From an uncultured Clostridia bacterium (GTDB lineage: Bacteria; Bacillota; Clostridia; Oscillospirales; CAG-272): 64,000 nucleotides of DNA. Of the stretch, positions 1-64,000 are shown piece after piece. A program made the translations under genes and the position numbers. Numbering within the stretch: the stretch's first letter is position 1; each line of letters begins with the position of its first letter. The notes under the pieces were generated by a model. It was not told the origin of the DNA and did not search any database. It saw only the letters and a list, made by a program, of their open reading frames with translations. The stretch covers positions 34,989-98,988 of the forward strand of contig CALYAD010000054.1 of NCBI GenBank assembly GCA_944393415.1, in the 5' to 3' direction.

Positions 1-587
1 GAAATAAAAAAGTCCGCTTCCTCAAAGGTGATGCCTACGGCCGCAAAAACCACGGCGAATTTATCATCCGTCCCGCGCACCCGTGCCTGACGAGCTATCT
101 GAGCCGCAAGCTCCGCGTGCGGAAGCCCCGCCGCTGAAAATATCGGCAGCTTTTGTCCTCTTACCAAGGTATTCAGTCCGTCAATTGTGGATATTCCGGT
201 CTGAATGAACTCGGACGGATAATTTCTTGCCGCGGGGTTTATCGGCGTACCGTTTATATCAAGCATTTTCTCGGGAATCAGCCTTGGTCCGTTATCGATC
301 GGCATGCCCATACCGTTGAAAACGCGTCCGAGCATTTCTCCGGATACACCAAGCTGTACCCCGTGACCGGTAAAACGGACCTTGCTTGACGACAGATTTA
401 ACCCCGCGGCGTTCTCAAACAGCTGTACGAGTACGTTTGAGCCGTTGACCTCAAGCACCCGGCAGCGCCTTATGCTGCCGTCCTCCAGTTCTATCTCTCC
501 AAGCTCGTCGTATTTTACCCCCTCTACCTGCCTTATCAGCATCAGAGGACCGGCGACCTCCTCTATGGTTCTGTATTCACGAATCAT
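1..587 (-). CDS. ntpB: V-type ATP synthase subunit B, N-terminal part (3' end lies beyond the window edge)
   Basis: Absent from the ORF track because it has no stop in the window. Manual minus-strand translation from ATG 587 gives [38 protein letters not shown]...[27 protein letters not shown]. This is a typical V/A-ATPase B N-terminus, and the gene directly follows subunit A. Confidence 0.85.
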
Positions 588-631
588 TTTTATGACCTTT
601 CCTTTCGCAAAATCACGCTGCCAACTGATAA

Positions 632-2416
632 TCAGGCTTTTTCCGCCTCTCTTACAAGCTCTTCAAGCTGCTCGTCAAGCTCGGATTCTATTTTCTTGTA
701 TTCCTCTTTATATTCGGCATATGGGATCATTTTCGCGCGTCCTATTCCTTCACGAACCGGAAGCGAAGCGAGTCTGTTTATATCCGCGCCCTTCGCTATC
801 GCAGCCCCGCCTTTGCGATAATAAGAAAGAATAAGGCTTAAAAGCGCGGCCTGCTTGTCAAGGGGACAATAGCAGTCGTCAGGATCCATTGCGTCCTGCT
901 GCAGAAAATCCTCTCTTATAGAGCGCGCCGACTCCATTATAAGACGGTCCGACGGGGAAAGCGCGTCCATTCCAACCAGCTTGACTATTTCGTCAAGTCC
1001 GGTCTCCAGCTGCAGCAGTCTTGCGGCCTCGGTGCGGTTTTCCGTCCATTCTCCCGAAACGTTCTCCTCATACCACGGCGCAAGCCTGTCCTGATAAAGC
1101 GAATATGAGTTAAGCCAGTTTATCGCGGGAAAATGCCTGCGGTAAGCGAGTGATGAATCCAGTCCCCAAAATACTTTGACTATGCGCAGGGTCGCCTGAG
1201 TCACCGGCTCCGACAGGTCTCCCCCCGGAGGCGATACCGCCCCAATTGCCGAAAGAGAACCTGTTCTTCCGTCCCCTCCCAGGCATTTTACGGTTCCGGC
1301 TCTCTCATAAAACTGCGCGAGCCGTGAAGTCAGATAAGCCGGATATCCTTCCTCTCCGGGCATCTCCTCAAGTCGCCCCGACATCTCCCGCAAAGCCTCC
1401 GCCCATCTTGACGAAGAGTCCGCGATCACCGCGACGGAAAGTCCCATGTCCCGGAAATACTCCGCTATGGTTATCCCGGTATAAATGGACGCCTCGCGTG
1501 CCGCCACCGGCATATCGGAAGTGTTGGCTATCAGCACGGTGCGTTCCATAAGCGATCTGCCGGTCTTCGGGTCGTTAAGCTCGGGAAACTCACGCAGAAC
1601 GTCCGTCATTTCGTTTCCGCGTTCCCCGCATCCGACATACACAACTATGTCGACGTCCGAAAACTTTGCTATCTGATGCTGTACCACCGTTTTGCCCGAA
1701 CCGAAAGGGCCGGGGATACATGCGGTGCCTCCCCTGGCGATCGGGAACATTGTGTCCATATTGCGCTGCCCCGTTATCATAGGCGTGTTTGGGGGGAGCT
1801 TTTCGGTATACGGCCTCGGAACCCTTACAGGCCATTTCTGCATCAGGGTAAGCTCCCTTATTTCGCCTTTGTCGGTTTTAAGCTTTGCCACGCACTGCTC
1901 CACCGTGAAAGCGCCGGATGAGATCTCCGTTATGATTCCGCTCACATTCGGCGGGACCATTATACGGTGTTCTATTATCTCCGTTTCCCTGACAGTGCCT
2001 ATTACGCTGCCTCCGCCTACCCTGTCGCCCGGCTTTGCCGACGCGCTGAATTCCCAAATGATACTTCTGTCAAGCGCCGGCGCCTCCACTCCGCGTATAA
2101 GGTTCGCGCCCGCGAGAAGACGGAGCTTCTCAAGCGGCCGCTGGATACCGTCGTATATGTTTTTTATCAGCCCCGGACCGAGCTCGACCGAAAGCGGAGC
2201 ACCGGTGGAAACCACGTCGTCCCCTCTGCCGATGCCGGCTGTCTCCTCATAGACCTGGATGGACGCGCGGTCGCCGTGCATTTCTATTATTTCACCGATA
2301 AGCCTTTGCTTTCCGACGCGGACCACGTCAAACATATTTGCGTTTCTCATTCCCTCGGCAATTATAAGTGGACCTGAAACCTTAACGCTTTTCCCGACTA
2401 TCGTACTACCGTCCAT
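632..2416 (-). CDS. ntpA: V-type ATP synthase catalytic subunit A
   Basis: Long ORF with Walker A GPFGSGKT and A-subunit-wide similarity. Start moved to the second ATG (MDGSTIV), 10 nt after an AAGAAAGGAAT Shine-Dalgarno. The first ATG lies inside the SD. Confidence 0.95.
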
Positions 2417-2589
2417 ATTACATAGCATTCCTTTCTTACGCCGAACCAGCGTTTTATGTGTTTTGCTCTCTGACGGGTCCGCGCCATGACATATGGCAAG
2501 GGACCCGCACCCCCCCTTAGCATTCTAATTTATATAGATATATCGCAAGTACTTTCAGACCGGACATGATTAAAACAGAATTATAACAG

Positions 2590-2901
2590 TTATAACAGCA
2601 GATTCATTCCGACAGCGCGTTCACAGGCCTTGCGCAGTGTCTCCATACCATAGCCCGTTCCTCCGGAGGCTCCGGGGATGGTTATTATCGCGGGGACCGG
2701 ATCGTCCTTATATCTTTCTGTCTGCTCGGAAAGCGCCGCGGCGTATTCTTCCGTGATAAATATTACCGCGCAGTCCTCGCCTATCATTTTCTTCAGACCT
2801 TCAAGGGCGCGCTCCGGTGTGTCGGCTATAAAAATCTCAAATCCGCTCGCCATAAAGCACATAACGCTTTCCCGCGTTCCTATAACACCGATCCTATACA
2901 T
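2590..2901 (-). CDS. V-type ATP synthase subunit F
   Basis: MYRIGVIGTRESV...IITIPGASG matches the small F subunit. Its operon position between C and A fits. Start set at the ATG 10 nt after AAGAAAGGAAT. Confidence 0.85.
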   Translation of the reverse strand: MYRIGVIGTRESVMCFMASGFEIFIADTPERALEGLKKMIGEDCAVIFITEEYAAALSEQTERYKDDPVPAIITIPGASGGTGYGMETLRKACERAVGMNLLL

Positions 2902-3019
2902 TTTTATAACCATTCCTTTCTTAAGCCCAAAGTGTTCGCGCGTCTGTCTTTTCCGGACTCACGCGGTTATAAAAAACTTACCCCTGATCGTGGGAAATGG
3001 GGACGTCCGATAAATAACC

Positions 3020-4024
3020 TTAATAAAGTCTTGCGAGGATCTCCGATTCGCCGTAACCCGATCTTTTGCCCGCAAGTAAAATCCTTAAATTTCTCGCCTC
3101 ATTTTCAATCCCCGCCAGATAGAGAGCCACCGTCTCGGCTCCCGTCAGCGTTTCCCTTGCCTTTTCAAGCTCGGTAATATACGCCTGACCGCATATTCTT
3201 TCAGCCTCGGACACCCTGATTTCCGACACGGACATCGCCCGTCCCAGCTTTTCATATTCAGTGTATATCAGCTTTTCGGCAAGCGCCCGCTCTTTTTCTT
3301 TTATCTCATCCGCAAATACGGCCGCAAAAAAATCCTTGCGTAACCCACCGCCGGCGACCATTGCTTCCCCGAAAATATTTTCCGATTGAACAGAGGGAAC
3401 GCGGATAAGCCGTATTGCCGTGAGAATATTGGCAATATCCGCTTTTATACTCAGTATTTTACTGAAAAACTCAAGCGGATTTTCTTTTACCGATTCCTCC
3501 ATGTCACAAAAGCACGCCGCGTCTATAAGCAGATCTATGGTCTGCGGATTGTGTGTCCGCGCGTACGCCTCCCTTGCCGCCTCCGCAGCCTTAGACATAT
3601 TTTCCGGAAATACGGAAAAATCGCGCTTGGCCACGGATTCTGTTATTTTATCCGCCGGCACGCTGCCAAGAGGTATTATCAGGCGTTCAGGGGAGATACC
3701 CTTTTCGGCGCACTTGAGCAGTGATTTGAGATTATGACAATCATACGGATAGGTAAAAACGGAAAAAAGCTCCGGCTGCGGCACGTCGGCGATAACAGAG
3801 CAAAAGGAGTCGGTAAGTCTTTTATTTACCGCTTCCTCAAAATCCATGTCGCCGTATTGGTTTTTTTCCGCTTTTACACCGCTCTCCTCAAGCATACGGT
3901 ATAGCTCTTCGGCGCTGCGAGCCTTTGCCATTTCAGTCATTCTTTCAAAGGAGATCAGTGAAGCTGACAGCGCGTTTATCCGTGAGGATACGAAAATATA
4001 ATCCTCGTAATTATATTCAAGCAT
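3020..4024 (-). CDS. ntpC: V-type ATP synthase subunit C (d-type)
   Basis: 334 aa. Size, operon position and sequence character match NtpC. SD is AAGAAAGGAG. Confidence 0.85.
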   Translation of the reverse strand: MLEYNYEDYIFVSSRINALSASLISFERMTEMAKARSAEELYRMLEESGVKAEKNQYGDMDFEEAVNKRLTDSFCSVIADVPQPELFSVFTYPYDCHNLKSLLKCAEKGISPERLIIPLGSVPADKITESVAKRDFSVFPENMSKAAEAAREAYARTHNPQTIDLLIDAACFCDMEESVKENPLEFFSKILSIKADIANILTAIRLIRVPSVQSENIFGEAMVAGGGLRKDFFAAVFADEIKEKERALAEKLIYTEYEKLGRAMSVSEIRVSEAERICGQAYITELEKARETLTGAETVALYLAGIENEARNLRILLAGKRSGYGESEILARLY

Positions 4025-4058
4025 TTTACAGGGCCGACTCCTTTCTTACGGAGCGTGA

Positions 4059-4697
4059 CTAAAACAGTACACGGCTGATCTCAGCCGTATATTTTTCCCT
4101 TGCGTCCCTTAGCAGGATTTCAAAGGTCGCGTTTATCTCCACGTCGCCCCGTCTGACTATTAACCCGCCTGACGTATCCGCACAGGCGTCCGCAAGCGCA
4201 ACAGCACATCCGTTTTTCTTCGCGTACGGCGCTGCCGCCGATATCAGCTCTTTTCCGAGCCTATCCCGATCCTTCTTGTTCAGAAAGACGATAAAAAGGT
4301 CGGGATCCTTCACCTCATATCCGAAGCCGTCGTCCTCCGCACGCCCAATCGAACCTATAGCTTCCTTCAGAGTCCGCTCAAGAAAATCAAGGTAGCGTTT
4401 TTTATCAAGAGAGGAAAGCCGCTCCCCAGCCTGCTCGAAGACCTGGTCTATCTTTGCGCTTTTGGCGTCAAGAAGTATATTCCTGTCGAGTACATCGGCT
4501 GAAGACGCAGCTCTGACAATCACTGCCTCGCACTCTTTTTTCCCTTTTTCCACAAGATCAAGGTAGCTTTTTTCCGCGCTTTCCCTTGCGTCGTCAATTA
4601 TCCTCTTGCACTGCGCTTCGGCGTTGCTTTTGACCCCGGAGGCGTACTCTCTGGCATCGCTTATTATTTTTGACGTAATACTTTCAATGCTGTTCAT
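4059..4697 (-). CDS. ntpE: V-type ATP synthase subunit E
   Basis: 212 aa with a charged coiled-coil N-terminus and a globular C-terminus. It sits between K and C. Confidence 0.8.
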   Translation of the reverse strand: MNSIESITSKIISDAREYASGVKSNAEAQCKRIIDDARESAEKSYLDLVEKGKKECEAVIVRAASSADVLDRNILLDAKSAKIDQVFEQAGERLSSLDKKRYLDFLERTLKEAIGSIGRAEDDGFGYEVKDPDLFIVFLNKKDRDRLGKELISAAAPYAKKNGCAVALADACADTSGGLIVRRGDVEINATFEILLRDAREKYTAEISRVLF

Positions 4698-4721
4698 CTG
4701 GCGACATAACCTTTCCCAGTC

Positions 4722-5216
4722 TTATACGTTGGTTACAAGGAATATTGAGATAAGAAATCCGAGTATAGCGTAAAGCTCTACAAGAGACGCGTTCAGCATG
4801 GCTATAACAAACTTGTCCTTACGTTTTGCGATGAGATTTATGCCCGCTATCGCCGCCTTCGCCTGATACTGAGCCGAAATCAGACCGGAAAGCGCCACCG
4901 GCAGCCCGGCTATAAGATAATGCGCGCCCTGTGAAACGGTGATCTGCGAAACATCCGCGCCGGACAGAAGTCCGGTACCGTTAATTATCAATATCGCTAT
5001 AACAAAGCCGTAAAGTCCCTGAGTGGCGGGAAGGGCTTCAAGAAGCATTACCCGTCCGGTCATAGACGGCTGCTCGGCAAGCAGACCGTCGGCGGCACAC
5101 GCCGCGCTACCCACACCCTTCGCCGATCCGATACCGGATAGCGCCACAGCGAGAAAGGCTCCCAGAAAGGCGAGCGCCGCTCCGCTGAAAATTGAAGAAA
5201 AGAAATCGCCAAGCAT
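4722..5216 (-). CDS. ntpK: V-type ATP synthase proteolipid subunit K (4-TM, double hairpin)
   Basis: 164 aa. It is near-colinear with Enterococcus hirae NtpK as I remember that sequence (LPATQGLYGFVIAILI; LVELYAILGFLISIFLV). GGAGGA SD. Confidence 0.9.
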   Translation of the reverse strand: MLGDFFSSIFSGAALAFLGAFLAVALSGIGSAKGVGSAACAADGLLAEQPSMTGRVMLLEALPATQGLYGFVIAILIINGTGLLSGADVSQITVSQGAHYLIAGLPVALSGLISAQYQAKAAIAGINLIAKRKDKFVIAMLNASLVELYAILGFLISIFLVTNV

Positions 5217-5242
5217 TTTTTAATCCTCCGATGACGTTTATT

Positions 5243-7207
5243 TTAATTTGTTTTTTGTGACTTTTCCTTTAATATTTCCGAATTCGTTATATCCGGGGTA
5301 ACCGGAATGAACGGTCTGCCGCCGTCCTCGTAAAACTTACCGAAAAATTCGATAAACTGCAGACGGCTTGTGTGGACAAAGGTTCCGAGTATATTTATTG
5401 CCAGGTTAAGGGCATGTCCGAGCAGTATTACAAGCACGAACATCACCACTCCTATCAAAGTCGGTCCCCCCATCGTGGCTATCATGTTGAAAACGTTAGC
5501 GATAATGGCGGAGGCAAGCCCGAGAGCCATTATTCTCGTATATGAGATCATATCCGCCAAGTAATTTATAATTCCGTACAGACTGCCGATACCCTTCAAG
5601 AGCTTCATGAATATATTTTTTTCATGCCTTCCTTGGGTCAGAACAAGCATCGCGATCCCGGCGCCGGCCACCGCGATACCCGCCGTGGTATTCAGAAAGT
5701 AAAGCCCGACACCGGCGAAAAGCACGAACCAGCTTCCCTCGTCAAATACGGCTGACCAAGGCTGTCCGCTTTTGCACAGAACGTAAAACCTTATTCCCAT
5801 TCCGGTCAGCATATGAGCGGCGCCCACCGCCAGCGCCAGCGCTATAAACGCCATGGACTGGGTTACTATATCCATAGCCATCCATATATTTATATCTATA
5901 CCGAACATGCTTTTCATGAACTGCTGCGGAAAATCGCCCAGATAGCTGCCGAAGATAATCCCCCAGATGATACTTGAGACTCCGCACACCCCGAACATCG
6001 CGCAAACGTTCTTTACTTCTCTTGAAACATTCGCCTTTTTAACTATGATCAGGCAGCCGAGCGAAAGTATCAGTCCGTAAACCACGTCCGCCAGCATGAT
6101 ACCGAATATTATGAAGAAGAATATCATCATTATTGACGTGGGGTCAAAGGTTCCGTATGCCGGGAGCGAATACATCGATACCACCGATTCAAAATACCTC
6201 GCGGGCTTACCGTTTACCAGATGTACCGGGACGTCGTCCCCCTCCTCCGGCTCGGAATATTCATAATAGACTGTCTCTTTTGACATTTCCGTATCCAGAG
6301 CTTTAGTATACTCAAGCGGAATCCATCCGGAAAGTATGACCGTACGGTCTGTGCACAGAAGCCTTTGCTTGGTATCCGCGAGTCTCACACGAGTGTTTGC
6401 CATGTCGAGCGCCACCCTCAGTCCGTCAAAGCTTTCAGAGGCGTCCTCAACGCTTTTTGTGAGCAAAGAGGTATCCCGCTCAAGCTCCTCAAGTCTTTCG
6501 CGTATCTTAGTTGCCTCGCCCGCCGGAGTACCGGAAAGTCCGGGAAACTCGATTCTTGTAAACCCGCACCGCGAAAGAAACCGCATCGTCTCCTCCTCGT
6601 TTGAGATAAGATACGTGACACTGATATATCTTACGTTTCTGTCCCTTCCCACCTCGTCAGTCACGGCGTATATCCTGTTCTCGCCGTCCAGGGCTTCCAG
6701 TCTTTCGTCTCCTATCGATTTCGGAAGTGTTCCGAGCACGGTCCTGGTAAGAGAGGTCGAGGAATCCGAAAGCCGCATGTCATAGGACAGCCATGGTATC
6801 AGTGACGAAAGACGGCTTTTTAACGCTTCCCGCTCGCCGCCAAGCGCCTCGAGCTCTTTCACCGTTAAGTTTATCTGACGCGCCTTATCAAGAAGCTGGA
6901 TATATGTCAGCTCACCTATGTTTCCGGCGTCAAAATCCTCACGACTGACCGCTGGAAGCGGAGAAAACAGACCTGATCTCACTTCGCCGTACTCTGATAC
7001 GGCGGCGACAGCCGCCATAAGCTCTTCCGCCTCCGACTGCGCCGAGGCTTTTTCCGTGTCGTAGAGCGTCTGCCGCTCAGACAGCGATATATCGTCCTGT
7101 AACTTTTCAACCTCGACGACGCCGAGCCACATCAGTTTACGCATGATCCTGCCCGCGTCCTGCTTCATAAGAGCCATGGTAAGCTTTTTCATTTTACTTA
7201 CCGACAT
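5243..7207 (-). CDS. ntpI: V-type ATP synthase subunit I (a-type stator)
   Basis: 654 aa with a soluble coiled-coil N-terminal half and a polytopic C-terminal half. AAAGGAGG SD. Confidence 0.9.
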   Translation of the reverse strand: MSVSKMKKLTMALMKQDAGRIMRKLMWLGVVEVEKLQDDISLSERQTLYDTEKASAQSEAEELMAAVAAVSEYGEVRSGLFSPLPAVSREDFDAGNIGELTYIQLLDKARQINLTVKELEALGGEREALKSRLSSLIPWLSYDMRLSDSSTSLTRTVLGTLPKSIGDERLEALDGENRIYAVTDEVGRDRNVRYISVTYLISNEEETMRFLSRCGFTRIEFPGLSGTPAGEATKIRERLEELERDTSLLTKSVEDASESFDGLRVALDMANTRVRLADTKQRLLCTDRTVILSGWIPLEYTKALDTEMSKETVYYEYSEPEEGDDVPVHLVNGKPARYFESVVSMYSLPAYGTFDPTSIMMIFFFIIFGIMLADVVYGLILSLGCLIIVKKANVSREVKNVCAMFGVCGVSSIIWGIIFGSYLGDFPQQFMKSMFGIDINIWMAMDIVTQSMAFIALALAVGAAHMLTGMGIRFYVLCKSGQPWSAVFDEGSWFVLFAGVGLYFLNTTAGIAVAGAGIAMLVLTQGRHEKNIFMKLLKGIGSLYGIINYLADMISYTRIMALGLASAIIANVFNMIATMGGPTLIGVVMFVLVILLGHALNLAINILGTFVHTSRLQFIEFFGKFYEDGGRPFIPVTPDITNSEILKEKSQKTN

Positions 7208-7247
7208 ACGACAGACCTCCTTTCACTTATTTTTCATTTTATAACAG

Positions 7248-7565
7248 TTATTTTTCACCCAAAATAGCCGAAACGATCATTTCAGCCGCCTCCGCGGTTT
7301 TTGCTTCCACTGTTTCCGTGAGATTAGCCGCGTTTTCATACGAGGCTATACGCATGGCGTCAATTCGCTCCTCCGCCGCTCGCCTGGCCGCGGCGAGAGC
7401 CTCCTTATTTTCATTTTCCGCGCGCGCAACGGCTTCCCGGCGAAGCCTTTCCGCTTCCTCCAAGGCCTGCTTTACGCTATTCTTTGCCTCCTGCTCCGCC
7501 TGACGGCGGATCTCATACGCCTCATTTTCAGCGCCTTTTATTCTGTCTATAATATTCCTCGACAT
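7248..7565 (-). CDS. V-ATPase peripheral-stalk subunit G/H-like coiled-coil protein
   Basis: 105 aa, Ala/Glu/Arg-rich all-helical sequence. It is the first gene of the operon, as in ntp/atp V-type operons. Confidence 0.55.
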   Translation of the reverse strand: MSRNIIDRIKGAENEAYEIRRQAEQEAKNSVKQALEEAERLRREAVARAENENKEALAAARRAAEERIDAMRIASYENAANLTETVEAKTAEAAEMIVSAILGEK

Positions 7566-7757
7566 TGTAATCTCCCATGCCGCCTTAAGGGGGCTCGAAA
7601 TCCGTTTCGCGGCTTAAAATATTAAGAAAAATTTTCGCAAGAAAATTTTTAAGCGGTAAAGCGCCTGATCGCTGATTTGATACAACGTTATTTTACGCTG
7701 TACTATTTTCAGCCGCCCGGTCGCCGCCGATAAATATTGGAAATCTTTACATTTAGT

Positions 7758-7786
7758 ATTTTAACACTTTTTTATCTCAATGTCAA
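7758..7786 (-). promoter_or_regulatory. Sigma-A type promoter for the V-ATPase operon
   Basis: The minus strand reads TTGACA, 17 nt, TAAAAT, with TGn immediately upstream of the -10 (extended -10). It lies about 190 nt upstream of the first operon gene. Confidence 0.6.
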
Positions 7787-7931
7787 CAATTATTCTTATC
7801 GCGTTTTTTTATAATATTTATAAGATCAAAAAAAATCACGTATATTTCATGAAACAATTAGCCATAAAATCGACATATGTGTTAAAATCCCGCTAAGAAA
7901 TCATTTTATTAATATTTTGTATAAAAAAACT

Positions 7932-8561
7932 TTACCCGTTTTTATTATGTTTTCCGTTAAACAGATCTGCAAAGCGGCTTCTTTTCCTGACGCCATTGGC
8001 TTCCGGAGCTTTTATTTCACTAAAGAACCTTTTAACGTCCCTCATCCGGCATTCTCCGTTTTTCCACAGATCATTTACACTGTACAGTGTTGGTCTGCCT
8101 CCGCGTAAATAAAAGCCGTCGTAATGAGCCTTTGGCTTATATGAAATAAAATCCGAAAGCCCGCATACCGTTTCCGTCTCCACGTCCCAAGTCCTTATAT
8201 CCAAGGCGTATGATTTTATTATTCCTCCCGAAACAGAAATTATTTCATCTTTTACCGAAATATATCGCCCATGTTCTGAAATTATCGTAATCGACATACG
8301 ATACTCCTTTTGAGGAAACAGGGACCGCCGTCCCCCGCTTTCCATAAAAGAATTGAATTCCGCCTCCGCCTTCTGAAAAGCTTTCTCCCTGACAAATTTG
8401 GAGAAGCTTTCCGATTTCGATCTGAAAAGCGTACTGAGCTTTTCTTTCCCCTCTATTTCCGGATAACGGACAAGCAGCAGAGCCACCCTGCACCCTGAGC
8501 AGCTTTTTTCGTCTTTGATCTCACAGGAATTTACCGTCATATCAGTAACCGTACCTTTCAT
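7932..8561 (-). CDS. Hypothetical protein (209 aa)
   Basis: Only a long ORF. It is visibly more AT-rich than its neighbours and has no motif I can name with confidence. Any resemblance to DUF3298/DUF4163-type domains is a guess. Confidence 0.45.
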   Translation of the reverse strand: MKGTVTDMTVNSCEIKDEKSCSGCRVALLLVRYPEIEGKEKLSTLFRSKSESFSKFVREKAFQKAEAEFNSFMESGGRRSLFPQKEYRMSITIISEHGRYISVKDEIISVSGGIIKSYALDIRTWDVETETVCGLSDFISYKPKAHYDGFYLRGGRPTLYSVNDLWKNGECRMRDVKRFFSEIKAPEANGVRKRSRFADLFNGKHNKNG

Positions 8562-8626
8562 TTTTTGATGCTTTTATAAATAATATGCGGTAAACATAAT
8601 TATTATTTCAGCGATAAAAACAGCTT

Positions 8627-8660
8627 TAAGGGGGAACTTTTTGAAAAAAATTCCCCCTTA
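8627..8660. repeat. Hairpin repeat TAAGGGGGAACTTTTT-G-AAAAAAATTCCCCCTTA (family member)
   Basis: Inverted repeat with one mismatch, read directly. It sits inside a 200-nt repeat mosaic (8620-8820). Confidence 0.8.
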
Positions 8661-8790
8661 TGATCCCCTTCAAAAACTTTTATTAAAGGGGTATATGAAT
8701 TGATTTATGCGGGCGGCCTTTTGAAAGTCAGGATCGGCGCCATGTACCCTCAGCGCTCCGCTGAAGTCCGGAAAAGTTTCAGGAAAATGT

Positions 8791-8818
8791 AATAACCCCT
8801 TTTGAAAAAGGGGTTATT
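8791..8818 (-). terminator. Hairpin repeat AATAACCCCTTTTGAAAAAGGGGTTATT acting as the likely nfnB terminator
   Basis: Perfect inverted repeat starting 10 nt after the nfnB stop. Confidence 0.6.
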
Positions 8819-8827
8819 ACGGAAAAA

Positions 8828-10237
8828 TCATTTATTCATCAGATACTTATCAATAGCCGAAGCGGCGGTTTTGCCAGCTCCCATTGCCGAAATAACCGTC
8901 GCGGCGCCGGTTACCGCGTCGCCTCCGGCATATACCGCTTCTCGCGAGGTCAGACCGTCCTCACTTACGATTATCCCTCCGTGAGAATTGACGTCAAGCC
9001 CCTTTGTTGTATTCTTTATCAGAGGATTCGGCGAGGTACCGATAGACATAATGACAGTGTCAACATCCAAAACAAATTCTGAGCCTTCGATCGGGATCGG
9101 TCTGCGTCTGCCTTTGGCATCCGGCTCGCCCAGTTCCATCTTTATGCATCTCATTCCGGTCACAAAGCCGTTCTTGGGGTCACGGGGATCGTCCGGGTTA
9201 TTGTAACCGAGAATCTCCACGGGATTGCGAAGAATCTGGAAATCGATTCCCTCCTCAATAGCGTGCTCGACCTCCTCTTTTCTTGCCGGGATCTCCTCCA
9301 TTGAACGACGGTAAACTATGTACACCTTTTCAGCTCCGAGCCTGAGCGCGGTACGCGCGGCGTCCATAGCCACGTTTCCGCCGCCGACTACAGCGACCTT
9401 GCCGCCTTTCATTATCGGGGTATGGGGATCGTCAAGATACGCCTTCATAAGGTTACTTCTGGTCAGGAACTCGTTTGCGGAGTAAACTCCCTTTAGGGAC
9501 TCTCCCGGAATACCCATAAAATTCGGAAGCCCGGCGCCGGAGCCTATAAATACCGCCTCATAGCCCATTTCAAACAGCTCATCTATAGTAAGCGTTTTAC
9601 CTATAACCACATTTGGCTCGATATCAACGCCAAGCGCCATGAGCGCTTCCACCTCTTTGGCAACGATAGCTTTGGGCAGTCTGAATTCCGGAATACCGTA
9701 GACCAGAACTCCTCCCGCGGTGTGAAGCGCCTCATATACCGTTACCTTGTAGCCCTTTTTGGCAAGGTCTCCCGCGCAGGTAAGTCCGGAAGGACCGGAG
9801 CCTACCACAGCCACCCTATGACCGTTTGATTTCGGCGGTATCGGCTGTTCTTTTACATGCTCGTTATGATAATCCGCTACAAATCTTTCAAGCCTTCCTA
9901 TACCGACAGGCTCGAATCTTATACCGAGAGTACATTTGCTTTCGCACTGGGTTTCCTGTGGACAGACGCGTCCGCAGACCGCAGGCAAAGAGGAGGATTT
10001 GGTTATTTCCGTGTACGCGCCCTCGAAATCACCGTTTTTGATATGTGAAATAAAATCGGGAATATTTATATTTACCGGACAACCCTGTACGCAGGGCTTG
10101 TTTTTGCAGTTCAGACAACGCTTTGCCTCCTCCACGGCTATCTCCGCGGTATATCCGAGTGCGACCTCGGAAAAATTGTGCGCTCTGACCTCCGGAGCCT
10201 GTGTGGGCATTTCATGTTTTTTAGGATCTACAGCCAC
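8828..10237 (-). CDS. nfnB: NADPH-dependent glutamate-synthase-beta/SudA-like oxidoreductase (NfnB-type large subunit)
   Basis: Two Cys clusters (CLNCKNKPC, CPVNINIP), two Rossmann GxGxxG motifs (VVGSGPSG, VVGGGNVA) and GGD near the C-terminus. Start trimmed to GTG 10237, 7 nt after GGAGGA. The longer tracked ORF would overlap nfnA by 134 nt. Confidence 0.85.
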   Translation of the reverse strand: MAVDPKKHEMPTQAPEVRAHNFSEVALGYTAEIAVEEAKRCLNCKNKPCVQGCPVNINIPDFISHIKNGDFEGAYTEITKSSSLPAVCGRVCPQETQCESKCTLGIRFEPVGIGRLERFVADYHNEHVKEQPIPPKSNGHRVAVVGSGPSGLTCAGDLAKKGYKVTVYEALHTAGGVLVYGIPEFRLPKAIVAKEVEALMALGVDIEPNVVIGKTLTIDELFEMGYEAVFIGSGAGLPNFMGIPGESLKGVYSANEFLTRSNLMKAYLDDPHTPIMKGGKVAVVGGGNVAMDAARTALRLGAEKVYIVYRRSMEEIPARKEEVEHAIEEGIDFQILRNPVEILGYNNPDDPRDPKNGFVTGMRCIKMELGEPDAKGRRRPIPIEGSEFVLDVDTVIMSIGTSPNPLIKNTTKGLDVNSHGGIIVSEDGLTSREAVYAGGDAVTGAATVISAMGAGKTAASAIDKYLMNK

Positions 10238-10250
10238 TTTCTCGTCCTCC

Positions 10251-11099
10251 TCAAGCTTTCTTGAACAAATTGCATGCCTCATCGTAGGCATGGCGCTCAA
10301 AATCCGCGTACATTCTGCCGCGCGACATCGCCTCGTCAAAATCCACCTCGTATCCGTTGAAATCCGGTCCGTCAACACAAGCAAACTTCGTTATCTTCTC
10401 GCCGTTACGGTTAAGGGTGAGACGGCATCCTCCGCACATGCCAGTACCGTCTATCATAATCGGGTTCATCGAGACCGTGACCGGGATACCGAACGGTTCG
10501 GCGGTCTTAACGACGAATTTCATCATTATCAAAGGTCCAATTGTTATTATCGCGTCATATCTTTCACCGCCCTCGAGCAGCTCCTTCAGCGGAACGGTAA
10601 CGTTGCCGTGACGACCGTATGAGCCGTCGTCTGTCATAAGAACCATTTTATCAGAGCAGGCCCGGAACTCCTCCTCAAGTATCACAAGGTCCTTGTTTCT
10701 GAAGCCGATTATGCTCGTCACATTCGCTCCGAGCCTGTGAAACTCCTGCGCCACAGGCATTGCGATGGCGCAGCCCACGCCTCCGCCGACGATACAAACC
10801 TTATTTATGCCTTCCGTATGAGTGGCGACTCCGAGCGGACCTACAAAATCCTGAATATATTCACCCTCGTTTTTATGGTTAAGACACTCGGTGGTAGCGC
10901 CGACTACCTGGAATATGATCTTGACCGTTCCCTTTTCCGGGTCACAGCCCGCCACGGTCAGCGGTATTCGCTCTCCATCCGCGTCCACGCGCAGTATAAT
11001 GAACTGCCCCGGCTTTGCCTTTGCCGCAACAAGAGGAGCCTCTATCTCCATCTGTGTCACCGTGGGATTCAAAACCTTTTTACAAGCGATCCTGTACAT
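10251..11099 (-). CDS. nfnA: Sulfide/dihydroorotate dehydrogenase-like FAD/NAD-binding subunit (NfnA-type small subunit)
   Basis: 282 aa with a C-terminal CGGC...C [2Fe-2S] motif and an FNR-like fold signature. It is paired with nfnB immediately downstream. Confidence 0.85.
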   Translation of the reverse strand: MYRIACKKVLNPTVTQMEIEAPLVAAKAKPGQFIILRVDADGERIPLTVAGCDPEKGTVKIIFQVVGATTECLNHKNEGEYIQDFVGPLGVATHTEGINKVCIVGGGVGCAIAMPVAQEFHRLGANVTSIIGFRNKDLVILEEEFRACSDKMVLMTDDGSYGRHGNVTVPLKELLEGGERYDAIITIGPLIMMKFVVKTAEPFGIPVTVSMNPIMIDGTGMCGGCRLTLNRNGEKITKFACVDGPDFNGYEVDFDEAMSRGRMYADFERHAYDEACNLFKKA

Positions 11100-11290
11100 A
11101 TGTACTCTCCTTTTTATAGAATGTTATCGTGTTACGAGCGGTATTAATAACAGCTCTTTTTATCTAAATATATCGGCAAAACGGCAATTTTCAGACATTC
11201 CCTTATTTTCACGAAAAGGACGGCTGCCGGGCTAACCGGCATCCGCCCATTTGACTGTCTCGACCTTTTGGTTATTTTCGTTACCTGAGA

Positions 11291-12508
11291 TCAGAAATCG
11301 ACCTCGGTGTCATAGTAGCAGCATTTAAGAAGCTTTTCCATCTCTTCCTGGCTCGGCTGACGGGGATTGGAGCCGGTGCACGCGTCGCCGATCGCGTTCT
11401 TTGCAATCTCCGGGAGACGCTCAAGGAATACCTTCTCCGGAACAAATCCGTTTTCGCAGGGATAGCTGTCCGCGCCGTAGTTCTTTATGCAGTGCGGAAT
11501 ATTCAGATCGTCGTTCATCTTACGCAGATAAGCGATGAGAAGCGCTATCTTCTCTTTTACAGTGCTTCCGCCGAGATTCATGAAGTCCGCTATCTCAGCG
11601 TAACGCTTCGCGGCGGTTTCATCCTTGGCGTTGAAAGCAATGACTTTAGGAAGATACATGGCGTTTGCCGCACCGTGGATTATATGCGCGCCGTAATCGG
11701 CGAAAGCCGCTCCAGTTTTATGAGCCATTGAGTGAACGATACCGAGAAGGGCATTTGAAAACGCCATGCCCGCAAGACACTGCGCGTTGTGCATGGAATC
11801 ACGTTTCGCCATATCTCCGTTATAGGAAGCTACCAGATCATTTTGGATCATCTTGATGGCATGAAGCGCAAGCGGATCCGTATAATCGCAGTTGGCGGTA
11901 GAAACATACGCCTCGATAGAGTGCGTCATAGCGTCCATACCGGTGTGCGCTACCAGCTTCTTAGGCATCGTCTCCGCGAGCTCCGGGTCAACAATAGCTA
12001 CGTCAGGGGTGATCTCAAAGTCGGCTATCGGATACTTGATACCCTTCTGGTAGTCGGTGATAATGGAGAAAGCCGTAACCTCGGTAGCCGTACCGGACGT
12101 AGAGGAAATTGCGCAGAACCGCGCCTTATGACGAAGACTGGGAATTCCGAATACCTTGCACATTTCCTCAAAGGTTATGTCCGGGTACTCATACTTTATC
12201 CACATAGCCTTCGCCGCGTCAATAGGAGAACCGCCTCCCATGGCAATGATCCAGTCGGGCTTGAATTTAAGCATTGCGTCGGCGCCGCGCATAACAGTTT
12301 CGACGGACGGATCGGGCTCGATGCCCTCAAAAAGCTCGACCTCCATACCGGCTTCCTTCAGATAAGCCACAGCCTTGTCAAGAAATCCGAAGCGCTTCAT
12401 CGAGCCTCCGCCTACGCAGACCATCGCGCGCTCGCCTTTGAATGTTTTGAGCGCTTCAAGCGCTCCCTTACCGTGATAAAGATCTCTTGGAAGAGTAAAA
12501 CGTGCCAT
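11291..12508 (-). CDS. Iron-containing (group III) alcohol dehydrogenase
   Basis: 405 aa with GGGSPIDAAK and His-rich metal motifs (HSIEAY, HSMAHK, HG). GGAGGA SD. Confidence 0.9.
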   Translation of the reverse strand: MARFTLPRDLYHGKGALEALKTFKGERAMVCVGGGSMKRFGFLDKAVAYLKEAGMEVELFEGIEPDPSVETVMRGADAMLKFKPDWIIAMGGGSPIDAAKAMWIKYEYPDITFEEMCKVFGIPSLRHKARFCAISSTSGTATEVTAFSIITDYQKGIKYPIADFEITPDVAIVDPELAETMPKKLVAHTGMDAMTHSIEAYVSTANCDYTDPLALHAIKMIQNDLVASYNGDMAKRDSMHNAQCLAGMAFSNALLGIVHSMAHKTGAAFADYGAHIIHGAANAMYLPKVIAFNAKDETAAKRYAEIADFMNLGGSTVKEKIALLIAYLRKMNDDLNIPHCIKNYGADSYPCENGFVPEKVFLERLPEIAKNAIGDACTGSNPRQPSQEEMEKLLKCCYYDTEVDF

Positions 12509-12647
12509 AAGTATATCCTCCTGTTTTTATTTCAATTAATTTCGAGATGACCTTCATTTCATCCTGATATAATCATAACACATTCCACGCTGTTTGTAAA
12601 TGACTAAAAAAGCATACCCAACTTATCAATACTGATATATCGATTAC

Positions 12648-12676
12648 ATTGTACCATATTACTTGACGCTTGTCAA
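12648..12676 (-). promoter_or_regulatory. Sigma-A type promoter for the Fe-ADH gene
   Basis: The minus strand reads TTGACA, 17 nt, TACAAT, preceded by TGG (extended -10). The implied 5' UTR is about 130 nt. Confidence 0.6.
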
Positions 12677-12722
12677 TATTAACACCGTATTTTATGATAA
12701 AATATCAAAAAAATTCACAGTT

Positions 12723-14177
12723 TCAGCCGTAAATATACACACCTCGTCCCCATCCTGTTTTTTCTCCTATTTTCATCAGCTCGATATAACTCCGTCGAAG
12801 CGAGGTGTCAGCCGGAAGCTTAGACAGATCAGGAGTATAGTTCATATCGAACAGCCTCCATACCTCATGATAGTCCTTATACTCCCCTGACCTGATTATA
12901 TCGTAATCCGAAATAAAAGACAACAGATTAGACCACGGCTTCAGCATTTCCTTATGCCTCGGGAAAAGAAGCCATGAATCGCATACGAACACCGTCGGTC
13001 TGTCAATAAATTTATCGGAAAAGAATTCCTTAGCCTGAGCGTATGCCCGGTCGACGCTTTCTCTGTCAAGTCTTGTACCGGTTCTGGGTATATGTACGTT
13101 AAGTACAGTGCTGTCAGGAGTGAGGACAACGCCGTTTTTACTGTAATCTTCACCGAAGCGTATCGCCTCGAACTGCAGCTTTTCAAAGGCAAATCTTGTC
13201 ATATTGAAAAATCCGGGAAACCACCCGGGAACGAACGTACCCCAGTTACCGTATACCGCCCGGCACTCAAGCAGCTTGTATTTCAGGTCGAACATGCAGC
13301 GCTTCCACATATCCGAATCGACTCCGCGTTCCTTATAGTAGTCCCGCAATATCTCCGACATTAAAACAAACATCAGCAGATATCCGGTGTGCTCGTTTAT
13401 ACCTGTCTCACCGGACAGCGACTTCATTTCTTCGATCATGCCCTTATAGTCACAGTTCATGCTTTCTCTATACCGCGAAAGCAGCTGCTCAAGCTTTTTT
13501 GCCGCAGCCGTATTCCCGTATATCCTCTGAAGCGCCGAGATCAGACACTTTCGAGCTTCTTCAGGGTAATCGAATTTATCAAAAAAGAAATGCAGATAAT
13601 TTTGCTTGCAGTACATATGCACCTCTTGCCTGACTTCATCACTAAGAGGAATTTCTTTTTTTTCGCTTTCCATCATATTTCTTATAGCCTTGAACTTTGT
13701 TTCTTCGTCAGGCTCGCCGGACCAACATAAAAACCGAATGTCGTACTTTTCCTCCATTGCTTTCAGATATGCCTTTTCCTCTGCGCGGTCCCTGCTCAGC
13801 TTATAACCGGAATAGTCATAACTCCACTTCATCTTCCCTAAATATCCGAAGGCCGTGATTTGGGACAAGCACCATTTCCCATTCTTTTTGAATTTATTTG
13901 CCGCTATCACGCGGTCCTCAAGGATGGCTTTAACTGTGGCAAAAAGCTCGTCGTCCTCCTGTATATGCTCATGCGTACCGAGATATTCCACGGTAAATTC
14001 GCCGCAGTCATAAGAAATATATATACTGTTTTTGGGCTCGGTCGGGTTATCAAGCTTAATCCCGTGCCAATTTTCGGATTCGTCCCAACCCGCCTCCTCA
14101 CAATACTCGAAGCGCTCTTTTCTGCCGTCCGCCTCAAGCATCTTATTAAGCGCTTCCATAAGAGCATGAATTTCCAT
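12723..14177 (-). CDS. Acyltransferase-domain protein (NAT_N/GNAT_C-like C-terminal two thirds) with an extra N-terminal domain of about 180 aa
   Basis: The C-terminal part (YPEEARKCL...GWFPGFFNMTRFAFEKLQF...VLNVHIP...CDSWLLFP) resembles the clostridial 'acyltransferase domain-containing protein' family as I remember it. Start set at ATG 14177, 10 nt after AAGAAAGGAAC. The tracked start is a GTG inside the SD. Confidence 0.55.
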   Translation of the reverse strand: MEIHALMEALNKMLEADGRKERFEYCEEAGWDESENWHGIKLDNPTEPKNSIYISYDCGEFTVEYLGTHEHIQEDDELFATVKAILEDRVIAANKFKKNGKWCLSQITAFGYLGKMKWSYDYSGYKLSRDRAEEKAYLKAMEEKYDIRFLCWSGEPDEETKFKAIRNMMESEKKEIPLSDEVRQEVHMYCKQNYLHFFFDKFDYPEEARKCLISALQRIYGNTAAAKKLEQLLSRYRESMNCDYKGMIEEMKSLSGETGINEHTGYLLMFVLMSEILRDYYKERGVDSDMWKRCMFDLKYKLLECRAVYGNWGTFVPGWFPGFFNMTRFAFEKLQFEAIRFGEDYSKNGVVLTPDSTVLNVHIPRTGTRLDRESVDRAYAQAKEFFSDKFIDRPTVFVCDSWLLFPRHKEMLKPWSNLLSFISDYDIIRSGEYKDYHEVWRLFDMNYTPDLSKLPADTSLRRSYIELMKIGEKTGWGRGVYIYG

Positions 14178-14334
14178 TTTTATGTCCGTTCCTTTCTTAC
14201 ACACGATCAGCGTTTTGTGCGGTTTTTACTTGGCAAATCGGCGCCCCGCTTCTTAGCTTATATTTATATTATCATATCCGGTACGATTTTTCAAGTGGTT
14301 TTGCTTATAAAGCATAAGAAGGTAAAAAAATATA

Positions 14335-14495
14335 TAAGAAACCCTTTTGAAAAATGGTTTCTTACGATCTTCCCAAAACTTCTCTGAAAAAAGTGTTTGC
14401 CGCGTAAAGGCTGCGATGGATCAAGTCAGCGTTCAGACGGTTTCACGCTATCCCGCTTGCCGTATATTCCTTTAAGAAAAGTTTTTGGGAAGTAA
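14335..14495. repeat. Mosaic intergenic repeat copy (hairpin 14335-14364 plus downstream modules)
   Basis: Alignable by eye to the inverted sequence at 55519-55638. It ends with the AAAAGTTTTTGGGAAG module. Confidence 0.75.
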
Positions 14496-14504
14496 GGAAC
14501 GGTA

Positions 14505-14834
14505 TTATTCCTCCATTGCCCCGGATACCAACAGCTCCACAATATCGAGTATCCATTTCTGTTTATTTATCGGAAGCGTTTCAATAGTGTCGGAGAGCTT
14601 GCATGCCCGGTTACGTGCGGATTTGTCCACCAGATCACAGAAAACATCGTCCGCCGCGTATCCGAGACAATTCAGTGCCTCAACAAGCTTTTCATAGCTC
14701 GGCAGATTTATTCCTCTTTCAACGGCGGATATATAATTTGTGGATAAACCTATCATTTCGGCGAACTCTTCCTGCGTCAATCCTTTTTTCCTACGCATTT
14801 CCCTCAGTCTTTTCCCGATCTTATTTTGAACCAT
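14505..14834 (-). CDS. XRE-family helix-turn-helix transcriptional regulator
   Basis: IGKRLREMRRKKGLTQEEFAEMIGLSTNYISAVERG is a canonical Cro/C1 HTH. Start set at the ATG after GAGGGAG; the tracked start is a TTG. Confidence 0.85.
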   Translation of the reverse strand: MVQNKIGKRLREMRRKKGLTQEEFAEMIGLSTNYISAVERGINLPSYEKLVEALNCLGYAADDVFCDLVDKSARNRACKLSDTIETLPINKQKWILDIVELLVSGAMEE

Positions 14835-14856
14835 TTTCTCCCTCAATTCATTACTT

Positions 14857-14866
14857 ACAGTACTGT
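14857..14866. promoter_or_regulatory. 10-nt perfect palindrome ACAGTACTGT in the XRE 5' leader (possible auto-operator)
   Basis: Read directly from the sequence. It lies between the putative XRE promoter and the XRE start. Confidence 0.3.
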
Positions 14867-14889
14867 GCGACTGCTATACTTTAATATAT

Positions 14890-14918
14890 ATTATATGTGA
14901 TTATAAGTCCGCTTTGAA
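14890..14918 (-). promoter_or_regulatory. Putative promoter of the XRE gene
   Basis: The minus strand reads TTCAAA, 17 nt, TATAAT. Confidence 0.4.
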
Positions 14919-15080
14919 CGGTGTTATTAAGTTATTTATAACTTTAACTCAGTCATTTTGCATAAAATTCGTCATTTAAAGGAATAATGAGATAATATTT
15001 CTCCGATATTTCCATAACTATCGGAATAATCGATCAAAAAATTTCAGATACATTTATTCCCATAAATTAACATTTGATAC

Positions 15081-15109
15081 TTGACTTTTCCGCCAACATC
15101 GGTTATAAT
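15081..15109 (+). promoter_or_regulatory. Sigma-A type promoter for the small ORF at 15144
   Basis: TTGACT, 17 nt, TATAAT, located 35 nt upstream of the ATG. Confidence 0.6.
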
Positions 15110-15143
15110 AATAACAATATTAAACTAAGGAAAGCTGCTACAT

Positions 15144-15446
15144 ATGAAGAAAAAAGATGAATTATACCCCTCCTCGCGCGTGTACGCTTCAAGGATAAAT
15201 AAAAAAGATATCATACGCTCGGCTATATCACTTGCGCTACTCCTGCTTTTTATAATCCCTCTGTTTTTTCTTACCAAGGAACTGAATAACGATAAAGACA
15301 CGGACAAGTCCCTGCCGGTAAATGGTGAAAGCGGCTTATACAGTGATGCGGAAGCCGAAAGCGAGCCCGATCCGGATAACACCGCGTCCGAAGAGACCGG
15401 AGAAAACAGCGATGAATATGAGCTTCCGATAGTACCGGTCGGCTGA
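15144..15446 (+). CDS. Small single-pass membrane protein with an acidic C-terminal tail (100 aa)
   Basis: It has its own promoter, an AAGGAAAG SD, an ATG and a downstream terminator. One hydrophobic segment (IIRSAISLALLLLFIIPLFFL) is followed by a D/E/S-rich tail. No family recognised. Confidence 0.55.
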   Translation: MKKKDELYPSSRVYASRINKKDIIRSAISLALLLLFIIPLFFLTKELNNDKDTDKSLPVNGESGLYSDAEAESEPDPDNTASEETGENSDEYELPIVPVG

Positions 15447-15520
15447 AAGTGAGCCGGTATTAAAAACATTTTAAAAAGATAAAGATAAAAGTGACGTGAT
15501 GATTTTCCGGCTATAATAAA

Positions 15521-15560
15521 AACGGTTGTTTATTTACCGAGAGGTACTTAAGCAACCGTT
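15521..15560. terminator. Bidirectional rho-independent terminator
   Basis: AACGGTTG...CAACCGTT stem flanked by an A-run and a T-run. It sits between the convergent small ORF and the hydrogenase gene. Confidence 0.6.
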
Positions 15561-15612
15561 TTATATATTTTATTGAGAAGCCGCGCCGTTTTAACCTGAG
15601 CGCTCCGGTGTT

Positions 15613-17043
15613 TTATTTAAGCACGGATATCGCAGCGGTGATAGTTTTTTCATACGCCTGCTTACCGTATTTATCTACCTCAGCCTTATTCTTTTCACCG
15701 TGAGTGAGACAGCCCGCGCCTCCTATACAGCCCCCTATGCAGGCCATCCCTTCAATAAAGTTGGCGTCAAGAACGTTTTTGCTCTTCTTCAGTAAAGCCG
15801 CGCGACAGGCTTCTATACCGTCGCAGGATACCGGCTTGAGTTCAAAATCGGTTATACCGCGTTCCTTCAGCCCTTGAGCGACCGCGTCCGCAAGACCTCC
15901 GCAGCGAGCGAATATTCTCCCGAAATATGAGGCGTTATCGAGAACTCCCTCCTCAAGCTCGGTAATTTCCAGATCAATACTGTCAAAGAGCGCCTGAAGC
16001 TCCTCAAAGGTTATCGCCGCGTCAACATACGGACTGACGCTTTCCTGAAGCACCTCGGCCTTTTTAGCCGTGCATGGTCCGATAAAGACGATTCGGCTTT
16101 CGCTGTCGGTATCCTTTATGTATTTGGAGATGGTCGCCATCGGAGACAGATTATGCGAAATGTAAGGCGCAAGCTCCGGAAAGGACTTTCTTATATAGTC
16201 GACGAACGCGGGGCAGCACGAGCTTGTAAGAAAGCCCTTTTCCGCCAGCTCCTTTGATTCCTCGTACGCGACCATATCCGCGCCAAGCGCTGCCTCGATC
16301 ACCGTATGAAATCCCATTTTCTTAAGCCCCGTGATCACCTGTCCGAGCTTGGCGTATGTAAACTGGCTGGATATGGACGGAGCGACGACGGCGTACATTT
16401 TATATTTACTGTTTCCCTCGCTGCGCTTTATCAGATCTATGACGTCGAGAATGAACGATTTATCGTTGATAGCGCCGAACGGACACTGATAAACACAGGC
16501 CCCGCAGGCTATACATTTATCATTGTCTATTGACGCGGCGTTATCCTCGTTTATTGATATTGCCTTGATTTTACAGGCGTTCTGACACGGACGCTTGCGG
16601 TTTACTATAGCGGTATACGGGCAGACCTTCGCGCACGCTCCGCACTCCACGCACTTTGACTTATCGATATGCGCCACGTGATTGTGGTCGAAGGAGATCG
16701 CTCCTCTCTTGCAGGCATCCTCACAGCGATGGGCAAGACAGCCCCTGCAGGAGTCCGTGACCTCGTATCCCGCCGCCGGACACTCATCGCAGGCAATATC
16801 TATAACCTCGATGACGTTCGGATTGCTTTTATCCCCGCCCATGGCAAGCTTTACGCGTTCCGTGACTATCGCACGCTCTTTATATACGCAGCAGCGCATT
16901 GTCGGGATCTTTCCCGGAACTATTATGCCCGGGATATCCAGAACTGTCGTTTCGTTCAGATTATCCGCCCACGCCATGCGGGCCACCTCGCGAAGGACCT
17001 TATATTTCAGGTGCTGAACTTTTGTATCAAATATTCTCCTCAT
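15613..17043 (-). CDS. [FeFe]-hydrogenase, catalytic-type (monomeric group-B/HfsD-like) with multiple ferredoxin-like clusters
   Basis: H-cluster motifs TSSCCP, IGPCTAKKAE and EGMACIGGCIGGAG. Several CxxCxxCxxxCP motifs. AAAGAAAGGAAC SD. Confidence 0.9.
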   Translation of the reverse strand: MRRIFDTKVQHLKYKVLREVARMAWADNLNETTVLDIPGIIVPGKIPTMRCCVYKERAIVTERVKLAMGGDKSNPNVIEVIDIACDECPAAGYEVTDSCRGCLAHRCEDACKRGAISFDHNHVAHIDKSKCVECGACAKVCPYTAIVNRKRPCQNACKIKAISINEDNAASIDNDKCIACGACVYQCPFGAINDKSFILDVIDLIKRSEGNSKYKMYAVVAPSISSQFTYAKLGQVITGLKKMGFHTVIEAALGADMVAYEESKELAEKGFLTSSCCPAFVDYIRKSFPELAPYISHNLSPMATISKYIKDTDSESRIVFIGPCTAKKAEVLQESVSPYVDAAITFEELQALFDSIDLEITELEEGVLDNASYFGRIFARCGGLADAVAQGLKERGITDFELKPVSCDGIEACRAALLKKSKNVLDANFIEGMACIGGCIGGAGCLTHGEKNKAEVDKYGKQAYEKTITAAISVLK

Positions 17044-17118
17044 TTCAATGAGCGTTCCTTTCTTTGAGACGCTTCTGGCGAAAACAGTCTGATTTTTCGG
17101 GTTCGAACTGAAGCGCAG

Positions 17119-18291
17119 TCAGAAATAGCTTACCTTTATGCGCTTACCCATCTTTTTCAGACAGTCCGAAAGCTCTGAGACAAGATTCATTTTTATATTG
17201 AAGTTTATCGGAAGATCGGGATTCTGATGCGCCGGGTTTACCGCGCGCCCGACAAAAAAGTTTATATCCGTAGCCTCCTCAAACAAAAGCTGGCATATCA
17301 GAGAGGCGCCGTCGTGCTTAAAGCTCCATTGCTCGTAGCTCTTATTGTCACGGAGATAATCCTTTGCGTACGTCAGCACCTTGTTGACCGTAATAACCCC
17401 CTCGGTGACAAGATCGACGCCCTCTATCTCGGCGATAGGCGGTACGTCCGACTTCTCAAAATTCAGGCTTGCCTTGAGCGGTTTTCCGAGATACTTGGCC
17501 GCAATCGACGAGGTAGTTCCTCCGCATATAATATGCTTGCCCTCCTTTGAGAAAAAAAGCGACATCATCCTGTCGCAGTCGTCCCGGTTGGAGGGAGGAC
17601 CGAAGAGCAGGTTCATAGGCACGCGCTTTCGGAGTTTGACCACGCACGCGGTGGCGTCGTCACCCGGCATGCCTCCGTACAGCTTGTCGCACTCGTCTAC
17701 AAGTATGGTAGATAAGGTCTTGGCGGTATAGCCTACGTCCGCTATCATTTCCATAAACTCTACTATATCCTCGCGTTTCCAGCCGAAGTTATATTCGAGT
17801 CCCATGCCGGCGTGCGGACAGCCGTCGCTCATGAGCACGAAAACATCGTTTTCCTGAAGCCTGATCACCGACTTATAGATCTTTTTGCCTCCGATGCTCA
17901 TCTCCGTCATCGGATAATCCGTGTTTTTCCCGTTACGGAGAAGTATCACCTGGGGATTATCGTACTGTATGACCTCCGCTTCGCTGTTGTTTACGATATG
18001 AACTATCGTAAATGTCGAATAAGCGACTCCGCGCACCGAACAGATCGGAAGCGTAGCCGCTATGGTGGCCACGCAGTCCTCAAGCGACAGTCCCTGTGCC
18101 ATCATGGTTGATATGATTTTCGAGGTGAGGGTTGAGAGAATACTTGCCTTGACTCCGCTGCCGAGACCGTCCGCCAGCACCACTACAACGGAATCCTCGC
18201 CCTGCTCCACTATATCCACATGGTCTCCGCAAAGCTGTTCGCCGTAGTGGTTTATGCTTTTATACCCGATATCCGCACATAGATCATTCAT
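17119..18291 (-). CDS. SpoIIE/PP2C-family protein phosphatase (HfsC-like) with an uncharacterised C-terminal half
   Basis: N-terminal GDHVDI...VVLADGLGSGVKASILS...MSDGCPHAG...DDATACVV is a PP2C-type signature. Its start overlaps the upstream stop by 8 nt. Confidence 0.85.
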   Translation of the reverse strand: MNDLCADIGYKSINHYGEQLCGDHVDIVEQGEDSVVVVLADGLGSGVKASILSTLTSKIISTMMAQGLSLEDCVATIAATLPICSVRGVAYSTFTIVHIVNNSEAEVIQYDNPQVILLRNGKNTDYPMTEMSIGGKKIYKSVIRLQENDVFVLMSDGCPHAGMGLEYNFGWKREDIVEFMEMIADVGYTAKTLSTILVDECDKLYGGMPGDDATACVVKLRKRVPMNLLFGPPSNRDDCDRMMSLFFSKEGKHIICGGTTSSIAAKYLGKPLKASLNFEKSDVPPIAEIEGVDLVTEGVITVNKVLTYAKDYLRDNKSYEQWSFKHDGASLICQLLFEEATDINFFVGRAVNPAHQNPDLPINFNIKMNLVSELSDCLKKMGKRIKVSYF

Positions 18292-19960
18292 CTGTTATCG
18301 ACTCCTTAAGCTTTGTCAGGGCTATCTTGGTCTCCGCGGCGGTCTCTCCGAGCAGCGACGCTATCTCCTGCACTATCCTCATCTGCTTATCCACGACGTT
18401 ATCCGCTATTTCTATCGTCTGCCGGCTGATGCTTTCCTTCTTCTTTTTCTCGTTTTCCTCGTCCGTCACGTCTCTCATAATGCATATAAGAAGGTGATAA
18501 TCCTGATCATAGATCACCGTCTGCTCTATATATTTCTTGTATTCCGCGAGATATACCCTCATATCGCGTACGCTTCTTCTGCTCTCAAGCACCTTCGCGA
18601 ACACCGATGGATCAAGTATGCGAATGACCGGCTCTCCGAGAACGTCGGAAGCAGAGCGGATATTCATTATCTTTCTCGCCGCCGCGTTTATCTGCTGAAC
18701 CTCAAGCTTGTCGTTGAGCACCATAAGCCCGTTCGGGGTGTTGTTTACAATATTGTCGGAAAAGCTCTCCGCCTTTTCCTTGAGGTACGGCAGGCACATG
18801 GATATCTCCGCCTTGCCCTGCAGTATGGCGACCGCTTTCTCCCTGCAGGTATCGTAACCGCAGGAACCGCAGTTAAGCTCATCCTCGGGTCTTGTCTTAC
18901 CCATCTGTCTTAAAACGTCGCTTATTTCCGATTCGGAAGGCACGCGGGAGCTTTTGTCCAGAACTCCGAATTGCTTTTTAAGGGCAAGAGGATCCTGATC
19001 CGCGATCCTGAAATCCTTTTTGCCGGCGTACCCGGATACAGCCATATAGTCTTTAACGGGGGAGCGGTGATACTTTTCCATTACCGGCCCTCCGATACAG
19101 CTTCCCGTACACGCCGACATCTCTATAAAGCAGCGGTGTATCTTTCCGCTCTCTATATCTCTGAGAGCCGCGATACAGTTTTCCGTACCGTCTATGGCAA
19201 GATATGTATATCCCGGAGCGTCCTGGGTCATGGTCTTGAGTATGCCTCCCGCGGTCGGGAAAAATCTCGCCCTGCTCTCCTCGGTATTATCCATTTCAGA
19301 CCTCAGCGTTATTCCCTTTTCCTTAAGCCACTCGGTAAGCTCCTCATAAGTCAGCGCCGCGTCCACTATACCTTCGTATCTCTGAACCTCGTCCTTTTTG
19401 GCTACGCAGGGACCGATAAACACGGTCTTTGCTCCCGGATAACGCTTTTTGATATCTATACAGTGAGCCTGCATAGGTGAGAGTACGTCCGCGAGATACG
19501 GCAGCTCCCTCGGAAAATACTTCTGTATAAGCAGGTTAACCGAATGACAGCAGGAGCTTATAACTATATCGCTTACTCCCTCGCTGAGTATTCTTTCATA
19601 CTCCTTTTTGACTATCGTCGCGCCTATCGCGGTCTCCTCAACGTCATAAAATCCGAGCGCCTTCAAAGCCTGACGCATCGCGTCTATGCCGACTCCGTCA
19701 TAGTTGGCTATAAATGACGGGGCAAGGCTGACGACGACCTTTTCACCGCTCTGAAGAAGCACCCTTACCTTTTCGGTATCGTTTACTATCTCCTTTGCGT
19801 TCTGCGGGCAAACCACAAAGCACTGACCGCACAGGATGCACTCATCCCCTATTATATGCGCCTGGTTGCCGGAAAACCGTATTGACTTGACCGGACAATG
19901 CCGGATACATTTATAACAGTTCTTACAGTTGGATTTTTTCAGCGTGAGACAATCTGTCAC
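18284..19960 (-). CDS. Sensory-type [FeFe]-hydrogenase-like protein with a C-terminal PAS domain (HydS/HfsB-like, group C)
   Basis: Two CxxCxxCxxxCP motifs; variant H-cluster motifs SSCCHS, IGPCVAKKDE and EMSACTGSCIGGP; an extra CGSCGYDTC patch; a PAS-like C-terminus (NTPNGLMVLNDKLEVQQINAAARKIM...). GTG start overlaps the upstream stop (GTGA). Confidence 0.85.
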   Translation of the reverse strand: MTDCLTLKKSNCKNCYKCIRHCPVKSIRFSGNQAHIIGDECILCGQCFVVCPQNAKEIVNDTEKVRVLLQSGEKVVVSLAPSFIANYDGVGIDAMRQALKALGFYDVEETAIGATIVKKEYERILSEGVSDIVISSCCHSVNLLIQKYFPRELPYLADVLSPMQAHCIDIKKRYPGAKTVFIGPCVAKKDEVQRYEGIVDAALTYEELTEWLKEKGITLRSEMDNTEESRARFFPTAGGILKTMTQDAPGYTYLAIDGTENCIAALRDIESGKIHRCFIEMSACTGSCIGGPVMEKYHRSPVKDYMAVSGYAGKKDFRIADQDPLALKKQFGVLDKSSRVPSESEISDVLRQMGKTRPEDELNCGSCGYDTCREKAVAILQGKAEISMCLPYLKEKAESFSDNIVNNTPNGLMVLNDKLEVQQINAAARKIMNIRSASDVLGEPVIRILDPSVFAKVLESRRSVRDMRVYLAEYKKYIEQTVIYDQDYHLLICIMRDVTDEENEKKKKESISRQTIEIADNVVDKQMRIVQEIASLLGETAAETKIALTKLKESITDE

Positions 19961-20229
19961 CTCTGATCAGCTCCTTTCGCGTCGAGCGCCTTAAGTATAT
20001 TTTCATTCCAGAATTCACGGAAGTTCTCGACAGTTATTCCCGTAAACACCTTGTCGTTTACCGTTATTGTTACGCCAACCCGGTTGCACCTTCCCGTGCA
20101 AAAGCTGCCGGAAAGCTCTATCTCATTTTCAAGCCCGCATTTTTCCACTTCATTCTGCATAAGCTCAACTATCTCCCGGGACCCCTTAAGATGACACGAG
20201 CTTCCCACACATATCTGTACGTTCAACAT
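19957..20229 (-). CDS. Thioredoxin-like [2Fe-2S] ferredoxin-domain protein (NuoE/HydC-like, HfsA-like)
   Basis: 90 aa with the Cys pattern CVGSSCH...FCTGRC. It is a paralog of the adjacent 79-aa gene. Confidence 0.8.
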   Translation of the reverse strand: MLNVQICVGSSCHLKGSREIVELMQNEVEKCGLENEIELSGSFCTGRCNRVGVTITVNDKVFTGITVENFREFWNENILKALDAKGADQR

Positions 20230-20244
20230 GATTTTTCTACCGTT

Positions 20245-20484
20245 TCACGCCTTCGGAAGGATCTCGGAATTGAAAAATTCCTTCGTACTCTCGGGACTCA
20301 CTGAGTGAAATTCATCGTCCACCGTAACGCAGACTCCCTGCTGACACTTACCCATACAGAAGGTTCCGCTGAGCTCTACCTTATCCTTAAGTCCGTTTTC
20401 GGAAATAAGATACTGAAGCTGTTCAACTACCTGACGCGAGCCTTTAATGTGGCATGAACTGCCAATACATACTGTTACTTTCAT
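20245..20484 (-). CDS. Thioredoxin-like [2Fe-2S] ferredoxin-domain protein (tandem paralog)
   Basis: 79 aa with the Cys pattern CIGSSCH...FCMGKC. Confidence 0.8.
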   Translation of the reverse strand: MKVTVCIGSSCHIKGSRQVVEQLQYLISENGLKDKVELSGTFCMGKCQQGVCVTVDDEFHSVSPESTKEFFNSEILPKA

Positions 20485-20515
20485 AATTAATTACCCAAAT
20501 TTTCACTTCTAAAAT

Positions 20516-20805
20516 ATTCCTGAAGCTTCCCTGAAAAAAGGTGCGGCATCTCCGTCCCCGGCTTCTCCGGATTTCAGCTGTGCGCAAAGTATGCGCGAAG
20601 CGTTACTCTCGGCTTTCAATAAGTGGCTAATGTCCCGTCATTCAGCGTTTTCAGTGGGAGATTGTATCCCCCACTGAAAAAAATTAAGCGGCGCCCGGCG
20701 CCTAAGAGGCGGGGGACATCTTAAATTAGTTATAAAAGCCGGAGACGAAGATCATATATTCCGCCCGCCGAAATTCTCCTTAAGAAAAGTTATCGGGAAG
20801 TTTGA
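20516..20805. repeat. Mosaic intergenic repeat copy
   Basis: Shares the module GCTTCTCCGG.TTTCAGC.G.GCGCAAAG with 62221-62255, and a module of about 85 nt with 41490-41571. Confidence 0.75.
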
Positions 20806-20878
20806 TCACTTGACTTTTCTTATAATTAACGAGACGCGCAAAAAGCGGGGATGAAATATAAAATGCCGCGATTATTTA

Positions 20879-21628
20879 TTATTCATACTCTACAACGTCT
20901 ACCCAGGATAGCAGGAACTGTCTTTCCTTTTCGTTGCCCTTTACCGACTGTGAAGCGGCGACTATCGGCATCCATTTCTGAACGTACTGCTTTGCCGTAT
21001 TGCTCTTCTTGCAGAATAGAGAAAGGTATTTATCCGCTCCCTCTATATCTCCCGCGAGCCAGAACAAAAGGTAAGTTCTTGCCGCGTCGGCGGAAGCGTT
21101 GCCCTGCGTGGCATGCGACCAGTCTATAATATACGGAGTTCCGTCCTCCGATATGATTATATTGGAAGGGTTGAAATCGCCATGGCATACTTTATTGTGC
21201 TTGGGCATTCCCTCAAGTCTGGTGTGAAGCTCATATCTTGTCGTGGCGTCAAGGTCGGAGGCGCTGATCTTACGGTTCATTTTGTCCTTAAGTCTGTTGA
21301 GAAGAGGGCAGGTCTTCGAGTGAATGGACAGCTGGATATCCACGAAAAGATTCATATACTCATCCTTTTTCTCCGGGTTTTCCTGCATCAGCTGCGCAAG
21401 CGTTTTACCTTTAATAAAATCGGAAACGATGGCCCATTTTCCGTCAATCATGGTGACCGCCTTTACCTTCGGTATGTTAAGCCCGGTCTCCTCTATTCTC
21501 GCCTGGTTGAGCGCTTCGTTCAGAACGTCCGCTTTAGAATAATCCGAATCAAAAACCTTTATGCAATCGTCGCCGTCGCGATATACCGTTTTATTGTTTC
21601 TTACCGCTATAACTCTGTCAAGCTTCAT
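20879..21628 (-). CDS. Aminoglycoside/choline-kinase-fold phosphotransferase family protein (kinase-like)
   Basis: Catalytic-loop motif HGDFNPSNIII followed by IIDWSHA. AAGGAGGAAG SD. The start is only 14 nt after the adhE stop. Confidence 0.75.
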   Translation of the reverse strand: MKLDRVIAVRNNKTVYRDGDDCIKVFDSDYSKADVLNEALNQARIEETGLNIPKVKAVTMIDGKWAIVSDFIKGKTLAQLMQENPEKKDEYMNLFVDIQLSIHSKTCPLLNRLKDKMNRKISASDLDATTRYELHTRLEGMPKHNKVCHGDFNPSNIIISEDGTPYIIDWSHATQGNASADAARTYLLFWLAGDIEGADKYLSLFCKKSNTAKQYVQKWMPIVAASQSVKGNEKERQFLLSWVDVVEYE

Positions 21629-21642
21629 GGCTTACTTCCTCC

Positions 21643-24339
21643 TTATATTTTTTTAGCCGCGCTTTTTCTTCCGCGCGTTGATTTTTTTACCGGCTCCGCG
21701 GCTACGGCGCCCGGAAGCTCTTTCTCCGTAAACGTCCTGCCGTAGTACGCGTTTAGATACATCTGCTTTATCTCGCTCATCAGGGGATATCTCGGGTTCG
21801 CTCCCGTGCACTGGTCGTCAAACGCCTGCTCCACCATTTCGTCGAGTCTGTTAAGGAAGTCCGCTTCGTCCGGAACGTATTCGCGGATAGTGGGCTTTAT
21901 ACCGACCTTCGCCTTGAGCTCGTCGATCGCGCCGATAAGGTTGGAAAGCTTTTCCTGATTTGTCTCCCCCTTGATCCCGAGATAGTCCGCCACCTCGGCA
22001 TAACGCTCCAGAGTATGCGGATGATCGTACTGCGGGAAGGTACCCATTTTTACAGGAACGTCGCATGCGTTGAAGCGCATGACCTCGTCTATCATAAGAG
22101 CGTTCGCCACTCCGTGCGGGAGGTGATGGAAGGCGCCGAGCTTGTGTGCCATCGAGTGGCAGACGCCGAGGAAGGCGTTCGCGAATGCCATACCCGCCAT
22201 TGTAGCGGCGTTCGCCATTTTTTCACGCGCCGCCGGATCGCTTTGACCGTTATCGTAGGCTCTCGGCAGATACTCAAATATCATCTTAAGAGCGCGGAGA
22301 GCGAGTCCGTCGGTATAGTCTGTCGCCATCATGGACGCATACGCTTCAAGCGCGTGCGTCACGGCGTCGATACCGGAGGCGGCGGTAAGACCCTTTGGAG
22401 CGGTCATATGGAAGTCCGCGTCTATTATCGCCATCTTCGGCAGAAGCTCATAATCGGCAAGCGGATATTTTACTCCGCTCTTCTCGTCGGTAATAACCGC
22501 GAACGGAGTGACCTCCGAGCCGGTACCGGCGGAGGTGGGTATCGCTATAAAATACGCCTTTTCTCCCATCTTCGGGAAGGTATATACTCTCTTGCGGATA
22601 TCCATGAAGCGCATCGCCATATCCATGAAATCCGCCTCCGGATGCTCGTAAAGCACCCACATTATCTTACCGGCGTCCATAGCCGAGCCGCCTCCGAGCG
22701 CTATGATGCAGTCAGGCTGGAACGCCTTCATCTGCTCGGCTCCCGCCTTCGCGCACGCGAGCGTCGGGTCCGGAGCGACATCAAAGAAGGTGGTATGGGC
22801 TATACCCATTTCGTCAAGCTTATCCGTTATCGGCTTGGTATAGCCGTTGCTGTAAAGAAAGCTGTCGGTAACTATAAACGCCTTTTTCTTGTTCATGACG
22901 GTCCTAAGCTCGTCAAGCGCGACAGGGAGGCAGCCTTTCTTAAGATATACCTTTTCAGGGGCGCGGAACCAAAGCATATTTTCTCTCCTCTCAGCTACTG
23001 TCTTTATATTTATAAGGTGCTTAACTCCGACGTTCTCGGAAACGCTGTTTCCTCCCCAGCTTCCGCAGCCGAGCGTAAGCGACGGCGCGAGCTTGAAGTT
23101 ATACAGGTCTCCTATACCGCCGTGAGAGGACGGAGTATTTACAAGTATGCGGCAGGTCTTCATACGGGACTGGAACTCGTCAAGCTTTTCCTTCTCCGTA
23201 AGCGCGTTCAGATATATGGAGGAGGTATGACCATAGCCGCCGTCCGCGATAAGGTGCTCGGCCTTGTCGAAGGCGTCCTTTATATTTTTCGCTCTGTACA
23301 TGGCGAGCACGGGAGAAAGCTTCTCATGCGCAAACTCCTCGGAAAGCTCCACGCTCTCAACCTCGCCTATCAGTATCTTGGTACCCTCCGGAACGGCAAC
23401 GTCCGCAAGCGCCGCGATGGTGACCGGCTTCTGACCGACTATCTTCGCGTTCAGCGCGCCGTTGATTATAATGGTCTTGCGTACCTTTTCCGTCTCCTCA
23501 GGGTCAAGGAAATAGCAGCCTCTTGCCGCGAATTCCTTTTTAACCGCATCATAAACCTTGTCAAGCACTATAACCGACTGCTCGGAAGCGCATATCATAC
23601 CGTTGTCAAAGGTCTTTGAATGTATTATTGAGTTTACCGCGAGAATTATATCCGCGGTATCGTCGATGATCGCGGGAGTGTTGCCGGCGCCGACTCCGAG
23701 AGCCGGTTTTCCGGAGGAATACGCCGCTTTCACCATACCGGGACCTCCGGTGGCCAGAATGATATCGGCCTCCTTCATCAGGAGATTGGTCATTTCGAGG
23801 CTCGGGATATCGATCCAGCTTATAATACCCTCCGGAGCGCCCGCCGCCACCGCCGCCTCAAGCACTATCTTGGCCGCGGCTATGGTCGAGCTTTTGGCTC
23901 TCGGATGTGGGCTGATGATAATACCGTTTCTGGTCTTAAGAGAAATAAGAGTTTTGAATATAGCGGTCGAGGTGGGGTTTGTCGTCGGGATCACCGCCGC
24001 GATTACGCCTATAGGCTCCGCTATCCTTTTTATACCGTACGCCTTGTCCTCCTCTATAACCCCGCATGTCTTTACATTTTTATAAGCGTTATAAATATAT
24101 TCGGAAGCGTAGTGGTTTTTGATAACCTTATCCTCTACCACTCCCATTCCGGTTTCCTCGACCGCGAGCTTCGCAAGAGGGATCCTCGCCTTATTGGCCG
24201 CCATGGCTGCTTCAAGGAATATTTTATCCACCTGTTCCTGCGTATATGACGCGAACTTTGCCTGCGCCTCTCTCACCCGGGCAATGGCTGCCTCAAGCTT
24301 TTCCACGCTGTCCACTATTTCGTAGTTCTTCTCTTTCAT
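21643..24339 (-). CDS. adhE: Bifunctional acetaldehyde-CoA/alcohol dehydrogenase
   Basis: 898 aa with an N-terminal ALDH domain and a C-terminal Fe-ADH domain (GGGSAMDAGK, HSMAHKLG). Lys-rich C-terminal tail. Confidence 0.97.
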   Translation of the reverse strand: MKEKNYEIVDSVEKLEAAIARVREAQAKFASYTQEQVDKIFLEAAMAANKARIPLAKLAVEETGMGVVEDKVIKNHYASEYIYNAYKNVKTCGVIEEDKAYGIKRIAEPIGVIAAVIPTTNPTSTAIFKTLISLKTRNGIIISPHPRAKSSTIAAAKIVLEAAVAAGAPEGIISWIDIPSLEMTNLLMKEADIILATGGPGMVKAAYSSGKPALGVGAGNTPAIIDDTADIILAVNSIIHSKTFDNGMICASEQSVIVLDKVYDAVKKEFAARGCYFLDPEETEKVRKTIIINGALNAKIVGQKPVTIAALADVAVPEGTKILIGEVESVELSEEFAHEKLSPVLAMYRAKNIKDAFDKAEHLIADGGYGHTSSIYLNALTEKEKLDEFQSRMKTCRILVNTPSSHGGIGDLYNFKLAPSLTLGCGSWGGNSVSENVGVKHLINIKTVAERRENMLWFRAPEKVYLKKGCLPVALDELRTVMNKKKAFIVTDSFLYSNGYTKPITDKLDEMGIAHTTFFDVAPDPTLACAKAGAEQMKAFQPDCIIALGGGSAMDAGKIMWVLYEHPEADFMDMAMRFMDIRKRVYTFPKMGEKAYFIAIPTSAGTGSEVTPFAVITDEKSGVKYPLADYELLPKMAIIDADFHMTAPKGLTAASGIDAVTHALEAYASMMATDYTDGLALRALKMIFEYLPRAYDNGQSDPAAREKMANAATMAGMAFANAFLGVCHSMAHKLGAFHHLPHGVANALMIDEVMRFNACDVPVKMGTFPQYDHPHTLERYAEVADYLGIKGETNQEKLSNLIGAIDELKAKVGIKPTIREYVPDEADFLNRLDEMVEQAFDDQCTGANPRYPLMSEIKQMYLNAYYGRTFTEKELPGAVAAEPVKKSTRGRKSAAKKI

Positions 24340-24358
24340 TGTGAGCCTCCTGATTGAT

Positions 24359-25003
24359 TTATGATATTATTTTATTTTTCTGTGTTTTCAGATGTTCCGA
24401 CAGGATTGCCAGGGAAGACGCCATATTTTCATTTTTCACGAAAATATTATCCGGCGCGTTCAGGCGCTTTGGCGCGAAATTCCATATCGCCCTTATCCCG
24501 CTTTCGACCATCAGATCGCATACCTCCTGCGCCTGCCCCTCAGGCACGGTTATGATGCCGATCTCGACTCCGTTTTCCCTGCAAAATTTCGGAAATTCGG
24601 ATACCGGATATACGCATTTTCCGGGCCCCGGAGCCTTCAGCTTACGCTCGTCGCAGTCAAAGCCGGCAAGTATATCAAGGCCGTACTCGCTGAACCCCTC
24701 GTATTCAAGAAGCGCGTTTCCGAGTCTCCCGGCGCCTATTATCGCGGCGTGTACGGTCGTACCGTAGCCGAGAGCGCTTTCCAGACGTTTTATCAGCGCC
24801 GGCACCTCATAGCCTATTTTTGGTCTGCCTTCTCCGCTTATCGCTCCGAGATCCTTTCTCACCTGGACTTCACCAAGCTTGAGCGCCTTAGCCACGGCTG
24901 TTGCGGATACCGTTTCCGTTCCGTCTTTATGCAGTGACCTGATATAATGCAGATATACCGGAAGTCTTTCTATAACGGATTTTGAAAGCGTACTTTTGTT
25001 CAT
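24359..25003 (-). CDS. rex: Redox-sensing transcriptional repressor Rex
   Basis: ERLPVYLHYIRSL... winged helix plus the Rossmann motif IIGAGRLGNAL. It ends 19 nt upstream of adhE. Confidence 0.93.
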   Translation of the reverse strand: MNKSTLSKSVIERLPVYLHYIRSLHKDGTETVSATAVAKALKLGEVQVRKDLGAISGEGRPKIGYEVPALIKRLESALGYGTTVHAAIIGAGRLGNALLEYEGFSEYGLDILAGFDCDERKLKAPGPGKCVYPVSEFPKFCRENGVEIGIITVPEGQAQEVCDLMVESGIRAIWNFAPKRLNAPDNIFVKNENMASSLAILSEHLKTQKNKIIS

Positions 25004-25093
25004 TTTGCTCCTTTTAAACCTTACTTTCCTTTGTGAAAAATATTACGCGCGCACCGTATCGCTCGGTCGGTGTCCGCGTTTCCGGTAATATAT

Positions 25094-25122
25094 ATTTTAT
25101 CACAATCGGAGCATTGACGCAA
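25094..25122 (-). promoter_or_regulatory. Sigma-A type promoter of the rex-adhE operon
   Basis: The minus strand reads TTGCGT, 17 nt, TAAAAT, preceded by TGA (extended -10). Confidence 0.55.
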
Positions 25123-25137
25123 GTATCAATTTCACAT

Positions 25138-25165
25138 ATCGGTATATCGATATCGATATACCGAT
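25138..25165. promoter_or_regulatory. 28-nt perfect palindrome ATCGGTATATCGAT/ATCGATATACCGAT (candidate operator)
   Basis: Verified base by base. It lies about 16 nt upstream of the rex -35 and 20 nt downstream of the LysR stop. No U-tract follows on either strand. Confidence 0.5.
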
Positions 25166-25185
25166 CCATTAAAACGCCTCCCGCA

Positions 25186-26133
25186 TCAGACACGCGCTTC
25201 CTTGTCATTTTCAAGGAATCTTCTTTTAGACTCGCACAGCTCTGTTATAAAAAGCTTATCGGTCTTGGATAAATGATAATCTTTTCTGTAGATCAGCACA
25301 TCCTTATATATCTTGCGGTTGTCCTCGCATATCTTCTGTACCAGACCGTATCGGTCAAGAAGATCGTCCGGCACCGGCGACACCCACATGAAGGTATCCG
25401 GGTTTGACGACAGAAGCTCGAATTGACTTGCCCTCTCAAAAACGTAAATACGTCTGGCGATATTGTCCGGCAGCTCCGCCTTTTTCACGTCCGAAAACGG
25501 AAGAGACGGCACATACGGATCGGCGTGCGCTATCTCCGTATATGGATCAAGGTCCGTATACCGAACCCTTTCCTTACCGGCGAGAGGATGTTCCCTTCCC
25601 ATCACCAGCACATAGCTAAACTCCGTTACCAGCTCGTAATTAACTCCCTTTTCCTCCAGCATTTCCTTAAAATATTTATCGTTTTGCGCGGCGTAACGGA
25701 TTATTCCCAGCTTGTAGTCCGCGTGAAGGATATTGTTTATCGCCCTCTGAGAATTTGTTTCTTTATAAAATATCTCGGCTTTCTTACTCTTGTCAAGCTT
25801 ATTGCAGAACCGTGCGAAAGCGTTCGCAATATAGCTTGCTCTCGGAACCGAAATGGAAAATGTCTGTCTGTACTCGTTTCCCTCCTTGAATATCTTTTCC
25901 AGCTCGTCCACCTGAGAAAGTATCTTTTTGGCGTACTGCAAAAGCTTCTCCCCGTCCGGAGTAGGTATCATGCCCTTTGTGGTCCTTTCAAATACGGTTA
26001 TGCCGAGAGAGGCCTCAAGCTCCTTTATCGCCCTGCTGAGGTTCGGCTGAGCCATATAAAGATTTTCCGCCGCTTTGTTGATAGAACCGGTCCTTGATAT
26101 CTCAAGCGCGTATTTCAGATGCATTATATTCAT
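25186..26133 (-). CDS. LysR-family transcriptional regulator
   Basis: N-terminal HTH LKYALEISRTGSINKAAENLYMAQPNLSRAIKELEASLG plus a substrate-binding domain. 315 aa. Confidence 0.9.
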   Translation of the reverse strand: MNIMHLKYALEISRTGSINKAAENLYMAQPNLSRAIKELEASLGITVFERTTKGMIPTPDGEKLLQYAKKILSQVDELEKIFKEGNEYRQTFSISVPRASYIANAFARFCNKLDKSKKAEIFYKETNSQRAINNILHADYKLGIIRYAAQNDKYFKEMLEEKGVNYELVTEFSYVLVMGREHPLAGKERVRYTDLDPYTEIAHADPYVPSLPFSDVKKAELPDNIARRIYVFERASQFELLSSNPDTFMWVSPVPDDLLDRYGLVQKICEDNRKIYKDVLIYRKDYHLSKTDKLFITELCESKRRFLENDKEARV

Positions 26134-26170
26134 AATTACGATTCCTTTTTATTGTACTCAGACAAATTTA

Positions 26171-26265
26171 AGGCTCCGCCTTAAAGCTCCGCAAGCCTTT
26201 GAAAAGGCTTGACCGAAGCTTCAAAAAAACACAAAGCCTTCCCGTACTCCGGAGAAACGCGAAGA
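26171..26265. repeat. Mosaic intergenic repeat copy (hairpin CAAGCCTTTGAAAAGGCTTG at 26192-26211)
   Basis: Perfect 9-2-9 hairpin plus flanking family-like modules. Confidence 0.55.
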
Positions 26266-26393
26266 TTTTATTTTATTCTATCATATTTTAAATTATCTTT
26301 CAAGATTATTTTGTTAAAATGTATCATATTTTATTTACTTTCGCAAAACTTCCTTTTCTTATTGCAAAATACGGCTCTGAAATATAAATAAAA

Positions 26394-26424
26394 GCGCGCC
26401 GAGACTAAAGTGGCTCTGACGCGC
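26394..26424 (-). terminator. Rho-independent terminator after clpX
   Basis: GCGCG-rich stem (GCGCGTCAGAG...CTCGGCGCGC on the minus strand) followed by TTTTATTT. Confidence 0.7.
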
Positions 26425-26433
26425 TTTTTATTA

Positions 26434-27726
26434 TCAGGACGCCCTTATTATAGTCTCAGGCTCCTGTTTTTTTGTCACTGTATCTGCGGTTATTATCACC
26501 TTTTCAACGTCATTTCTTGACGGTATCTCATACATGATATCCTGCATGATTTCCTCGAGGATCGCTCTCAGCCCGCGCGCTCCGGTATTACGCTCTATAG
26601 CTCTCGAGGCTACGGCCTTCAAAGCCTCATCCGTAAACTCAAGCTCCGTACCGTCAAGGGCAAACAGCTTTTTATACTGCTTGACAAGAGAGTTCTTGGG
26701 CTCCTCGAGAATACGCACAAGCGCGTTTTCGTCGAGATTGTCAAGACCGACAATTATCGGCAGCCGTCCTACAAGCTCCGGAATAAGTCCGAATTTAATT
26801 ACGTCGTGCGGAGTAACGTCCTTATACGGAGAACCGGTAAGCTTCTCGGTTTTGGTCATCACCCTGCCGCCAAAGCCGATAGTAGAATGTCCCTTACGGT
26901 TTTCGATGATCTCCTGTATATTATCAAACGCGCCGCCGCATATAAAGAGTATATTTTCCGTATTAATTTGTATAAACTCCTGATTGGGGTGCTTTCGTCC
27001 TCCCTGAGGCGGTACGTTCGCCACCGTTCCCTCAAGTATCTTAAGAAGCGCCTGCTGAACTCCCTCTCCGGAAACATCGCGGGTTATGGAGCGGTTTTCG
27101 GAGCGGCGTGATATCTTGTCTATCTCGTCAATATAGATTATACCCATTTCGGCAAGCTCCACATCGTAGTCCGCAGCCTGAATAAGCCTCAAAAGTATAT
27201 TCTCAACATCTTCTCCGACGTAGCCCGCTTCTGTAAGCGTGGTCGCGTCCGCTATCGCGAACGGCACCTTGAGCGTCTTCGCCAGCGTCTGGGCAAGGTA
27301 CGTCTTTCCCACACCGGTGGGGCCGAGAAGCAGAACGTTGCTCTTCTGTATCTCAACATCGTCCCCGTTTCTTTTTCCGCGGCGTCTCTTGCGACCCGCT
27401 CCGACGCCTCCGCTCTGAAGTATTCTTTTATAATGATTGTAAACCGCGACCGAAAGAGCCTTCTTGGCGTCGTCCTGTCCTATTACATAATCGTCCAGTG
27501 TCTTTTTTATCGTCTGCGGTTTCGGTAATGTTTCGTATGTCAGCCCGGAAACGTTCGCGGCGCTTGTCGCCTCGTCGATTATATCGTTGCACGCCTCCAC
27601 GCAATCGTTGCAGATATAAAGGCCGGTGGGCGACGGTATCAAAAACTGTACCTGATTCTCATTTCTTCCGCAAAAAATACAGTGTCTTGCCGGTATATTC
27701 CCGCCTGCTCGGTTACTTTGTGCCAT
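26434..27726 (-). CDS. clpX: ATP-dependent Clp protease ATP-binding subunit ClpX
   Basis: N-terminal zinc finger CIFCG...CNDC, Walker A GPTGVGKT and an IGF-loop region. Confidence 0.97.
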
Positions 27727-27773
27727 TTTTCAGACGCCTCCGTTTTTGGGTTAGTCAATTTTTCACTTTGAAA

Positions 27774-27800
27774 AGACCGCCCTTGATATTCAGGCGGTCT
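27774..27800 (-). terminator. Stem-loop between clpP and clpX (terminator or attenuator)
   Basis: AGACCGCC...GGCGGTCT stem followed on the minus strand by TTTTCAAAG. Confidence 0.5.
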
Positions 27801-27871
27801 CAGCGCTTTTTCATCTTTAATACTATGCTCAGCCGCACTCTGATATGACACTGAGCCGTAACAAGGCCGAC

Positions 27872-28456
27872 TTATGACCTTTTTTCGATCACCCTGTCTA
27901 TCAGACCGTATTCCATAGCCTGCTGCGCAGTCAGAAAATTATCGCGGTCGGTATCCTGCTCGATGACCGAAAGGGGCTTGCCCGTGTTCTCGGCGAGAAT
28001 CGAGTTGAGCTTCGCCTTTGTGCGAAGTATGTGCTCAGAATGTATTTTTATATCCGACGCCTGACCCTGGAAGCCCCCGAGAGGCTGATGGATCATTATC
28101 TCGCTGTTCGGCAGCGCGAGCCGCTTGCCCTTGGCTCCGGCAGAAAGCAGAAACGCGCCCATGCTCGCCGCCATTCCGACGCATATAGTGGAAACGTCGC
28201 ATTTTATATAATTCATTGTATCGTATATGGCGAACCCGGCCGACACCGATCCGCCCGGACTGTTTATATAAAAGGAAATATCCTTATCGGCATCCTGTGA
28301 CTCCAAAAACAGCAGCTGCGCCACCACAAGCGACGCTGTCACGTCGTTTACCTCCTCCGAAAGAAACACTATTCTGTCCGTGAGAAGACGCGAATATATA
28401 TCATAAGCTCGTTCTCCGTGATTTGTCTGCTGTATGACTGTTGGGACTAAAGACAT
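27872..28456 (-). CDS. clpP: ATP-dependent Clp protease proteolytic subunit
   Basis: 194 aa with the catalytic context [11 protein letters not shown] and full-length ClpP similarity. Confidence 0.97.
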
Positions 28457-28567
28457 AATTATTTCATTCCTTTCCGTATATTATTCTAAAGGCCGGAATC
28501 ACTGTCGCGTCAGTCAGCCCTTTTTATTATCGGCCGCCTTAACGATTATACCATCCGGTACAACGGT

Positions 28568-29869
28568 TTATTCAGCCTTATCAACTTTTTTTTCGGTTAT
28601 TTCCGCGTTATCTTTAACAAAGGCGAGCGCCTTCTGAACTCTCAGATCCGCGCAGACGTCGTCCTTTGCCACCACTTCCCTGATCTTGTCGGCTTCCATA
28701 CCGTACATATCAGCCATACGCTTGTACTCCGCCTCGATCTCCTCGTCTGTCGGGGCAATGTTTTCAGCGTCCGCCACAGCCTCAAGCGCGAGACGAACCT
28801 TTACCGAGCGCTCCGCGCGGGGGCGGAAGTTCTCGCGAAGCTGATCGAGATTCTGACCGGTATATTTAAAATAAGTATTCAGATCAAGACCGTTTGAGCG
28901 GAGCTGCATATCGTATTCTCTGAGCTGGTTTTCCACTTCGTTCACATACATGGACTCCGGTATCTCAGCCTCCATGTTGCCGATAAGCACATCAAGTATT
29001 CTGTTTTCCGTCACCTGGTCCGCCGTCTTTTCATATCTTTCCGCTATCTTTGACCGAACGTCGGCTCTGTACGCCTCCATATTGTCAAAGGACATATCCT
29101 TGGCGAACTCGTCGTCAAGCGCCGGAAGCTCCTCCTTGGTTATTCCGTGCAGCTTGCATTTGAATACCGCCGCCTTGCCTGCCAGCTCCTTCGCTCCGTA
29201 ATCCTCAGGGAAGGTAACGTTTACGTCAAATTCCTGTCCGATGCTCTTGCCGACTACCTGATCCTCAAATCCCGGGATAAATTGACCGGAACCGAGCTTC
29301 AGTTTGTGCTTTTCTCCCTTTCCGCCCTCAAAAGGCGTTCCGTCCACAAAGCCCTCAAAATCTATTTCAGCCGTATCGCCCGGCTCGGCGGCCCGATCCG
29401 TGATCTCGATCTCTCTCGCCGCTCTTGCCTGCGCGGCCTTTATGTCGCTTTCAACCATCTCGTCCGTTACTTCCGTCACGTCGCGCTCGGCTTTTATACC
29501 CTTATAATCCTTCACCGTGACCTCCGGTCTGATATCAAAGGTCGCCTTAAGCACGGCCATACCGTTGTCGTCAAGAGAAACAACGTCAAATTCGGGACGG
29601 GACACGACCTTATACTCAGTCTCCTTCAGCGCGCTTTCATACGCGTCGGGAAGAAGATTGTTGAGCGCCTCATCCGTAAATATCCCTGATCCGTACAGCT
29701 TACGGATTATCGCAAGCGGCGCCTTCCCCTTACGGAAGCCGGGAACGTTCATCTTCACGACTTCCTTTTTGTATACGTTTCTGATCTCTGCCTCAAGCTC
29801 CGACGCCGGTATTCCGAACTGGATCTCGGCGCGGCTTTTTTCAAGTTTTTCCGATTTGATAAGACTCAT
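28568..29869 (-). CDS. tig: Trigger factor
   Basis: 433 aa with the N-terminal ribosome-binding GFRKGKAP motif, an FKBP-like middle domain and an acidic C-terminal domain. Confidence 0.95.
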   Translation of the reverse strand: MSLIKSEKLEKSRAEIQFGIPASELEAEIRNVYKKEVVKMNVPGFRKGKAPLAIIRKLYGSGIFTDEALNNLLPDAYESALKETEYKVVSRPEFDVVSLDDNGMAVLKATFDIRPEVTVKDYKGIKAERDVTEVTDEMVESDIKAAQARAAREIEITDRAAEPGDTAEIDFEGFVDGTPFEGGKGEKHKLKLGSGQFIPGFEDQVVGKSIGQEFDVNVTFPEDYGAKELAGKAAVFKCKLHGITKEELPALDDEFAKDMSFDNMEAYRADVRSKIAERYEKTADQVTENRILDVLIGNMEAEIPESMYVNEVENQLREYDMQLRSNGLDLNTYFKYTGQNLDQLRENFRPRAERSVKVRLALEAVADAENIAPTDEEIEAEYKRMADMYGMEADKIREVVAKDDVCADLRVQKALAFVKDNAEITEKKVDKAE

Positions 29870-29957
29870 TTTCTTAATGACGCCGCAAATCCGTTTTGCT
29901 GCGCGGCGTCGCTCCTTTCGATCGTTTGACTATTCCTGATTTTTACATACTTATTAT

Positions 29958-29986
29958 ATTTTACACATCCGCTATAAAAAAGTCAA
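29958..29986 (-). promoter_or_regulatory. Sigma-A type promoter of tig
   Basis: The minus strand reads TTGACT, 17 nt, TAAAAT. Confidence 0.55.
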
Positions 29987-30023
29987 CCACTTTCCAGTAA
30001 AATTAATAATTAATTCAATATTA

Positions 30024-30728
30024 TTATATTATTTTATACGGTACGAAATTCAGAAAATCCGCTGAGATCAGAGTAAAGCGTATCCCCTCGAACTCCGCCG
30101 AGGCGGGAATATCGTATTTCCCGTGTATGTGTCCGTAATAACACTCCCTAACGCCTCCGCCTTTCAGTACGTCCACTATCTCCCGGCATATAAAATCCGA
30201 AAAAACCGGCGGAAAGTGCAGAAAGGCTGTTTTTTCCGCTCCGACACCCAATTTATCGGCGGCTCTGATACCAAGCTCCAATCTGCCCGCTTCCCGCGCG
30301 ACTATTTTTTTATAGTCGGTATCTTTAGGGGAAGTTTTTTCATCGATATACCAGCCCCTTGAACCGATTATGATCCTCCCCTGCGCAAAGTACGCGTTAT
30401 TCTGAAGGAGCTTTATGCTGCGAATGTTTTTATCCGCAAAAAAAGCTTCTGTCTTTGCCGCCGTACTCCACCAATAATCGTGATTGCCCCTGCCTATCAG
30501 CTTTTGTCCCGGCAGGCTGTCAAGCAGCTTCAGGTCCGGCTCCGCCTCCTCAAGCGTCATGCCCCATGAAATATCTCCCGGAAGCACAACCGTATCCTCC
30601 TCGCTTACCGTCTTACGCCAGTTGACGATAAGCCGTTCTGTCCAGTTTCTCCAGCGCTCACCGAAAATGTCCATTGGTTTTTTCACGCCGCCGGAGAGAT
30701 GCGTGTCGGCTATAGTGAATAACGCCAT
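30024..30728 (-). CDS. Metallophosphoesterase family protein
   Basis: DTHL, GDISW, GNHDYWW and GHIHG motifs. Start trimmed to MALFTIADTHL, 10 nt after AAGAAAGGCAC. Confidence 0.85.
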   Translation of the reverse strand: MALFTIADTHLSGGVKKPMDIFGERWRNWTERLIVNWRKTVSEEDTVVLPGDISWGMTLEEAEPDLKLLDSLPGQKLIGRGNHDYWWSTAAKTEAFFADKNIRSIKLLQNNAYFAQGRIIIGSRGWYIDEKTSPKDTDYKKIVAREAGRLELGIRAADKLGVGAEKTAFLHFPPVFSDFICREIVDVLKGGGVRECYYGHIHGKYDIPASAEFEGIRFTLISADFLNFVPYKII

Positions 30729-30987
30729 TATGATTACCGTGCCTTTCTTTCGGTTTTCGCGCCGGGTCAGCCGGGCTGAATATTTTAATGATGCCGCTTT
30801 TTTACCTCGAATTGTCAAGTTAAGGTGAAACGGTTTTTTCAGTAAGGTCTGCGGATAAAAAAATCAGTCCGTTGTTACTGCCGTTCATTTATCGTCTTAT
30901 CGTATATTTTCAGACGTTTTTGCGCAAAATAGCTATAGCTTCCGCGTAAAAAAATACGCAAAACAGCCAAAGAAAGGAACGAAAAAC

Positions 30988-31182
30988 ATGGACAGCAAAA
31001 AAAACAATAAGCCGCTCAAGGGGGTCGTCTGCGATGTGGTGAACTGCGTTTATCACGACGGCGACTGCAGCTGCACGGCAAAGCAGATAGAAGTAGGACC
31101 GATGCAGGCTGTGAGCTGCACGGACACGGTCTGCGCTACCTTCAAGCCCTTACCGGAAAGTTATATCAACCGCTCAAATTAA
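30988..31182 (+). CDS. DUF1540-type small cysteine-rich protein
   Basis: 64 aa with VVCDVVNCVYHDGDCSCTAKQIEV...VSCTDTVCATF. AAAGAAAGGAAC SD. Confidence 0.7.
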   Translation: MDSKKNNKPLKGVVCDVVNCVYHDGDCSCTAKQIEVGPMQAVSCTDTVCATFKPLPESYINRSN

Positions 31183-31201
31183 ACGGGCTTACTAAACAAC
31201 C

Positions 31202-31286
31202 TCAGGGAAACTTTTTGAAAAAGTTTCCCTGAACCCCCTCAAAAGCTTTCAGCCGCGGCAGCCGCGCCCGGAAAAGTTTTCGGAAG
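31202..31286. repeat. Mosaic repeat copy (perfect hairpin TCAGGGAAACTTTTTGAAAAAGTTTCCCTGA at 31202-31232)
   Basis: It lies between the convergent DUF1540 gene and thrC, so it is a likely bidirectional terminator. It is followed by the CCCCTCAAAAGCTTT module. Confidence 0.8.
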
Positions 31287-31316
31287 ATAACAAGCCTATG
31301 TTACATAGAATAAGCC

Positions 31317-32801
31317 TTATTTAAGCAGCTCAAGCGTTACGGACGGCATATCTCCGGGCTCAATGACCCTGCTGAACCTCACTTGCTTCTTATCCAGCCC
31401 GGCAAGCGGCGCCGTTATCTCCGTCCCGGTCAGTCTGCTGAGCGCCTCAAGCGCCGCGGGCCCATCGGGTGCTTTTTCATTTTTCAGCGACTCGTACACA
31501 GAAGAAGCGAATTTATACGGACTCGCCGTAGAAGCCACTATTACGCGCTTTGCGGCTTTCTCTCCCGCCTCCTCCAGATACTGAAGCGCGCAGCTTATAC
31601 CGACCGCCGAATGCGTATCGACAAGATACCCATATTCGTTATAAATATCCCTTATCGTCCGCGCGGTTCCCGGCTCATCGCAGAAGTACCCGGCAAACTC
31701 TTTGCCTATCTCGTTTTTAAGCGCGTCGCTGACCGAATACCTTCCGCTCTCCGAAAGCCGCTTCATGTATCCCGCGGTCTCGTCCGATCCGGCAAGCAGG
31801 TAAAGCAGTCTCTCAAGATTTGACGATATCAGAATATCCATGGAAGGAGACATGGTCGTGTGGAAATCGCGGTTGCGGTCATAGATTCCCGTTCTGAGAA
31901 AATCCGTGAGGATGTTATTTCTGTTCGAGGCGCAGACAAGCCTGCCCACAGGAAGCCCCATGCGTTTCGCTATATACGCCGCGAATATGTTTCCGAAATT
32001 TCCCGTGGGAACGCATATATCCACCTTCTCGCCCGCGCTGATATCGCCGTTTTCAAGCAGATCGCAATAAGCGGAGATATAATATACTATCTGTGGGACG
32101 AGCCTGCCCCAGTTTATGGAGTTGGCAGACGAGAAGAAGTACCCTCTGTCACTCAGGCTTTTTACCATTCCGGCATCGGAAAAGATACGCTTGACTCCGT
32201 TCTGGGTGTCGTCAAAATTTCCCCTGACCGCGAAGACCTCTACATTATTACCCTCCTGCGTCGCCATCTGCAGCTTCTGCACCCGGCTCACTCCGTCCAC
32301 GGGGTAAAATACCGCTATCCTCACGCCGTCCACATCCCTGTAACCCTCAAGCGCCGCTTTGCCGGTATCTCCGGAGGTCGCCACCAGGATCAGCGCGGTC
32401 TTATCCTCCCCGGTCTTTCTCAGCGCTCTCACAAACAGCCTCGGCATCAGCTGGAGAGCCATATCCTTGAACGCCGCCGTGGGACCGTGCCAAAGCTCAA
32501 GGACTCGGAGTCTGTCGCCGACGGTCCTTACCGGCGCCGCGCCGCCCGGAAAACGGCTTTCGCCGTACGCCTCGCGGCAGTCGGAAAGAAGCTCGTCATA
32601 TGTGTAATCTGTCAGGAATTTTGACAGTACCGCCGCCGCCCTTTCCGGATAGCTCACCCCGGAAAGCTTTGATATCTCTCCGACTTCAAGAGACGGTATG
32701 CTCTGCGGCATGAACAGTCCCCCGTCCGAGGCAAGTCCGGTCTTAATCGCTCCCGCGGCAGTCGTACGCCCGCCGTTTCCTCTGGTGCTTATGTAATCCA
32801 T
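31317..32801 (-). CDS. thrC: Threonine synthase (long form)
   Basis: 494 aa with YISTRG at the N-terminus and the PLP-lysine motif HGPTAAFKD. Confidence 0.93.
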   Translation of the reverse strand: MDYISTRGNGGRTTAAGAIKTGLASDGGLFMPQSIPSLEVGEISKLSGVSYPERAAAVLSKFLTDYTYDELLSDCREAYGESRFPGGAAPVRTVGDRLRVLELWHGPTAAFKDMALQLMPRLFVRALRKTGEDKTALILVATSGDTGKAALEGYRDVDGVRIAVFYPVDGVSRVQKLQMATQEGNNVEVFAVRGNFDDTQNGVKRIFSDAGMVKSLSDRGYFFSSANSINWGRLVPQIVYYISAYCDLLENGDISAGEKVDICVPTGNFGNIFAAYIAKRMGLPVGRLVCASNRNNILTDFLRTGIYDRNRDFHTTMSPSMDILISSNLERLLYLLAGSDETAGYMKRLSESGRYSVSDALKNEIGKEFAGYFCDEPGTARTIRDIYNEYGYLVDTHSAVGISCALQYLEEAGEKAAKRVIVASTASPYKFASSVYESLKNEKAPDGPAALEALSRLTGTEITAPLAGLDKKQVRFSRVIEPGDMPSVTLELLK

Positions 32802-32849
32802 TTTTATAACTACCTTTCGTTCAATATTTATCTTTATGAGTATTTCCCT

Positions 32850-32990
32850 CAGCCGAAAACCTTAACCCGTAGATTTAGTTAACCTCCAAAAGCTTTTCTT
32901 AAAAAGGGGAATGTATTTGGATTTGAGCGGTCAGGTTATCTCTTCGCCTGATGAAATCAGACATACAGCCTTGAAGTTCTTTCGGAGCAG
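32850..32990. repeat. Mosaic intergenic repeat copy (degenerate)
   Basis: Contains the GATTTAGTTA, ATTTGGATTTG and CCTGATGAAAT modules, which are also present at 41561, 55374 and 55558. Confidence 0.55.
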
Positions 32991-33000
32991 CCCGTCGCTT

Positions 33001-33780
33001 TCAAGGCAACGATTCAAGCGACTTATAAAACTCAAGCGAGGAAAAACCTCTCCCCAAATGATTCAAAAGATATTTTTCGCAGTAAAGTGAAAACTGCATG
33101 TGCAAAGCCTCCTGAAGCTCAAAGGAGAGATATTTCTTCGCCTCCGAATAACAGACGTACCTCATTACGTCCAGCATCGGTTTCGAAAGCGGCAGGAGCA
33201 GAGCGGTATGCCCCTCCCTTATTTCCTCCGAGTTGCGCTTTCTATGACATTCGGCGCAGTGCATAACCCCGTCCATAACGTCAAGATACATTGTCTCCGA
33301 CGCCTCTGAGCCGCATTCGCTGCAGCCGACAAGATCGGGGCTGAAGCCGCATGCCGCCGCCGTCCTCAGCTCAAACGCCGCACGCAGCAGCCGCTTATCC
33401 TTCAGTCCGCGGTCCAGCGCGTAAAGAGTATTGAGCGTCAGCTGAAGCATCTCAGCCTCGTCTCCGTTCTCCACGCATACCTCATTTGCCACATCGCACA
33501 TATACACCGCAAGCGCGGTATCCTCAAGTACCGAGCGCAGGTGCGGGAAGCTTTCGAGCTCCGAGGCTTCTCTGACCCAAGGCCGCCCGCCTCTGTCTGC
33601 TGTGACAAACTCACTGTAGCACATCGGCAGACACGCGCCGCCGGATTTGTTTTTCAGACTTGAGCCGCCCTTAAGCAGCACCGGTATTTTGCCCGCCTCG
33701 GCAGTCAGGACCGTAAGCAGCTTATCGTTTTCGCCCCACGCCGCCTCCGTCAGCACAAGACCTCTGAACTGAGAGAGCAT
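33001..33780 (-). CDS. recO: DNA repair protein RecO
   Basis: 259 aa with an OB-fold N-terminus, a Cys4 zinc motif (CSECGS...CAEC) and the conserved era-recO context. Confidence 0.9.
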   Translation of the reverse strand: MLSQFRGLVLTEAAWGENDKLLTVLTAEAGKIPVLLKGGSSLKNKSGGACLPMCYSEFVTADRGGRPWVREASELESFPHLRSVLEDTALAVYMCDVANEVCVENGDEAEMLQLTLNTLYALDRGLKDKRLLRAAFELRTAAACGFSPDLVGCSECGSEASETMYLDVMDGVMHCAECHRKRNSEEIREGHTALLLPLSKPMLDVMRYVCYSEAKKYLSFELQEALHMQFSLYCEKYLLNHLGRGFSSLEFYKSLESLP

Positions 33781-33909
33781 TTTTATAAACGTTCCTTTCT
33801 TAAGCCTTACCCGGCGCTTCCCGCCCTGCCTTCAATTGACCGCGTCCCGTATAGATACGTCGCGAAAAGCTCCCGCGGTAAGTATAAATACGCTTCCTTT
33901 TGCTTTTTG

Positions 33910-34806
33910 TTAACGCTCCGTTTCTTCCTTTGTGAAGCCGAGACTGTTTAAAAGAGCCTCGCTGTTGCGCCAGTTCTTTTTGACCTTTACCCATAGGTCA
34001 AGATATACCTTAAGCCCGAAAAAGCGCTCCATATCTTCTCTCGCTCTTGTCCCGATGCGCTTAAGCAAGGCTCCGCCCTTTCCGATAATTATACCCTTAT
34101 GTGAGTCCTTTTCACAGTAAATCTCAGCCCTTATTTTCAAAATTCCCCGCTCTTCCCTGAATTCCTCTATAACCACCGCGGTCCCGTGAGGTATTTCCTC
34201 ATCAAGAGAACGAAGAAGCTTCTCCCTTATTATCTCTGAGGCTACGACCTTCTCGGGCTGATCCGTCAGAGCGTCATCGGGGAAAAGCCATTCCCCCTCT
34301 GCCATGAACTCATCCACCTCAGACAGAAGCTCGTCCACACCTTTGTTTTTTAACGCCGATATCGGGACCACAGCGTCAAAATCGTATATTTCCGAGTAAG
34401 CCTTTATCGTATCGCCGATCGAAGCAGGATCCGAGCGGTCGATCTTATTTATGGCAAGCACGGCGGGAAGGTCCGCTTTTCTTATTCTGTCTATAAGCTC
34501 TTTTTCGGTCTCTCCGGGACGCGCCACGGGTTCGACCACCAATATTACCGCGTCCACGCCTATCATCGCGCTCTTAACGGAATCCACCATCCGGCTTCCA
34601 AGCCTCGTCTTAGGCACATGCATTCCCGGAGTGTCCATAAACACATACTGCGTTTCCCCCCTTGTCAGTATACCGGTAATACGGTTTCTCGTAGTCTGGG
34701 GTTTATTTGAAACTATCGCCAGCTTTTCGCCTATCAACGCGTTTAACAGTGTGGATTTTCCCGCGTTCGGTCTGCCGACTATGGCGACAAATCCCGTTTT
34801 TTTCAC
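33910..34806 (-). CDS. era: GTPase Era
   Basis: GRPNAGKST, DTPG and NKID G-motifs plus a KH domain. GTG start 10 nt after AGAAAGGAAA. Confidence 0.95.
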   Translation of the reverse strand: MKKTGFVAIVGRPNAGKSTLLNALIGEKLAIVSNKPQTTRNRITGILTRGETQYVFMDTPGMHVPKTRLGSRMVDSVKSAMIGVDAVILVVEPVARPGETEKELIDRIRKADLPAVLAINKIDRSDPASIGDTIKAYSEIYDFDAVVPISALKNKGVDELLSEVDEFMAEGEWLFPDDALTDQPEKVVASEIIREKLLRSLDEEIPHGTAVVIEEFREERGILKIRAEIYCEKDSHKGIIIGKGGALLKRIGTRAREDMERFFGLKVYLDLWVKVKKNWRNSEALLNSLGFTKEETER

Positions 34807-34872
34807 TTCTGTATTTTTTCCTTTCTGATTATTAATGACGGACAGCGTATAATGATACCACCAAACGCAGGC

Positions 34873-35370
34873 TTATCTGTTAAGAGACATGGATTTCAGC
34901 ACGGCTTCCTGTCTGGAAAACATGTCCTCCTCCTCGGCTTTTCCGAGCTCATGATCATATCCGAGCAGGTGCAGCACGGAATGCACGCAGAGAAACGCCG
35001 TCTCTCTTTCAAAGGAATGCCCGTATTCCCCTGCCTGTCTGTCCGCTCTTTCAAGAGATATGACTATGTCTCCCAGAGCTATTCTCTCTTTCCCTTCGGT
35101 TCCGTGAAGCTCCGCCCGCTTCAGCGTCTCTTTAAGCTCTCCGTCGTCATAAAGCGGGAAGGACAGCACGTCGGTAGGACGATCAATGCCCCTGTACTCA
35201 AGGTTCAAAGCATGTATACCGTCATCATCCGTAAGCGTGACAGATATTTCCGCGTCAAGCTCAAAGCCCTCGCTTTTAAGCGTACTGTTTACCGCTCTGC
35301 GTATAAGCGCTCTGAGCGCCCGCGTCACCTCATGCTTGTCCTGAGTGTTGCTGATGTATATTTTATTCAT
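34873..35370 (-). CDS. ybeY: rRNA maturation RNase YbeY
   Basis: HSVLHLLGYDH zinc motif. 165 aa. Confidence 0.93.
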   Translation of the reverse strand: MNKIYISNTQDKHEVTRALRALIRRAVNSTLKSEGFELDAEISVTLTDDDGIHALNLEYRGIDRPTDVLSFPLYDDGELKETLKRAELHGTEGKERIALGDIVISLERADRQAGEYGHSFERETAFLCVHSVLHLLGYDHELGKAEEEDMFSRQEAVLKSMSLNR

Positions 35371-35399
35371 TTCCGCCGCCTTTTTTATTTCTTTCTTCC

Positions 35400-35541
35400 T
35401 AAAACTTTTTTGAAAAACGGTGTATGTCTGACTTTGCCATGTCCCGGGACTTCAGCGGAGCGCCGGAGGAAACCGGCTCAAATTTCTTTATATAAGTTTT
35501 TGGGGAGTTCAGAAATCCTTTTTTCAAAAAGGATTTCTGAA
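35400..35541. repeat. Mosaic repeat copy (perfect hairpin TTCAGAAATCCTTTTT-TC-AAAAAGGATTTCTGAA at 35508-35541)
   Basis: It includes the CTTCAGCGGAGCGCC and AAGTTTTTGGGGAG modules. It lies between phoH and ybeY. Confidence 0.8.
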
Positions 35542-35563
35542 GAAAAATCTCTGACGAGCATTT

Positions 35564-36607
35564 TCACGTCACTCTTCCGCTGTCCTGCGTCGCGTGCCGG
35601 AAGCGCGTACGGCGCTCCGTCCCTGCCTTTGAAAGTCTTTCCGCCTCATCTTTTTCATATGCCGCTATGATCTTCCTTACGAGCCTGTGTCTTACGACGT
35701 CCCGCTCAGTGAAGCGGTGTATCGCTATATCCTCTATTCCTTCAAGTATACGAGAGGCCTCCACAAGACCGCTGCCGGTGTTTCTCGGAAGATCTATCTG
35801 GGTGATATCACCGGTTATAACTATTTTCGAGCCGCTCCCGAGCCTTGTCAGCAGCATTTTCATCTGCTCCCTTGTGGTATTCTGCGCCTCGTCCAGAATA
35901 ATGAAGGCGTCATCAAGCGTCCTTCCGCGCATATATGCCAAAGGAGCTATTTCTATAGTCCCTCTCTCCACCTGTCTGGCGTAGCTCTCCGCCCCGAGCA
36001 TCTCAAAAAGCGCGTCATGAAGCGGTCTGAGATACGGATCTATCTTATTCTGGAGATCTCCCGGCAGATATCCGAGCTTTTCGCCTGCCTCCACCGCCGG
36101 ACGGGTAAGTATTATCCTTGTAATTTCCTTGGCTCTGAGCGCGGTCACAGCCATCGCTACTGCAAGAAATGTCTTTCCGGTTCCTGCCGGACCTATCCCC
36201 AGCACTATAGTGTTCTTTTTTATCAGATCCGTATATCTCTTCTGACCTGCGGTCTTGGGCTTTATCGGTTTTCCCTTGACCGTAACGCAGATACAGTCGT
36301 CATAGCCTTCAAGCTCCCCGTCGCGGTCTTCGAGTATCATTGAGGAGACGTACTCTGCCGTCTGCGCCGGAAGAGTACCCTGCATTTTGGCTGTTTTAGC
36401 CAGAATAGCGGCTGCCTTTGCCGCGCGTTCCGTCATTTGCTCGTCGGCTCCGCTTATTATCAGTGTGTTTCCCGCGCCCGTATCGCTGTCACGGTTCACG
36501 CAGGACACGCCGAATGTGCGCTCGAGTATCCTTATATTGCTGTCGAACGGTCCGAACAGCGCCGTTGCCGTTTCAACATTCTCTAATGGTATCCTTTTTT
36601 CCGTCAT
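35564..36607 (-). CDS. phoH: PhoH-family ATPase
   Basis: Walker A GPAGTGKT and PhoH-wide similarity. 347 aa. Confidence 0.92.
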   Translation of the reverse strand: MTEKRIPLENVETATALFGPFDSNIRILERTFGVSCVNRDSDTGAGNTLIISGADEQMTERAAKAAAILAKTAKMQGTLPAQTAEYVSSMILEDRDGELEGYDDCICVTVKGKPIKPKTAGQKRYTDLIKKNTIVLGIGPAGTGKTFLAVAMAVTALRAKEITRIILTRPAVEAGEKLGYLPGDLQNKIDPYLRPLHDALFEMLGAESYARQVERGTIEIAPLAYMRGRTLDDAFIILDEAQNTTREQMKMLLTRLGSGSKIVITGDITQIDLPRNTGSGLVEASRILEGIEDIAIHRFTERDVVRHRLVRKIIAAYEKDEAERLSKAGTERRTRFRHATQDSGRVT

Positions 36608-36647
36608 ACATTTTGACCTTCCTTTACGGGGATAAAACCCGCGTCTC

Positions 36648-37835
36648 TCAGCCTCCGCCGATCTCCGCCGGCTCCGTTATCTCCGCTATATATATAAAAT
36701 CCGCCTGCGCCGTGATGCCGTCCCCGGTATCGAGGTAAGTTATTTTCAAGCGCACAAGCTCCGAATCCTCCGATATTCCCGCGATCTCCCGGTATATTCT
36801 CCGCTCCGCCTCGGCTCTTGCCTCGTCCGGCGTTCGGTGCCGCGTCTCCGTTTTCTCTGAGACTGAATAATATTCCCTCACCGTTATCGGAAGCTCTATC
36901 GCTCCGAACACGGTAACATTGCGTTCTCCGGATGTGTCGGCGTCCTCGGTTTTCCCGAAATCGAAATCAATCCCGAATACAGATATCGTCCTTCCGCAGC
37001 GTTCTCCTCTCGTCTCCGAGCGCGTTACCTCGTCAAACGGCACCGTCGCCTCAGCCTTTCCGCTCACCTCGGCCTTGACCGAGCCCCTGGCGTTTCCAAA
37101 ACGCAGAAGAGGATCGTCGGTTATCTGAAGTCCGCTTCCGGAAATCAGACCGGTTATCAGTACGTCGCCCTTTCTGACCACGCTGCCCTCTTTGATCACC
37201 GCGCTGCCCTCATATACAAGAACGCTCCTGACGACCCCGTCCGATTTTGCCACAAGAAGACCGCACGCACTCTCGTCCGGCTCGGGTCGTTCGGAGGTCT
37301 CCTTAACTGTCAGAGAAACCGTCGTTCCTTTAAAATTAAGCGCAGCCCACGAAAGCTCCGGATGCTTAGCCAAAAACTCGTTCCTCACAGAGCTCCTGTC
37401 TATCCCGGACAGCAGCCTGCCCGGATAAACACCCATTTCCTTAAGCTCCGTTCTCATCTGCTCCCTTGAAAGCAGCTCCGTACCCTCCACCTCTACCTTC
37501 CATACAAAAAGCGTCGACATCCAAAGAATGACCGCGAAAGCGAAGGCGCCGAGCATGAGTCCGTAGCGTGTACCGTATCTTGACATGAGCCTCTTAAAAC
37601 CATATATATTTATAATATATACTATTATTCCCGATTTGTCAAGAGCGGGCGCGACTTTTTTTAAGGTTTTGGGCGAAAGCTCCGTAAAGACACCGCCCTT
37701 TTCCCGATCGGGTGTGAATTCGGCGTTTATCCCCTCAGACACCAAATAGCTTATAAGCGCGTCCCTGCTTTCCGGTCCCGCGTATATCCTGACGCTTCCC
37801 GTAAAGAATTTCACGATCCTTCCGAATCCCGACAT
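36648..37835 (-). CDS. yqfD: Sporulation protein YqfD
   Basis: 395 aa with one central TM segment, YqfD-like sequence and the conserved yqfC-yqfD-phoH-ybeY order. Confidence 0.85.
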   Translation of the reverse strand: MSGFGRIVKFFTGSVRIYAGPESRDALISYLVSEGINAEFTPDREKGGVFTELSPKTLKKVAPALDKSGIIVYIINIYGFKRLMSRYGTRYGLMLGAFAFAVILWMSTLFVWKVEVEGTELLSREQMRTELKEMGVYPGRLLSGIDRSSVRNEFLAKHPELSWAALNFKGTTVSLTVKETSERPEPDESACGLLVAKSDGVVRSVLVYEGSAVIKEGSVVRKGDVLITGLISGSGLQITDDPLLRFGNARGSVKAEVSGKAEATVPFDEVTRSETRGERCGRTISVFGIDFDFGKTEDADTSGERNVTVFGAIELPITVREYYSVSEKTETRHRTPDEARAEAERRIYREIAGISEDSELVRLKITYLDTGDGITAQADFIYIAEITEPAEIGGG

Positions 37836-37892
37836 AACCTTTCCTAGTTCCTTTCCAAGTGAAATATATCTTTTCCCGCTTTGCCGGAGCCT

Positions 37893-38165
37893 CTATTTAC
37901 AGGAGTATCCGACAAATCTTATGCTTTCGATCTTACCCGAAAGCTTGATTTCATTACCAAAATATGTGGAGACGGTAAGACCGCCGCCGTAAATCTCTAT
38001 CACCCCGTCGCAGTTGCAGAGCTTTATCATATCCGGAGTGTATTCAATCACCTTTGTACATTCACACAAGGTTATCTCACGGTTGGAAACGATAAAGGCG
38101 CTGCTCTGTTTTATCCTGCCCCGGTGCGCATAAGGCTCACCTACAGGCTTTTTTCTCTTTTCCAT
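37893..38165 (-). CDS. yqfC: YabP/YqfC-family sporulation protein
   Basis: The C-terminal part matches YqfC (ITLCECTKVIEYTPDMI...GKIESIRF). Start trimmed to MEKRKK after GGTGAG; the longer ORF would overlap the divergent gene. Confidence 0.75.
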   Translation of the reverse strand: MEKRKKPVGEPYAHRGRIKQSSAFIVSNREITLCECTKVIEYTPDMIKLCNCDGVIEIYGGGLTVSTYFGNEIKLSGKIESIRFVGYSCK

Positions 38166-38256
38166 GAATATTTTCTCACCTGTCACATAAGTTTTTATAG
38201 AATACCCGAAATATGGGGCATGATCCCCCCAAAATACTATATGCGAGGCTTTTGAT

Positions 38257-39279
38257 TTGAATACATATATTTGTGACATTTCGTCAAAAAAATCCCGCGT
38301 TAAAAGCGTTAACGGAGCTAACGCGGCGTTTATTATACTTACGACGGCTTTCTGCGTCTATCTTCTTCTTCACCCGCATATATCCCCTGCTTCGGTGCGG
38401 GAGTCTCTGACGTTCTGCGCCACCACGCTTATCCCATCGCTTTTCCCTATGATGGTGGCGGGAGAGATACTGATACTTTCAGGCTTCGGAGATATATGCG
38501 CAAAAAGCGTGGGCAGAGCGTTTTCCCGTATTTTCGGCGTACACGGAGAAGGCGCGGCGGCATTTGCGCTGGGCTGCGTATGCGGCTATCCGGTGGGCGG
38601 AAAAACCGCTCTGTCTCTCTACGGTGATGGGAAACTGGACAGGGATGAATGTGAATTTCTCTGCGCGCTCAGCAATAACGCGGGACCGGGCTTCGTCGTC
38701 GCCGGCATCGGAGCGGCTATCTGGGGAAACACCGGCTTCGGAGCAGCGCTTTATCTCACCGAGCTGATCTCGGCATTTATCGCGGGGATACTTTTAAGAC
38801 CCTTGTTCATCAAGCCTACGGTCTTGCCGCATAAGGCAGGCTCAACAGAGCAAAGAAAAGTGAAGGCGCGTAAATTTTCGGAGATTTTTTCCGTATCAGT
38901 CGCCTCCGGGGTAACGTCAATACTCAAGGTCTGCGGATTTGTGGTAATATTTGAAATACTTCTTACAGGATTCTTTTCCATGCTGCCGGATTTTCCCGGA
39001 AAACAGCTGTTCACGGTCGTGGCTTCCTCTATAGCCGAAATAACCTCAGGCGCCGCGTCTTCCGGCAATTACGCGCTTTCGGGGACAAATACAGCGGTAA
39101 TATTCGGCAAGCTTATGACATTCGCTCTTGTTGGCTGGGGAGGTCTTTCAGCCCACATGCAGCTTAACGCCTTCGCGTCGGAAAAAGGCATGGTGTTAAA
39201 AAAATATTATGTCTTTAAGGCATTGGTCGCCGCTTTATGCGTCCTTATAGGCGCCGCTTACATAGCGCTATCCTCGTGA
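38257..39279 (+). CDS. YlbJ-like sporulation integral membrane protein (nucleoside-recognition/Gate domain)
   Basis: Polytopic protein with LIPSLFPMM and GYPVGGK motifs typical of YlbJ. TTG start after GAGG; the start is uncertain. Confidence 0.6.
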   Translation: MNTYICDISSKKSRVKSVNGANAAFIILTTAFCVYLLLHPHISPASVRESLTFCATTLIPSLFPMMVAGEILILSGFGDICAKSVGRAFSRIFGVHGEGAAAFALGCVCGYPVGGKTALSLYGDGKLDRDECEFLCALSNNAGPGFVVAGIGAAIWGNTGFGAALYLTELISAFIAGILLRPLFIKPTVLPHKAGSTEQRKVKARKFSEIFSVSVASGVTSILKVCGFVVIFEILLTGFFSMLPDFPGKQLFTVVASSIAEITSGAASSGNYALSGTNTAVIFGKLMTFALVGWGGLSAHMQLNAFASEKGMVLKKYYVFKALVAALCVLIGAAYIALSS

Positions 39280-39374
39280 AAGCGCTGTCAATTCCGTGCC
39301 TACGCGCATATATTGTAAATAGACCGCCTCTCAAATGTCCGCGGTCAAAAAACAAAGGAAGGAAAACAGCGGAA

Positions 39375-39599
39375 ATGAATACCGAGATAACAATCGTGCT
39401 CCGTTCTGTGACCTATGCCGAAAAGAGCAAAAAGCTTCTTAACTCAGAGGGTATAAAGTCACGGATAGTCAAGCCGTCTCCATCTGTGACGGGCAAGGGG
39501 TGCGGATACGGTATCGCAGTTGCGGCGCCGCACGCCGACGCGGCGGTCGGTATACTTAAAAACAACCGTATACCTATAGTGAAGCTTACCCGCGTGTAA
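39375..39599 (+). CDS. DUF3343-type small protein (putative S/Se carrier-like)
   Basis: 74 aa, MNTEITIVLRSVTYAEKSKKLL...GCGYGI. AAGGAAGG SD. It is adjacent to a cysteine desulfurase, as is typical for this family. Confidence 0.7.
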   Translation: MNTEITIVLRSVTYAEKSKKLLNSEGIKSRIVKPSPSVTGKGCGYGIAVAAPHADAAVGILKNNRIPIVKLTRV

Positions 39600-39630
39600 A
39601 AACGGTTTACGGCTCCGCAGCCTTAAGCCT

Positions 39631-40782
39631 ATGGAAAAGATAATATATTTCGACAATGCCGCGACTACCTTTCCGAAGCCCGCGGAGGTCATTTCGGAAG
39701 TTACCTCCGTTATGCGTTACCGCTGCGGAAACCCCGGCAGATCCTCGCACAAAATAGCGCTCGCCGCCTCCGACGTTATATATGAGTGCCGGGAAAAGCT
39801 CGCCGGAATGTTCGGAGGTAAGCCGGAAAATCTTATTTTTACCCAAAACGCCACCCATGCGCTGAACATGGGCATAAAAACGGCGCTCCACCGCGGCGAT
39901 CACGTTCTGATATCCGATACGGAGCATAATTCCGTGATAAGGCCCGTGGCAACACTCGCGCAAAGAGGACTTATCACCTATGATATATATACCGCCTTTG
40001 AGGACGGCGAACAGCAGCTAAGGGAGATCAGGTCAAAGCTTCGCCCCAAGACATCGATGGTCTGCGCGTGTCACCACTCAAACATCTGTAATTTTATTCT
40101 TCCTATCCGCGATATCGGGGCTTTCTGCCGAAGAAAGGGAATAATGTTTCTGGTCGACGCCTCACAGAGTGCCGGAACTCTCCCGATAAATATGGAAAAG
40201 GATAATATAGATCTGCTCTGCGCACCGGGGCACAAAGGACTATACGGTCCTCCCGGCACCGGTTTTGTGATTTACGGAAGCCGTTTTGACGATCCGGAAA
40301 ACCTCCCCGACACCTTCACGGAAGGAGGAAACGGGATCCGCTCGACCGAGCGGAGCATGCCGGATTTCCTGCCTGAACGCCTTGAGGCCGGAACTCTCGC
40401 GGTACCGGCAATAGCCGGACTTTCCAAAGGAGCCGATTTTATACTCAGCTTCCCGCAGAGCAAGCTGTATCAGCAGGAATGCGACTTATGCGCGCGGATG
40501 CGGTCGGAGCTGAAAACGCTTGATCGGATATGTATCCACGGAAGCGGCGACGGTTCGATATTGCTTTTCTCCGTTTCCGGGTGTGATTCGGAGGTGTTTG
40601 CCTCAGCTCTCGATGAGTACGGAATATGTGTACGAGCCGGTCTTCATTGCTCCCCGCTCGCACACCGTAAGCTCGGCACACCGCCGGACGGCGCGATCCG
40701 GGTCAGCTTTGGCGCCTTTAATACCGAAGCGCAGGTAAACACCTTCTGCAGTATAACGGAAAAGCTCCTGAAAACGCTGTAG
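39631..40782 (+). CDS. Class-V aminotransferase / cysteine desulfurase family protein
   Basis: 383 aa with the PLP-lysine context GHKGLYGPPGTG and the C-terminal GLHCSPLAH. Confidence 0.88.
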   Translation: MEKIIYFDNAATTFPKPAEVISEVTSVMRYRCGNPGRSSHKIALAASDVIYECREKLAGMFGGKPENLIFTQNATHALNMGIKTALHRGDHVLISDTEHNSVIRPVATLAQRGLITYDIYTAFEDGEQQLREIRSKLRPKTSMVCACHHSNICNFILPIRDIGAFCRRKGIMFLVDASQSAGTLPINMEKDNIDLLCAPGHKGLYGPPGTGFVIYGSRFDDPENLPDTFTEGGNGIRSTERSMPDFLPERLEAGTLAVPAIAGLSKGADFILSFPQSKLYQQECDLCARMRSELKTLDRICIHGSGDGSILLFSVSGCDSEVFASALDEYGICVRAGLHCSPLAHRKLGTPPDGAIRVSFGAFNTEAQVNTFCSITEKLLKTL

Positions 40783-40832
40783 TACGGGTCGCCACGCGTT
40801 TGCTCTTGTTAAAAAAGGCCGAGTAAAAATCT

Positions 40833-40863
40833 AAGGGGGAACTTTTTGAAAAAGTTCCCCCTT
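40833..40863. repeat. Perfect hairpin AAGGGGGAACTTTTTGAAAAAGTTCCCCCTT (likely terminator of the desulfurase gene)
   Basis: Perfect inverted repeat followed by TGTCTTTT. Confidence 0.8.
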
Positions 40864-40950
40864 TGTCTTTTCCGTAAGATCCTCCTAAATCCGAAAAAGA
40901 GAATTATAAATGCCCCGCTTACTCTGATCCAAAGAAGTTCTTGAAGGATT

Positions 40951-40982
40951 TTAAGGGAACTTCTTTCAAGAAGTTCCCTTAA
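40951..40982. repeat. Perfect hairpin TTAAGGGAACTTCTT-TC-AAGAAGTTCCCTTAA directly after the rplS stop
   Basis: Perfect 15-2-15 inverted repeat. The core is changed to CTTCTTTCAAGAAG, with both arms changed together. Confidence 0.8.
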
Positions 40983-40990
40983 GCTATAGC

Positions 40991-41332
40991 TCAGATAAGC
41001 TCTTTAACCTTTGAGCTCTTTCCGACTCTGCCGCGGATATAGTAAAGCTTCGCGCGCCTTACCTTACCCTTTCTGACAACCTCAACAGCCGCGATGTTCG
41101 GCGAATGGATCGGGAATATCTTCTCGACACCGACGCCGTATGATATCTTTCTGACGGTAAAGGTCTCGGAGATGCCTCCGCCCTTTCTCGCTATAACGGT
41201 ACCCTCGAAGATCTGAATCCTCTCGTTTGTTCCGTCCTTGATCCTGCAGTGGACCTTCACGGTGTCACCGATATTTACGTTGACAGCCGTGTCTTTAATC
41301 TGCTCATTTGTTAAAGCCGCGATCAAATCCAT
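40991..41332 (-). CDS. rplS: 50S ribosomal protein L19
   Basis: 113 aa with full-length L19 similarity. AAGGAGGAAG SD. Confidence 0.97.
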
Positions 41333-41400
41333 TTCTGGCTTCCTCCTTAAAACAGGACGTTCATGCAGAGCCTCGCAGAGGACCGTCCCGAAAATATAAC
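41333..41400 (-). promoter_or_regulatory. Structured rplS leader (possible L19-leader-type attenuator)
   Basis: The minus strand has a GGACG...CGTCC stem enclosing a CCTC/GAGG hairpin, followed by TGTTTT immediately before the SD. Assignment to the known L19 leader family is not verified. Confidence 0.35.
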
Positions 41401-41406
41401 GAAAGT

Positions 41407-41435
41407 ATTATATCATATATTTCTCTGTTTTGCAA
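41407..41435 (-). promoter_or_regulatory. Sigma-A type promoter of rplS
   Basis: The minus strand reads TTGCAA, 17 nt, TATAAT. Confidence 0.65.
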
Positions 41436-41470
41436 GATGTTTTTAAAAAATTTACAATTCAATAATGGTC

Positions 41471-41571
41471 GAAGCCCCCGCCTTCAACTTTTTCACCGGG
41501 GATTGTATCTCACACTGAAAAAATCAAGTGTCGCCCACCGCCTAATAGAGGGGATATCTTGATTTAGTTAT
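41471..41571. repeat. Mosaic intergenic repeat copy
   Basis: GATTGTATC.CACACTGAAAAAATCAAG...CGCCTAATAGAGGGGATATCTTGATTTAGTTAT aligns to 20652-20732. Confidence 0.75.
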
Positions 41572-41684
41572 ATTTTCGCACCGAACGCCCGGGAAATTAT
41601 CCTGCGTTTGAAATTTTAAAAAACGAAGCTGTTTCATTATATAGTATAAAATATAGAATTAATGTTAATAATTGATAAAAGCCC

Positions 41685-41713
41685 TTGCGCGCGCCAAAAA
41701 AATATGGTATTAT
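41685..41713 (+). promoter_or_regulatory. Sigma-A type promoter of the apgM-type gene
   Basis: TTGCGC, 17 nt, TATTAT, preceded by TGG (extended -10). Confidence 0.5.
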
Positions 41714-41839
41714 ATCAGTATTAGCATCAGCAGAAATCCGCAGGCGCGCCGCCCGCGTTCCGTATCCGGAAACGCTCCGCGTGTCAGTTGTCGGGCGCCG
41801 CGGGCGCTTATGCGTAAAGAAAGGAACGGACATAAATTT

Positions 41840-43042
41840 ATGAAATATCTCGTTTTGCTGTGCGACGGAGCAGCCGATTACCCGATCAGGGAGCTTAACG
41901 GCAAAACCCCGCTTTCAGCGGCAGATAAACCCACTATGGATATGCTCGCATCAAAATCTCTTGCCGGGACTGTCTCAAACGTTCCCGAAGGAATGGTACC
42001 GGAGTCAGATACCGCCAATTTGGCCGTGCTCTCATACGACCCGAGGAAATATTCCAAGGGCCGCTCCCCGCTTGAAGCGATGTCGCTTGGGCTTGAGATG
42101 TCGCCGGAGGATACCGCGTACCGCTGCAACGTCGTAACAATAGAAAACCCCGGGGATACCGAAGTCCCTTACGAGGACAAGATCATGGCAGACCACAGCG
42201 CCGACGAAATAACGACCGAGGAGGCAGACAAGCTTATAAAGTCGCTGCAGTCTGAGCTCGGAGACGACGCAAAGCATTTTTACACCGGAGTAAGCTACCG
42301 TCATTGTCTTATCTGGAAAAACGCCCCGGACTTTAACGCTTTCATGCGTCCCCATGATATTCTCGGTCAGTCCGTAAAAAATTATCTGCCTCCCGAGCCG
42401 TTCCTTTCCCTGCAGAAAAGGAGCTACGAGATACTGAAGGATCATCCGGTAAACCTTGATCGGCTAAGACGCGGTCTGCGTCCCGCGAATTCGGCGTGGT
42501 TCTGGTCTCCGGGCAAAAAGCCCGCTCTGCCCTCCTTTAAGGAAAAATGGGGACTTAACGCCTCTGTTATTTCCGCCGTTGACCTGATTAAGGGAATCGC
42601 CATATGCGCCAATATGAAAACGGTAAACGTTGAAAATGCCACCGGAAACGTAAATACAAACTACAAAGGTAAGGGCGAGGCGGCAATAAATGAGTTCAGG
42701 CTCGGTCAGGACCTTGTATACATTCACGTGGAAGCCCCTGACGAGTGCGGACACAGAGCGGAGCTTGACAATAAGATCCTCTCAATAGAAAAGATAGACG
42801 CCGAGATACTCCGTCCGGTCTACGACTATCTTATTTCCACAGGCGAGGATTTCAGAATCATGGTGCTTCCGGATCATCCGACCCCGATCTGCAAAAGAAC
42901 GCATACTATGGACCCCGTGCCCTTTATTATATACCGCCATACCGTTAAGGAACCGGGCATACCGGTATTTGATGAGGAAAACGCGACAGGAACCGGAATA
43001 TATCTCCCCAAGGGCGAGCTTTTGATGGAATTATTTATCTGA
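41840..43042 (+). CDS. Cofactor-independent phosphoglycerate mutase family protein (ApgM-type; the family also contains the 'proposed homoserine kinase' clade)
   Basis: MKYLVLLCDGAADYPIRELNGKTPL...EAPDECGH. Start set at ATG 41840 after AAGAAAGGAAC. The tracked ORF start lies in the leader. Confidence 0.8.
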   Translation: MKYLVLLCDGAADYPIRELNGKTPLSAADKPTMDMLASKSLAGTVSNVPEGMVPESDTANLAVLSYDPRKYSKGRSPLEAMSLGLEMSPEDTAYRCNVVTIENPGDTEVPYEDKIMADHSADEITTEEADKLIKSLQSELGDDAKHFYTGVSYRHCLIWKNAPDFNAFMRPHDILGQSVKNYLPPEPFLSLQKRSYEILKDHPVNLDRLRRGLRPANSAWFWSPGKKPALPSFKEKWGLNASVISAVDLIKGIAICANMKTVNVENATGNVNTNYKGKGEAAINEFRLGQDLVYIHVEAPDECGHRAELDNKILSIEKIDAEILRPVYDYLISTGEDFRIMVLPDHPTPICKRTHTMDPVPFIIYRHTVKEPGIPVFDEENATGTGIYLPKGELLMELFI

Positions 43043-43081
43043 CGGAGAAAACGCATTTTTCGGACTGAAAGGATCACTGCC

Positions 43082-43651
43082 ATGGACGAAAACACAAACC
43101 TCACAGAGAAAAAACGCGACCTGTTCAGCCGGGTGTTTGAATGGGCGGAGCTGTTCGCTTTATACTTCGCTATAGGTATGATAATTATACTCGCCTGCTT
43201 CCGTCACAGTCCCGTGGAGGGATCGTCAATGTATCCCACCCTGAACGAAAACGACGTTCTGATCGTATCGAGACTGTATTTTACTCCGAAATGCGGTGAT
43301 ATCATAATATGCCAGTCTCCGGTATACGGTCTTGAAAGACCGCTGGTAAAACGGGTCATAGCCGTCGCCGGCCAGACTGTCGAGATAGATTATGATAACT
43401 GGACCGTGACAGTGGACGGAACCGTTCTCGACGAATCCTATATCAACCGGGAAAGCGGCCGCGGTATGCTCAGATCCGACTACCTCGAAGACACGTTTAC
43501 AGTACCCCAAGGCTGCGTTTTCGTAATGGGAGACAACAGAAATCATTCAAACGACAGCCGCTTCTCAGAGATAGGAATGATCGACGAGCGATATATACTC
43601 GGCAAGGTCTGCGTAAAAATATACCCTATCGGAGATTTCAGCTTTTTCTGA
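43082..43651 (+). CDS. lepB: Signal peptidase I
   Basis: An N-terminal TM segment, the catalytic Ser context GSSMYPTL, the VKRVIA box and GDNRNHSNDSR. Confidence 0.93.
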   Translation: MDENTNLTEKKRDLFSRVFEWAELFALYFAIGMIIILACFRHSPVEGSSMYPTLNENDVLIVSRLYFTPKCGDIIICQSPVYGLERPLVKRVIAVAGQTVEIDYDNWTVTVDGTVLDESYINRESGRGMLRSDYLEDTFTVPQGCVFVMGDNRNHSNDSRFSEIGMIDERYILGKVCVKIYPIGDFSFF

Positions 43652-43705
43652 TCGTCAGATCAGAGTCAATAAGACTTTTAACTAAGGGAAAGGAGCATGC
43701 AGCAT

Positions 43706-44569
43706 ATGCAGGAAAAACAGATACAATGGTTTCCGGGTCATATGGCCAAGACAAAGCGTCTTATACGCGAAAGCCTTCCGCTTGTGGATATGGTCATAGA
43801 GATTCTTGACGCGCGTATACCCTATTCCTCACAGAATCCCGATATCGGGAAGCTGACCCGGAACAAGCCGCGGCTGATACTGCTCAATAAATCTTCCCTT
43901 GCCGACCCGAACGTAAACGCTCTATGGCGCGACAGCCTGATAAGCAGTGAAACACGCTGTATTTTCACGGATTGCAGCACCGGTTCCGGTCTGAGCGACA
44001 TACTCCCCTCCGTCCGCGAGCTGCTATCCGGGAAGCTGATACGGAACAATAAACGCGGCATGACCGGGCGTACGCTTAAAGCTCTCGTCGTCGGTATCCC
44101 TAACTCCGGGAAAAGCACATTCATAAACCGAATGGCAGGCACATCCAAGGCAAAGACGGAAAACCGTCCGGGGGTGACGAGGGACATGCAGTGGGTACAG
44201 ACCGGACGCGGACTCGACCTGCTCGATACCCCCGGCGTTCTGTGGCCGAAATTCGAGGACAAGACCGTCGGCGAAAATCTCGCGATTACCGGAGCCATCA
44301 AGGATAATATCCTCGATACGGAATATCTGGCAGTGCTGCTGTGCTCAAGACTCCGAGCTATCGCCCCCGCGCTTTTATCCGCGCGTTATAAATTAGCTCC
44401 CGGCGAGCTTTCCGAGGAGCGAACAGATTACGAAATTCTTGAGATTATAGGACGCAAACGGGGATTTCTGATCAGCGGAGGAGAGATAAACACAGAACGT
44501 ACCGCTCTAATGCTGCTTGACGAGTTCAGAAACGCTAAGATCGGAAGAATTTCTCTCGAAAAACCGTGA
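43706..44569 (+). CDS. rbgA: Ribosome biogenesis GTPase YlqF/RbgA
   Basis: IQWFPGHMAK N-terminus with circularly permuted G-motifs (NKSSLAD, GIPNSGKST, DTPG). Start uncertain: ATG 43697 is 1 nt after the SD and ATG 43706 is 10 nt after it. Confidence 0.9.
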   Translation: MQEKQIQWFPGHMAKTKRLIRESLPLVDMVIEILDARIPYSSQNPDIGKLTRNKPRLILLNKSSLADPNVNALWRDSLISSETRCIFTDCSTGSGLSDILPSVRELLSGKLIRNNKRGMTGRTLKALVVGIPNSGKSTFINRMAGTSKAKTENRPGVTRDMQWVQTGRGLDLLDTPGVLWPKFEDKTVGENLAITGAIKDNILDTEYLAVLLCSRLRAIAPALLSARYKLAPGELSEERTDYEILEIIGRKRGFLISGGEINTERTALMLLDEFRNAKIGRISLEKP

Positions 44570-44613
44570 TTTTATAAACTTTTAAATATTTATTTAAGAA
44601 AAGAGCCTTAAAA

Positions 44614-45234
44614 ATGTCCTCAAAAAATCTGTCTCCGCTGACCTGGGACATCGAAAACAAATATTTTGACGAGGGTGTCGCCATCATCTGCGGCACAGAC
44701 GAGGCGGGCAGAGGCCCGCTCTGCGGTCCGGTCACCGCCGGAGCCTGCATACTTCCCCGGGGGCTTGTTATTCCCGGCCTCAACGATTCAAAAAAGCTAT
44801 CGGAAAAAAAGCGCGATCAGTTATACGGGCTCATTACCGAAAACGCCCTGAGCTGGGCGGTGGAATCGGTTTCAAACGAATTAATAGATGAAATAAATAT
44901 CCTGAACGCCGCGCAGCTCGCCATGAGAAGAGCCATAGAAAAACTCACGCCTTCCCCGGAGCTTGCCCTGGTCGACGGTAATATCGCCCGGGATTTCCCC
45001 TGCCGTGCGGTTACAGTCATCAAGGGTGATTCCGTATCTCCGAGCATCGCGGCGGCGTCTATTCTCGCAAAGGTGACACGTGACCGTATCTGCGATGAGC
45101 TCGACTCGCTTTACCCTATGTACGGAATCGCCAAGCACAAGGGTTATCCGACAAAGGAACATATGGACGCGGTAAGAAAATACGGACCTTCGCCGATACA
45201 CAGAAAATCCTTTCTCGGATTTTTAAGCAAATAA
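44614..45234 (+). CDS. rnhB: Ribonuclease HII
   Basis: GTDEAGRGPLCGPV active-site motif. 206 aa. Confidence 0.95.
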   Translation: MSSKNLSPLTWDIENKYFDEGVAIICGTDEAGRGPLCGPVTAGACILPRGLVIPGLNDSKKLSEKKRDQLYGLITENALSWAVESVSNELIDEINILNAAQLAMRRAIEKLTPSPELALVDGNIARDFPCRAVTVIKGDSVSPSIAAASILAKVTRDRICDELDSLYPMYGIAKHKGYPTKEHMDAVRKYGPSPIHRKSFLGFLSK

Positions 45235-45323
45235 AACTTTTACTTCATGATCCGCCAAAGCAAAACGAAAATGCGGTCGTCACGCAAGGCGGGCATTCAA
45301 ATCGCTCTGATAAGGTCTTACAT

Positions 45324-45722
45324 ATGGAAAAAACCTCAGAAAAAAGACGGCGCGTCGGTATAAACGGAGAAAACGCCGCATGCGAATATCTTCTCTCAAA
45401 GGGATATACGATCACGGAACGCAATTTCAGAATCACGGGCGGCGAGATCGACATAGTGGCGCGCGATGGGGCATATACTGTCTTTACAGAGGTAAAATCC
45501 AGAAGCCCGGGACCCTCCAAACGCTTCGGCCGCGCCTCGGACGCGGTCAACTACAAAAAACGTCTGCGTTTTGTCACCGCTGTCAAGGCATATCAAAAAA
45601 TGCACCCGGAAGCAATGAAATGCCGCATCGACGTTATAGAGGTCTACTTTCCGAGGGAAATAGACGTCTCGCGCGCCGAGATAAGGCATATAAAAAGCGC
45701 GTTTGGGGATATAAAGCCTTAA
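45324..45722 (+). CDS. YraN-family (UPF0102) endonuclease-like protein
   Basis: GENAACEYLLSKGYTITERNFR...GEIDIVA...FTEVK pattern, in the conserved position after rnhB. Confidence 0.88.
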   Translation: MEKTSEKRRRVGINGENAACEYLLSKGYTITERNFRITGGEIDIVARDGAYTVFTEVKSRSPGPSKRFGRASDAVNYKKRLRFVTAVKAYQKMHPEAMKCRIDVIEVYFPREIDVSRAEIRHIKSAFGDIKP

Positions 45723-45827
45723 CCCTTCTATCGGCAAAGCCTCTGAATCTCAGAAAGGGCACGGAGCTCTCGCCAATTACCCTTAAGCCCCCGACGGCGT
45801 AAGCTCCTAAAGCAGGCATACTGAAAA

Positions 45828-46733
45828 ATGGAGAAAAATAATCTGTTCGATCTCCACTGTGATACCTTAGGGGTACTGTACCGCTCAGGACGGGAAGGCT
45901 GCGAAATCAAAACGCAGCTTGATATTGAAAAATGCGCGAAAAGCTTCCGCGCCTATTCCCAGGTTTTCGCTGTATATTCTCCCGACCGTCTCAGCCCGTC
46001 CGAGGCATGGGACAATTTTATTTATACCCGCGACAAAATATCATCTCATAAATTCCCCGAAAACGTTACCCCATATCTGTCAATAGAAGGCGGAAAGCTG
46101 CTTGACGGGAAATATGAGAGACTTGACACGATAAAAAACTCGGGAGTGTGCATACTAACTCTTGTGTGGGGAGGAATATGCTGCGTGGGCGGCGCTCACG
46201 GAACGGATACCGGATTTACCGATTTCGGCAGAGACGTTCTTCGCTACTGTCTGGAAAACGGTATAGTTCCCGATGTTTCGCACGCCTCTGACAAAATGTT
46301 CCGGGAAACCGCGGAAATATGTAAAAAATACTCAAAGCCCTTTATCGCGTCTCATTCCTGCAGCCGCGCGATCCGCAAACACACCCGGAATCTTACCGAC
46401 GATATGTTTAAATCCGTCGCCGAAAGCGGCGGAATAGTCGGGATAAGTCTCGCCCCGTCTCATCTCAGCGCCTCAGGCAACGCCGACGCTGGCAACGTCG
46501 TGCGTCATATAAAACACTTCCTTTCGCTCGGTTATGAAAGCGCGGTCGCGCTCGGCTGCGATTATGATGGGATAGAAACGCCGCCCACGGGACTTGAAAG
46601 CCCGGAAAGACTGGCGGAATTCAAAACCCTGCTGAAAGCAAACGGTATAAGCGACGCCACAGCGGACGGTATATTCTATAACAACGCGCGCGCGTTTTTT
46701 GAGACCAACAATATAAAACCGATAAACGCGTAA
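45828..46733 (+). CDS. Membrane dipeptidase (peptidase M19 family)
   Basis: The FDLHCDT N-terminal metal motif, DVSHAS and an overall TIM-barrel amidohydrolase pattern. Confidence 0.8.
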   Translation: MEKNNLFDLHCDTLGVLYRSGREGCEIKTQLDIEKCAKSFRAYSQVFAVYSPDRLSPSEAWDNFIYTRDKISSHKFPENVTPYLSIEGGKLLDGKYERLDTIKNSGVCILTLVWGGICCVGGAHGTDTGFTDFGRDVLRYCLENGIVPDVSHASDKMFRETAEICKKYSKPFIASHSCSRAIRKHTRNLTDDMFKSVAESGGIVGISLAPSHLSASGNADAGNVVRHIKHFLSLGYESAVALGCDYDGIETPPTGLESPERLAEFKTLLKANGISDATADGIFYNNARAFFETNNIKPINA

Positions 46734-46750
46734 GCTGATCGCCGAATAAA

Positions 46751-46831
46751 CCGGATTGAAAAAATTTCCCCCTTAAACCCGGAAAATCATATCAAAAGTT
46801 CCCTTCCCGATCGTAAAAATTTTCAGGAAAT
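46751..46831. repeat. Mosaic intergenic repeat copy (degenerate)
   Basis: Contains a half hairpin TTGAAAAAATTTCCCCCTTA and CAAAAGTTCCCTTCC modules. Confidence 0.5.
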
Positions 46832-46902
46832 AAAAAGCTCAGGTAATCTTTATTCCCAGGCGCGACGGATATTAAGCCGCATACACCATACTTAACGCCG
46901 CC

Positions 46903-49302
46903 ATGAGCACAAGAAAGGAATGTCTTAAATTGTCAGACTTCAGAAAAGCGATTAAAACACTTGAATTCGATAAAATAACCGACCTGCTTTCCGGCTGCGC
47001 GCATACCGAAGGAGCGAAAATTATGGCTAAGCAGCTGGTCCCGGAGACCGATATCGTCCGTGTAAAACGAATGCAGGACGAGACAGCAGCCGCTAAATAC
47101 CTTATAGCGAAAAAAAATTTCCCGCCCTTCGGAGCGGTCAGGGACATCGGAGACGCGGTCGAAAGAGCCGCCAAAAGCTCCACGCTTTCCCCGTCAGAGC
47201 TGCTCGATATTGCGGGAGTACTTCGCACCTCACGTTCGCTTCTTGACTATATAGAAAACGATCCAGCGGATGAGACGCCGATAGACGGTATATTCCGGCG
47301 GCTGATACCCAACCGTTTTCTTGAGGAAAAGATATTCCGTTCACTTCCCGTCGAGGACTTTGTGGCGGACGAGGCAAGCCCCGCGCTTGCCGATCTGAGA
47401 AGAAGGATAAGACACGCTCAAAGCTCGGTGCGGGAAACTCTTCAGAAATACATTTCCGGGAGCTACTCAAAATATCTTCAGGAAAGCATAGTCACAGTGC
47501 GGAACGGCCGCTTTGTCATACCGGTGCGCGCGGAATATAAAAACGAGATAAAAGGTCTGATACACGATACCTCCTCCACGGGAGCCACCGTGTTTATCGA
47601 ACCGTACGGCGTAGTCGAGGCAAACAATGATCTGCGCGAGCTCGAAGGCAAGGAAAAACAGGAGATAGAACGGGTGCTTTCCGCGCTGTCTGCCGAATGC
47701 GCTCAATTCGGCGACACCATACGTCTGAATTACGGTAATATCACTCTGCTCGCGTTTATATTCGCGAAAGCGGAGCTCGCCATTAAGCTCTCGGCCTGCG
47801 CCCCTGATATCACAAACAAAAAGCTGATTTCACTTGAAAAAGCCAGACATCCCCTGCTTGACAAAAACACGGTGGTCCCCATCACCGTTTCACTCGGAAC
47901 GGAATATGACATGCTCGTCATAACCGGTCCCAACACCGGCGGAAAAACGGTTTCTCTCAAGACCATCGGACTTTTCGCTCTTATGGCTCAGTCGGGGCTG
48001 CAGCTTCCGTGCTCGCGGGCGGAGACCGGGGTGTTTTCCGAGATTCTTGCCGATATAGGCGATGAGCAGAGCATCGAGCAGTCGCTTTCCACCTTTTCCG
48101 CCCACATGGTAAATATTCTCGATATCCTGGGCAGCATCACGGAAAGCAGCCTTGTGCTGTTTGACGAGCTTGGAGCGGGAACCGATCCCGTAGAAGGAGC
48201 GGCGCTGGCGATCTCCGTGCTTGAGGAGATACGCTCGTATCACGCGCTCTGCGCGGCGACCACCCACTATTCCGAGCTAAAGGAATACGCCGTCAACACG
48301 GAAAGGGTCACAAACGCCGGCTGCGAATTCGATATCGAAACACTAAAACCCACCTACCGTCTTATTATAGGCGCTCCGGGACGTTCAAACGCCTTCGCGA
48401 TCTCCGAAAAGCTGGGGCTTCCGAAACGGATACTTCAGCGTGCGGAAAATTTCGTAAGCTCGGAAAACCGACGTCTCGAGGACGTAATATCAGGTCTTGA
48501 CAAGCAAAGAATAGAGCTTGACAGAATGCGCGCCGAGCTGGAGGAGGAAAAGAAGAATTTTGCCGAATACGAAAAGGAAAAAAGAGATTATATAGAAGAA
48601 CTGAGCGACCGCACTTACCGTGACGCTCAGAACCTCCGCCAGCAGGCGGCAAGAATGATAGAAAGCGCGAAGGCCTCCAGCGCGTTCGTTTTCGACAAGC
48701 TCGACCGACTTCAGAAGCAAAAAACCTCCGAGCAGACAAGAACTCAGCTTGAGGAGGCGCGCGACGAAATCCGGCGCACCCTGCGGAAAAGCGAAAACGA
48801 AATGGTTTCGGCAAGCCGCGCGGACGCCGAGGAATACACCCCGGACCGTCCGTTCAAAGCCGGAGACGAGGTGATTATTTACAGCATCGGCAAACGCGGG
48901 GTGCTTCTGAAGTCACCCGACAAGGACGGCAACGTTACGGTAAGAGCCGGGATTATGACGACAAAAACCACCGTGGACAACCTTCGCCATGTAAAAGACG
49001 AAGCCCCGAGGCCCAAAAAGTCCGGGGCCGTAACGAAAGCCCTTGCCAAAAAGCACTTCCGAGCCGAGGTAGACCTGCGCGGAATGACCGGAGACGAGGC
49101 ATGGAGCGTCGTTGACAAATACATCGACGACGCTGTGATCGCGGGAGTCTATACGGTAACGCTCATACACGGAAAGGGCACCGGAGCCCTCAGAGCGGCG
49201 CTGTGGAGATTTCTTAAGGCGGATAAGCGGATCGCGGACTTCCGAGCCGGAATGTACGGCGAGGGCGACTACGGTGTTACGGTTGTCGAGATAAAACACT
49301 GA
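46903..49302 (+). CDS. mutS2: Endonuclease MutS2
   Basis: 799 aa with Walker A GPNTGGKTV, a long coiled-coil and a C-terminal Smr domain (LRGMTGDEA...IHGKGTGALR). Confidence 0.95.
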   Translation: MSTRKECLKLSDFRKAIKTLEFDKITDLLSGCAHTEGAKIMAKQLVPETDIVRVKRMQDETAAAKYLIAKKNFPPFGAVRDIGDAVERAAKSSTLSPSELLDIAGVLRTSRSLLDYIENDPADETPIDGIFRRLIPNRFLEEKIFRSLPVEDFVADEASPALADLRRRIRHAQSSVRETLQKYISGSYSKYLQESIVTVRNGRFVIPVRAEYKNEIKGLIHDTSSTGATVFIEPYGVVEANNDLRELEGKEKQEIERVLSALSAECAQFGDTIRLNYGNITLLAFIFAKAELAIKLSACAPDITNKKLISLEKARHPLLDKNTVVPITVSLGTEYDMLVITGPNTGGKTVSLKTIGLFALMAQSGLQLPCSRAETGVFSEILADIGDEQSIEQSLSTFSAHMVNILDILGSITESSLVLFDELGAGTDPVEGAALAISVLEEIRSYHALCAATTHYSELKEYAVNTERVTNAGCEFDIETLKPTYRLIIGAPGRSNAFAISEKLGLPKRILQRAENFVSSENRRLEDVISGLDKQRIELDRMRAELEEEKKNFAEYEKEKRDYIEELSDRTYRDAQNLRQQAARMIESAKASSAFVFDKLDRLQKQKTSEQTRTQLEEARDEIRRTLRKSENEMVSASRADAEEYTPDRPFKAGDEVIIYSIGKRGVLLKSPDKDGNVTVRAGIMTTKTTVDNLRHVKDEAPRPKKSGAVTKALAKKHFRAEVDLRGMTGDEAWSVVDKYIDDAVIAGVYTVTLIHGKGTGALRAALWRFLKADKRIADFRAGMYGEGDYGVTVVEIKH

Positions 49303-49340
49303 TATATCGGATTTTGACACCATCACGCCGCTTTTAGCTC

Positions 49341-49368
49341 TTGACTTATCATACCCGATGGGTATAAA
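49341..49368 (+). promoter_or_regulatory. Promoter of the rhamnose-catabolism genes with an embedded dyad
   Basis: TTGACT, 16 nt, TATAAA. The spacer and -10 contain the perfect 6-3-6 inverted repeat ATACCC-GAT-GGGTAT (49351-49365). Confidence 0.5.
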
Positions 49369-49409
49369 ATAAATATATAAAAATAAACCGGAAAGGCACG
49401 GTACAAAAA

Positions 49410-50255
49410 ATGGCTGTATTTGAACTCAGCGCGTTCACCGACGAATATTCACAGGATTTCCGTAAGCAGATCGAGGGAATGCTGAAAAACGGAATAAGGT
49501 ACACCGAGATCAGAGGCGTAAACGGAAAAAACATATCCGAGCTCTCGGTCTCAGAGGCAAAGGAGGTTAAAAAGCAGCTGGACGATAACGGGCTTGCGGT
49601 ATGGTCGGTAGGCTCTCCTCTCGGGAAGATCAAGCTGACCGACGATATCGATAAGCACATTGAGCTGACCAAGCACGTGTGCGAGCTTGCCGGGATACTT
49701 GGGACACAGAATATACGGGTTTTCTCCTTTTACGTTCCGGATACCTCCGATATCGCTCCCTACAGAAGTCAGGTAATCGATAATATGGGAAGGATGCTCG
49801 AGGCCTCAAGACCGTACGGCTGCCTCCTCTGCCATGAAAACGAAAAAGGCATCTACGGCGAAAAGACCGAGGGCTGTCTCGATATTATGGAGACCTTCGG
49901 CGGCGGATATAAGTGTATCTTCGACCCCGCAAATTTCGTACAGGCGGATGTATGCACTTACCCCGACGCCTTTGAGAAGCTCGGAAGCTACATATACTAT
50001 ATGCATATCAAGGACTGCCGTGAAAACAAAACGATAGCTCCCGCCGGAAAGGGTATCGGAAAAATACCGGAGATACTTAAAGAGCTTGACAAGCGCGACG
50101 GGCGGATAGTTCTGACCGTGGAACCGCACCTGCGGGTCTTCGCAGGGCTTGAAAAGCTGGAGAGCAACGAAAACGCCACCGAGATAATCGACCAGTACCC
50201 GACAAGCGAGGACGCTTTCAACGCCGCGGTCGACGCAATAAAATCACTGCTATAA
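49410..50255 (+). CDS. Sugar phosphate isomerase/epimerase (xylose-isomerase-like TIM barrel)
   Basis: 281 aa of AP-endonuclease-2/TIM-barrel family character (CHENE, EPH motifs). It sits directly upstream of rhaB. Confidence 0.8.
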   Translation: MAVFELSAFTDEYSQDFRKQIEGMLKNGIRYTEIRGVNGKNISELSVSEAKEVKKQLDDNGLAVWSVGSPLGKIKLTDDIDKHIELTKHVCELAGILGTQNIRVFSFYVPDTSDIAPYRSQVIDNMGRMLEASRPYGCLLCHENEKGIYGEKTEGCLDIMETFGGGYKCIFDPANFVQADVCTYPDAFEKLGSYIYYMHIKDCRENKTIAPAGKGIGKIPEILKELDKRDGRIVLTVEPHLRVFAGLEKLESNENATEIIDQYPTSEDAFNAAVDAIKSLL

Positions 50256-50271
50256 GAAAGGAACCGGAAAA

Positions 50272-51744
50272 ATGTCAGAGCTGAAAATGCTTGCAATAGA
50301 CCTCGGAGCAACAAGCGGACGCGGTATAGTCGGCTCCTTCGACGGGAATAAGCTGACGCTGAGTGAAAAGCACCGTTTTGACGACACCTCCTCCTTTGTG
50401 GCCGGTACGCTCACATGGAACATAATCGACATATTCGAAAATATCAAAACGGCTATCCGCCTTGCCGGACAGGATATAATAAGCGTCGGTATAGACACAT
50501 GGGGCGTGGATTACGGTCTGATCGGGCCGGACGGAAGACTGCTCGGCTGTCCGGTCAACTACCGCGACCTCCGTACAACGGGTATACCGGAGTACGCCGA
50601 AAGCCTCATGAGTAAAAAAGAGCTGTACTCGGTTACCGGGATACAGTTCATGAATTTCAACACACTGTACCAGCTTATCGCGGAAATAAGAGCGAACCCG
50701 AAGCTGCTCGACGCCGCCTCGAGGCTTCTTATGATCCCTGATCTGCTTAATTATTTTCTCACCGGGGAAATGTGCAGCGAATACACCAACGCCACCACCG
50801 GCGCGTTCGTCGACGCGAGAACCGGAAATTGGGCATATGACGTTTTGAAAGCGCACGGAATTCCCACGCATATATTCGGAAAGATAGTCCCCCCCGGAAC
50901 GAGAGTGGGAAAGCTGAGCGCTCAGGTAAGGCAGGAGGTCGGGGAGACCGACGCGGATATCGTTACCGTCGCTTCCCATGACACCGCCTCCGCCATCATG
51001 GCCGTACCGGCTAAGGGTAATGATTTCGTCTACATAAGCTCCGGCACCTGGTCGCTTATGGGCACGGAGCTTACCGCCCCGCTTCTTTCAGAGCAGTCCT
51101 TTGAATACGAGTTTACCAACGAGGGCGGTGCGGAAAACCGCATATGCTTCCTCAAAAATATAATGGGACTGTGGATACATACGGAGTGCAGAAGGGATTT
51201 CTCGCGTCAGGACGGATACAAGACCTCATACGACGAGCTCGCGGCGTTAGGTGAAAAAAGCGAGCCCATGCGTTCGCTTATAGACCCGGACGACGCGGTG
51301 TTCACACCTCCCGGAAATATGACCGGGCGTATCGCGGATTACTGCCGCCGCACCTCTCAGCCGATCCCGGAGACCAAGGGACAGTTCGTTCGCTGCGTCT
51401 TTGACAGTCTGGCGCTGAGATATCGCTGTACACTCGAAAAAATAGAGCGTCTGTCCGGTAAAAAGACGCCGTTTATAAACATTATCGGCGGAGGCGCAAA
51501 GGAGACTCTGCTCTGCCAATTTACAGCGGACGCCTGCGGTATTCCTGTGTACGCCGGTCCTGAGGAAGCTACCGCCATAGGTAATCTGGCATCGCAGGCG
51601 ATCGCGGCAGGAGAGCTGAAAGATCTTGCCCAGGCAAGGGAAATGGTACGCGCTTCATTCGACGTAGTCACGTACGAGCCGGATCCCGCATCGAAAGCCA
51701 TGTGGGACGCCGGATACGAAAAATTCCTTAAGCTTACAAACTGA
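50272..51744 (+). CDS. rhaB: Rhamnulokinase (FGGY family)
   Basis: AIDLGATSGRG N-terminus, FGGY motifs and adjacency to rhaA. Confidence 0.88.
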   Translation: MSELKMLAIDLGATSGRGIVGSFDGNKLTLSEKHRFDDTSSFVAGTLTWNIIDIFENIKTAIRLAGQDIISVGIDTWGVDYGLIGPDGRLLGCPVNYRDLRTTGIPEYAESLMSKKELYSVTGIQFMNFNTLYQLIAEIRANPKLLDAASRLLMIPDLLNYFLTGEMCSEYTNATTGAFVDARTGNWAYDVLKAHGIPTHIFGKIVPPGTRVGKLSAQVRQEVGETDADIVTVASHDTASAIMAVPAKGNDFVYISSGTWSLMGTELTAPLLSEQSFEYEFTNEGGAENRICFLKNIMGLWIHTECRRDFSRQDGYKTSYDELAALGEKSEPMRSLIDPDDAVFTPPGNMTGRIADYCRRTSQPIPETKGQFVRCVFDSLALRYRCTLEKIERLSGKKTPFINIIGGGAKETLLCQFTADACGIPVYAGPEEATAIGNLASQAIAAGELKDLAQAREMVRASFDVVTYEPDPASKAMWDAGYEKFLKLTN

Positions 51745-51786
51745 TCAAACGTATCAAAACAAAAACAGAAAGGTAAAAACGATATC

Positions 51787-53040
51787 ATGAACACAAAAGA
51801 ACTATATGAAGCCGCTCGCGAAATATACTCAAAATACGGCGTTGACACGGATGCGGCGATAAAAAAGGTTGCAAAGATCCCGATCTCCATACACTGCTGG
51901 CAGGGCGACGACATAAACGGATTCGAAAATCCGGACGGTGCGCTCACGGGCGGTATCCAGGTAACCGGAAACTATCCCGGAAAGGCACGCTCAATAGACG
52001 AGCTTCGCGCGGACTTTGATAAGGCCGCCTCCCTGATCCCGGGGACCAAGCGCATCAGCCTTCACGCGATATATCTTGACGCCGGCGGTGAAAAGGTCAG
52101 CCGTGAAAAAATAGCCCCGAGGCATTTTGATTCCTGGATAGACTGGGCAAAGGAAAGAAATTACGGAATAGACTATAACCCCACTTGCTTTTCCCACCCT
52201 ATGAGCGCTGACGGAATGACCATCAGCCACCCGGATAAAAATGTCCGCGACTTCTGGATAGAGCACTGCATCGGCTCAAGAAAAATAGCCGCTTACATAG
52301 GCGAAAAGCTCGGAAAAACCGTTATAACCAATTTCTGGATGCCTGACGGATATAAGGATATCCCCGCCGACCGTTACGGCGCGCGTCTGCGTATGAAGGA
52401 GTCGTATGACGAGATATTCCGTGAAAAAATCGATGAAAAATTCAATAAGGATTCTATAGAAAGCAAGGTATTCGGTATCGGCGCGGAAAGCTGTACCATG
52501 GGCTCCGGCGAATTCTGCCTCGGCTACGCGGCAAAGAACGACAAGCTGCTTACCCTCGACACCGGTCACTTCCATCCCACCGAGGTGGTGTCCGACAAAA
52601 TATCCTCCACCCTGCTCTTTTTAAAGGAAATACTTCTGCACGTTTCAAGACCGGTTCGCTGGGACTCCGACCACGTCGTTATTTTCGACGACGAGCTTCG
52701 CGCCATAGCCTGCGAGATACTGCGCGGAGATTTCACCGAAAGAGTTCATATAGGACTCGACTTTTTCGACGGCTCTATAAACCGCATAGCCGCCTGGACG
52801 ATCGGTACCCGCTCGATGCAGAAGGCCCTTCTTTACGCCGCGCTTGAGCCTTCCGATACGCTTAAAAAATACGAGCTTGATGGCAATTATACCTCCCGAC
52901 TTGCGCTGATGGAGGAGCTTAAGACGCTTCCCTTCTCCGCCGTCTGGGATATGTACTGCGAAATCGAAAATGTTCCGGTGCGCTCCGCGTGGCTTGAGGA
53001 GGTAAAGAAATATGAAAAGGAAGTCCTATCAAAACGCTGA
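51787..53040 (+). CDS. rhaA: L-rhamnose isomerase
   Basis: 417 aa with IHCWQGDD and DTGHFHPTE metal-site motifs. Confidence 0.93.
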   Translation: MNTKELYEAAREIYSKYGVDTDAAIKKVAKIPISIHCWQGDDINGFENPDGALTGGIQVTGNYPGKARSIDELRADFDKAASLIPGTKRISLHAIYLDAGGEKVSREKIAPRHFDSWIDWAKERNYGIDYNPTCFSHPMSADGMTISHPDKNVRDFWIEHCIGSRKIAAYIGEKLGKTVITNFWMPDGYKDIPADRYGARLRMKESYDEIFREKIDEKFNKDSIESKVFGIGAESCTMGSGEFCLGYAAKNDKLLTLDTGHFHPTEVVSDKISSTLLFLKEILLHVSRPVRWDSDHVVIFDDELRAIACEILRGDFTERVHIGLDFFDGSINRIAAWTIGTRSMQKALLYAALEPSDTLKKYELDGNYTSRLALMEELKTLPFSAVWDMYCEIENVPVRSAWLEEVKKYEKEVLSKR

Positions 53041-53140
53041 AGCTCAGGTTTCTTCGGGTTTAAATAAGAAAAATATGTGAAAAACCTGTACTCTGACACG
53101 ATCAAATATAAATTTCACGTTATGAAAGGAAGCCTCCGGA

Positions 53141-54097
53141 ATGGATGAGCTGATATTTTCACTGAACATAGTCCTGCCGCTTCTGCTGCTCGCCCTATGC
53201 GGCTTTATGTTAAAAAAGACCGCGATTCTTCACGACGGTTTTTATCAGGCGGCGGAAAAGCTGGTTTTCAAGGTCGCTTTGCCATGCAGCCTGTTTCTGA
53301 ACGTCTATGACGCCAAGCCGGAGGAGACATTTGACTCCCGACTGATAATTTTCTGCGTCGCGGGTATCGCCGCAACATTTATACTCCCGTGCCTGATCGT
53401 CCCGGTATTTATCAAAAGAGACGAAACGCGCGGCGCCTTCATACAGGGAGTATACCGTTCCAATTTCGCTATTTTAGGACTTCCGATAGCCGAAAGACTG
53501 TTTGGAGAAAGCGGAGCCGCGGTGGTAGGCACTGTCATGCCGTTTGCTATTCCGATGTTCAATATCTTCGCGGTCGTCATTCTCAGCGTTTTCGCCCCGA
53601 GTGAAAAAAAACTTACCGGTCTGCAAATAGTAAAAAAATCCGTACTCGGGATAATAACCAACCCTTTGATAATCGGTATCGTTCTCGCACTGCCGTTCAT
53701 GCTTACCGACCTGACTCTTCCTACGCCCGTTACGGCTACCGTTGATTACCTTGGAGGCATGTCCACACCGCTCGCGCTTCTCTGCCTCGGAGCCTCGATG
53801 GGAGGCGGTAAAACACATGGCAAATTTGCCGTCGCGCTGACCGCCTCGCTGCTGAAGGTCGCGGTGATCCCTGCCGCCGTCGTCGGGATCGCCATACTTT
53901 TCGGATTTACCGGCGTCCAGCTTGGCGTTATCTTTGTACTGTTCGGAGCGCCTACCGCCGTTTCAAGCTACATTATGGCAAAGAGCATGAAAAGCGATCA
54001 CGAGCTTGCGGGCGAGATATTGCTCCTGAGTACAGCGCTTTGCTCCGTGACTGTATTTTTAGGAATATATCTGCTTAAGACCTTTTCTCTTATATAG
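53141..54097 (+). CDS. AEC-family (auxin efflux carrier) transporter
   Basis: 318 aa, about 10 TM segments, AEC-like sequence. Confidence 0.85.
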   Translation: MDELIFSLNIVLPLLLLALCGFMLKKTAILHDGFYQAAEKLVFKVALPCSLFLNVYDAKPEETFDSRLIIFCVAGIAATFILPCLIVPVFIKRDETRGAFIQGVYRSNFAILGLPIAERLFGESGAAVVGTVMPFAIPMFNIFAVVILSVFAPSEKKLTGLQIVKKSVLGIITNPLIIGIVLALPFMLTDLTLPTPVTATVDYLGGMSTPLALLCLGASMGGGKTHGKFAVALTASLLKVAVIPAAVVGIAILFGFTGVQLGVIFVLFGAPTAVSSYIMAKSMKSDHELAGEILLLSTALCSVTVFLGIYLLKTFSLI

Positions 54098-54105
54098 TTC
54101 TTCTT

Positions 54106-54214
54106 TTCAGAAACCCTTTTTGGAAAAAGTGTTTCTGAAACTTCCCCAAAATTTTTCTTGCTTTCAGCCTCTTTACAGACATACACCTTTTCAGAGAAGT
54201 TTCAGAAAGTTTGC
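54106..54214. repeat. Mosaic repeat copy (hairpin TTCAGAAACCCTTTTTGGAAAAAGTGTTTCTGAA at 54106-54139)
   Basis: One-mismatch hairpin 9 nt after the AEC gene stop, followed by the CTTCCCCAAAATTTTTC module. Confidence 0.75.
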
Positions 54215-54278
54215 ACCTTAAGAATCTTCAAAAAAACTTATTACAAACATATAAGCTAAAGAAAGGAAGTTTACCATT

Positions 54279-55319
54279 ATGATAAATCTTGAAAAAGAGA
54301 TCCGCGAGCAGCCCGATACGCTTAGAAAATTAAAGGAGACTGCGCTTCCGATGATAAAAAAGGCGGTCTCCGAGGCCAAGAGGCGCGACGTAAAGTACAT
54401 ATATCTTGCCGCCCGCGGCACATCCGACCATGCCTGCATTTATGCTCAGTATCTTTTCCAGACTGAGATCGGGCTTCCCTGTGCGCTTGCCACGCCCTCG
54501 GTACTCACCAAGTACAAAGGCAAGCTATGTTTAAAAGGCGCGCTTGTGATCGGGGTGTCCCAGTCCGGCGCCGCCGAGGACGTGATGGCTGTGCTTAACC
54601 GCGCGAAAGAGTGCGGAGCGATGACCATAGGTATCACAAATACCGAGGGTTCTCTTGTAGCAAATATTGCCGACTATCATATCTATCTCGGTGTCGGAAA
54701 GGAAAACAGTATCGCCGCCACAAAGACATTTACCGCACAGCTCGCCGTAATGACGCTTCTTTGCGCCGAATGGACTGATAACAAAGAACTGCTTGATAAT
54801 TATGATAAGCTTCCCGCCGCGGCAAAGACACTGCTTGACACCCTCCCTCCTCAGCTCGAGGGTATGATAACCGATTTCAAGGAGCTTGACAGCGGCGTTG
54901 TACTCGGAAGAGGCTTTAATTATCCGATAGCCCTCGAGGGCGCTCTGAAAATAATGGAAACAAGCAAGATAAATATGCGCGGTTATTCAATGTCGGACTT
55001 TTATCACGGTCCGTTCGCGCAGCTTACCTACGGCGGTACGGTCTTTTTGCTTGCTTCCGACGGGGTTATGTACGATGACGCAAAGGCTGTGCTCGCCAAG
55101 CTTCACACCACCCCCAGCCGCGTTGTGGTTGTCTCAGACAATCCCGAGATTCTCAGTGACTGCAGGTATGGGATAAAGATTCCGAACATGGGAAGCGATA
55201 TACTTTCTCCTTATATGTTCGTAATGACCATGCAGCTTTTTGCGCTTAAACTGACCGAAGTCAAAGGAATAGATCCCGATAAATCGGACGTCATAAAAAA
55301 AGTAACGGTGACAAAATAA
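54279..55319 (+). CDS. SIS-domain sugar-phosphate isomerase/deglycase (AgaS/FrlB/GlmS-isomerase-like)
   Basis: Two SIS repeats (LAARGTSDHA, GVSQSGAAEDV). Confidence 0.8.
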   Translation: MINLEKEIREQPDTLRKLKETALPMIKKAVSEAKRRDVKYIYLAARGTSDHACIYAQYLFQTEIGLPCALATPSVLTKYKGKLCLKGALVIGVSQSGAAEDVMAVLNRAKECGAMTIGITNTEGSLVANIADYHIYLGVGKENSIAATKTFTAQLAVMTLLCAEWTDNKELLDNYDKLPAAAKTLLDTLPPQLEGMITDFKELDSGVVLGRGFNYPIALEGALKIMETSKINMRGYSMSDFYHGPFAQLTYGGTVFLLASDGVMYDDAKAVLAKLHTTPSRVVVVSDNPEILSDCRYGIKIPNMGSDILSPYMFVMTMQLFALKLTEVKGIDPDKSDVIKKVTVTK

Positions 55320-55745
55320 TCCTCAGGGAAGCTTTTTATACCCCTCAAAAACTTCTCCGGCAGGAATATATAATTGGATTTGGATAAACGGAAAGAAACA
55401 TTTCCGCCTCCGGCTTTTGTAAGTTCAGAGCAGCCTGTGCGCCTCCCGGAGCTCCGCTGAGGTATGGAGAGAAGTCGGATACGTAGACGAAACCCCGCTT
55501 CGGGGCTTAAACAGACAAGCGTGAAACCGACTTAACGCTGATTTCATTCTGTCCCGCCTGATGAAATTCCCCGCAAACCTTTTCCGGAGAAGTTTCAGGA
55601 AGATCGTAAGAAACCCATTTTTCAAAAGGATTTCTTACTAAAATAGTTATCAGGGAAACTTTTTGAATAAGTTTCCCTGATAACCTTAAAACTTTGGAAG
55701 AAGCATCTCCGCCCGGTAAAATCATTCCTTATCCTTTTATAGAGA
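55320..55745. repeat. Largest composite copy of the mosaic repeat family (about 425 nt, fills the convergent intergenic region)
   Basis: It contains hairpins at 55606-55638 and 55648-55682, a CCCCG-CTT-CGGGG hairpin, and modules shared with 8740, 14335, 20560, 32850, 35440 and 62221. Confidence 0.8.
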
Positions 55746-55766
55746 AGTTCTTAAAGCATTATTTCC

Positions 55767-58439
55767 TCAAACGGAAATCCTTACAGTAACTATCTCCTTA
55801 GGCATTGCCGAAAGAAACAGCGTATGCCTTCTTTCAATCTGAACATCCGAAATATATTCCTCACCAAGCGTCACACGGGACGCTTTTTTTAATTCCGGGT
55901 TAAATTCAAGAGAAAACTCGACATTATCTGAGACAGTATTGTACAGGCGGATGATCTGTCCGTCTCCGTCCTCCGCCCCCTTAAAAGCGGATAACATCAT
56001 GGCGTTAGGCACGCTCTGAGTTATACTGAACAATTTGTATTCTCTTGGAACGGTTATTTCGGGACGCTGGAGCGGACGGTAGTAAAGCTCCGGTATCCCG
56101 GCCGCCTGAACAAACGGTCTTCCGCCGGTCATCCTATTATAGTCGCAGTAACGCGCGGTGGCATATACAGGAGAAAGAAAGCCGTACGCCGCGGCAGCTA
56201 CCCCAGCAGACGTATGATCACCGGAGTACGGATATACCGCAAGCCTCAGCGAATAGCTTCCGATACACTGACACTCAGTCGCTTCCCAGCCCTCCGTTAT
56301 ATTTCTTTCGTCGATTTCTCCAAAGCCCCCGCTGACTCTGCCAGTTGCTCTGAGCAGCGTGAACGCGAGAGTTCCGTCATTGTCTCCGGTCATATGCTCG
56401 TACTCATAAAGGCCCTCGTTAAGTACAGCGAGCCCGCAGCCCTGACCGTCTATTCCGGCGAAAGCGGTATTCGGGTGCGTCGCATCATCCTGATAGGCGC
56501 TCACTTTATTACGTATCACTATATCGAACGGCTGCCCTGCGTAGTTTACATCCGACGATATACCGGTAGGTATCCTTACACGCAGGCGGTGATACCTCAT
56601 GGTGTTTGTTACATTGACCGTGACCGCAAGATATTTGCTTTCTGCGTCAAGCGTTAATATCAGTTCTATCGGAAGCTCTCCTTTGCCGGTCTTACGGTCG
56701 ACTTTCAGGCTGAAGCTCACCCGACGCACGGAACGCATTGCCGTTTCCGAAATATTCTCTACTTCAGCTTTCGCTTTCTCGTTTGTCACAAGCCCCCCGT
56801 CGTCGCTCGGAGAAAAGAATCGGTAAGAATCCCCGAGATCGATCGCGTCTTCTATAAGCAGTGTGTTTTTATATACCGCTCCTGACTTCTTATCCGTAAT
56901 ATCCACGGTACCGTTTTCGTTTATATGAACCGTAAGATACTCGTTATCCATGACATACGCGCTTTTTGAGATTTCCGGGGTTAGATCCACAGCGTCTTCA
57001 GACGGGGAAAGCAGCAGCGTGCGCCGCGACATACCGCCTATTTCCCCGGGGCGCAGAAGCAGGCTGTAGCGGTCGACACGCTTTTCGCCCGGAAGATTTA
57101 TCGGAGAAAGCACCCGCTTGCCTATATTCCTGCGTATCCTTGTCACCTCAAACGGAACTTCTTTTCCCTTCTCATCCGTTATCCTGAAGCCCCCGCTGCC
57201 GTCGGATGTCTCTATATCGACCGTCGCTTCTATAATACCGTTATAAGGGTAAAGCGAATTGTTTGAACACATTATAAAAATGTCGTTTTGCCCTGTACCG
57301 GTCCGGTCGGTATGCTTAAGCAGCTCTTCATCGGCCCGTAAGTCAAGCTCGCCGAGATTTTCAAATATCCGTTCAAATCTGTCTGTCATATGCCTGTGCA
57401 CTGCGTCAACGGAGCATCCGCAGATAGAGTCGTGAGGATGGTTATGTATAAGCGTTTTCCAGAGGTAGCGCGAAAAGTCCAAAGGATAATCCTTTATTCC
57501 GAGTATATCGAGCAGTGAATATGACGGCTCGAATCTGCCCTCGATGTCAGCCTGCGCGCGCGTGTTCATTTGCTTCAGGTATACCCGTGAAGACAGCGTT
57601 CCGGTAAGTACGTTACTCGCTCCGAGATCCCGGAACTCCCCCGTGTAGGTCTTAAGCTCTGTTTTCTTTTCGGCAATCTCAGTCTTCAGCCTTTCCGCAT
57701 ATTCCGGCAGGGTATCCTGGAACACCCTCTCGTCCTCTTTCATCATAGGACGCAGCTTTTCTATTATTTCCGTGAGATTCTCCTGAGCCTCAAGGTGATC
57801 GACTCCGTTCATAAGCAGATAGCAGTCTGCCTTTCCCCGGTCGGCGCAAAGCTTTCCGCGCGAGATCAGCAGAGCATACGCGCCGTCCGCATCCTCCGGA
57901 AGTCTCTGAAGATTGTTATACCAGTCCTTCATATGCTCACAGACGACCTGCGAGCCGTCCTCGGCTCTCCAGTAGAACTGTGATTCTCCCCGTCCGTATC
58001 CGCGGCCGAAGATGCAGCAGTCAAGCCCGAAGCGCTTAAGTATCTGCGGAAGCTGTGAGCAAAGCCCGAACTGATCGGCGGCATACCCGATACGCATACA
58101 GCCTCCGAACTCCTTCGCGATAGCCGTGCCTATAATCAGGTTTCTTACCGTGGCCTCTCCGCTGGTCAGATGAAAATCATTCTGCACGTACCACGGACCG
58201 ACCAGAAGTCTTCCTTCTTTCACATATCTTTCAAGCTCCTGGCGCTTATTTGGCTTAATTTCAAGATAATCCTCTAAAACGATAGTCTGAGCGTCAAGAT
58301 GAAAACGATATCCCGGATCGTTTCTGAGAATATCCAGCAGATTATCCATCATATCCACAAGGCGTATTCTGAACTGCTCAAACGTAAGATACCACTCCCT
58401 GTCCCAATGGGTATGGGAAATAATGCAGTAGTTTTTCAT
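55767..58439 (-). CDS. Glycoside hydrolase family 38 alpha-mannosidase
   Basis: SHTHWDREW N-terminal motif, 890 aa, no signal peptide. Confidence 0.92.
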   Translation of the reverse strand: MKNYCIISHTHWDREWYLTFEQFRIRLVDMMDNLLDILRNDPGYRFHLDAQTIVLEDYLEIKPNKRQELERYVKEGRLLVGPWYVQNDFHLTSGEATVRNLIIGTAIAKEFGGCMRIGYAADQFGLCSQLPQILKRFGLDCCIFGRGYGRGESQFYWRAEDGSQVVCEHMKDWYNNLQRLPEDADGAYALLISRGKLCADRGKADCYLLMNGVDHLEAQENLTEIIEKLRPMMKEDERVFQDTLPEYAERLKTEIAEKKTELKTYTGEFRDLGASNVLTGTLSSRVYLKQMNTRAQADIEGRFEPSYSLLDILGIKDYPLDFSRYLWKTLIHNHPHDSICGCSVDAVHRHMTDRFERIFENLGELDLRADEELLKHTDRTGTGQNDIFIMCSNNSLYPYNGIIEATVDIETSDGSGGFRITDEKGKEVPFEVTRIRRNIGKRVLSPINLPGEKRVDRYSLLLRPGEIGGMSRRTLLLSPSEDAVDLTPEISKSAYVMDNEYLTVHINENGTVDITDKKSGAVYKNTLLIEDAIDLGDSYRFFSPSDDGGLVTNEKAKAEVENISETAMRSVRRVSFSLKVDRKTGKGELPIELILTLDAESKYLAVTVNVTNTMRYHRLRVRIPTGISSDVNYAGQPFDIVIRNKVSAYQDDATHPNTAFAGIDGQGCGLAVLNEGLYEYEHMTGDNDGTLAFTLLRATGRVSGGFGEIDERNITEGWEATECQCIGSYSLRLAVYPYSGDHTSAGVAAAAYGFLSPVYATARYCDYNRMTGGRPFVQAAGIPELYYRPLQRPEITVPREYKLFSITQSVPNAMMLSAFKGAEDGDGQIIRLYNTVSDNVEFSLEFNPELKKASRVTLGEEYISDVQIERRHTLFLSAMPKEIVTVRISV

Positions 58440-58480
58440 AAGCTTCTGCCTTTCTCAGTTATCATAATTTATTTTTGATT

Positions 58481-58500
58481 CCGCTTTTGAAAAAGCTTGG
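58481..58500. repeat. Degenerate hairpin-family member CCGCTTTTGAAAAAGCTTGG
   Basis: It lies between the surface-protein stop and the GH38 start. The inverted repeat is imperfect. Confidence 0.4.
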
Positions 58501-58541
58501 CAAAACTTTTCTGTAATTTTTGTCCTGATGTAATATTGCCT

Positions 58542-61500
58542 TCACGCTTTCCCCGATGTGTCGTCATCTTTTTCGGTTTTCTTTTTCGGGAACGGAATCA
58601 AAAGAACCGCTATCGCCAGTATACCGAAAACAAAGATCAAAAACATATACAGTGTCTGCGTGTCGCCCAGATCAAGAAACGGCGTTACCGTCTCTGAAGA
58701 CGCGATACTACGCTCCGCAGACGCCGACGAGGAAAGCGGAACGGTCAGCTCCACCCCGAGAGAATCAAAGGTATATGTCACCTTATAATACTTGGAGGCA
58801 GAGACTCCGCTGTCCACATACACCGTGCCTTCAAGCCGGTCCGCGAGAACGGTGTAATTACCGTCGGGAGAGGAGCTGGACCAGAGCGTAAAATACATGC
58901 AGCCTCTGACAGCGTTCCACATAACGCTGTTTTCGCTTTCCCTGACAGAAGCGGTCGGGGAGAGCGGGTTTGCGGTATAATCCGAAATAAACGCCCTTGT
59001 CTCGAGATAAAGGAAATCATCCGCGCTCAGTGACGCCTCTCCTATCGCGGAGCAGAAGCGTACCTCATAAGTGTTATCCGAATTTGCAAAATCCGGGATA
59101 TCTATATAAGGCATAAGGCATTCTCCGTCGATAAAAACAGCCGCCGCCGCGCAGTCCGCGTCTATCCACACGGTAACGCGGTAGCTTTCGCCCTCTTTGA
59201 GTGTACAAAGCTCGGTCCCGTCGCTGAGCGTCAGCTTTTCCTCCGAAAGCTTAATAATATCTATTACCTTTCTCGAGTCATAGTAAACGGTGGCGACGTT
59301 CACACCCACTGTGTTTTTATTTACGGTCAATTTGAAATCGAATATCGCCGCGCGTCTGTCTTTTATGCTTTCCACGGCGAAATACGGAATATCCATCGAC
59401 TCCGCCGGATTTATTATTCTCAGTGTGCCGCTTGACTCTTCAAGATAACAATTATCTGTGGCAAGCTTCAGGGAAGTTTCACTTCCTGAAAAATCATCTG
59501 AAATTACCGTAATAGAGGTATACGACGGAAGCTCTCCTGCCGGAGTCGCGGGTTTTTCTCCCTCCGGAGGAAGCACCGCGGTGACAGCCAGCAGGTTTTC
59601 TCCGTAGCCAAGATAATATTCCTTTCCGTTTTTTATATATGTAATACAGACCGTATAATAATACGTGCTGTTTTCCGTTACGTTGATATCCGTAAATGAG
59701 AGAGCGTCGGTAAGCTCGGATATCTGCAGCTGCGGAGCAAGCTCCGAGGTGCTTCTCCAGACCGTGTATCTCGCCGCCGGGCCTACCGACTCCCAGCTTA
59801 TTAGTATATCGCCTGTCTGGGTAGTCTCACCGGTAAAGCTGAGCTCCGGCTCGGTAAGCGAAAGCCCCAGCTTTCTTTCGCTCCTGTATACCGTAAGGTC
59901 GTCAAGGTATACCTTAGAGCTTCCGAGCCTGTCGGAGCAAAGAAAACCGATGCCGTCAAAGCCCGACATATCATCAGAAACGGCATTATAGCACAGCTCC
60001 GCCATTCCGTTTATATAAACGCTTACGAACCCGTTCTCCGCGTTTCCCAACACCGTAATTCTGTAGCTTTTACCGTGCTCCAGCCTCTGCCCCATCCGTC
60101 TGTCCGTACCGCTCATCGCGTAAATCGTGCCGTCGGAGCTTACCCCTGCGGCGATGTGCGTGCTTTTCCCGTTTTCGGTAAATGTGACCAGCTCAAGGTC
60201 CGTGCTGAGCCTGTCATATGTAAACATAAAATCCGCATATATCGGCGCGGTCCCGCTGCTCACCGGAAGATGTAAAGAAGCTTTACCGGTATATCCCGAG
60301 GCATATGTCAGAGCGTACCCGTTACCGATTTGCTCGAGCGCCGCCTCTCCCTCCGCCTCAAGAGGCGCGATATCGGACATATTTCCGAAGTCAAAGGTAT
60401 TCTCATAATATATCTCGGCCGACTCCTCCGCTCCCGCAGGGATCGCCCCGCCGTACATGACGCCATAGTCAATATACATCGCGCCCGCTGAGACGGCTAC
60501 GCTGTCAATACTGAAAAGCCTGACTCCGTCTATCCTCTCAAGCCCCGACGGAAGAGTCGCGCCCGTCAGCGCCTCCCTTCCGTCTATATAAACGTCAAAT
60601 GTAGTACGGTCAAAGGAAATAACAAGGGATATTACCGTATAGGATTCGCGTCCGACGCTTGAGATTACCTCGCCGCTCTCCTCTAAGCGCAAGTTACCGG
60701 AGCTGTCAATACTTATAAGCCCGAGACGCTTGGTAATACCGCTTTCATCCGTTGTAAAGGGGGAAAGAACCGTAGCCTCTCCGTTCCACGCCGCTCCGAG
60801 ACGAACAGCTATCTCCGCGACCTGGCTCTTTCCTATTGTCTCTTTCTGCGAGTATATGTCCGCGCTCGGGCGGTATGCCGTGTGATTTACCGCAAGATAC
60901 GTATTTTTCCCCGCCGAAAGCACCTGAAACGTATTTCCGAGCGGAGATAACGAGAAAAAGTCGTTTTTCACGGTTTCCGTATAGAGGGCGCCGGCTTCAA
61001 GCAAGGAAAGATCCAGCTCCGCCGTTATATCGTCAGGATCCGCCTCCGGATACAGACCGAATTCCGGCTCCTCTCCGCTGTATACCCAGAAATAATCTAT
61101 ATCGGCCCTCATTCCTTCCGTCCACGACTCGGTCACATAAAAAAGGGCGTCGGCAGAGTCTATCGTATCAAGCCCGACCGGAAGAGAAATGTCCTGTGCC
61201 ATGAGAGTGCCGTTTATGTATATGTCCATTGTAATCGCGCTTTCCGAGACGTGCCACGCAACGCTGATATTCTTCCACTGATGCTCGGTGAGCAGAACCC
61301 CTGATTGCGTATATTCCGTGCCGTTGTAATAAACAACGGTACCGTCGCCGTACATTCTGACCGGAGAAAAGTAAACGTTATCCTCTCCGGATTTACCGCT
61401 GAGCGCGATCAGGTCTATCGCGCCCGAGGAATAGGAAATGCTTAAACCGGGATATCTGACCGAGACGTCGGTAACAAAATCGGAGATCCCGTTAAGCTTA

Positions 61501-61871
61501 CCCGTAAGCGAAAGCTCAATTCCGGAGCGCGCCGCCTCGGCGGAAAGATGCAGAAAGTCCGCGCGCGCAAAGCTGTTGCCTCCGTCCATAACTAAAGAAA
61601 ACGTTGTCTCAAGAGGATGAAAAAAAGTCATATACGGATTGCCGGAGGCGTCCTCCAACGACGAGTAGTCTCCGACCATGCCTATCTCGGGATCATCGGC
61701 AAGCTCCGAAAAATCGCTTCCCGTTATAATCTCCCCGGCCGGATACTGCGACCCTGTCTGTAAGGCGCTGACCCTGTTTAAGGACAGCGGCAGCATAAGT
61801 GACAGCGTCATCATAGCAGCAAGGAGAATCGCGATGATTTTATTTTCAACAGAGTGACTTTTCATTATCAT
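58542..61871 (-). CDS. Large membrane-anchored surface protein with repeated LamG/ConA-like and FN3-like modules
   Basis: It has a signal peptide (IIAILLAAMMTLSLMLPLSLNRVSA), a C-terminal TM segment plus KKKTEKDDD tail, and no LPXTG. It contains four modules ending in (Y/F)I(N/D)G motifs and two FN3-like segments. The start may instead be ATG 61865. Confidence 0.75.
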   Translation of the reverse strand: MIMKSHSVENKIIAILLAAMMTLSLMLPLSLNRVSALQTGSQYPAGEIITGSDFSELADDPEIGMVGDYSSLEDASGNPYMTFFHPLETTFSLVMDGGNSFARADFLHLSAEAARSGIELSLTGKLNGISDFVTDVSVRYPGLSISYSSGAIDLIALSGKSGEDNVYFSPVRMYGDGTVVYYNGTEYTQSGVLLTEHQWKNISVAWHVSESAITMDIYINGTLMAQDISLPVGLDTIDSADALFYVTESWTEGMRADIDYFWVYSGEEPEFGLYPEADPDDITAELDLSLLEAGALYTETVKNDFFSLSPLGNTFQVLSAGKNTYLAVNHTAYRPSADIYSQKETIGKSQVAEIAVRLGAAWNGEATVLSPFTTDESGITKRLGLISIDSSGNLRLEESGEVISSVGRESYTVISLVISFDRTTFDVYIDGREALTGATLPSGLERIDGVRLFSIDSVAVSAGAMYIDYGVMYGGAIPAGAEESAEIYYENTFDFGNMSDIAPLEAEGEAALEQIGNGYALTYASGYTGKASLHLPVSSGTAPIYADFMFTYDRLSTDLELVTFTENGKSTHIAAGVSSDGTIYAMSGTDRRMGQRLEHGKSYRITVLGNAENGFVSVYINGMAELCYNAVSDDMSGFDGIGFLCSDRLGSSKVYLDDLTVYRSERKLGLSLTEPELSFTGETTQTGDILISWESVGPAARYTVWRSTSELAPQLQISELTDALSFTDINVTENSTYYYTVCITYIKNGKEYYLGYGENLLAVTAVLPPEGEKPATPAGELPSYTSITVISDDFSGSETSLKLATDNCYLEESSGTLRIINPAESMDIPYFAVESIKDRRAAIFDFKLTVNKNTVGVNVATVYYDSRKVIDIIKLSEEKLTLSDGTELCTLKEGESYRVTVWIDADCAAAAVFIDGECLMPYIDIPDFANSDNTYEVRFCSAIGEASLSADDFLYLETRAFISDYTANPLSPTASVRESENSVMWNAVRGCMYFTLWSSSSPDGNYTVLADRLEGTVYVDSGVSASKYYKVTYTFDSLGVELTVPLSSSASAERSIASSETVTPFLDLGDTQTLYMFLIFVFGILAIAVLLIPFPKKKTEKDDDTSGKA

Positions 61872-62162
61872 GAATATCCTTTCTTAGTCAGAGACAATGA
61901 CTTGAACCGAACCTCATACCGGGCAAGCGACAAAGCCCGTATCCAAAGGAGCTTCAGCCGATATCTTTTTTATCAATAATCGATCCGAGGGAATATTCTC
62001 CCGAACGTCAATAGTCGGTCTATTTATTATTTATAAATATAATACAATAAAAGAGAATTTATGTAAAGGTATAATTATTACAATTGCTTTAAACCATGTA
62101 ATTTTTGTACACCTTAAACAGACTTTTTGCGGGATTTTTTGTGCGTATCATTAAATTCACTA

Positions 62163-62190
62163 TTGACAAAACGGCATTTTCTGTTATAAT
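62163..62190 (+). promoter_or_regulatory. Sigma-A type promoter for the truncated GH-like gene
   Basis: TTGACA, 16 nt, TATAAT, preceded by TGT (extended -10). It implies a 5' UTR of about 200 nt. Confidence 0.6.
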
Positions 62191-62195
62191 TTGCT

Positions 62196-62346
62196 TAAGG
62201 GAACCGGGAGCGGGCTTCCGTCTCCGACTTCTCCGGGCTTCAGCGGAGCGCAAAGGATCCGCAAAAACCGGAGGCGGAAATGGCACTGCACGCTTACTCC
62301 GATTTTAAATTCCCTTATAAAAAAGTGTTTGGGAAGTTAAAACCCG
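62196..62346. repeat. Mosaic repeat copy inside the predicted 5' UTR of the GH-like gene
   Basis: TCCGACTTCTCCGGGCTTCAGCGGAGCGCAAAGG...AACCGGAGGCGGAAATG aligns to the inverted 55395-55480 and to 20555-20600. Confidence 0.75.
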
Positions 62347-62394
62347 ATTGCTTTTGACCCAGCCCAAGCAAAGATATCGAAAGGAAATATCAGT

Positions 62395-64000
62395 ATGCTT
62401 TACAAAAAGAACAAAGCCAGAACGCTTTCGGACGAACTGTTTAAAGCCCCGAGCTGCGAATACCGCGGTACGCCGTTCTGGTCATGGAACTGCAAAATGA
62501 CCCCTGAAATTCTGGAAAAACAAATTGAATACTTAAAAGAAATGGGCTTCGGAGGCTTCCATATGCACTCAAGAGCCGGTATGGATAACACGTACCTTGG
62601 CGAGGAGTTCATGGGACTCGTACGCGCCTGTGTCGACAAAGCCAAACGCGAGGATATGCTGGCTTGGCTGTACGACGAGGACCGTTGGCCATCCGGCGCC
62701 GCCGGCGGACTTGTTACAAAGGAACCCGAATACCGCGCGCGGATACTTTATTTCGCTCCCGCCTGCCGTGTAAAGCTCTCGGACAGTTATCCCTCGGAGC
62801 TTGACGAAGGCGTCCGCCCGCTCCGCGATTTCTCCGGCGAGCTTCCGCAGAGCGACGCGGTCAGAGAAGGAAAGCCGTATTTTATCGCGGCGTACGATAT
62901 CACGCTCGACGCCGACGGATGTCTTGCCGGCTGCGAGGTCATAGACAGAAAAGCAAAGGCCAAAGGAACGAAATGGTACGCCTTCTGCGCTACCGCGGAA
63001 ATGAGCGACTGGTACAACGGCTACTGCTACGCCGACACCCTCTCCGCCAAGGCGATACGCCGTTTCATTGAAATAACCCACGATACCTACAAAAAATACG
63101 TCGGAGACGAATTTGACCGCACAGTCCCTGCCATATTCACCGACGAGCCTCAGTTCGCGCGCGACAAAAACCTTAACTTCCCCACCGACCTTGACCTGTG
63201 CAGCTTCGCCTGGACGCCGGATCTGCCGAAAACCTATAAGAAACGCTACGGAGACGATATTATTCCGCATATTCCCGAGCTTGTATGGGAGCTTCCGGAC
63301 GGAAAGATCTCGGTATCGCGTTATCGCTTCAGAGATCATCTGTGCCAGAGATTTACCGACGCCTTCAGCGCGCTGTGCGGAAAATGGTGCGAAAAAAACG
63401 GCATAAAACTCACCGGACATATGATGGAGGAGCCTACGCTTCACTCACAGACATCCATGATAGGCGAGACCATGCGCGCGTACAAGTATTTCGGTTATCC
63501 GGGGATAGATATGCTCTGCAACGGCGTTGAGCTTACGACCGCCAAGCAGGCTCAGTCCGTCGTTCATCAGTACGGAAAGGAGGCTATGACCTCCGAGCTT
63601 TACGGAGTGACAAACTGGGATTTCGATTTCAGGGGTCACAAGTTCCAAGGGGACTGGCAGGCGGCGCTCGGAGTCACGATAAGAGTCCCCCATCTTTCCT
63701 GGGTATCCATGAAGGGCGACGCCAAGCGCGACTACCCCGCCTCCATAAGCTATCAGTCGCCGTGGTATAAGGAATATCCTTACATAGAGAACCACTTCGC
63801 CCGTCTTAACACCGCGCTCACCCGAGGGAAGCCTCATGTTTCGATAGGAGTCATACATCCCATAGAAAGCTATTGGCTGCATTGGGGGATAGGGCGTTCC
63901 ACCGCGGCGGCAAGAAAACAGATGGACACCCGCTTTGAAAGCTTTATAAATTGGATGCTGTTCGGTCAGCTTGACTTCGACTATATAAGCGAATCACTTT
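62395..64000 (+). CDS. Putative glycoside hydrolase (family not determined), N-terminal 535 aa; continues past the window
   Basis: Absent from the ORF track because it has no stop in the window. Manual translation is open from ATG 62395 to the window end: MLYKKNKARTLSDELFKAPSCEYRGTPFWSWNCKMTPEILEKQIEYLKEMGFGGFHMHSR... CGAAAGGAAA SD. The tracked minus-strand ORFs here are antisense shadows. Confidence 0.7.
   Translation, partial: MLYKKNKARTLSDELFKAPSCEYRGTPFWSWNCKMTPEILEKQIEYLKEMGFGGFHMHSRAGMDNTYLGEEFMGLVRACVDKAKREDMLAWLYDEDRWPSGAAGGLVTKEPEYRARILYFAPACRVKLSDSYPSELDEGVRPLRDFSGELPQSDAVREGKPYFIAAYDITLDADGCLAGCEVIDRKAKAKGTKWYAFCATAEMSDWYNGYCYADTLSAKAIRRFIEITHDTYKKYVGDEFDRTVPAIFTDEPQFARDKNLNFPTDLDLCSFAWTPDLPKTYKKRYGDDIIPHIPELVWELPDGKISVSRYRFRDHLCQRFTDAFSALCGKWCEKNGIKLTGHMMEEPTLHSQTSMIGETMRAYKYFGYPGIDMLCNGVELTTAKQAQSVVHQYGKEAMTSELYGVTNWDFDFRGHKFQGDWQAALGVTIRVPHLSWVSMKGDAKRDYPASISYQSPWYKEYPYIENHFARLNTALTRGKPHVSIGVIHPIESYWLHWGIGRSTAAARKQMDTRFESFINWMLFGQLDFDYISESL

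Follow-up and report, generated by a model that had tools for sequence, protein, structure and literature searches.

A conserved gene cluster joining a putative H2-sensing [FeFe]-hydrogenase to a PP2C phosphatase in an uncultured Clostridia bacterium

Does the cluster of five co-directional genes found in this DNA of an uncultured gut Clostridia bacterium, in which a hydrogenase with a PAS domain stands next to a phosphatase, sense H2, or do its genes serve some other purpose? Our results suggest that it is probably a module for regulation and catalysis that responds to H2, like hydS-PP2C-hydA2 in Ruminococcus albus and hfsBCD in Thermoanaerobacterium. Positions are those of the whole stretch of 64,000 nucleotides, here called the window.

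Layout and conservation of the cluster

The five genes run on the minus strand from 20484 to 15613, exactly where an earlier sequence-only reading of this DNA had placed their ORFs (Table 1). That reading described a cluster of five genes and overlooked the rex, adhE and kinase genes upstream; with these the functional neighbourhood comprises eight, like the R. albus cluster. Both stop/start overlaps that it reported are present: in the GTGA at 19957-19960 the stop codon (TGA) of the 90-aa gene shares bases with the start codon (GTG) of the 558-aa gene, and at 18284-18291 the HydS stop and the phosphatase start overlap by 8 nt (ATGAATGA). Each of the motifs SSCCHS, EMSACTGSCIGGP, CGSCGYDTC, TSSCCP, GPCTAKKAE and EGMACIGGCIGG was also found in the translations. 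One terminator-like hairpin follows the hydrogenase gene and marks the 3' end of the unit, and another splits the five genes from rex-adhE-kinase in the source genome. Note that the 395-nt spacer between the kinase gene and Fdx79 is lineage-specific, since relatives mostly have 16-45 nt.

Table 1. Positions of the cluster, its domains and its upstream neighbours in the window
Feature	Positions	Strand	Basis
Terminator-like hairpin, AACGGTTG...CAACCGTT then TTTTAT	15516..15560	-	read from sequence
Group B hydrogenase, 476 aa	17043..15613	-	ORF
Phosphatase, 390 aa	18291..17119	-	ORF
Phosphatase, unannotated C-terminal alpha/beta domain, aa 223-390	17122..17625	-	AF2 pLDDT 90
Phosphatase, SpoIIE-type PP2C catalytic domain, aa 1-222	17626..18291	-	PF07228
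HydS, 558 aa, GTG start	19960..18284	-	ORF
HydS C-terminal helix motif DKQMRIVQEIASLLGETAAETK, aa 524-545	18326..18391	-	
HydS PAS domain, aa 402-498	18467..18757	-	PF00989, 23.5 bits vs cutoff 22.6
HydS C-terminal Cx2Cx4Cx16C [4Fe-4S] motif, aa 364-389	18794..18871	-	PF04060 E 4e-11
HydS H-cluster domain, aa 73-292	19085..19744	-	Fe_hyd_lg_C
Fdx90, 90 aa	20229..19957	-	ORF
Fdx79, 79 aa	20484..20245	-	ORF
Terminator-like hairpin + T-run, between kinase gene and Fdx79	20684..20705	-	
APH/choline-kinase/RIO-like kinase, 249 aa	20879..21628	-	PF01636 E 1.6e-12
AdhE, bifunctional aldehyde/alcohol dehydrogenase, 898 aa	21643..24339	-	ORF; Aldedh + Fe-ADH
Rex redox-sensing repressor, associated	24359..25003	-	NF003994, 260 bits vs cutoff 130

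Almost every one of 80 related genomes keeps the five genes in this order, and 78 of 79 close loci keep the overlap of HydS with the phosphatase gene; the cluster is therefore not a product of chance. From the overlaps, whose conservation is strong, we infer stoichiometric co-expression, as had been argued before. The pairing also extends to seven distant lineages (33-53% identity), in which HydS or a bare PAS protein immediately precedes the phosphatase. At the junction three of them show an 8-nt overlap, two a longer one and two a short gap, and overlap of HydS with the phosphatase gene is still seen at 33% identity. An eighth distant locus, in an Acidobacteriota MAG, likewise has a PAS protein just ahead of the phosphatase. 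Most loci have a group B hydrogenase gene downstream, and AdhE or Fe-ADH, together with Rex, lies upstream in both close and distant lineages. No STAS protein or conserved transcription factor was found within the module.

The sensory hydrogenase and its phosphatase

HydS, which has more than 8000 homologues, carries two Fer4 domains (residues 8-55) and a Fe_hyd_lg_C domain (E 2e-48), and its C-terminal half a PF04060 FeS match (residues 362-391) followed by PAS. The Cx2Cx4Cx16C motif, as defined in PMC8163306, is conserved in 85 of 85 HydS sequences. These 85 sequences were used for the motif statistics, with active-site positions read from alignment to group A structures. The H-cluster motifs of HydS are ISSCCHSV (L1), FIGPCVAKKDE (L2, M353 to G) and IEMSACTGSCIGGP (L3, M497 to S). 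Gly and Ser are also found at these positions in TmHydS, the group C (M2f) enzyme of Thermotoga maritima (Chongdar 2018; PMC8163306, PMC10055695), which shares with HydS the two [4Fe-4S] clusters, the H-domain, Cx2Cx4Cx16C and PAS. In agreement with the earlier assignment, we regard HydS as a putative H2-sensing group C (M2f-type) [FeFe]-hydrogenase. TamHydS, a putative group D (M2e) sensor from Thermoanaerobacter mathranii, resembles it in its N-terminal clusters, H-domain, C-terminal Cx2Cx4Cx16C and proposed sensing role (PMC8163306, PMC13104023), but has M353S and M497L (PMC8163306); the window HydS is therefore not group D, and that assignment was rejected.

The sequence-only reading had stressed the departure of SSCCHS from the catalytic TSCCP. 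The motif is there, but it differs only by T to S and P to H, and both cysteines are present. HydS retains all H-cluster ligands, the S319-equivalent Ser and the C299-equivalent proton-relay Cys (SCCH, kept in about 80 of the 85 relatives), so the deviation is smaller than was implied. The sole clear loss among the positions compared with TmHydS is E279, which is Lys in HydS. At the C299 position TmHydS has Ala131 (PMC10055695), whereas HydS has Cys. Since its clade keeps both this Cys and the Ser, HydS may turn over H2 better than TmHydS does, and we counted this against the sensor explanation.

The predicted PAS domain passed its Pfam cutoff only barely; in support of it, two loci, L088 and L089, encode free-standing PAS proteins of 167 aa to which residues 404-558 show homology (E 1e-16 to 1e-20). 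The DKQMRIVQEIASLLGETAAETK helix motif is nearly invariant in the 85 HydS sequences and recurs in PAS proteins without an H-domain from two other phyla. In the variant found in Thermotogota and Acidobacteriota, a bare PAS protein takes the place of HydS, and in Geotoga and the Acidobacteriota MAG 167-aa PAS proteins with the terminal motif of HydS pair with the same phosphatase family. Judged from these stand-alone proteins, the output module is the PAS domain plus the helix, which we propose, by analogy with PAS-linker-PPM proteins (PMC12143880), as a docking or linker element toward the phosphatase.

The phosphatase itself is of the SpoIIE/PP2C type, as previously claimed. The profile matches residues 32-220 (E 4e-15). 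Across 61 diverse members D23, D41/G42, D156 and D212 vary little or not at all, and the catalytic residues, with all metal-binding Asp intact, align with GD, DGxGxG, SDG and DD of SpoIIE (5mqh). The modelled PP2C domain (AF2 pLDDT 91) has SpoIIE, RsbX and RsbU as its top folds. The protein lacks a regulatory domain at its N-terminus but carries a C-terminal domain of about 170 residues whose GPP, CGGTT, DLVTEG and NPAH loops are invariant and which is conserved across 543 clusters at 50% identity. This domain had no match in Pfam even at E 10, none in the PDB by sequence, and none in a Foldseek search of the PDB at E <=1e-3; its best weak Foldseek matches were Rossmann-like and methylglyoxal-synthase-like folds (TM 0.33-0.42). 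The pair recalls RsbP and RsbU/RsbT of the general stress response (Bradshaw lab, PMC12143880) in the SpoIIE/RsbU-type PP2C fold, the catalytic residues, and the PAS and helix immediately ahead of the phosphatase domain. Unlike those systems, sensor and phosphatase are here two polypeptides, their genes linked only by the 8-nt overlap, and the phosphatase has its extra C-terminal domain and no STAS substrate gene nearby.

Partner genes and known systems

Fdx79, which heads the unit, is a minimal [2Fe-2S] ferredoxin (Cx4Cx31Cx3C; PF01257 E 1.7e-8), and Fdx90 is its tandem paralogue (46% identity), as had been read from the sequence; both match the thioredoxin-like [2Fe-2S] family PF01257, with the pattern Cx4C...Cx3C. 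Fdx79 is 41% identical to the ferredoxin preceding the PAS/HydS gene in Geotoga and the Acidobacteriota MAG, versus 26% to the hydrogenase-side ferredoxin. Of the 80 related loci, about ten gave no match at the position of Fdx90. At the other end of the unit, the 476-aa protein does have the catalytic motifs first ascribed to it (TSSCCP, GPCTAKKAE, EGMACIGGC), but it is a group B enzyme and not a prototypical group A one, matching TIGR04105, 'monomeric [FeFe] hydrogenase B1', over its full length (562 bits, cutoff 450). It is probably ferredoxin-dependent and H2-evolving, judging from its family (PMC12578642), and a regulated output.

The rex-adhE-kinase genes are syntenic in most relatives. 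Rex is syntenic in many of them and in one distant locus (L092); a search of the surroundings of the cluster for a Rex operator of the generic consensus found none. The Aldedh and Fe-ADH annotation of AdhE was taken from an identical gene (locus L084); by analogy with R. albus (PMC6776011) and T. saccharolyticum (PMC5707799), AdhE is an associated gene and a probable co-regulated output. Among 70 informative loci, about 51 have the kinase gene as the immediate upstream neighbour of Fdx79, and K24, E38, G150-D151, N156 and D169 of the kinase are invariant in 51 orthologues. It is as similar to small-molecule kinases as to protein kinases, the nearest solved structures (choline kinase, Bud32 and APH) matching it only weakly, and it is missing from all eight distant modules examined. 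We regard it as a candidate for the kinase opposing the phosphatase, associated with the unit and not part of it.

The R. albus 7 cluster (Zheng et al. 2014, cited in PMC5707799; Greening et al. 2019, PMC6776011) is described as having eight genes, among them hydA2, adhE, hydS, those for a Ser/Thr kinase and a PP2C phosphatase, and others with regulatory roles; it is down 111-fold at low H2 (PMC6776011). Compared by description, both clusters have a PAS-bearing sensory [FeFe]-hydrogenase, a Ser/Thr phosphatase, a kinase, a ferredoxin-only hydrogenase and AdhE in one direction, and the window also totals eight when rex, adhE and the kinase gene are added to the five. However, PMC6776011 assigns the catalytic partner in R. 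albus to group A1, and the window cluster is split into three and five genes by the hairpin and the spacer. In order and description, hfsABCD of T. saccharolyticum and T. thermosaccharolyticum (Shaw 2009; Eminoglu 2017, PMC5707799; PMC11837493) is also alike, with the PAS-hydrogenase HfsB, the serine phosphatase HfsC, the ferredoxin-linked hydrogenase HfsD and a small upstream gene. The window has two thioredoxin-like ferredoxins upstream, whereas HfsA is reported to align poorly with known proteins and its published description is no obvious fit to such a ferredoxin (PMC11837493). No kinase is reported for hfs, whereas the window cluster adjoins a kinase gene; and although hfs is linked genetically to adhE expression and Rex (PMC5707799, PMC11837493), only in the window are adhE and rex physically adjacent. 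When hfsB is deleted, adhE is expressed more strongly and both hydrogenase activity and ethanol yield rise, an effect that requires hfsC and hfsD (PMC5707799, PMC11837493).

Competing explanations and a proposed mechanism

The module could sense the cellular redox state (the ferredoxin or electron pool) and not H2 itself, with the [2Fe-2S] protein and FeS clusters as the true input to PAS and phosphatase and the H-domain merely equilibrating the pool with H2. We consider this unlikely. In Geotoga and the Acidobacteriota MAG the sensor slot does hold a [2Fe-2S] ferredoxin and a cysteine-free PAS protein without an H-cluster domain, Fdx79 and Fdx90 are orthologous to that sensor-side ferredoxin, and the NADH sensor Rex often adjoins; however, by far the most sampled members have PAS on the same protein as a complete H-cluster domain, several HydS-phosphatase pairs have no ferredoxin gene at all, and the R. 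albus response follows H2 concentration (PMC6776011).

Less likely still, the products of the five genes would form a single catalytic hydrogenase of several subunits, the main source of H2 in this organism, with HydS as a second catalytic subunit and no dedicated sensor, the ferredoxins as electron-transfer subunits and the phosphatase as a post-translational tuner. The active-site residues retained in HydS (ligands, proton-relay Cys, S319) and the tight gene coupling would fit, and in T. saccharolyticum the hfs operon was first identified as encoding the main hydrogenase, its complete deletion lowering hydrogenase activity and H2 (PMC5707799, PMC11837493). Against this, deletion of hfsB by itself increases hydrogenase activity, and hfsD alone suffices for the phenotype (PMC5707799, PMC11837493). 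Moreover, HydS has the M353G and M497S of a low-activity sensor, TmHydS (PMC8163306, PMC10055695), PAS plus phosphatase is a signalling architecture, some HydS-phosphatase pairs have no adjacent hydrogenase, and in other pairs the partner of the same phosphatase is a PAS protein lacking the H-domain.

That the phosphatase serves an ordinary STAS/anti-sigma partner-switching pathway encoded elsewhere, as SpoIIE, RsbU and RsbP do, with adjacent HydS providing only input sensing and the local kinase an unrelated small-molecule kinase, is very improbable. In sequence and in fold it is closest to SpoIIE, RsbX and RsbU, whose substrates are STAS proteins (PMC11418112), the source organism has sporulation genes such as YqfD, and the nearest solved relatives of the kinase include choline and aminoglycoside kinases; but no STAS or anti-sigma gene occurs in any inspected neighbourhood, and the family-specific C-terminal domain and absent N-terminal regulator set this phosphatase apart from the partner-switching ones.

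In the H2-responsive module that we favour, HydS would bind or oxidise H2, the small ferredoxins probably swapping electrons with it. A redox or conformational change would then be relayed by PAS and the C-terminal helix, reaching the switch helices of the phosphatase, which would be co-translated with HydS; the two would in effect be a split PAS-linker-PPM phosphatase like RsbP, the signal setting phosphatase activity. Signalling from sensor through linker to PPM switch has precedent (PMC12143880); the C-terminal cluster of TamHydS is unresponsive to H2 (PMC13104023), which we counted against the proposal. We also counted against it the absence of a STAS protein or conserved transcription factor from the module and of a Rex operator from its surroundings, the mixed similarities of the kinase and its absence from the distant modules, and the marginal PAS score. 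The phosphatase, opposed by the adjacent APH-like kinase where present, would set the phosphorylation state of a target that at high H2 raises production of the group B hydrogenase and AdhE, with Rex contributing parallel NADH/NAD+ control. The net effect would be to shift reducing equivalents from acetate and H2 toward ethanol as H2 accumulates.

The literature agrees with the sequence-only reading that such a system is already known, and the architectural claims of that reading all withstood the checks meant to refute them. The cluster is one more member of a type known from Ruminococcus albus and Thermoanaerobacterium, and in the source organism it most likely senses H2 and tunes hydrogen and ethanol production.

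Organization of the five-gene unit and its surroundings

The sequence-only reading had proposed that five co-directional genes make up a hydrogen-sensing module of the hfsABCD type. All five ORFs were found on the minus strand exactly where it had placed them, as were the two stop/start overlaps it had described, each preceded by an AGGAG-type ribosome-binding site. Both small proteins (Fdx79 and Fdx90) match the C-terminal half of PF01257, the thioredoxin-like [2Fe-2S] family, and carry Cx4C...Cx3C. The hfsABCD-type order, PAS-hydrogenase followed by Ser phosphatase and ferredoxin-linked hydrogenase, is present and co-directional. Since terminator-like hairpins lie at both ends, by sequence the five genes look like one transcription unit in the window genome.

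Features of the module, its surroundings and the distant loci (window positions unless a locus is named; percentages are phosphatase identities)
Feature	Positions	Strand	Description
First small ferredoxin (Fdx79)	20484..20245	-	ORF, 79 aa
Second small ferredoxin (Fdx90)	20229..19957	-	ORF, 90 aa
HydS	19960..18284	-	ORF, 558 aa, GTG start
Phosphatase	18291..17119	-	ORF, 390 aa
Phosphatase C-terminal alpha/beta domain, aa 223-390	17122-17625	-	five-stranded, ~170 residues, pLDDT 90
Group B [FeFe]-hydrogenase	17043..15613	-	ORF, 476 aa
Overlap, 90-aa gene/HydS	19957-19960	-	GAT CAG AGG TGA over GTG ACA GAT
Overlap, HydS/phosphatase	18284-18291	-	GAT GAA TGA over ATG AAT GAT
Terminator-like hairpin and T-run, 5' of Fdx79	20705-20684
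Second terminator-like hairpin, directly 3' of the hydrogenase gene	about 15560-15516
Kinase-to-Fdx79 spacer	20485-20878	-	395 nt
Perfect hairpin in the spacer	about 20645-20683		15 bp
LysR-type regulator	25186-26133	-	directly upstream of rex
XRE-family HTH regulator	14505-14846	-	downstream of the cluster
NAT_N + GNAT_C protein	12723-14204	-	493 aa, downstream of the cluster
Iron alcohol dehydrogenase	12508..11291	-	downstream of the cluster
NfnAB-like pair, DHODB-type Fe-S subunit	11099..10251	-
NfnAB-like pair, GltD-like subunit	10384..8828	-	Fer4_20/Pyr_redox_2
L081, Breznakia, 53%			LysR, Fe-ADH, HydS, phosphatase (8-nt overlap)
L092, 49%			Rex, LysR, Fe-ADH, HydS, phosphatase
L093, 43%			ferredoxin, HydS, phosphatase, group B-type hydrogenase
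L091, 41%			ferredoxin, HydS, phosphatase
L090, 40%			HydS, phosphatase only
HydS of L090	L090:6282-7985		35% identity
L082, 33%			HydS, phosphatase only
Geotoga petraea (Thermotogota)	L088:7213-10847		ferredoxin, 167-aa PAS protein, phosphatase, ferredoxin, group B-type hydrogenase
Acidobacteriota MAG	L089:4949-6862		ferredoxin, 167-aa PAS protein, phosphatase; adjoins divergent 1144-aa hydrogenase

Upstream of the unit the gene order is LysR, Rex, AdhE and a 249-aa kinase, so that the five genes stand as originally described while their functional context widens to eight with rex, adhE and the kinase gene. The kinase has an intact catalytic core, with K24, E38, HGD151, N156 and D169 unchanged across 51 orthologues. 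Among solved structures the nearest to it, though only with weak E-values, are those of choline kinase, Bud32 and aminoglycoside kinases, and its substrate may be a small molecule. The spacer between the kinase gene and Fdx79 is lineage-specific (16-45 nt in most relatives) and folds stably (z -3.2), with its perfect hairpin adjoining the terminator-like one. Scanning positions 14000-26000 against Rfam at E <= 1 gave no match; the spacer thus corresponds to no known riboswitch or leader, and no second copy of its hairpin was found within the window.

No Rex operator of the generic TTGTKAAnnnnTTMACAA consensus was found in the relevant intergenic regions, and matches at up to 3 mismatches numbered 7, against 7.4 expected. 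A palindromic match at 25812-25829 was dropped because it lies inside the LysR ORF. A LysR gene also precedes Fe-ADH, HydS and phosphatase genes in two distant lineages (L081 and L092), and this regulator may be a recurrent neighbourhood member and a candidate output regulator. On the other side of the cluster come the XRE and 493-aa genes, neither of which keeps synteny with the module in relatives, and past them an iron alcohol dehydrogenase and an NfnAB-like pair; in the Thermoanaerobacterium hydrogen-cycling model, alcohol dehydrogenase and NfnAB-type enzymes are coupled to HfsD (PMC11837493).

The putative sensory hydrogenase, its phosphatase and the group B enzyme

HydS carries Fer4 families at residues 8-55 with two [4Fe-4S] motifs, Fe_hyd_lg_C at 73-292 (E 2e-48) and a C-terminal Cx2Cx4Cx16C motif (CGSCGYDTC-x16-C, residues 364-389, PF04060), as defined for the M2f/group C architecture (PMC8163306). 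The PAS domain that had been suggested from sequence scores just above the PF00989 cutoff (23.5 versus 22.6 bits), and the call gains support from the homology of residues 404-558 to stand-alone PAS proteins. Judged by its motifs, the arrangement 2x[4Fe-4S], H-domain, Cx2Cx4Cx16C, PAS is the M2f/group C architecture. HydS falls below both NCBIfam [FeFe]-hydrogenase cutoffs (193 bits versus 450 for B1, 85 versus 406 for A), models which cover groups A and B only, and shares ~31% identity with the group B enzyme next to it. HydS has more than 8000 homologues, and contigs of its clade come from samples of humans, ruminants and other animals.

Alignment to solved group A enzymes and 84 relatives (85 sequences in all) showed that the L1, L2 and L3 cysteines of HydS line up with the solved structures and that all cluster-ligating cysteines are present. 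In CpI numbering, L2 (FIGPCVAKKDE) has Gly at the M353 position and L3 (IEMSACTGSC) has Ser at the M497 position, as in TmHydS, the group C sensor of Thermotoga maritima (PMC8163306, PMC10055695). By contrast, TamHydS, the putative group D sensor of Thermoanaerobacter mathranii, has Ser and Leu there, lacks a PAS domain and sits in another gene context (PMC8163306); since HydS differs from it in all these respects, assignment to group D was ruled out.

The proposal that the H-cluster motifs of HydS deviate from the catalytic consensus holds for M353 and M497, and E279 is replaced by Lys, but the loss of conserved second-sphere residues is only partial. L1, I-S-S-C-C-H-S, aligns with F-T-S-C-C-P and so keeps the proton-relay cysteine (C299 in CpI), and the S319 equivalent is kept as well; SCCH occurs in about 80 of the 85 HydS sequences. 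TmHydS differs in having Ala131 at this position (PMC10055695), and C299 has been described as not conserved in M2e/M2f (PMC8163306, PMC10055695). On the alignment, retention of this cysteine in the window HydS departs from that published generalisation. The distant HydS of L090 reads IVTSCPAI (TSCP) in L1, with Ser at the same position. Ser in L090, Cys in the window clade and Ala in TmHydS show that the proton-relay position varies between HydS lineages.

The SpoIIE/PP2C assignment of the 390-aa protein was borne out by PF07228 (residues 32-220) and by residue-for-residue alignment with the GD, DGxGxG, SDG and DD metal-binding motifs of SpoIIE 5mqh. Across 61 diverse members D23, D41, G42 and D212 do not vary, and at least 90% of these members keep D156. 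The AlphaFold2 model is confident and two-domained (pLDDT 91, pTM 0.91), and the N-terminal domain has SpoIIE, RsbX and RsbU as its top Foldseek matches (E 1e-13 to 1e-10). Since the PP2C fold begins at residue 4, this phosphatase lacks the N-terminal sensor or linker of regulated bacterial PPM phosphatases. An exhaustive profile-free search (E < 1e-30) placed the family in 543 50%-identity clusters, nearly all of 380-395 aa and aligning end to end; a search with the diverse profile A1 returned only 80-84% identical relatives and left the diversity unchanged.

The C-terminal domain of the phosphatase gave no Pfam match, no PDB sequence match and no significant Foldseek match, its best weak structural matches being Rossmann-like and methylglyoxal-synthase-like folds (TM 0.33-0.42). 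It occurs at least in Clostridia, Erysipelotrichia, Thermotogota and Acidobacteriota. Its loops GPP, CGGTT, DLVTEG and NPAH are invariant, and their clustering at strand ends in the model suggests a small-ligand pocket. A role in defence was rejected: PADLOC assigned the phosphatase to no defence system, and what the kinase matched there was weak and limited to generic kinase loops.

The 476-aa protein had been called a catalytic-type hydrogenase. Its L1-L3 motifs are indeed intact (TSSCCP, GPCTAKKAE, EGMACIGGC), and its identity can be made more precise, since it passes the curated cutoff of TIGR04105, the monomeric group B1 [FeFe]-hydrogenase model, with 562 bits versus 450 (residues 5-448/476). 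In gut bacteria, ferredoxin-dependent H2 production is mainly the work of group B enzymes, as a recent study showed (PMC12578642).

Conservation in close and distant relatives

From a scan of species-representative genomes the 80 closest loci (77-85% identity) were kept, and all of them lie in MAGs of Clostridia from gut or rumen, labelled Oscillospiraceae, Acutalibacteraceae, Ruminococcaceae or 'Eubacteriales'. The near-universal order is ferredoxin, (ferredoxin), HydS, phosphatase, group B hydrogenase, and the HydS/phosphatase overlap is identical in 78 of 79 loci. In four loci (L050, L072, L077 and L079) the phosphatase and group B hydrogenase genes are separated by a ~980-nt insertion, compared with 13-40 nt in the usual case. 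Upstream sequence was sufficient in 70 loci; in about 51 of these the gene for the 249-aa kinase comes directly before the unit, usually 16-45 nt away, and in at least 27 the kinase gene is itself preceded by AdhE, often with Rex ahead; Rex-kinase or Rex alone was seen in a few. The window arrangement, in which AdhE, kinase and redox regulator stand beside the hydS-phosphatase-hydrogenase genes, corresponds to the 'eight-gene cluster' of R. albus 7, with its ferredoxin-only hydrogenase, AdhE, sensory hydrogenase and phosphatase (PMC6776011). Expression of the R. albus cluster drops 111-fold if H2 is held at a low level by a hydrogen-consuming partner (PMC6776011).

Eight distant loci were taken from contigs encoding phosphatase homologues, seven of them at 33-53% identity. 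The overlap of sensor and phosphatase genes is conserved down to 33% identity (at seven distant junctions, it is 8 nt in three and longer in two, and two have short gaps). These contexts reveal an invariant core, a sensor gene followed at once by the two-domain phosphatase gene, around which an upstream ferredoxin, a downstream hydrogenase and a nearby alcohol dehydrogenase or Rex are optional but frequent. The kinase was present in none of the eight, which include two loci without an H-domain, and no STAS gene was noted in the inspected neighbourhoods of close and distant phosphatase loci.

In these two H-domain-less loci, from Geotoga petraea and an Acidobacteriota MAG, a 167-aa PAS protein takes the place of HydS. 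The Geotoga protein has no cysteine and the Acidobacteriota protein no Cys-cluster motif; both align with HydS residues 404-558 (E 1e-16 to 1e-20) and carry the terminal helix motif (D/E)KQM..Q(E)IA.LLGET.AETK, which hardly varies among the 85 HydS sequences. Moreover, the window ferredoxins are 41% identical to the ferredoxin preceding the PAS protein, versus 26% to the one on the hydrogenase side. From the H-domain-less variants, the shared helix and the ferredoxin identities we conclude that PAS and terminal helix probably form the output module talking to the phosphatase, and that the small thioredoxin-like ferredoxin would belong to the sensor side.

Proposed mechanism and significance

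In RsbU and RsbP, SpoIIE-type phosphatases are under the control of sensor domains by way of helical linkers, which pack against the PPM 'switch', helices alpha1/alpha2 (PMC12143880). HydS ends in PAS plus helix, and the linker-less PPM protein begins 8 nt inside the hydS gene. The simplest reading is that HydS and the phosphatase would be a split PAS-linker-PPM enzyme, assembled co-translationally.

Among the closest described systems is the hfsABCD operon, with the order PAS-hydrogenase, Ser phosphatase and ferredoxin-linked hydrogenase (PMC5707799, PMC11837493). The T. saccharolyticum proteins HfsA-D (ACU11594-ACU11597) are likened to those of the window by gene order and published description, and HfsA, as described, shows no clear fit to the thioredoxin-like ferredoxin (PMC11837493). 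Strains without hfsB show higher adhE expression, hydrogenase activity and ethanol yield, an effect that needs intact hfsC and hfsD (PMC5707799) and for which HfsD alone is sufficient (PMC11837493). These genetic data fit a sensor restraining output without signal.

A broader and distinctly tentative possibility is that the conserved unit is a three-part signalling platform of thioredoxin-like [2Fe-2S] ferredoxin, PAS plus QM..QEIA.LLGET.AETK helix, and two-domain phosphatase. The HydS terminal helix would then act in trans on the phosphatase switch, and the C-terminal alpha/beta domain would be a second, small-molecule input, its four invariant loops hinting at a phosphate or nucleotide ligand pocket. 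The H-cluster domain would be an exchangeable input, missing in the Thermotogota and Acidobacteriota members, and the APH-like kinase would have been recruited as the opposing enzyme in gut Oscillospirales. In place of a sigma-factor switch, the co-encoded hydrogenase or the AdhE machinery could be the target.

Overall, the cluster is real and its original interpretation correct: it is a new instance of a known system type, here in an abundant uncultured gut Clostridia lineage. The corrections are the eight-gene context, the group B enzyme, the retained proton-relay cysteine and the conserved, uncharacterised C-terminal domain of the phosphatase. The overlap kept to 33% identity, the terminal helix and the H-domain-less variants are testable leads and not a new category.

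Finding interaction partners of sensory hydrogenases is a bottleneck in the field (PMC13104023). The comparative data gathered around the window locus supply concrete candidates. The phosphatase is a candidate obligate, translationally coupled partner of HydS, and the conserved terminal helix of HydS is likely the contact to it. Further candidates are the unannotated ligand-type phosphatase domain, the adjacent atypical kinase and the natural variants without an H-domain. The HydS clade is very abundant in gut metagenomes. H2 sensing by fermenters of the gut and rumen, and their switching between ethanol and acetate plus H2, matter for methane emissions, for gas metabolism in the gut and for the engineering of biofuel strains.
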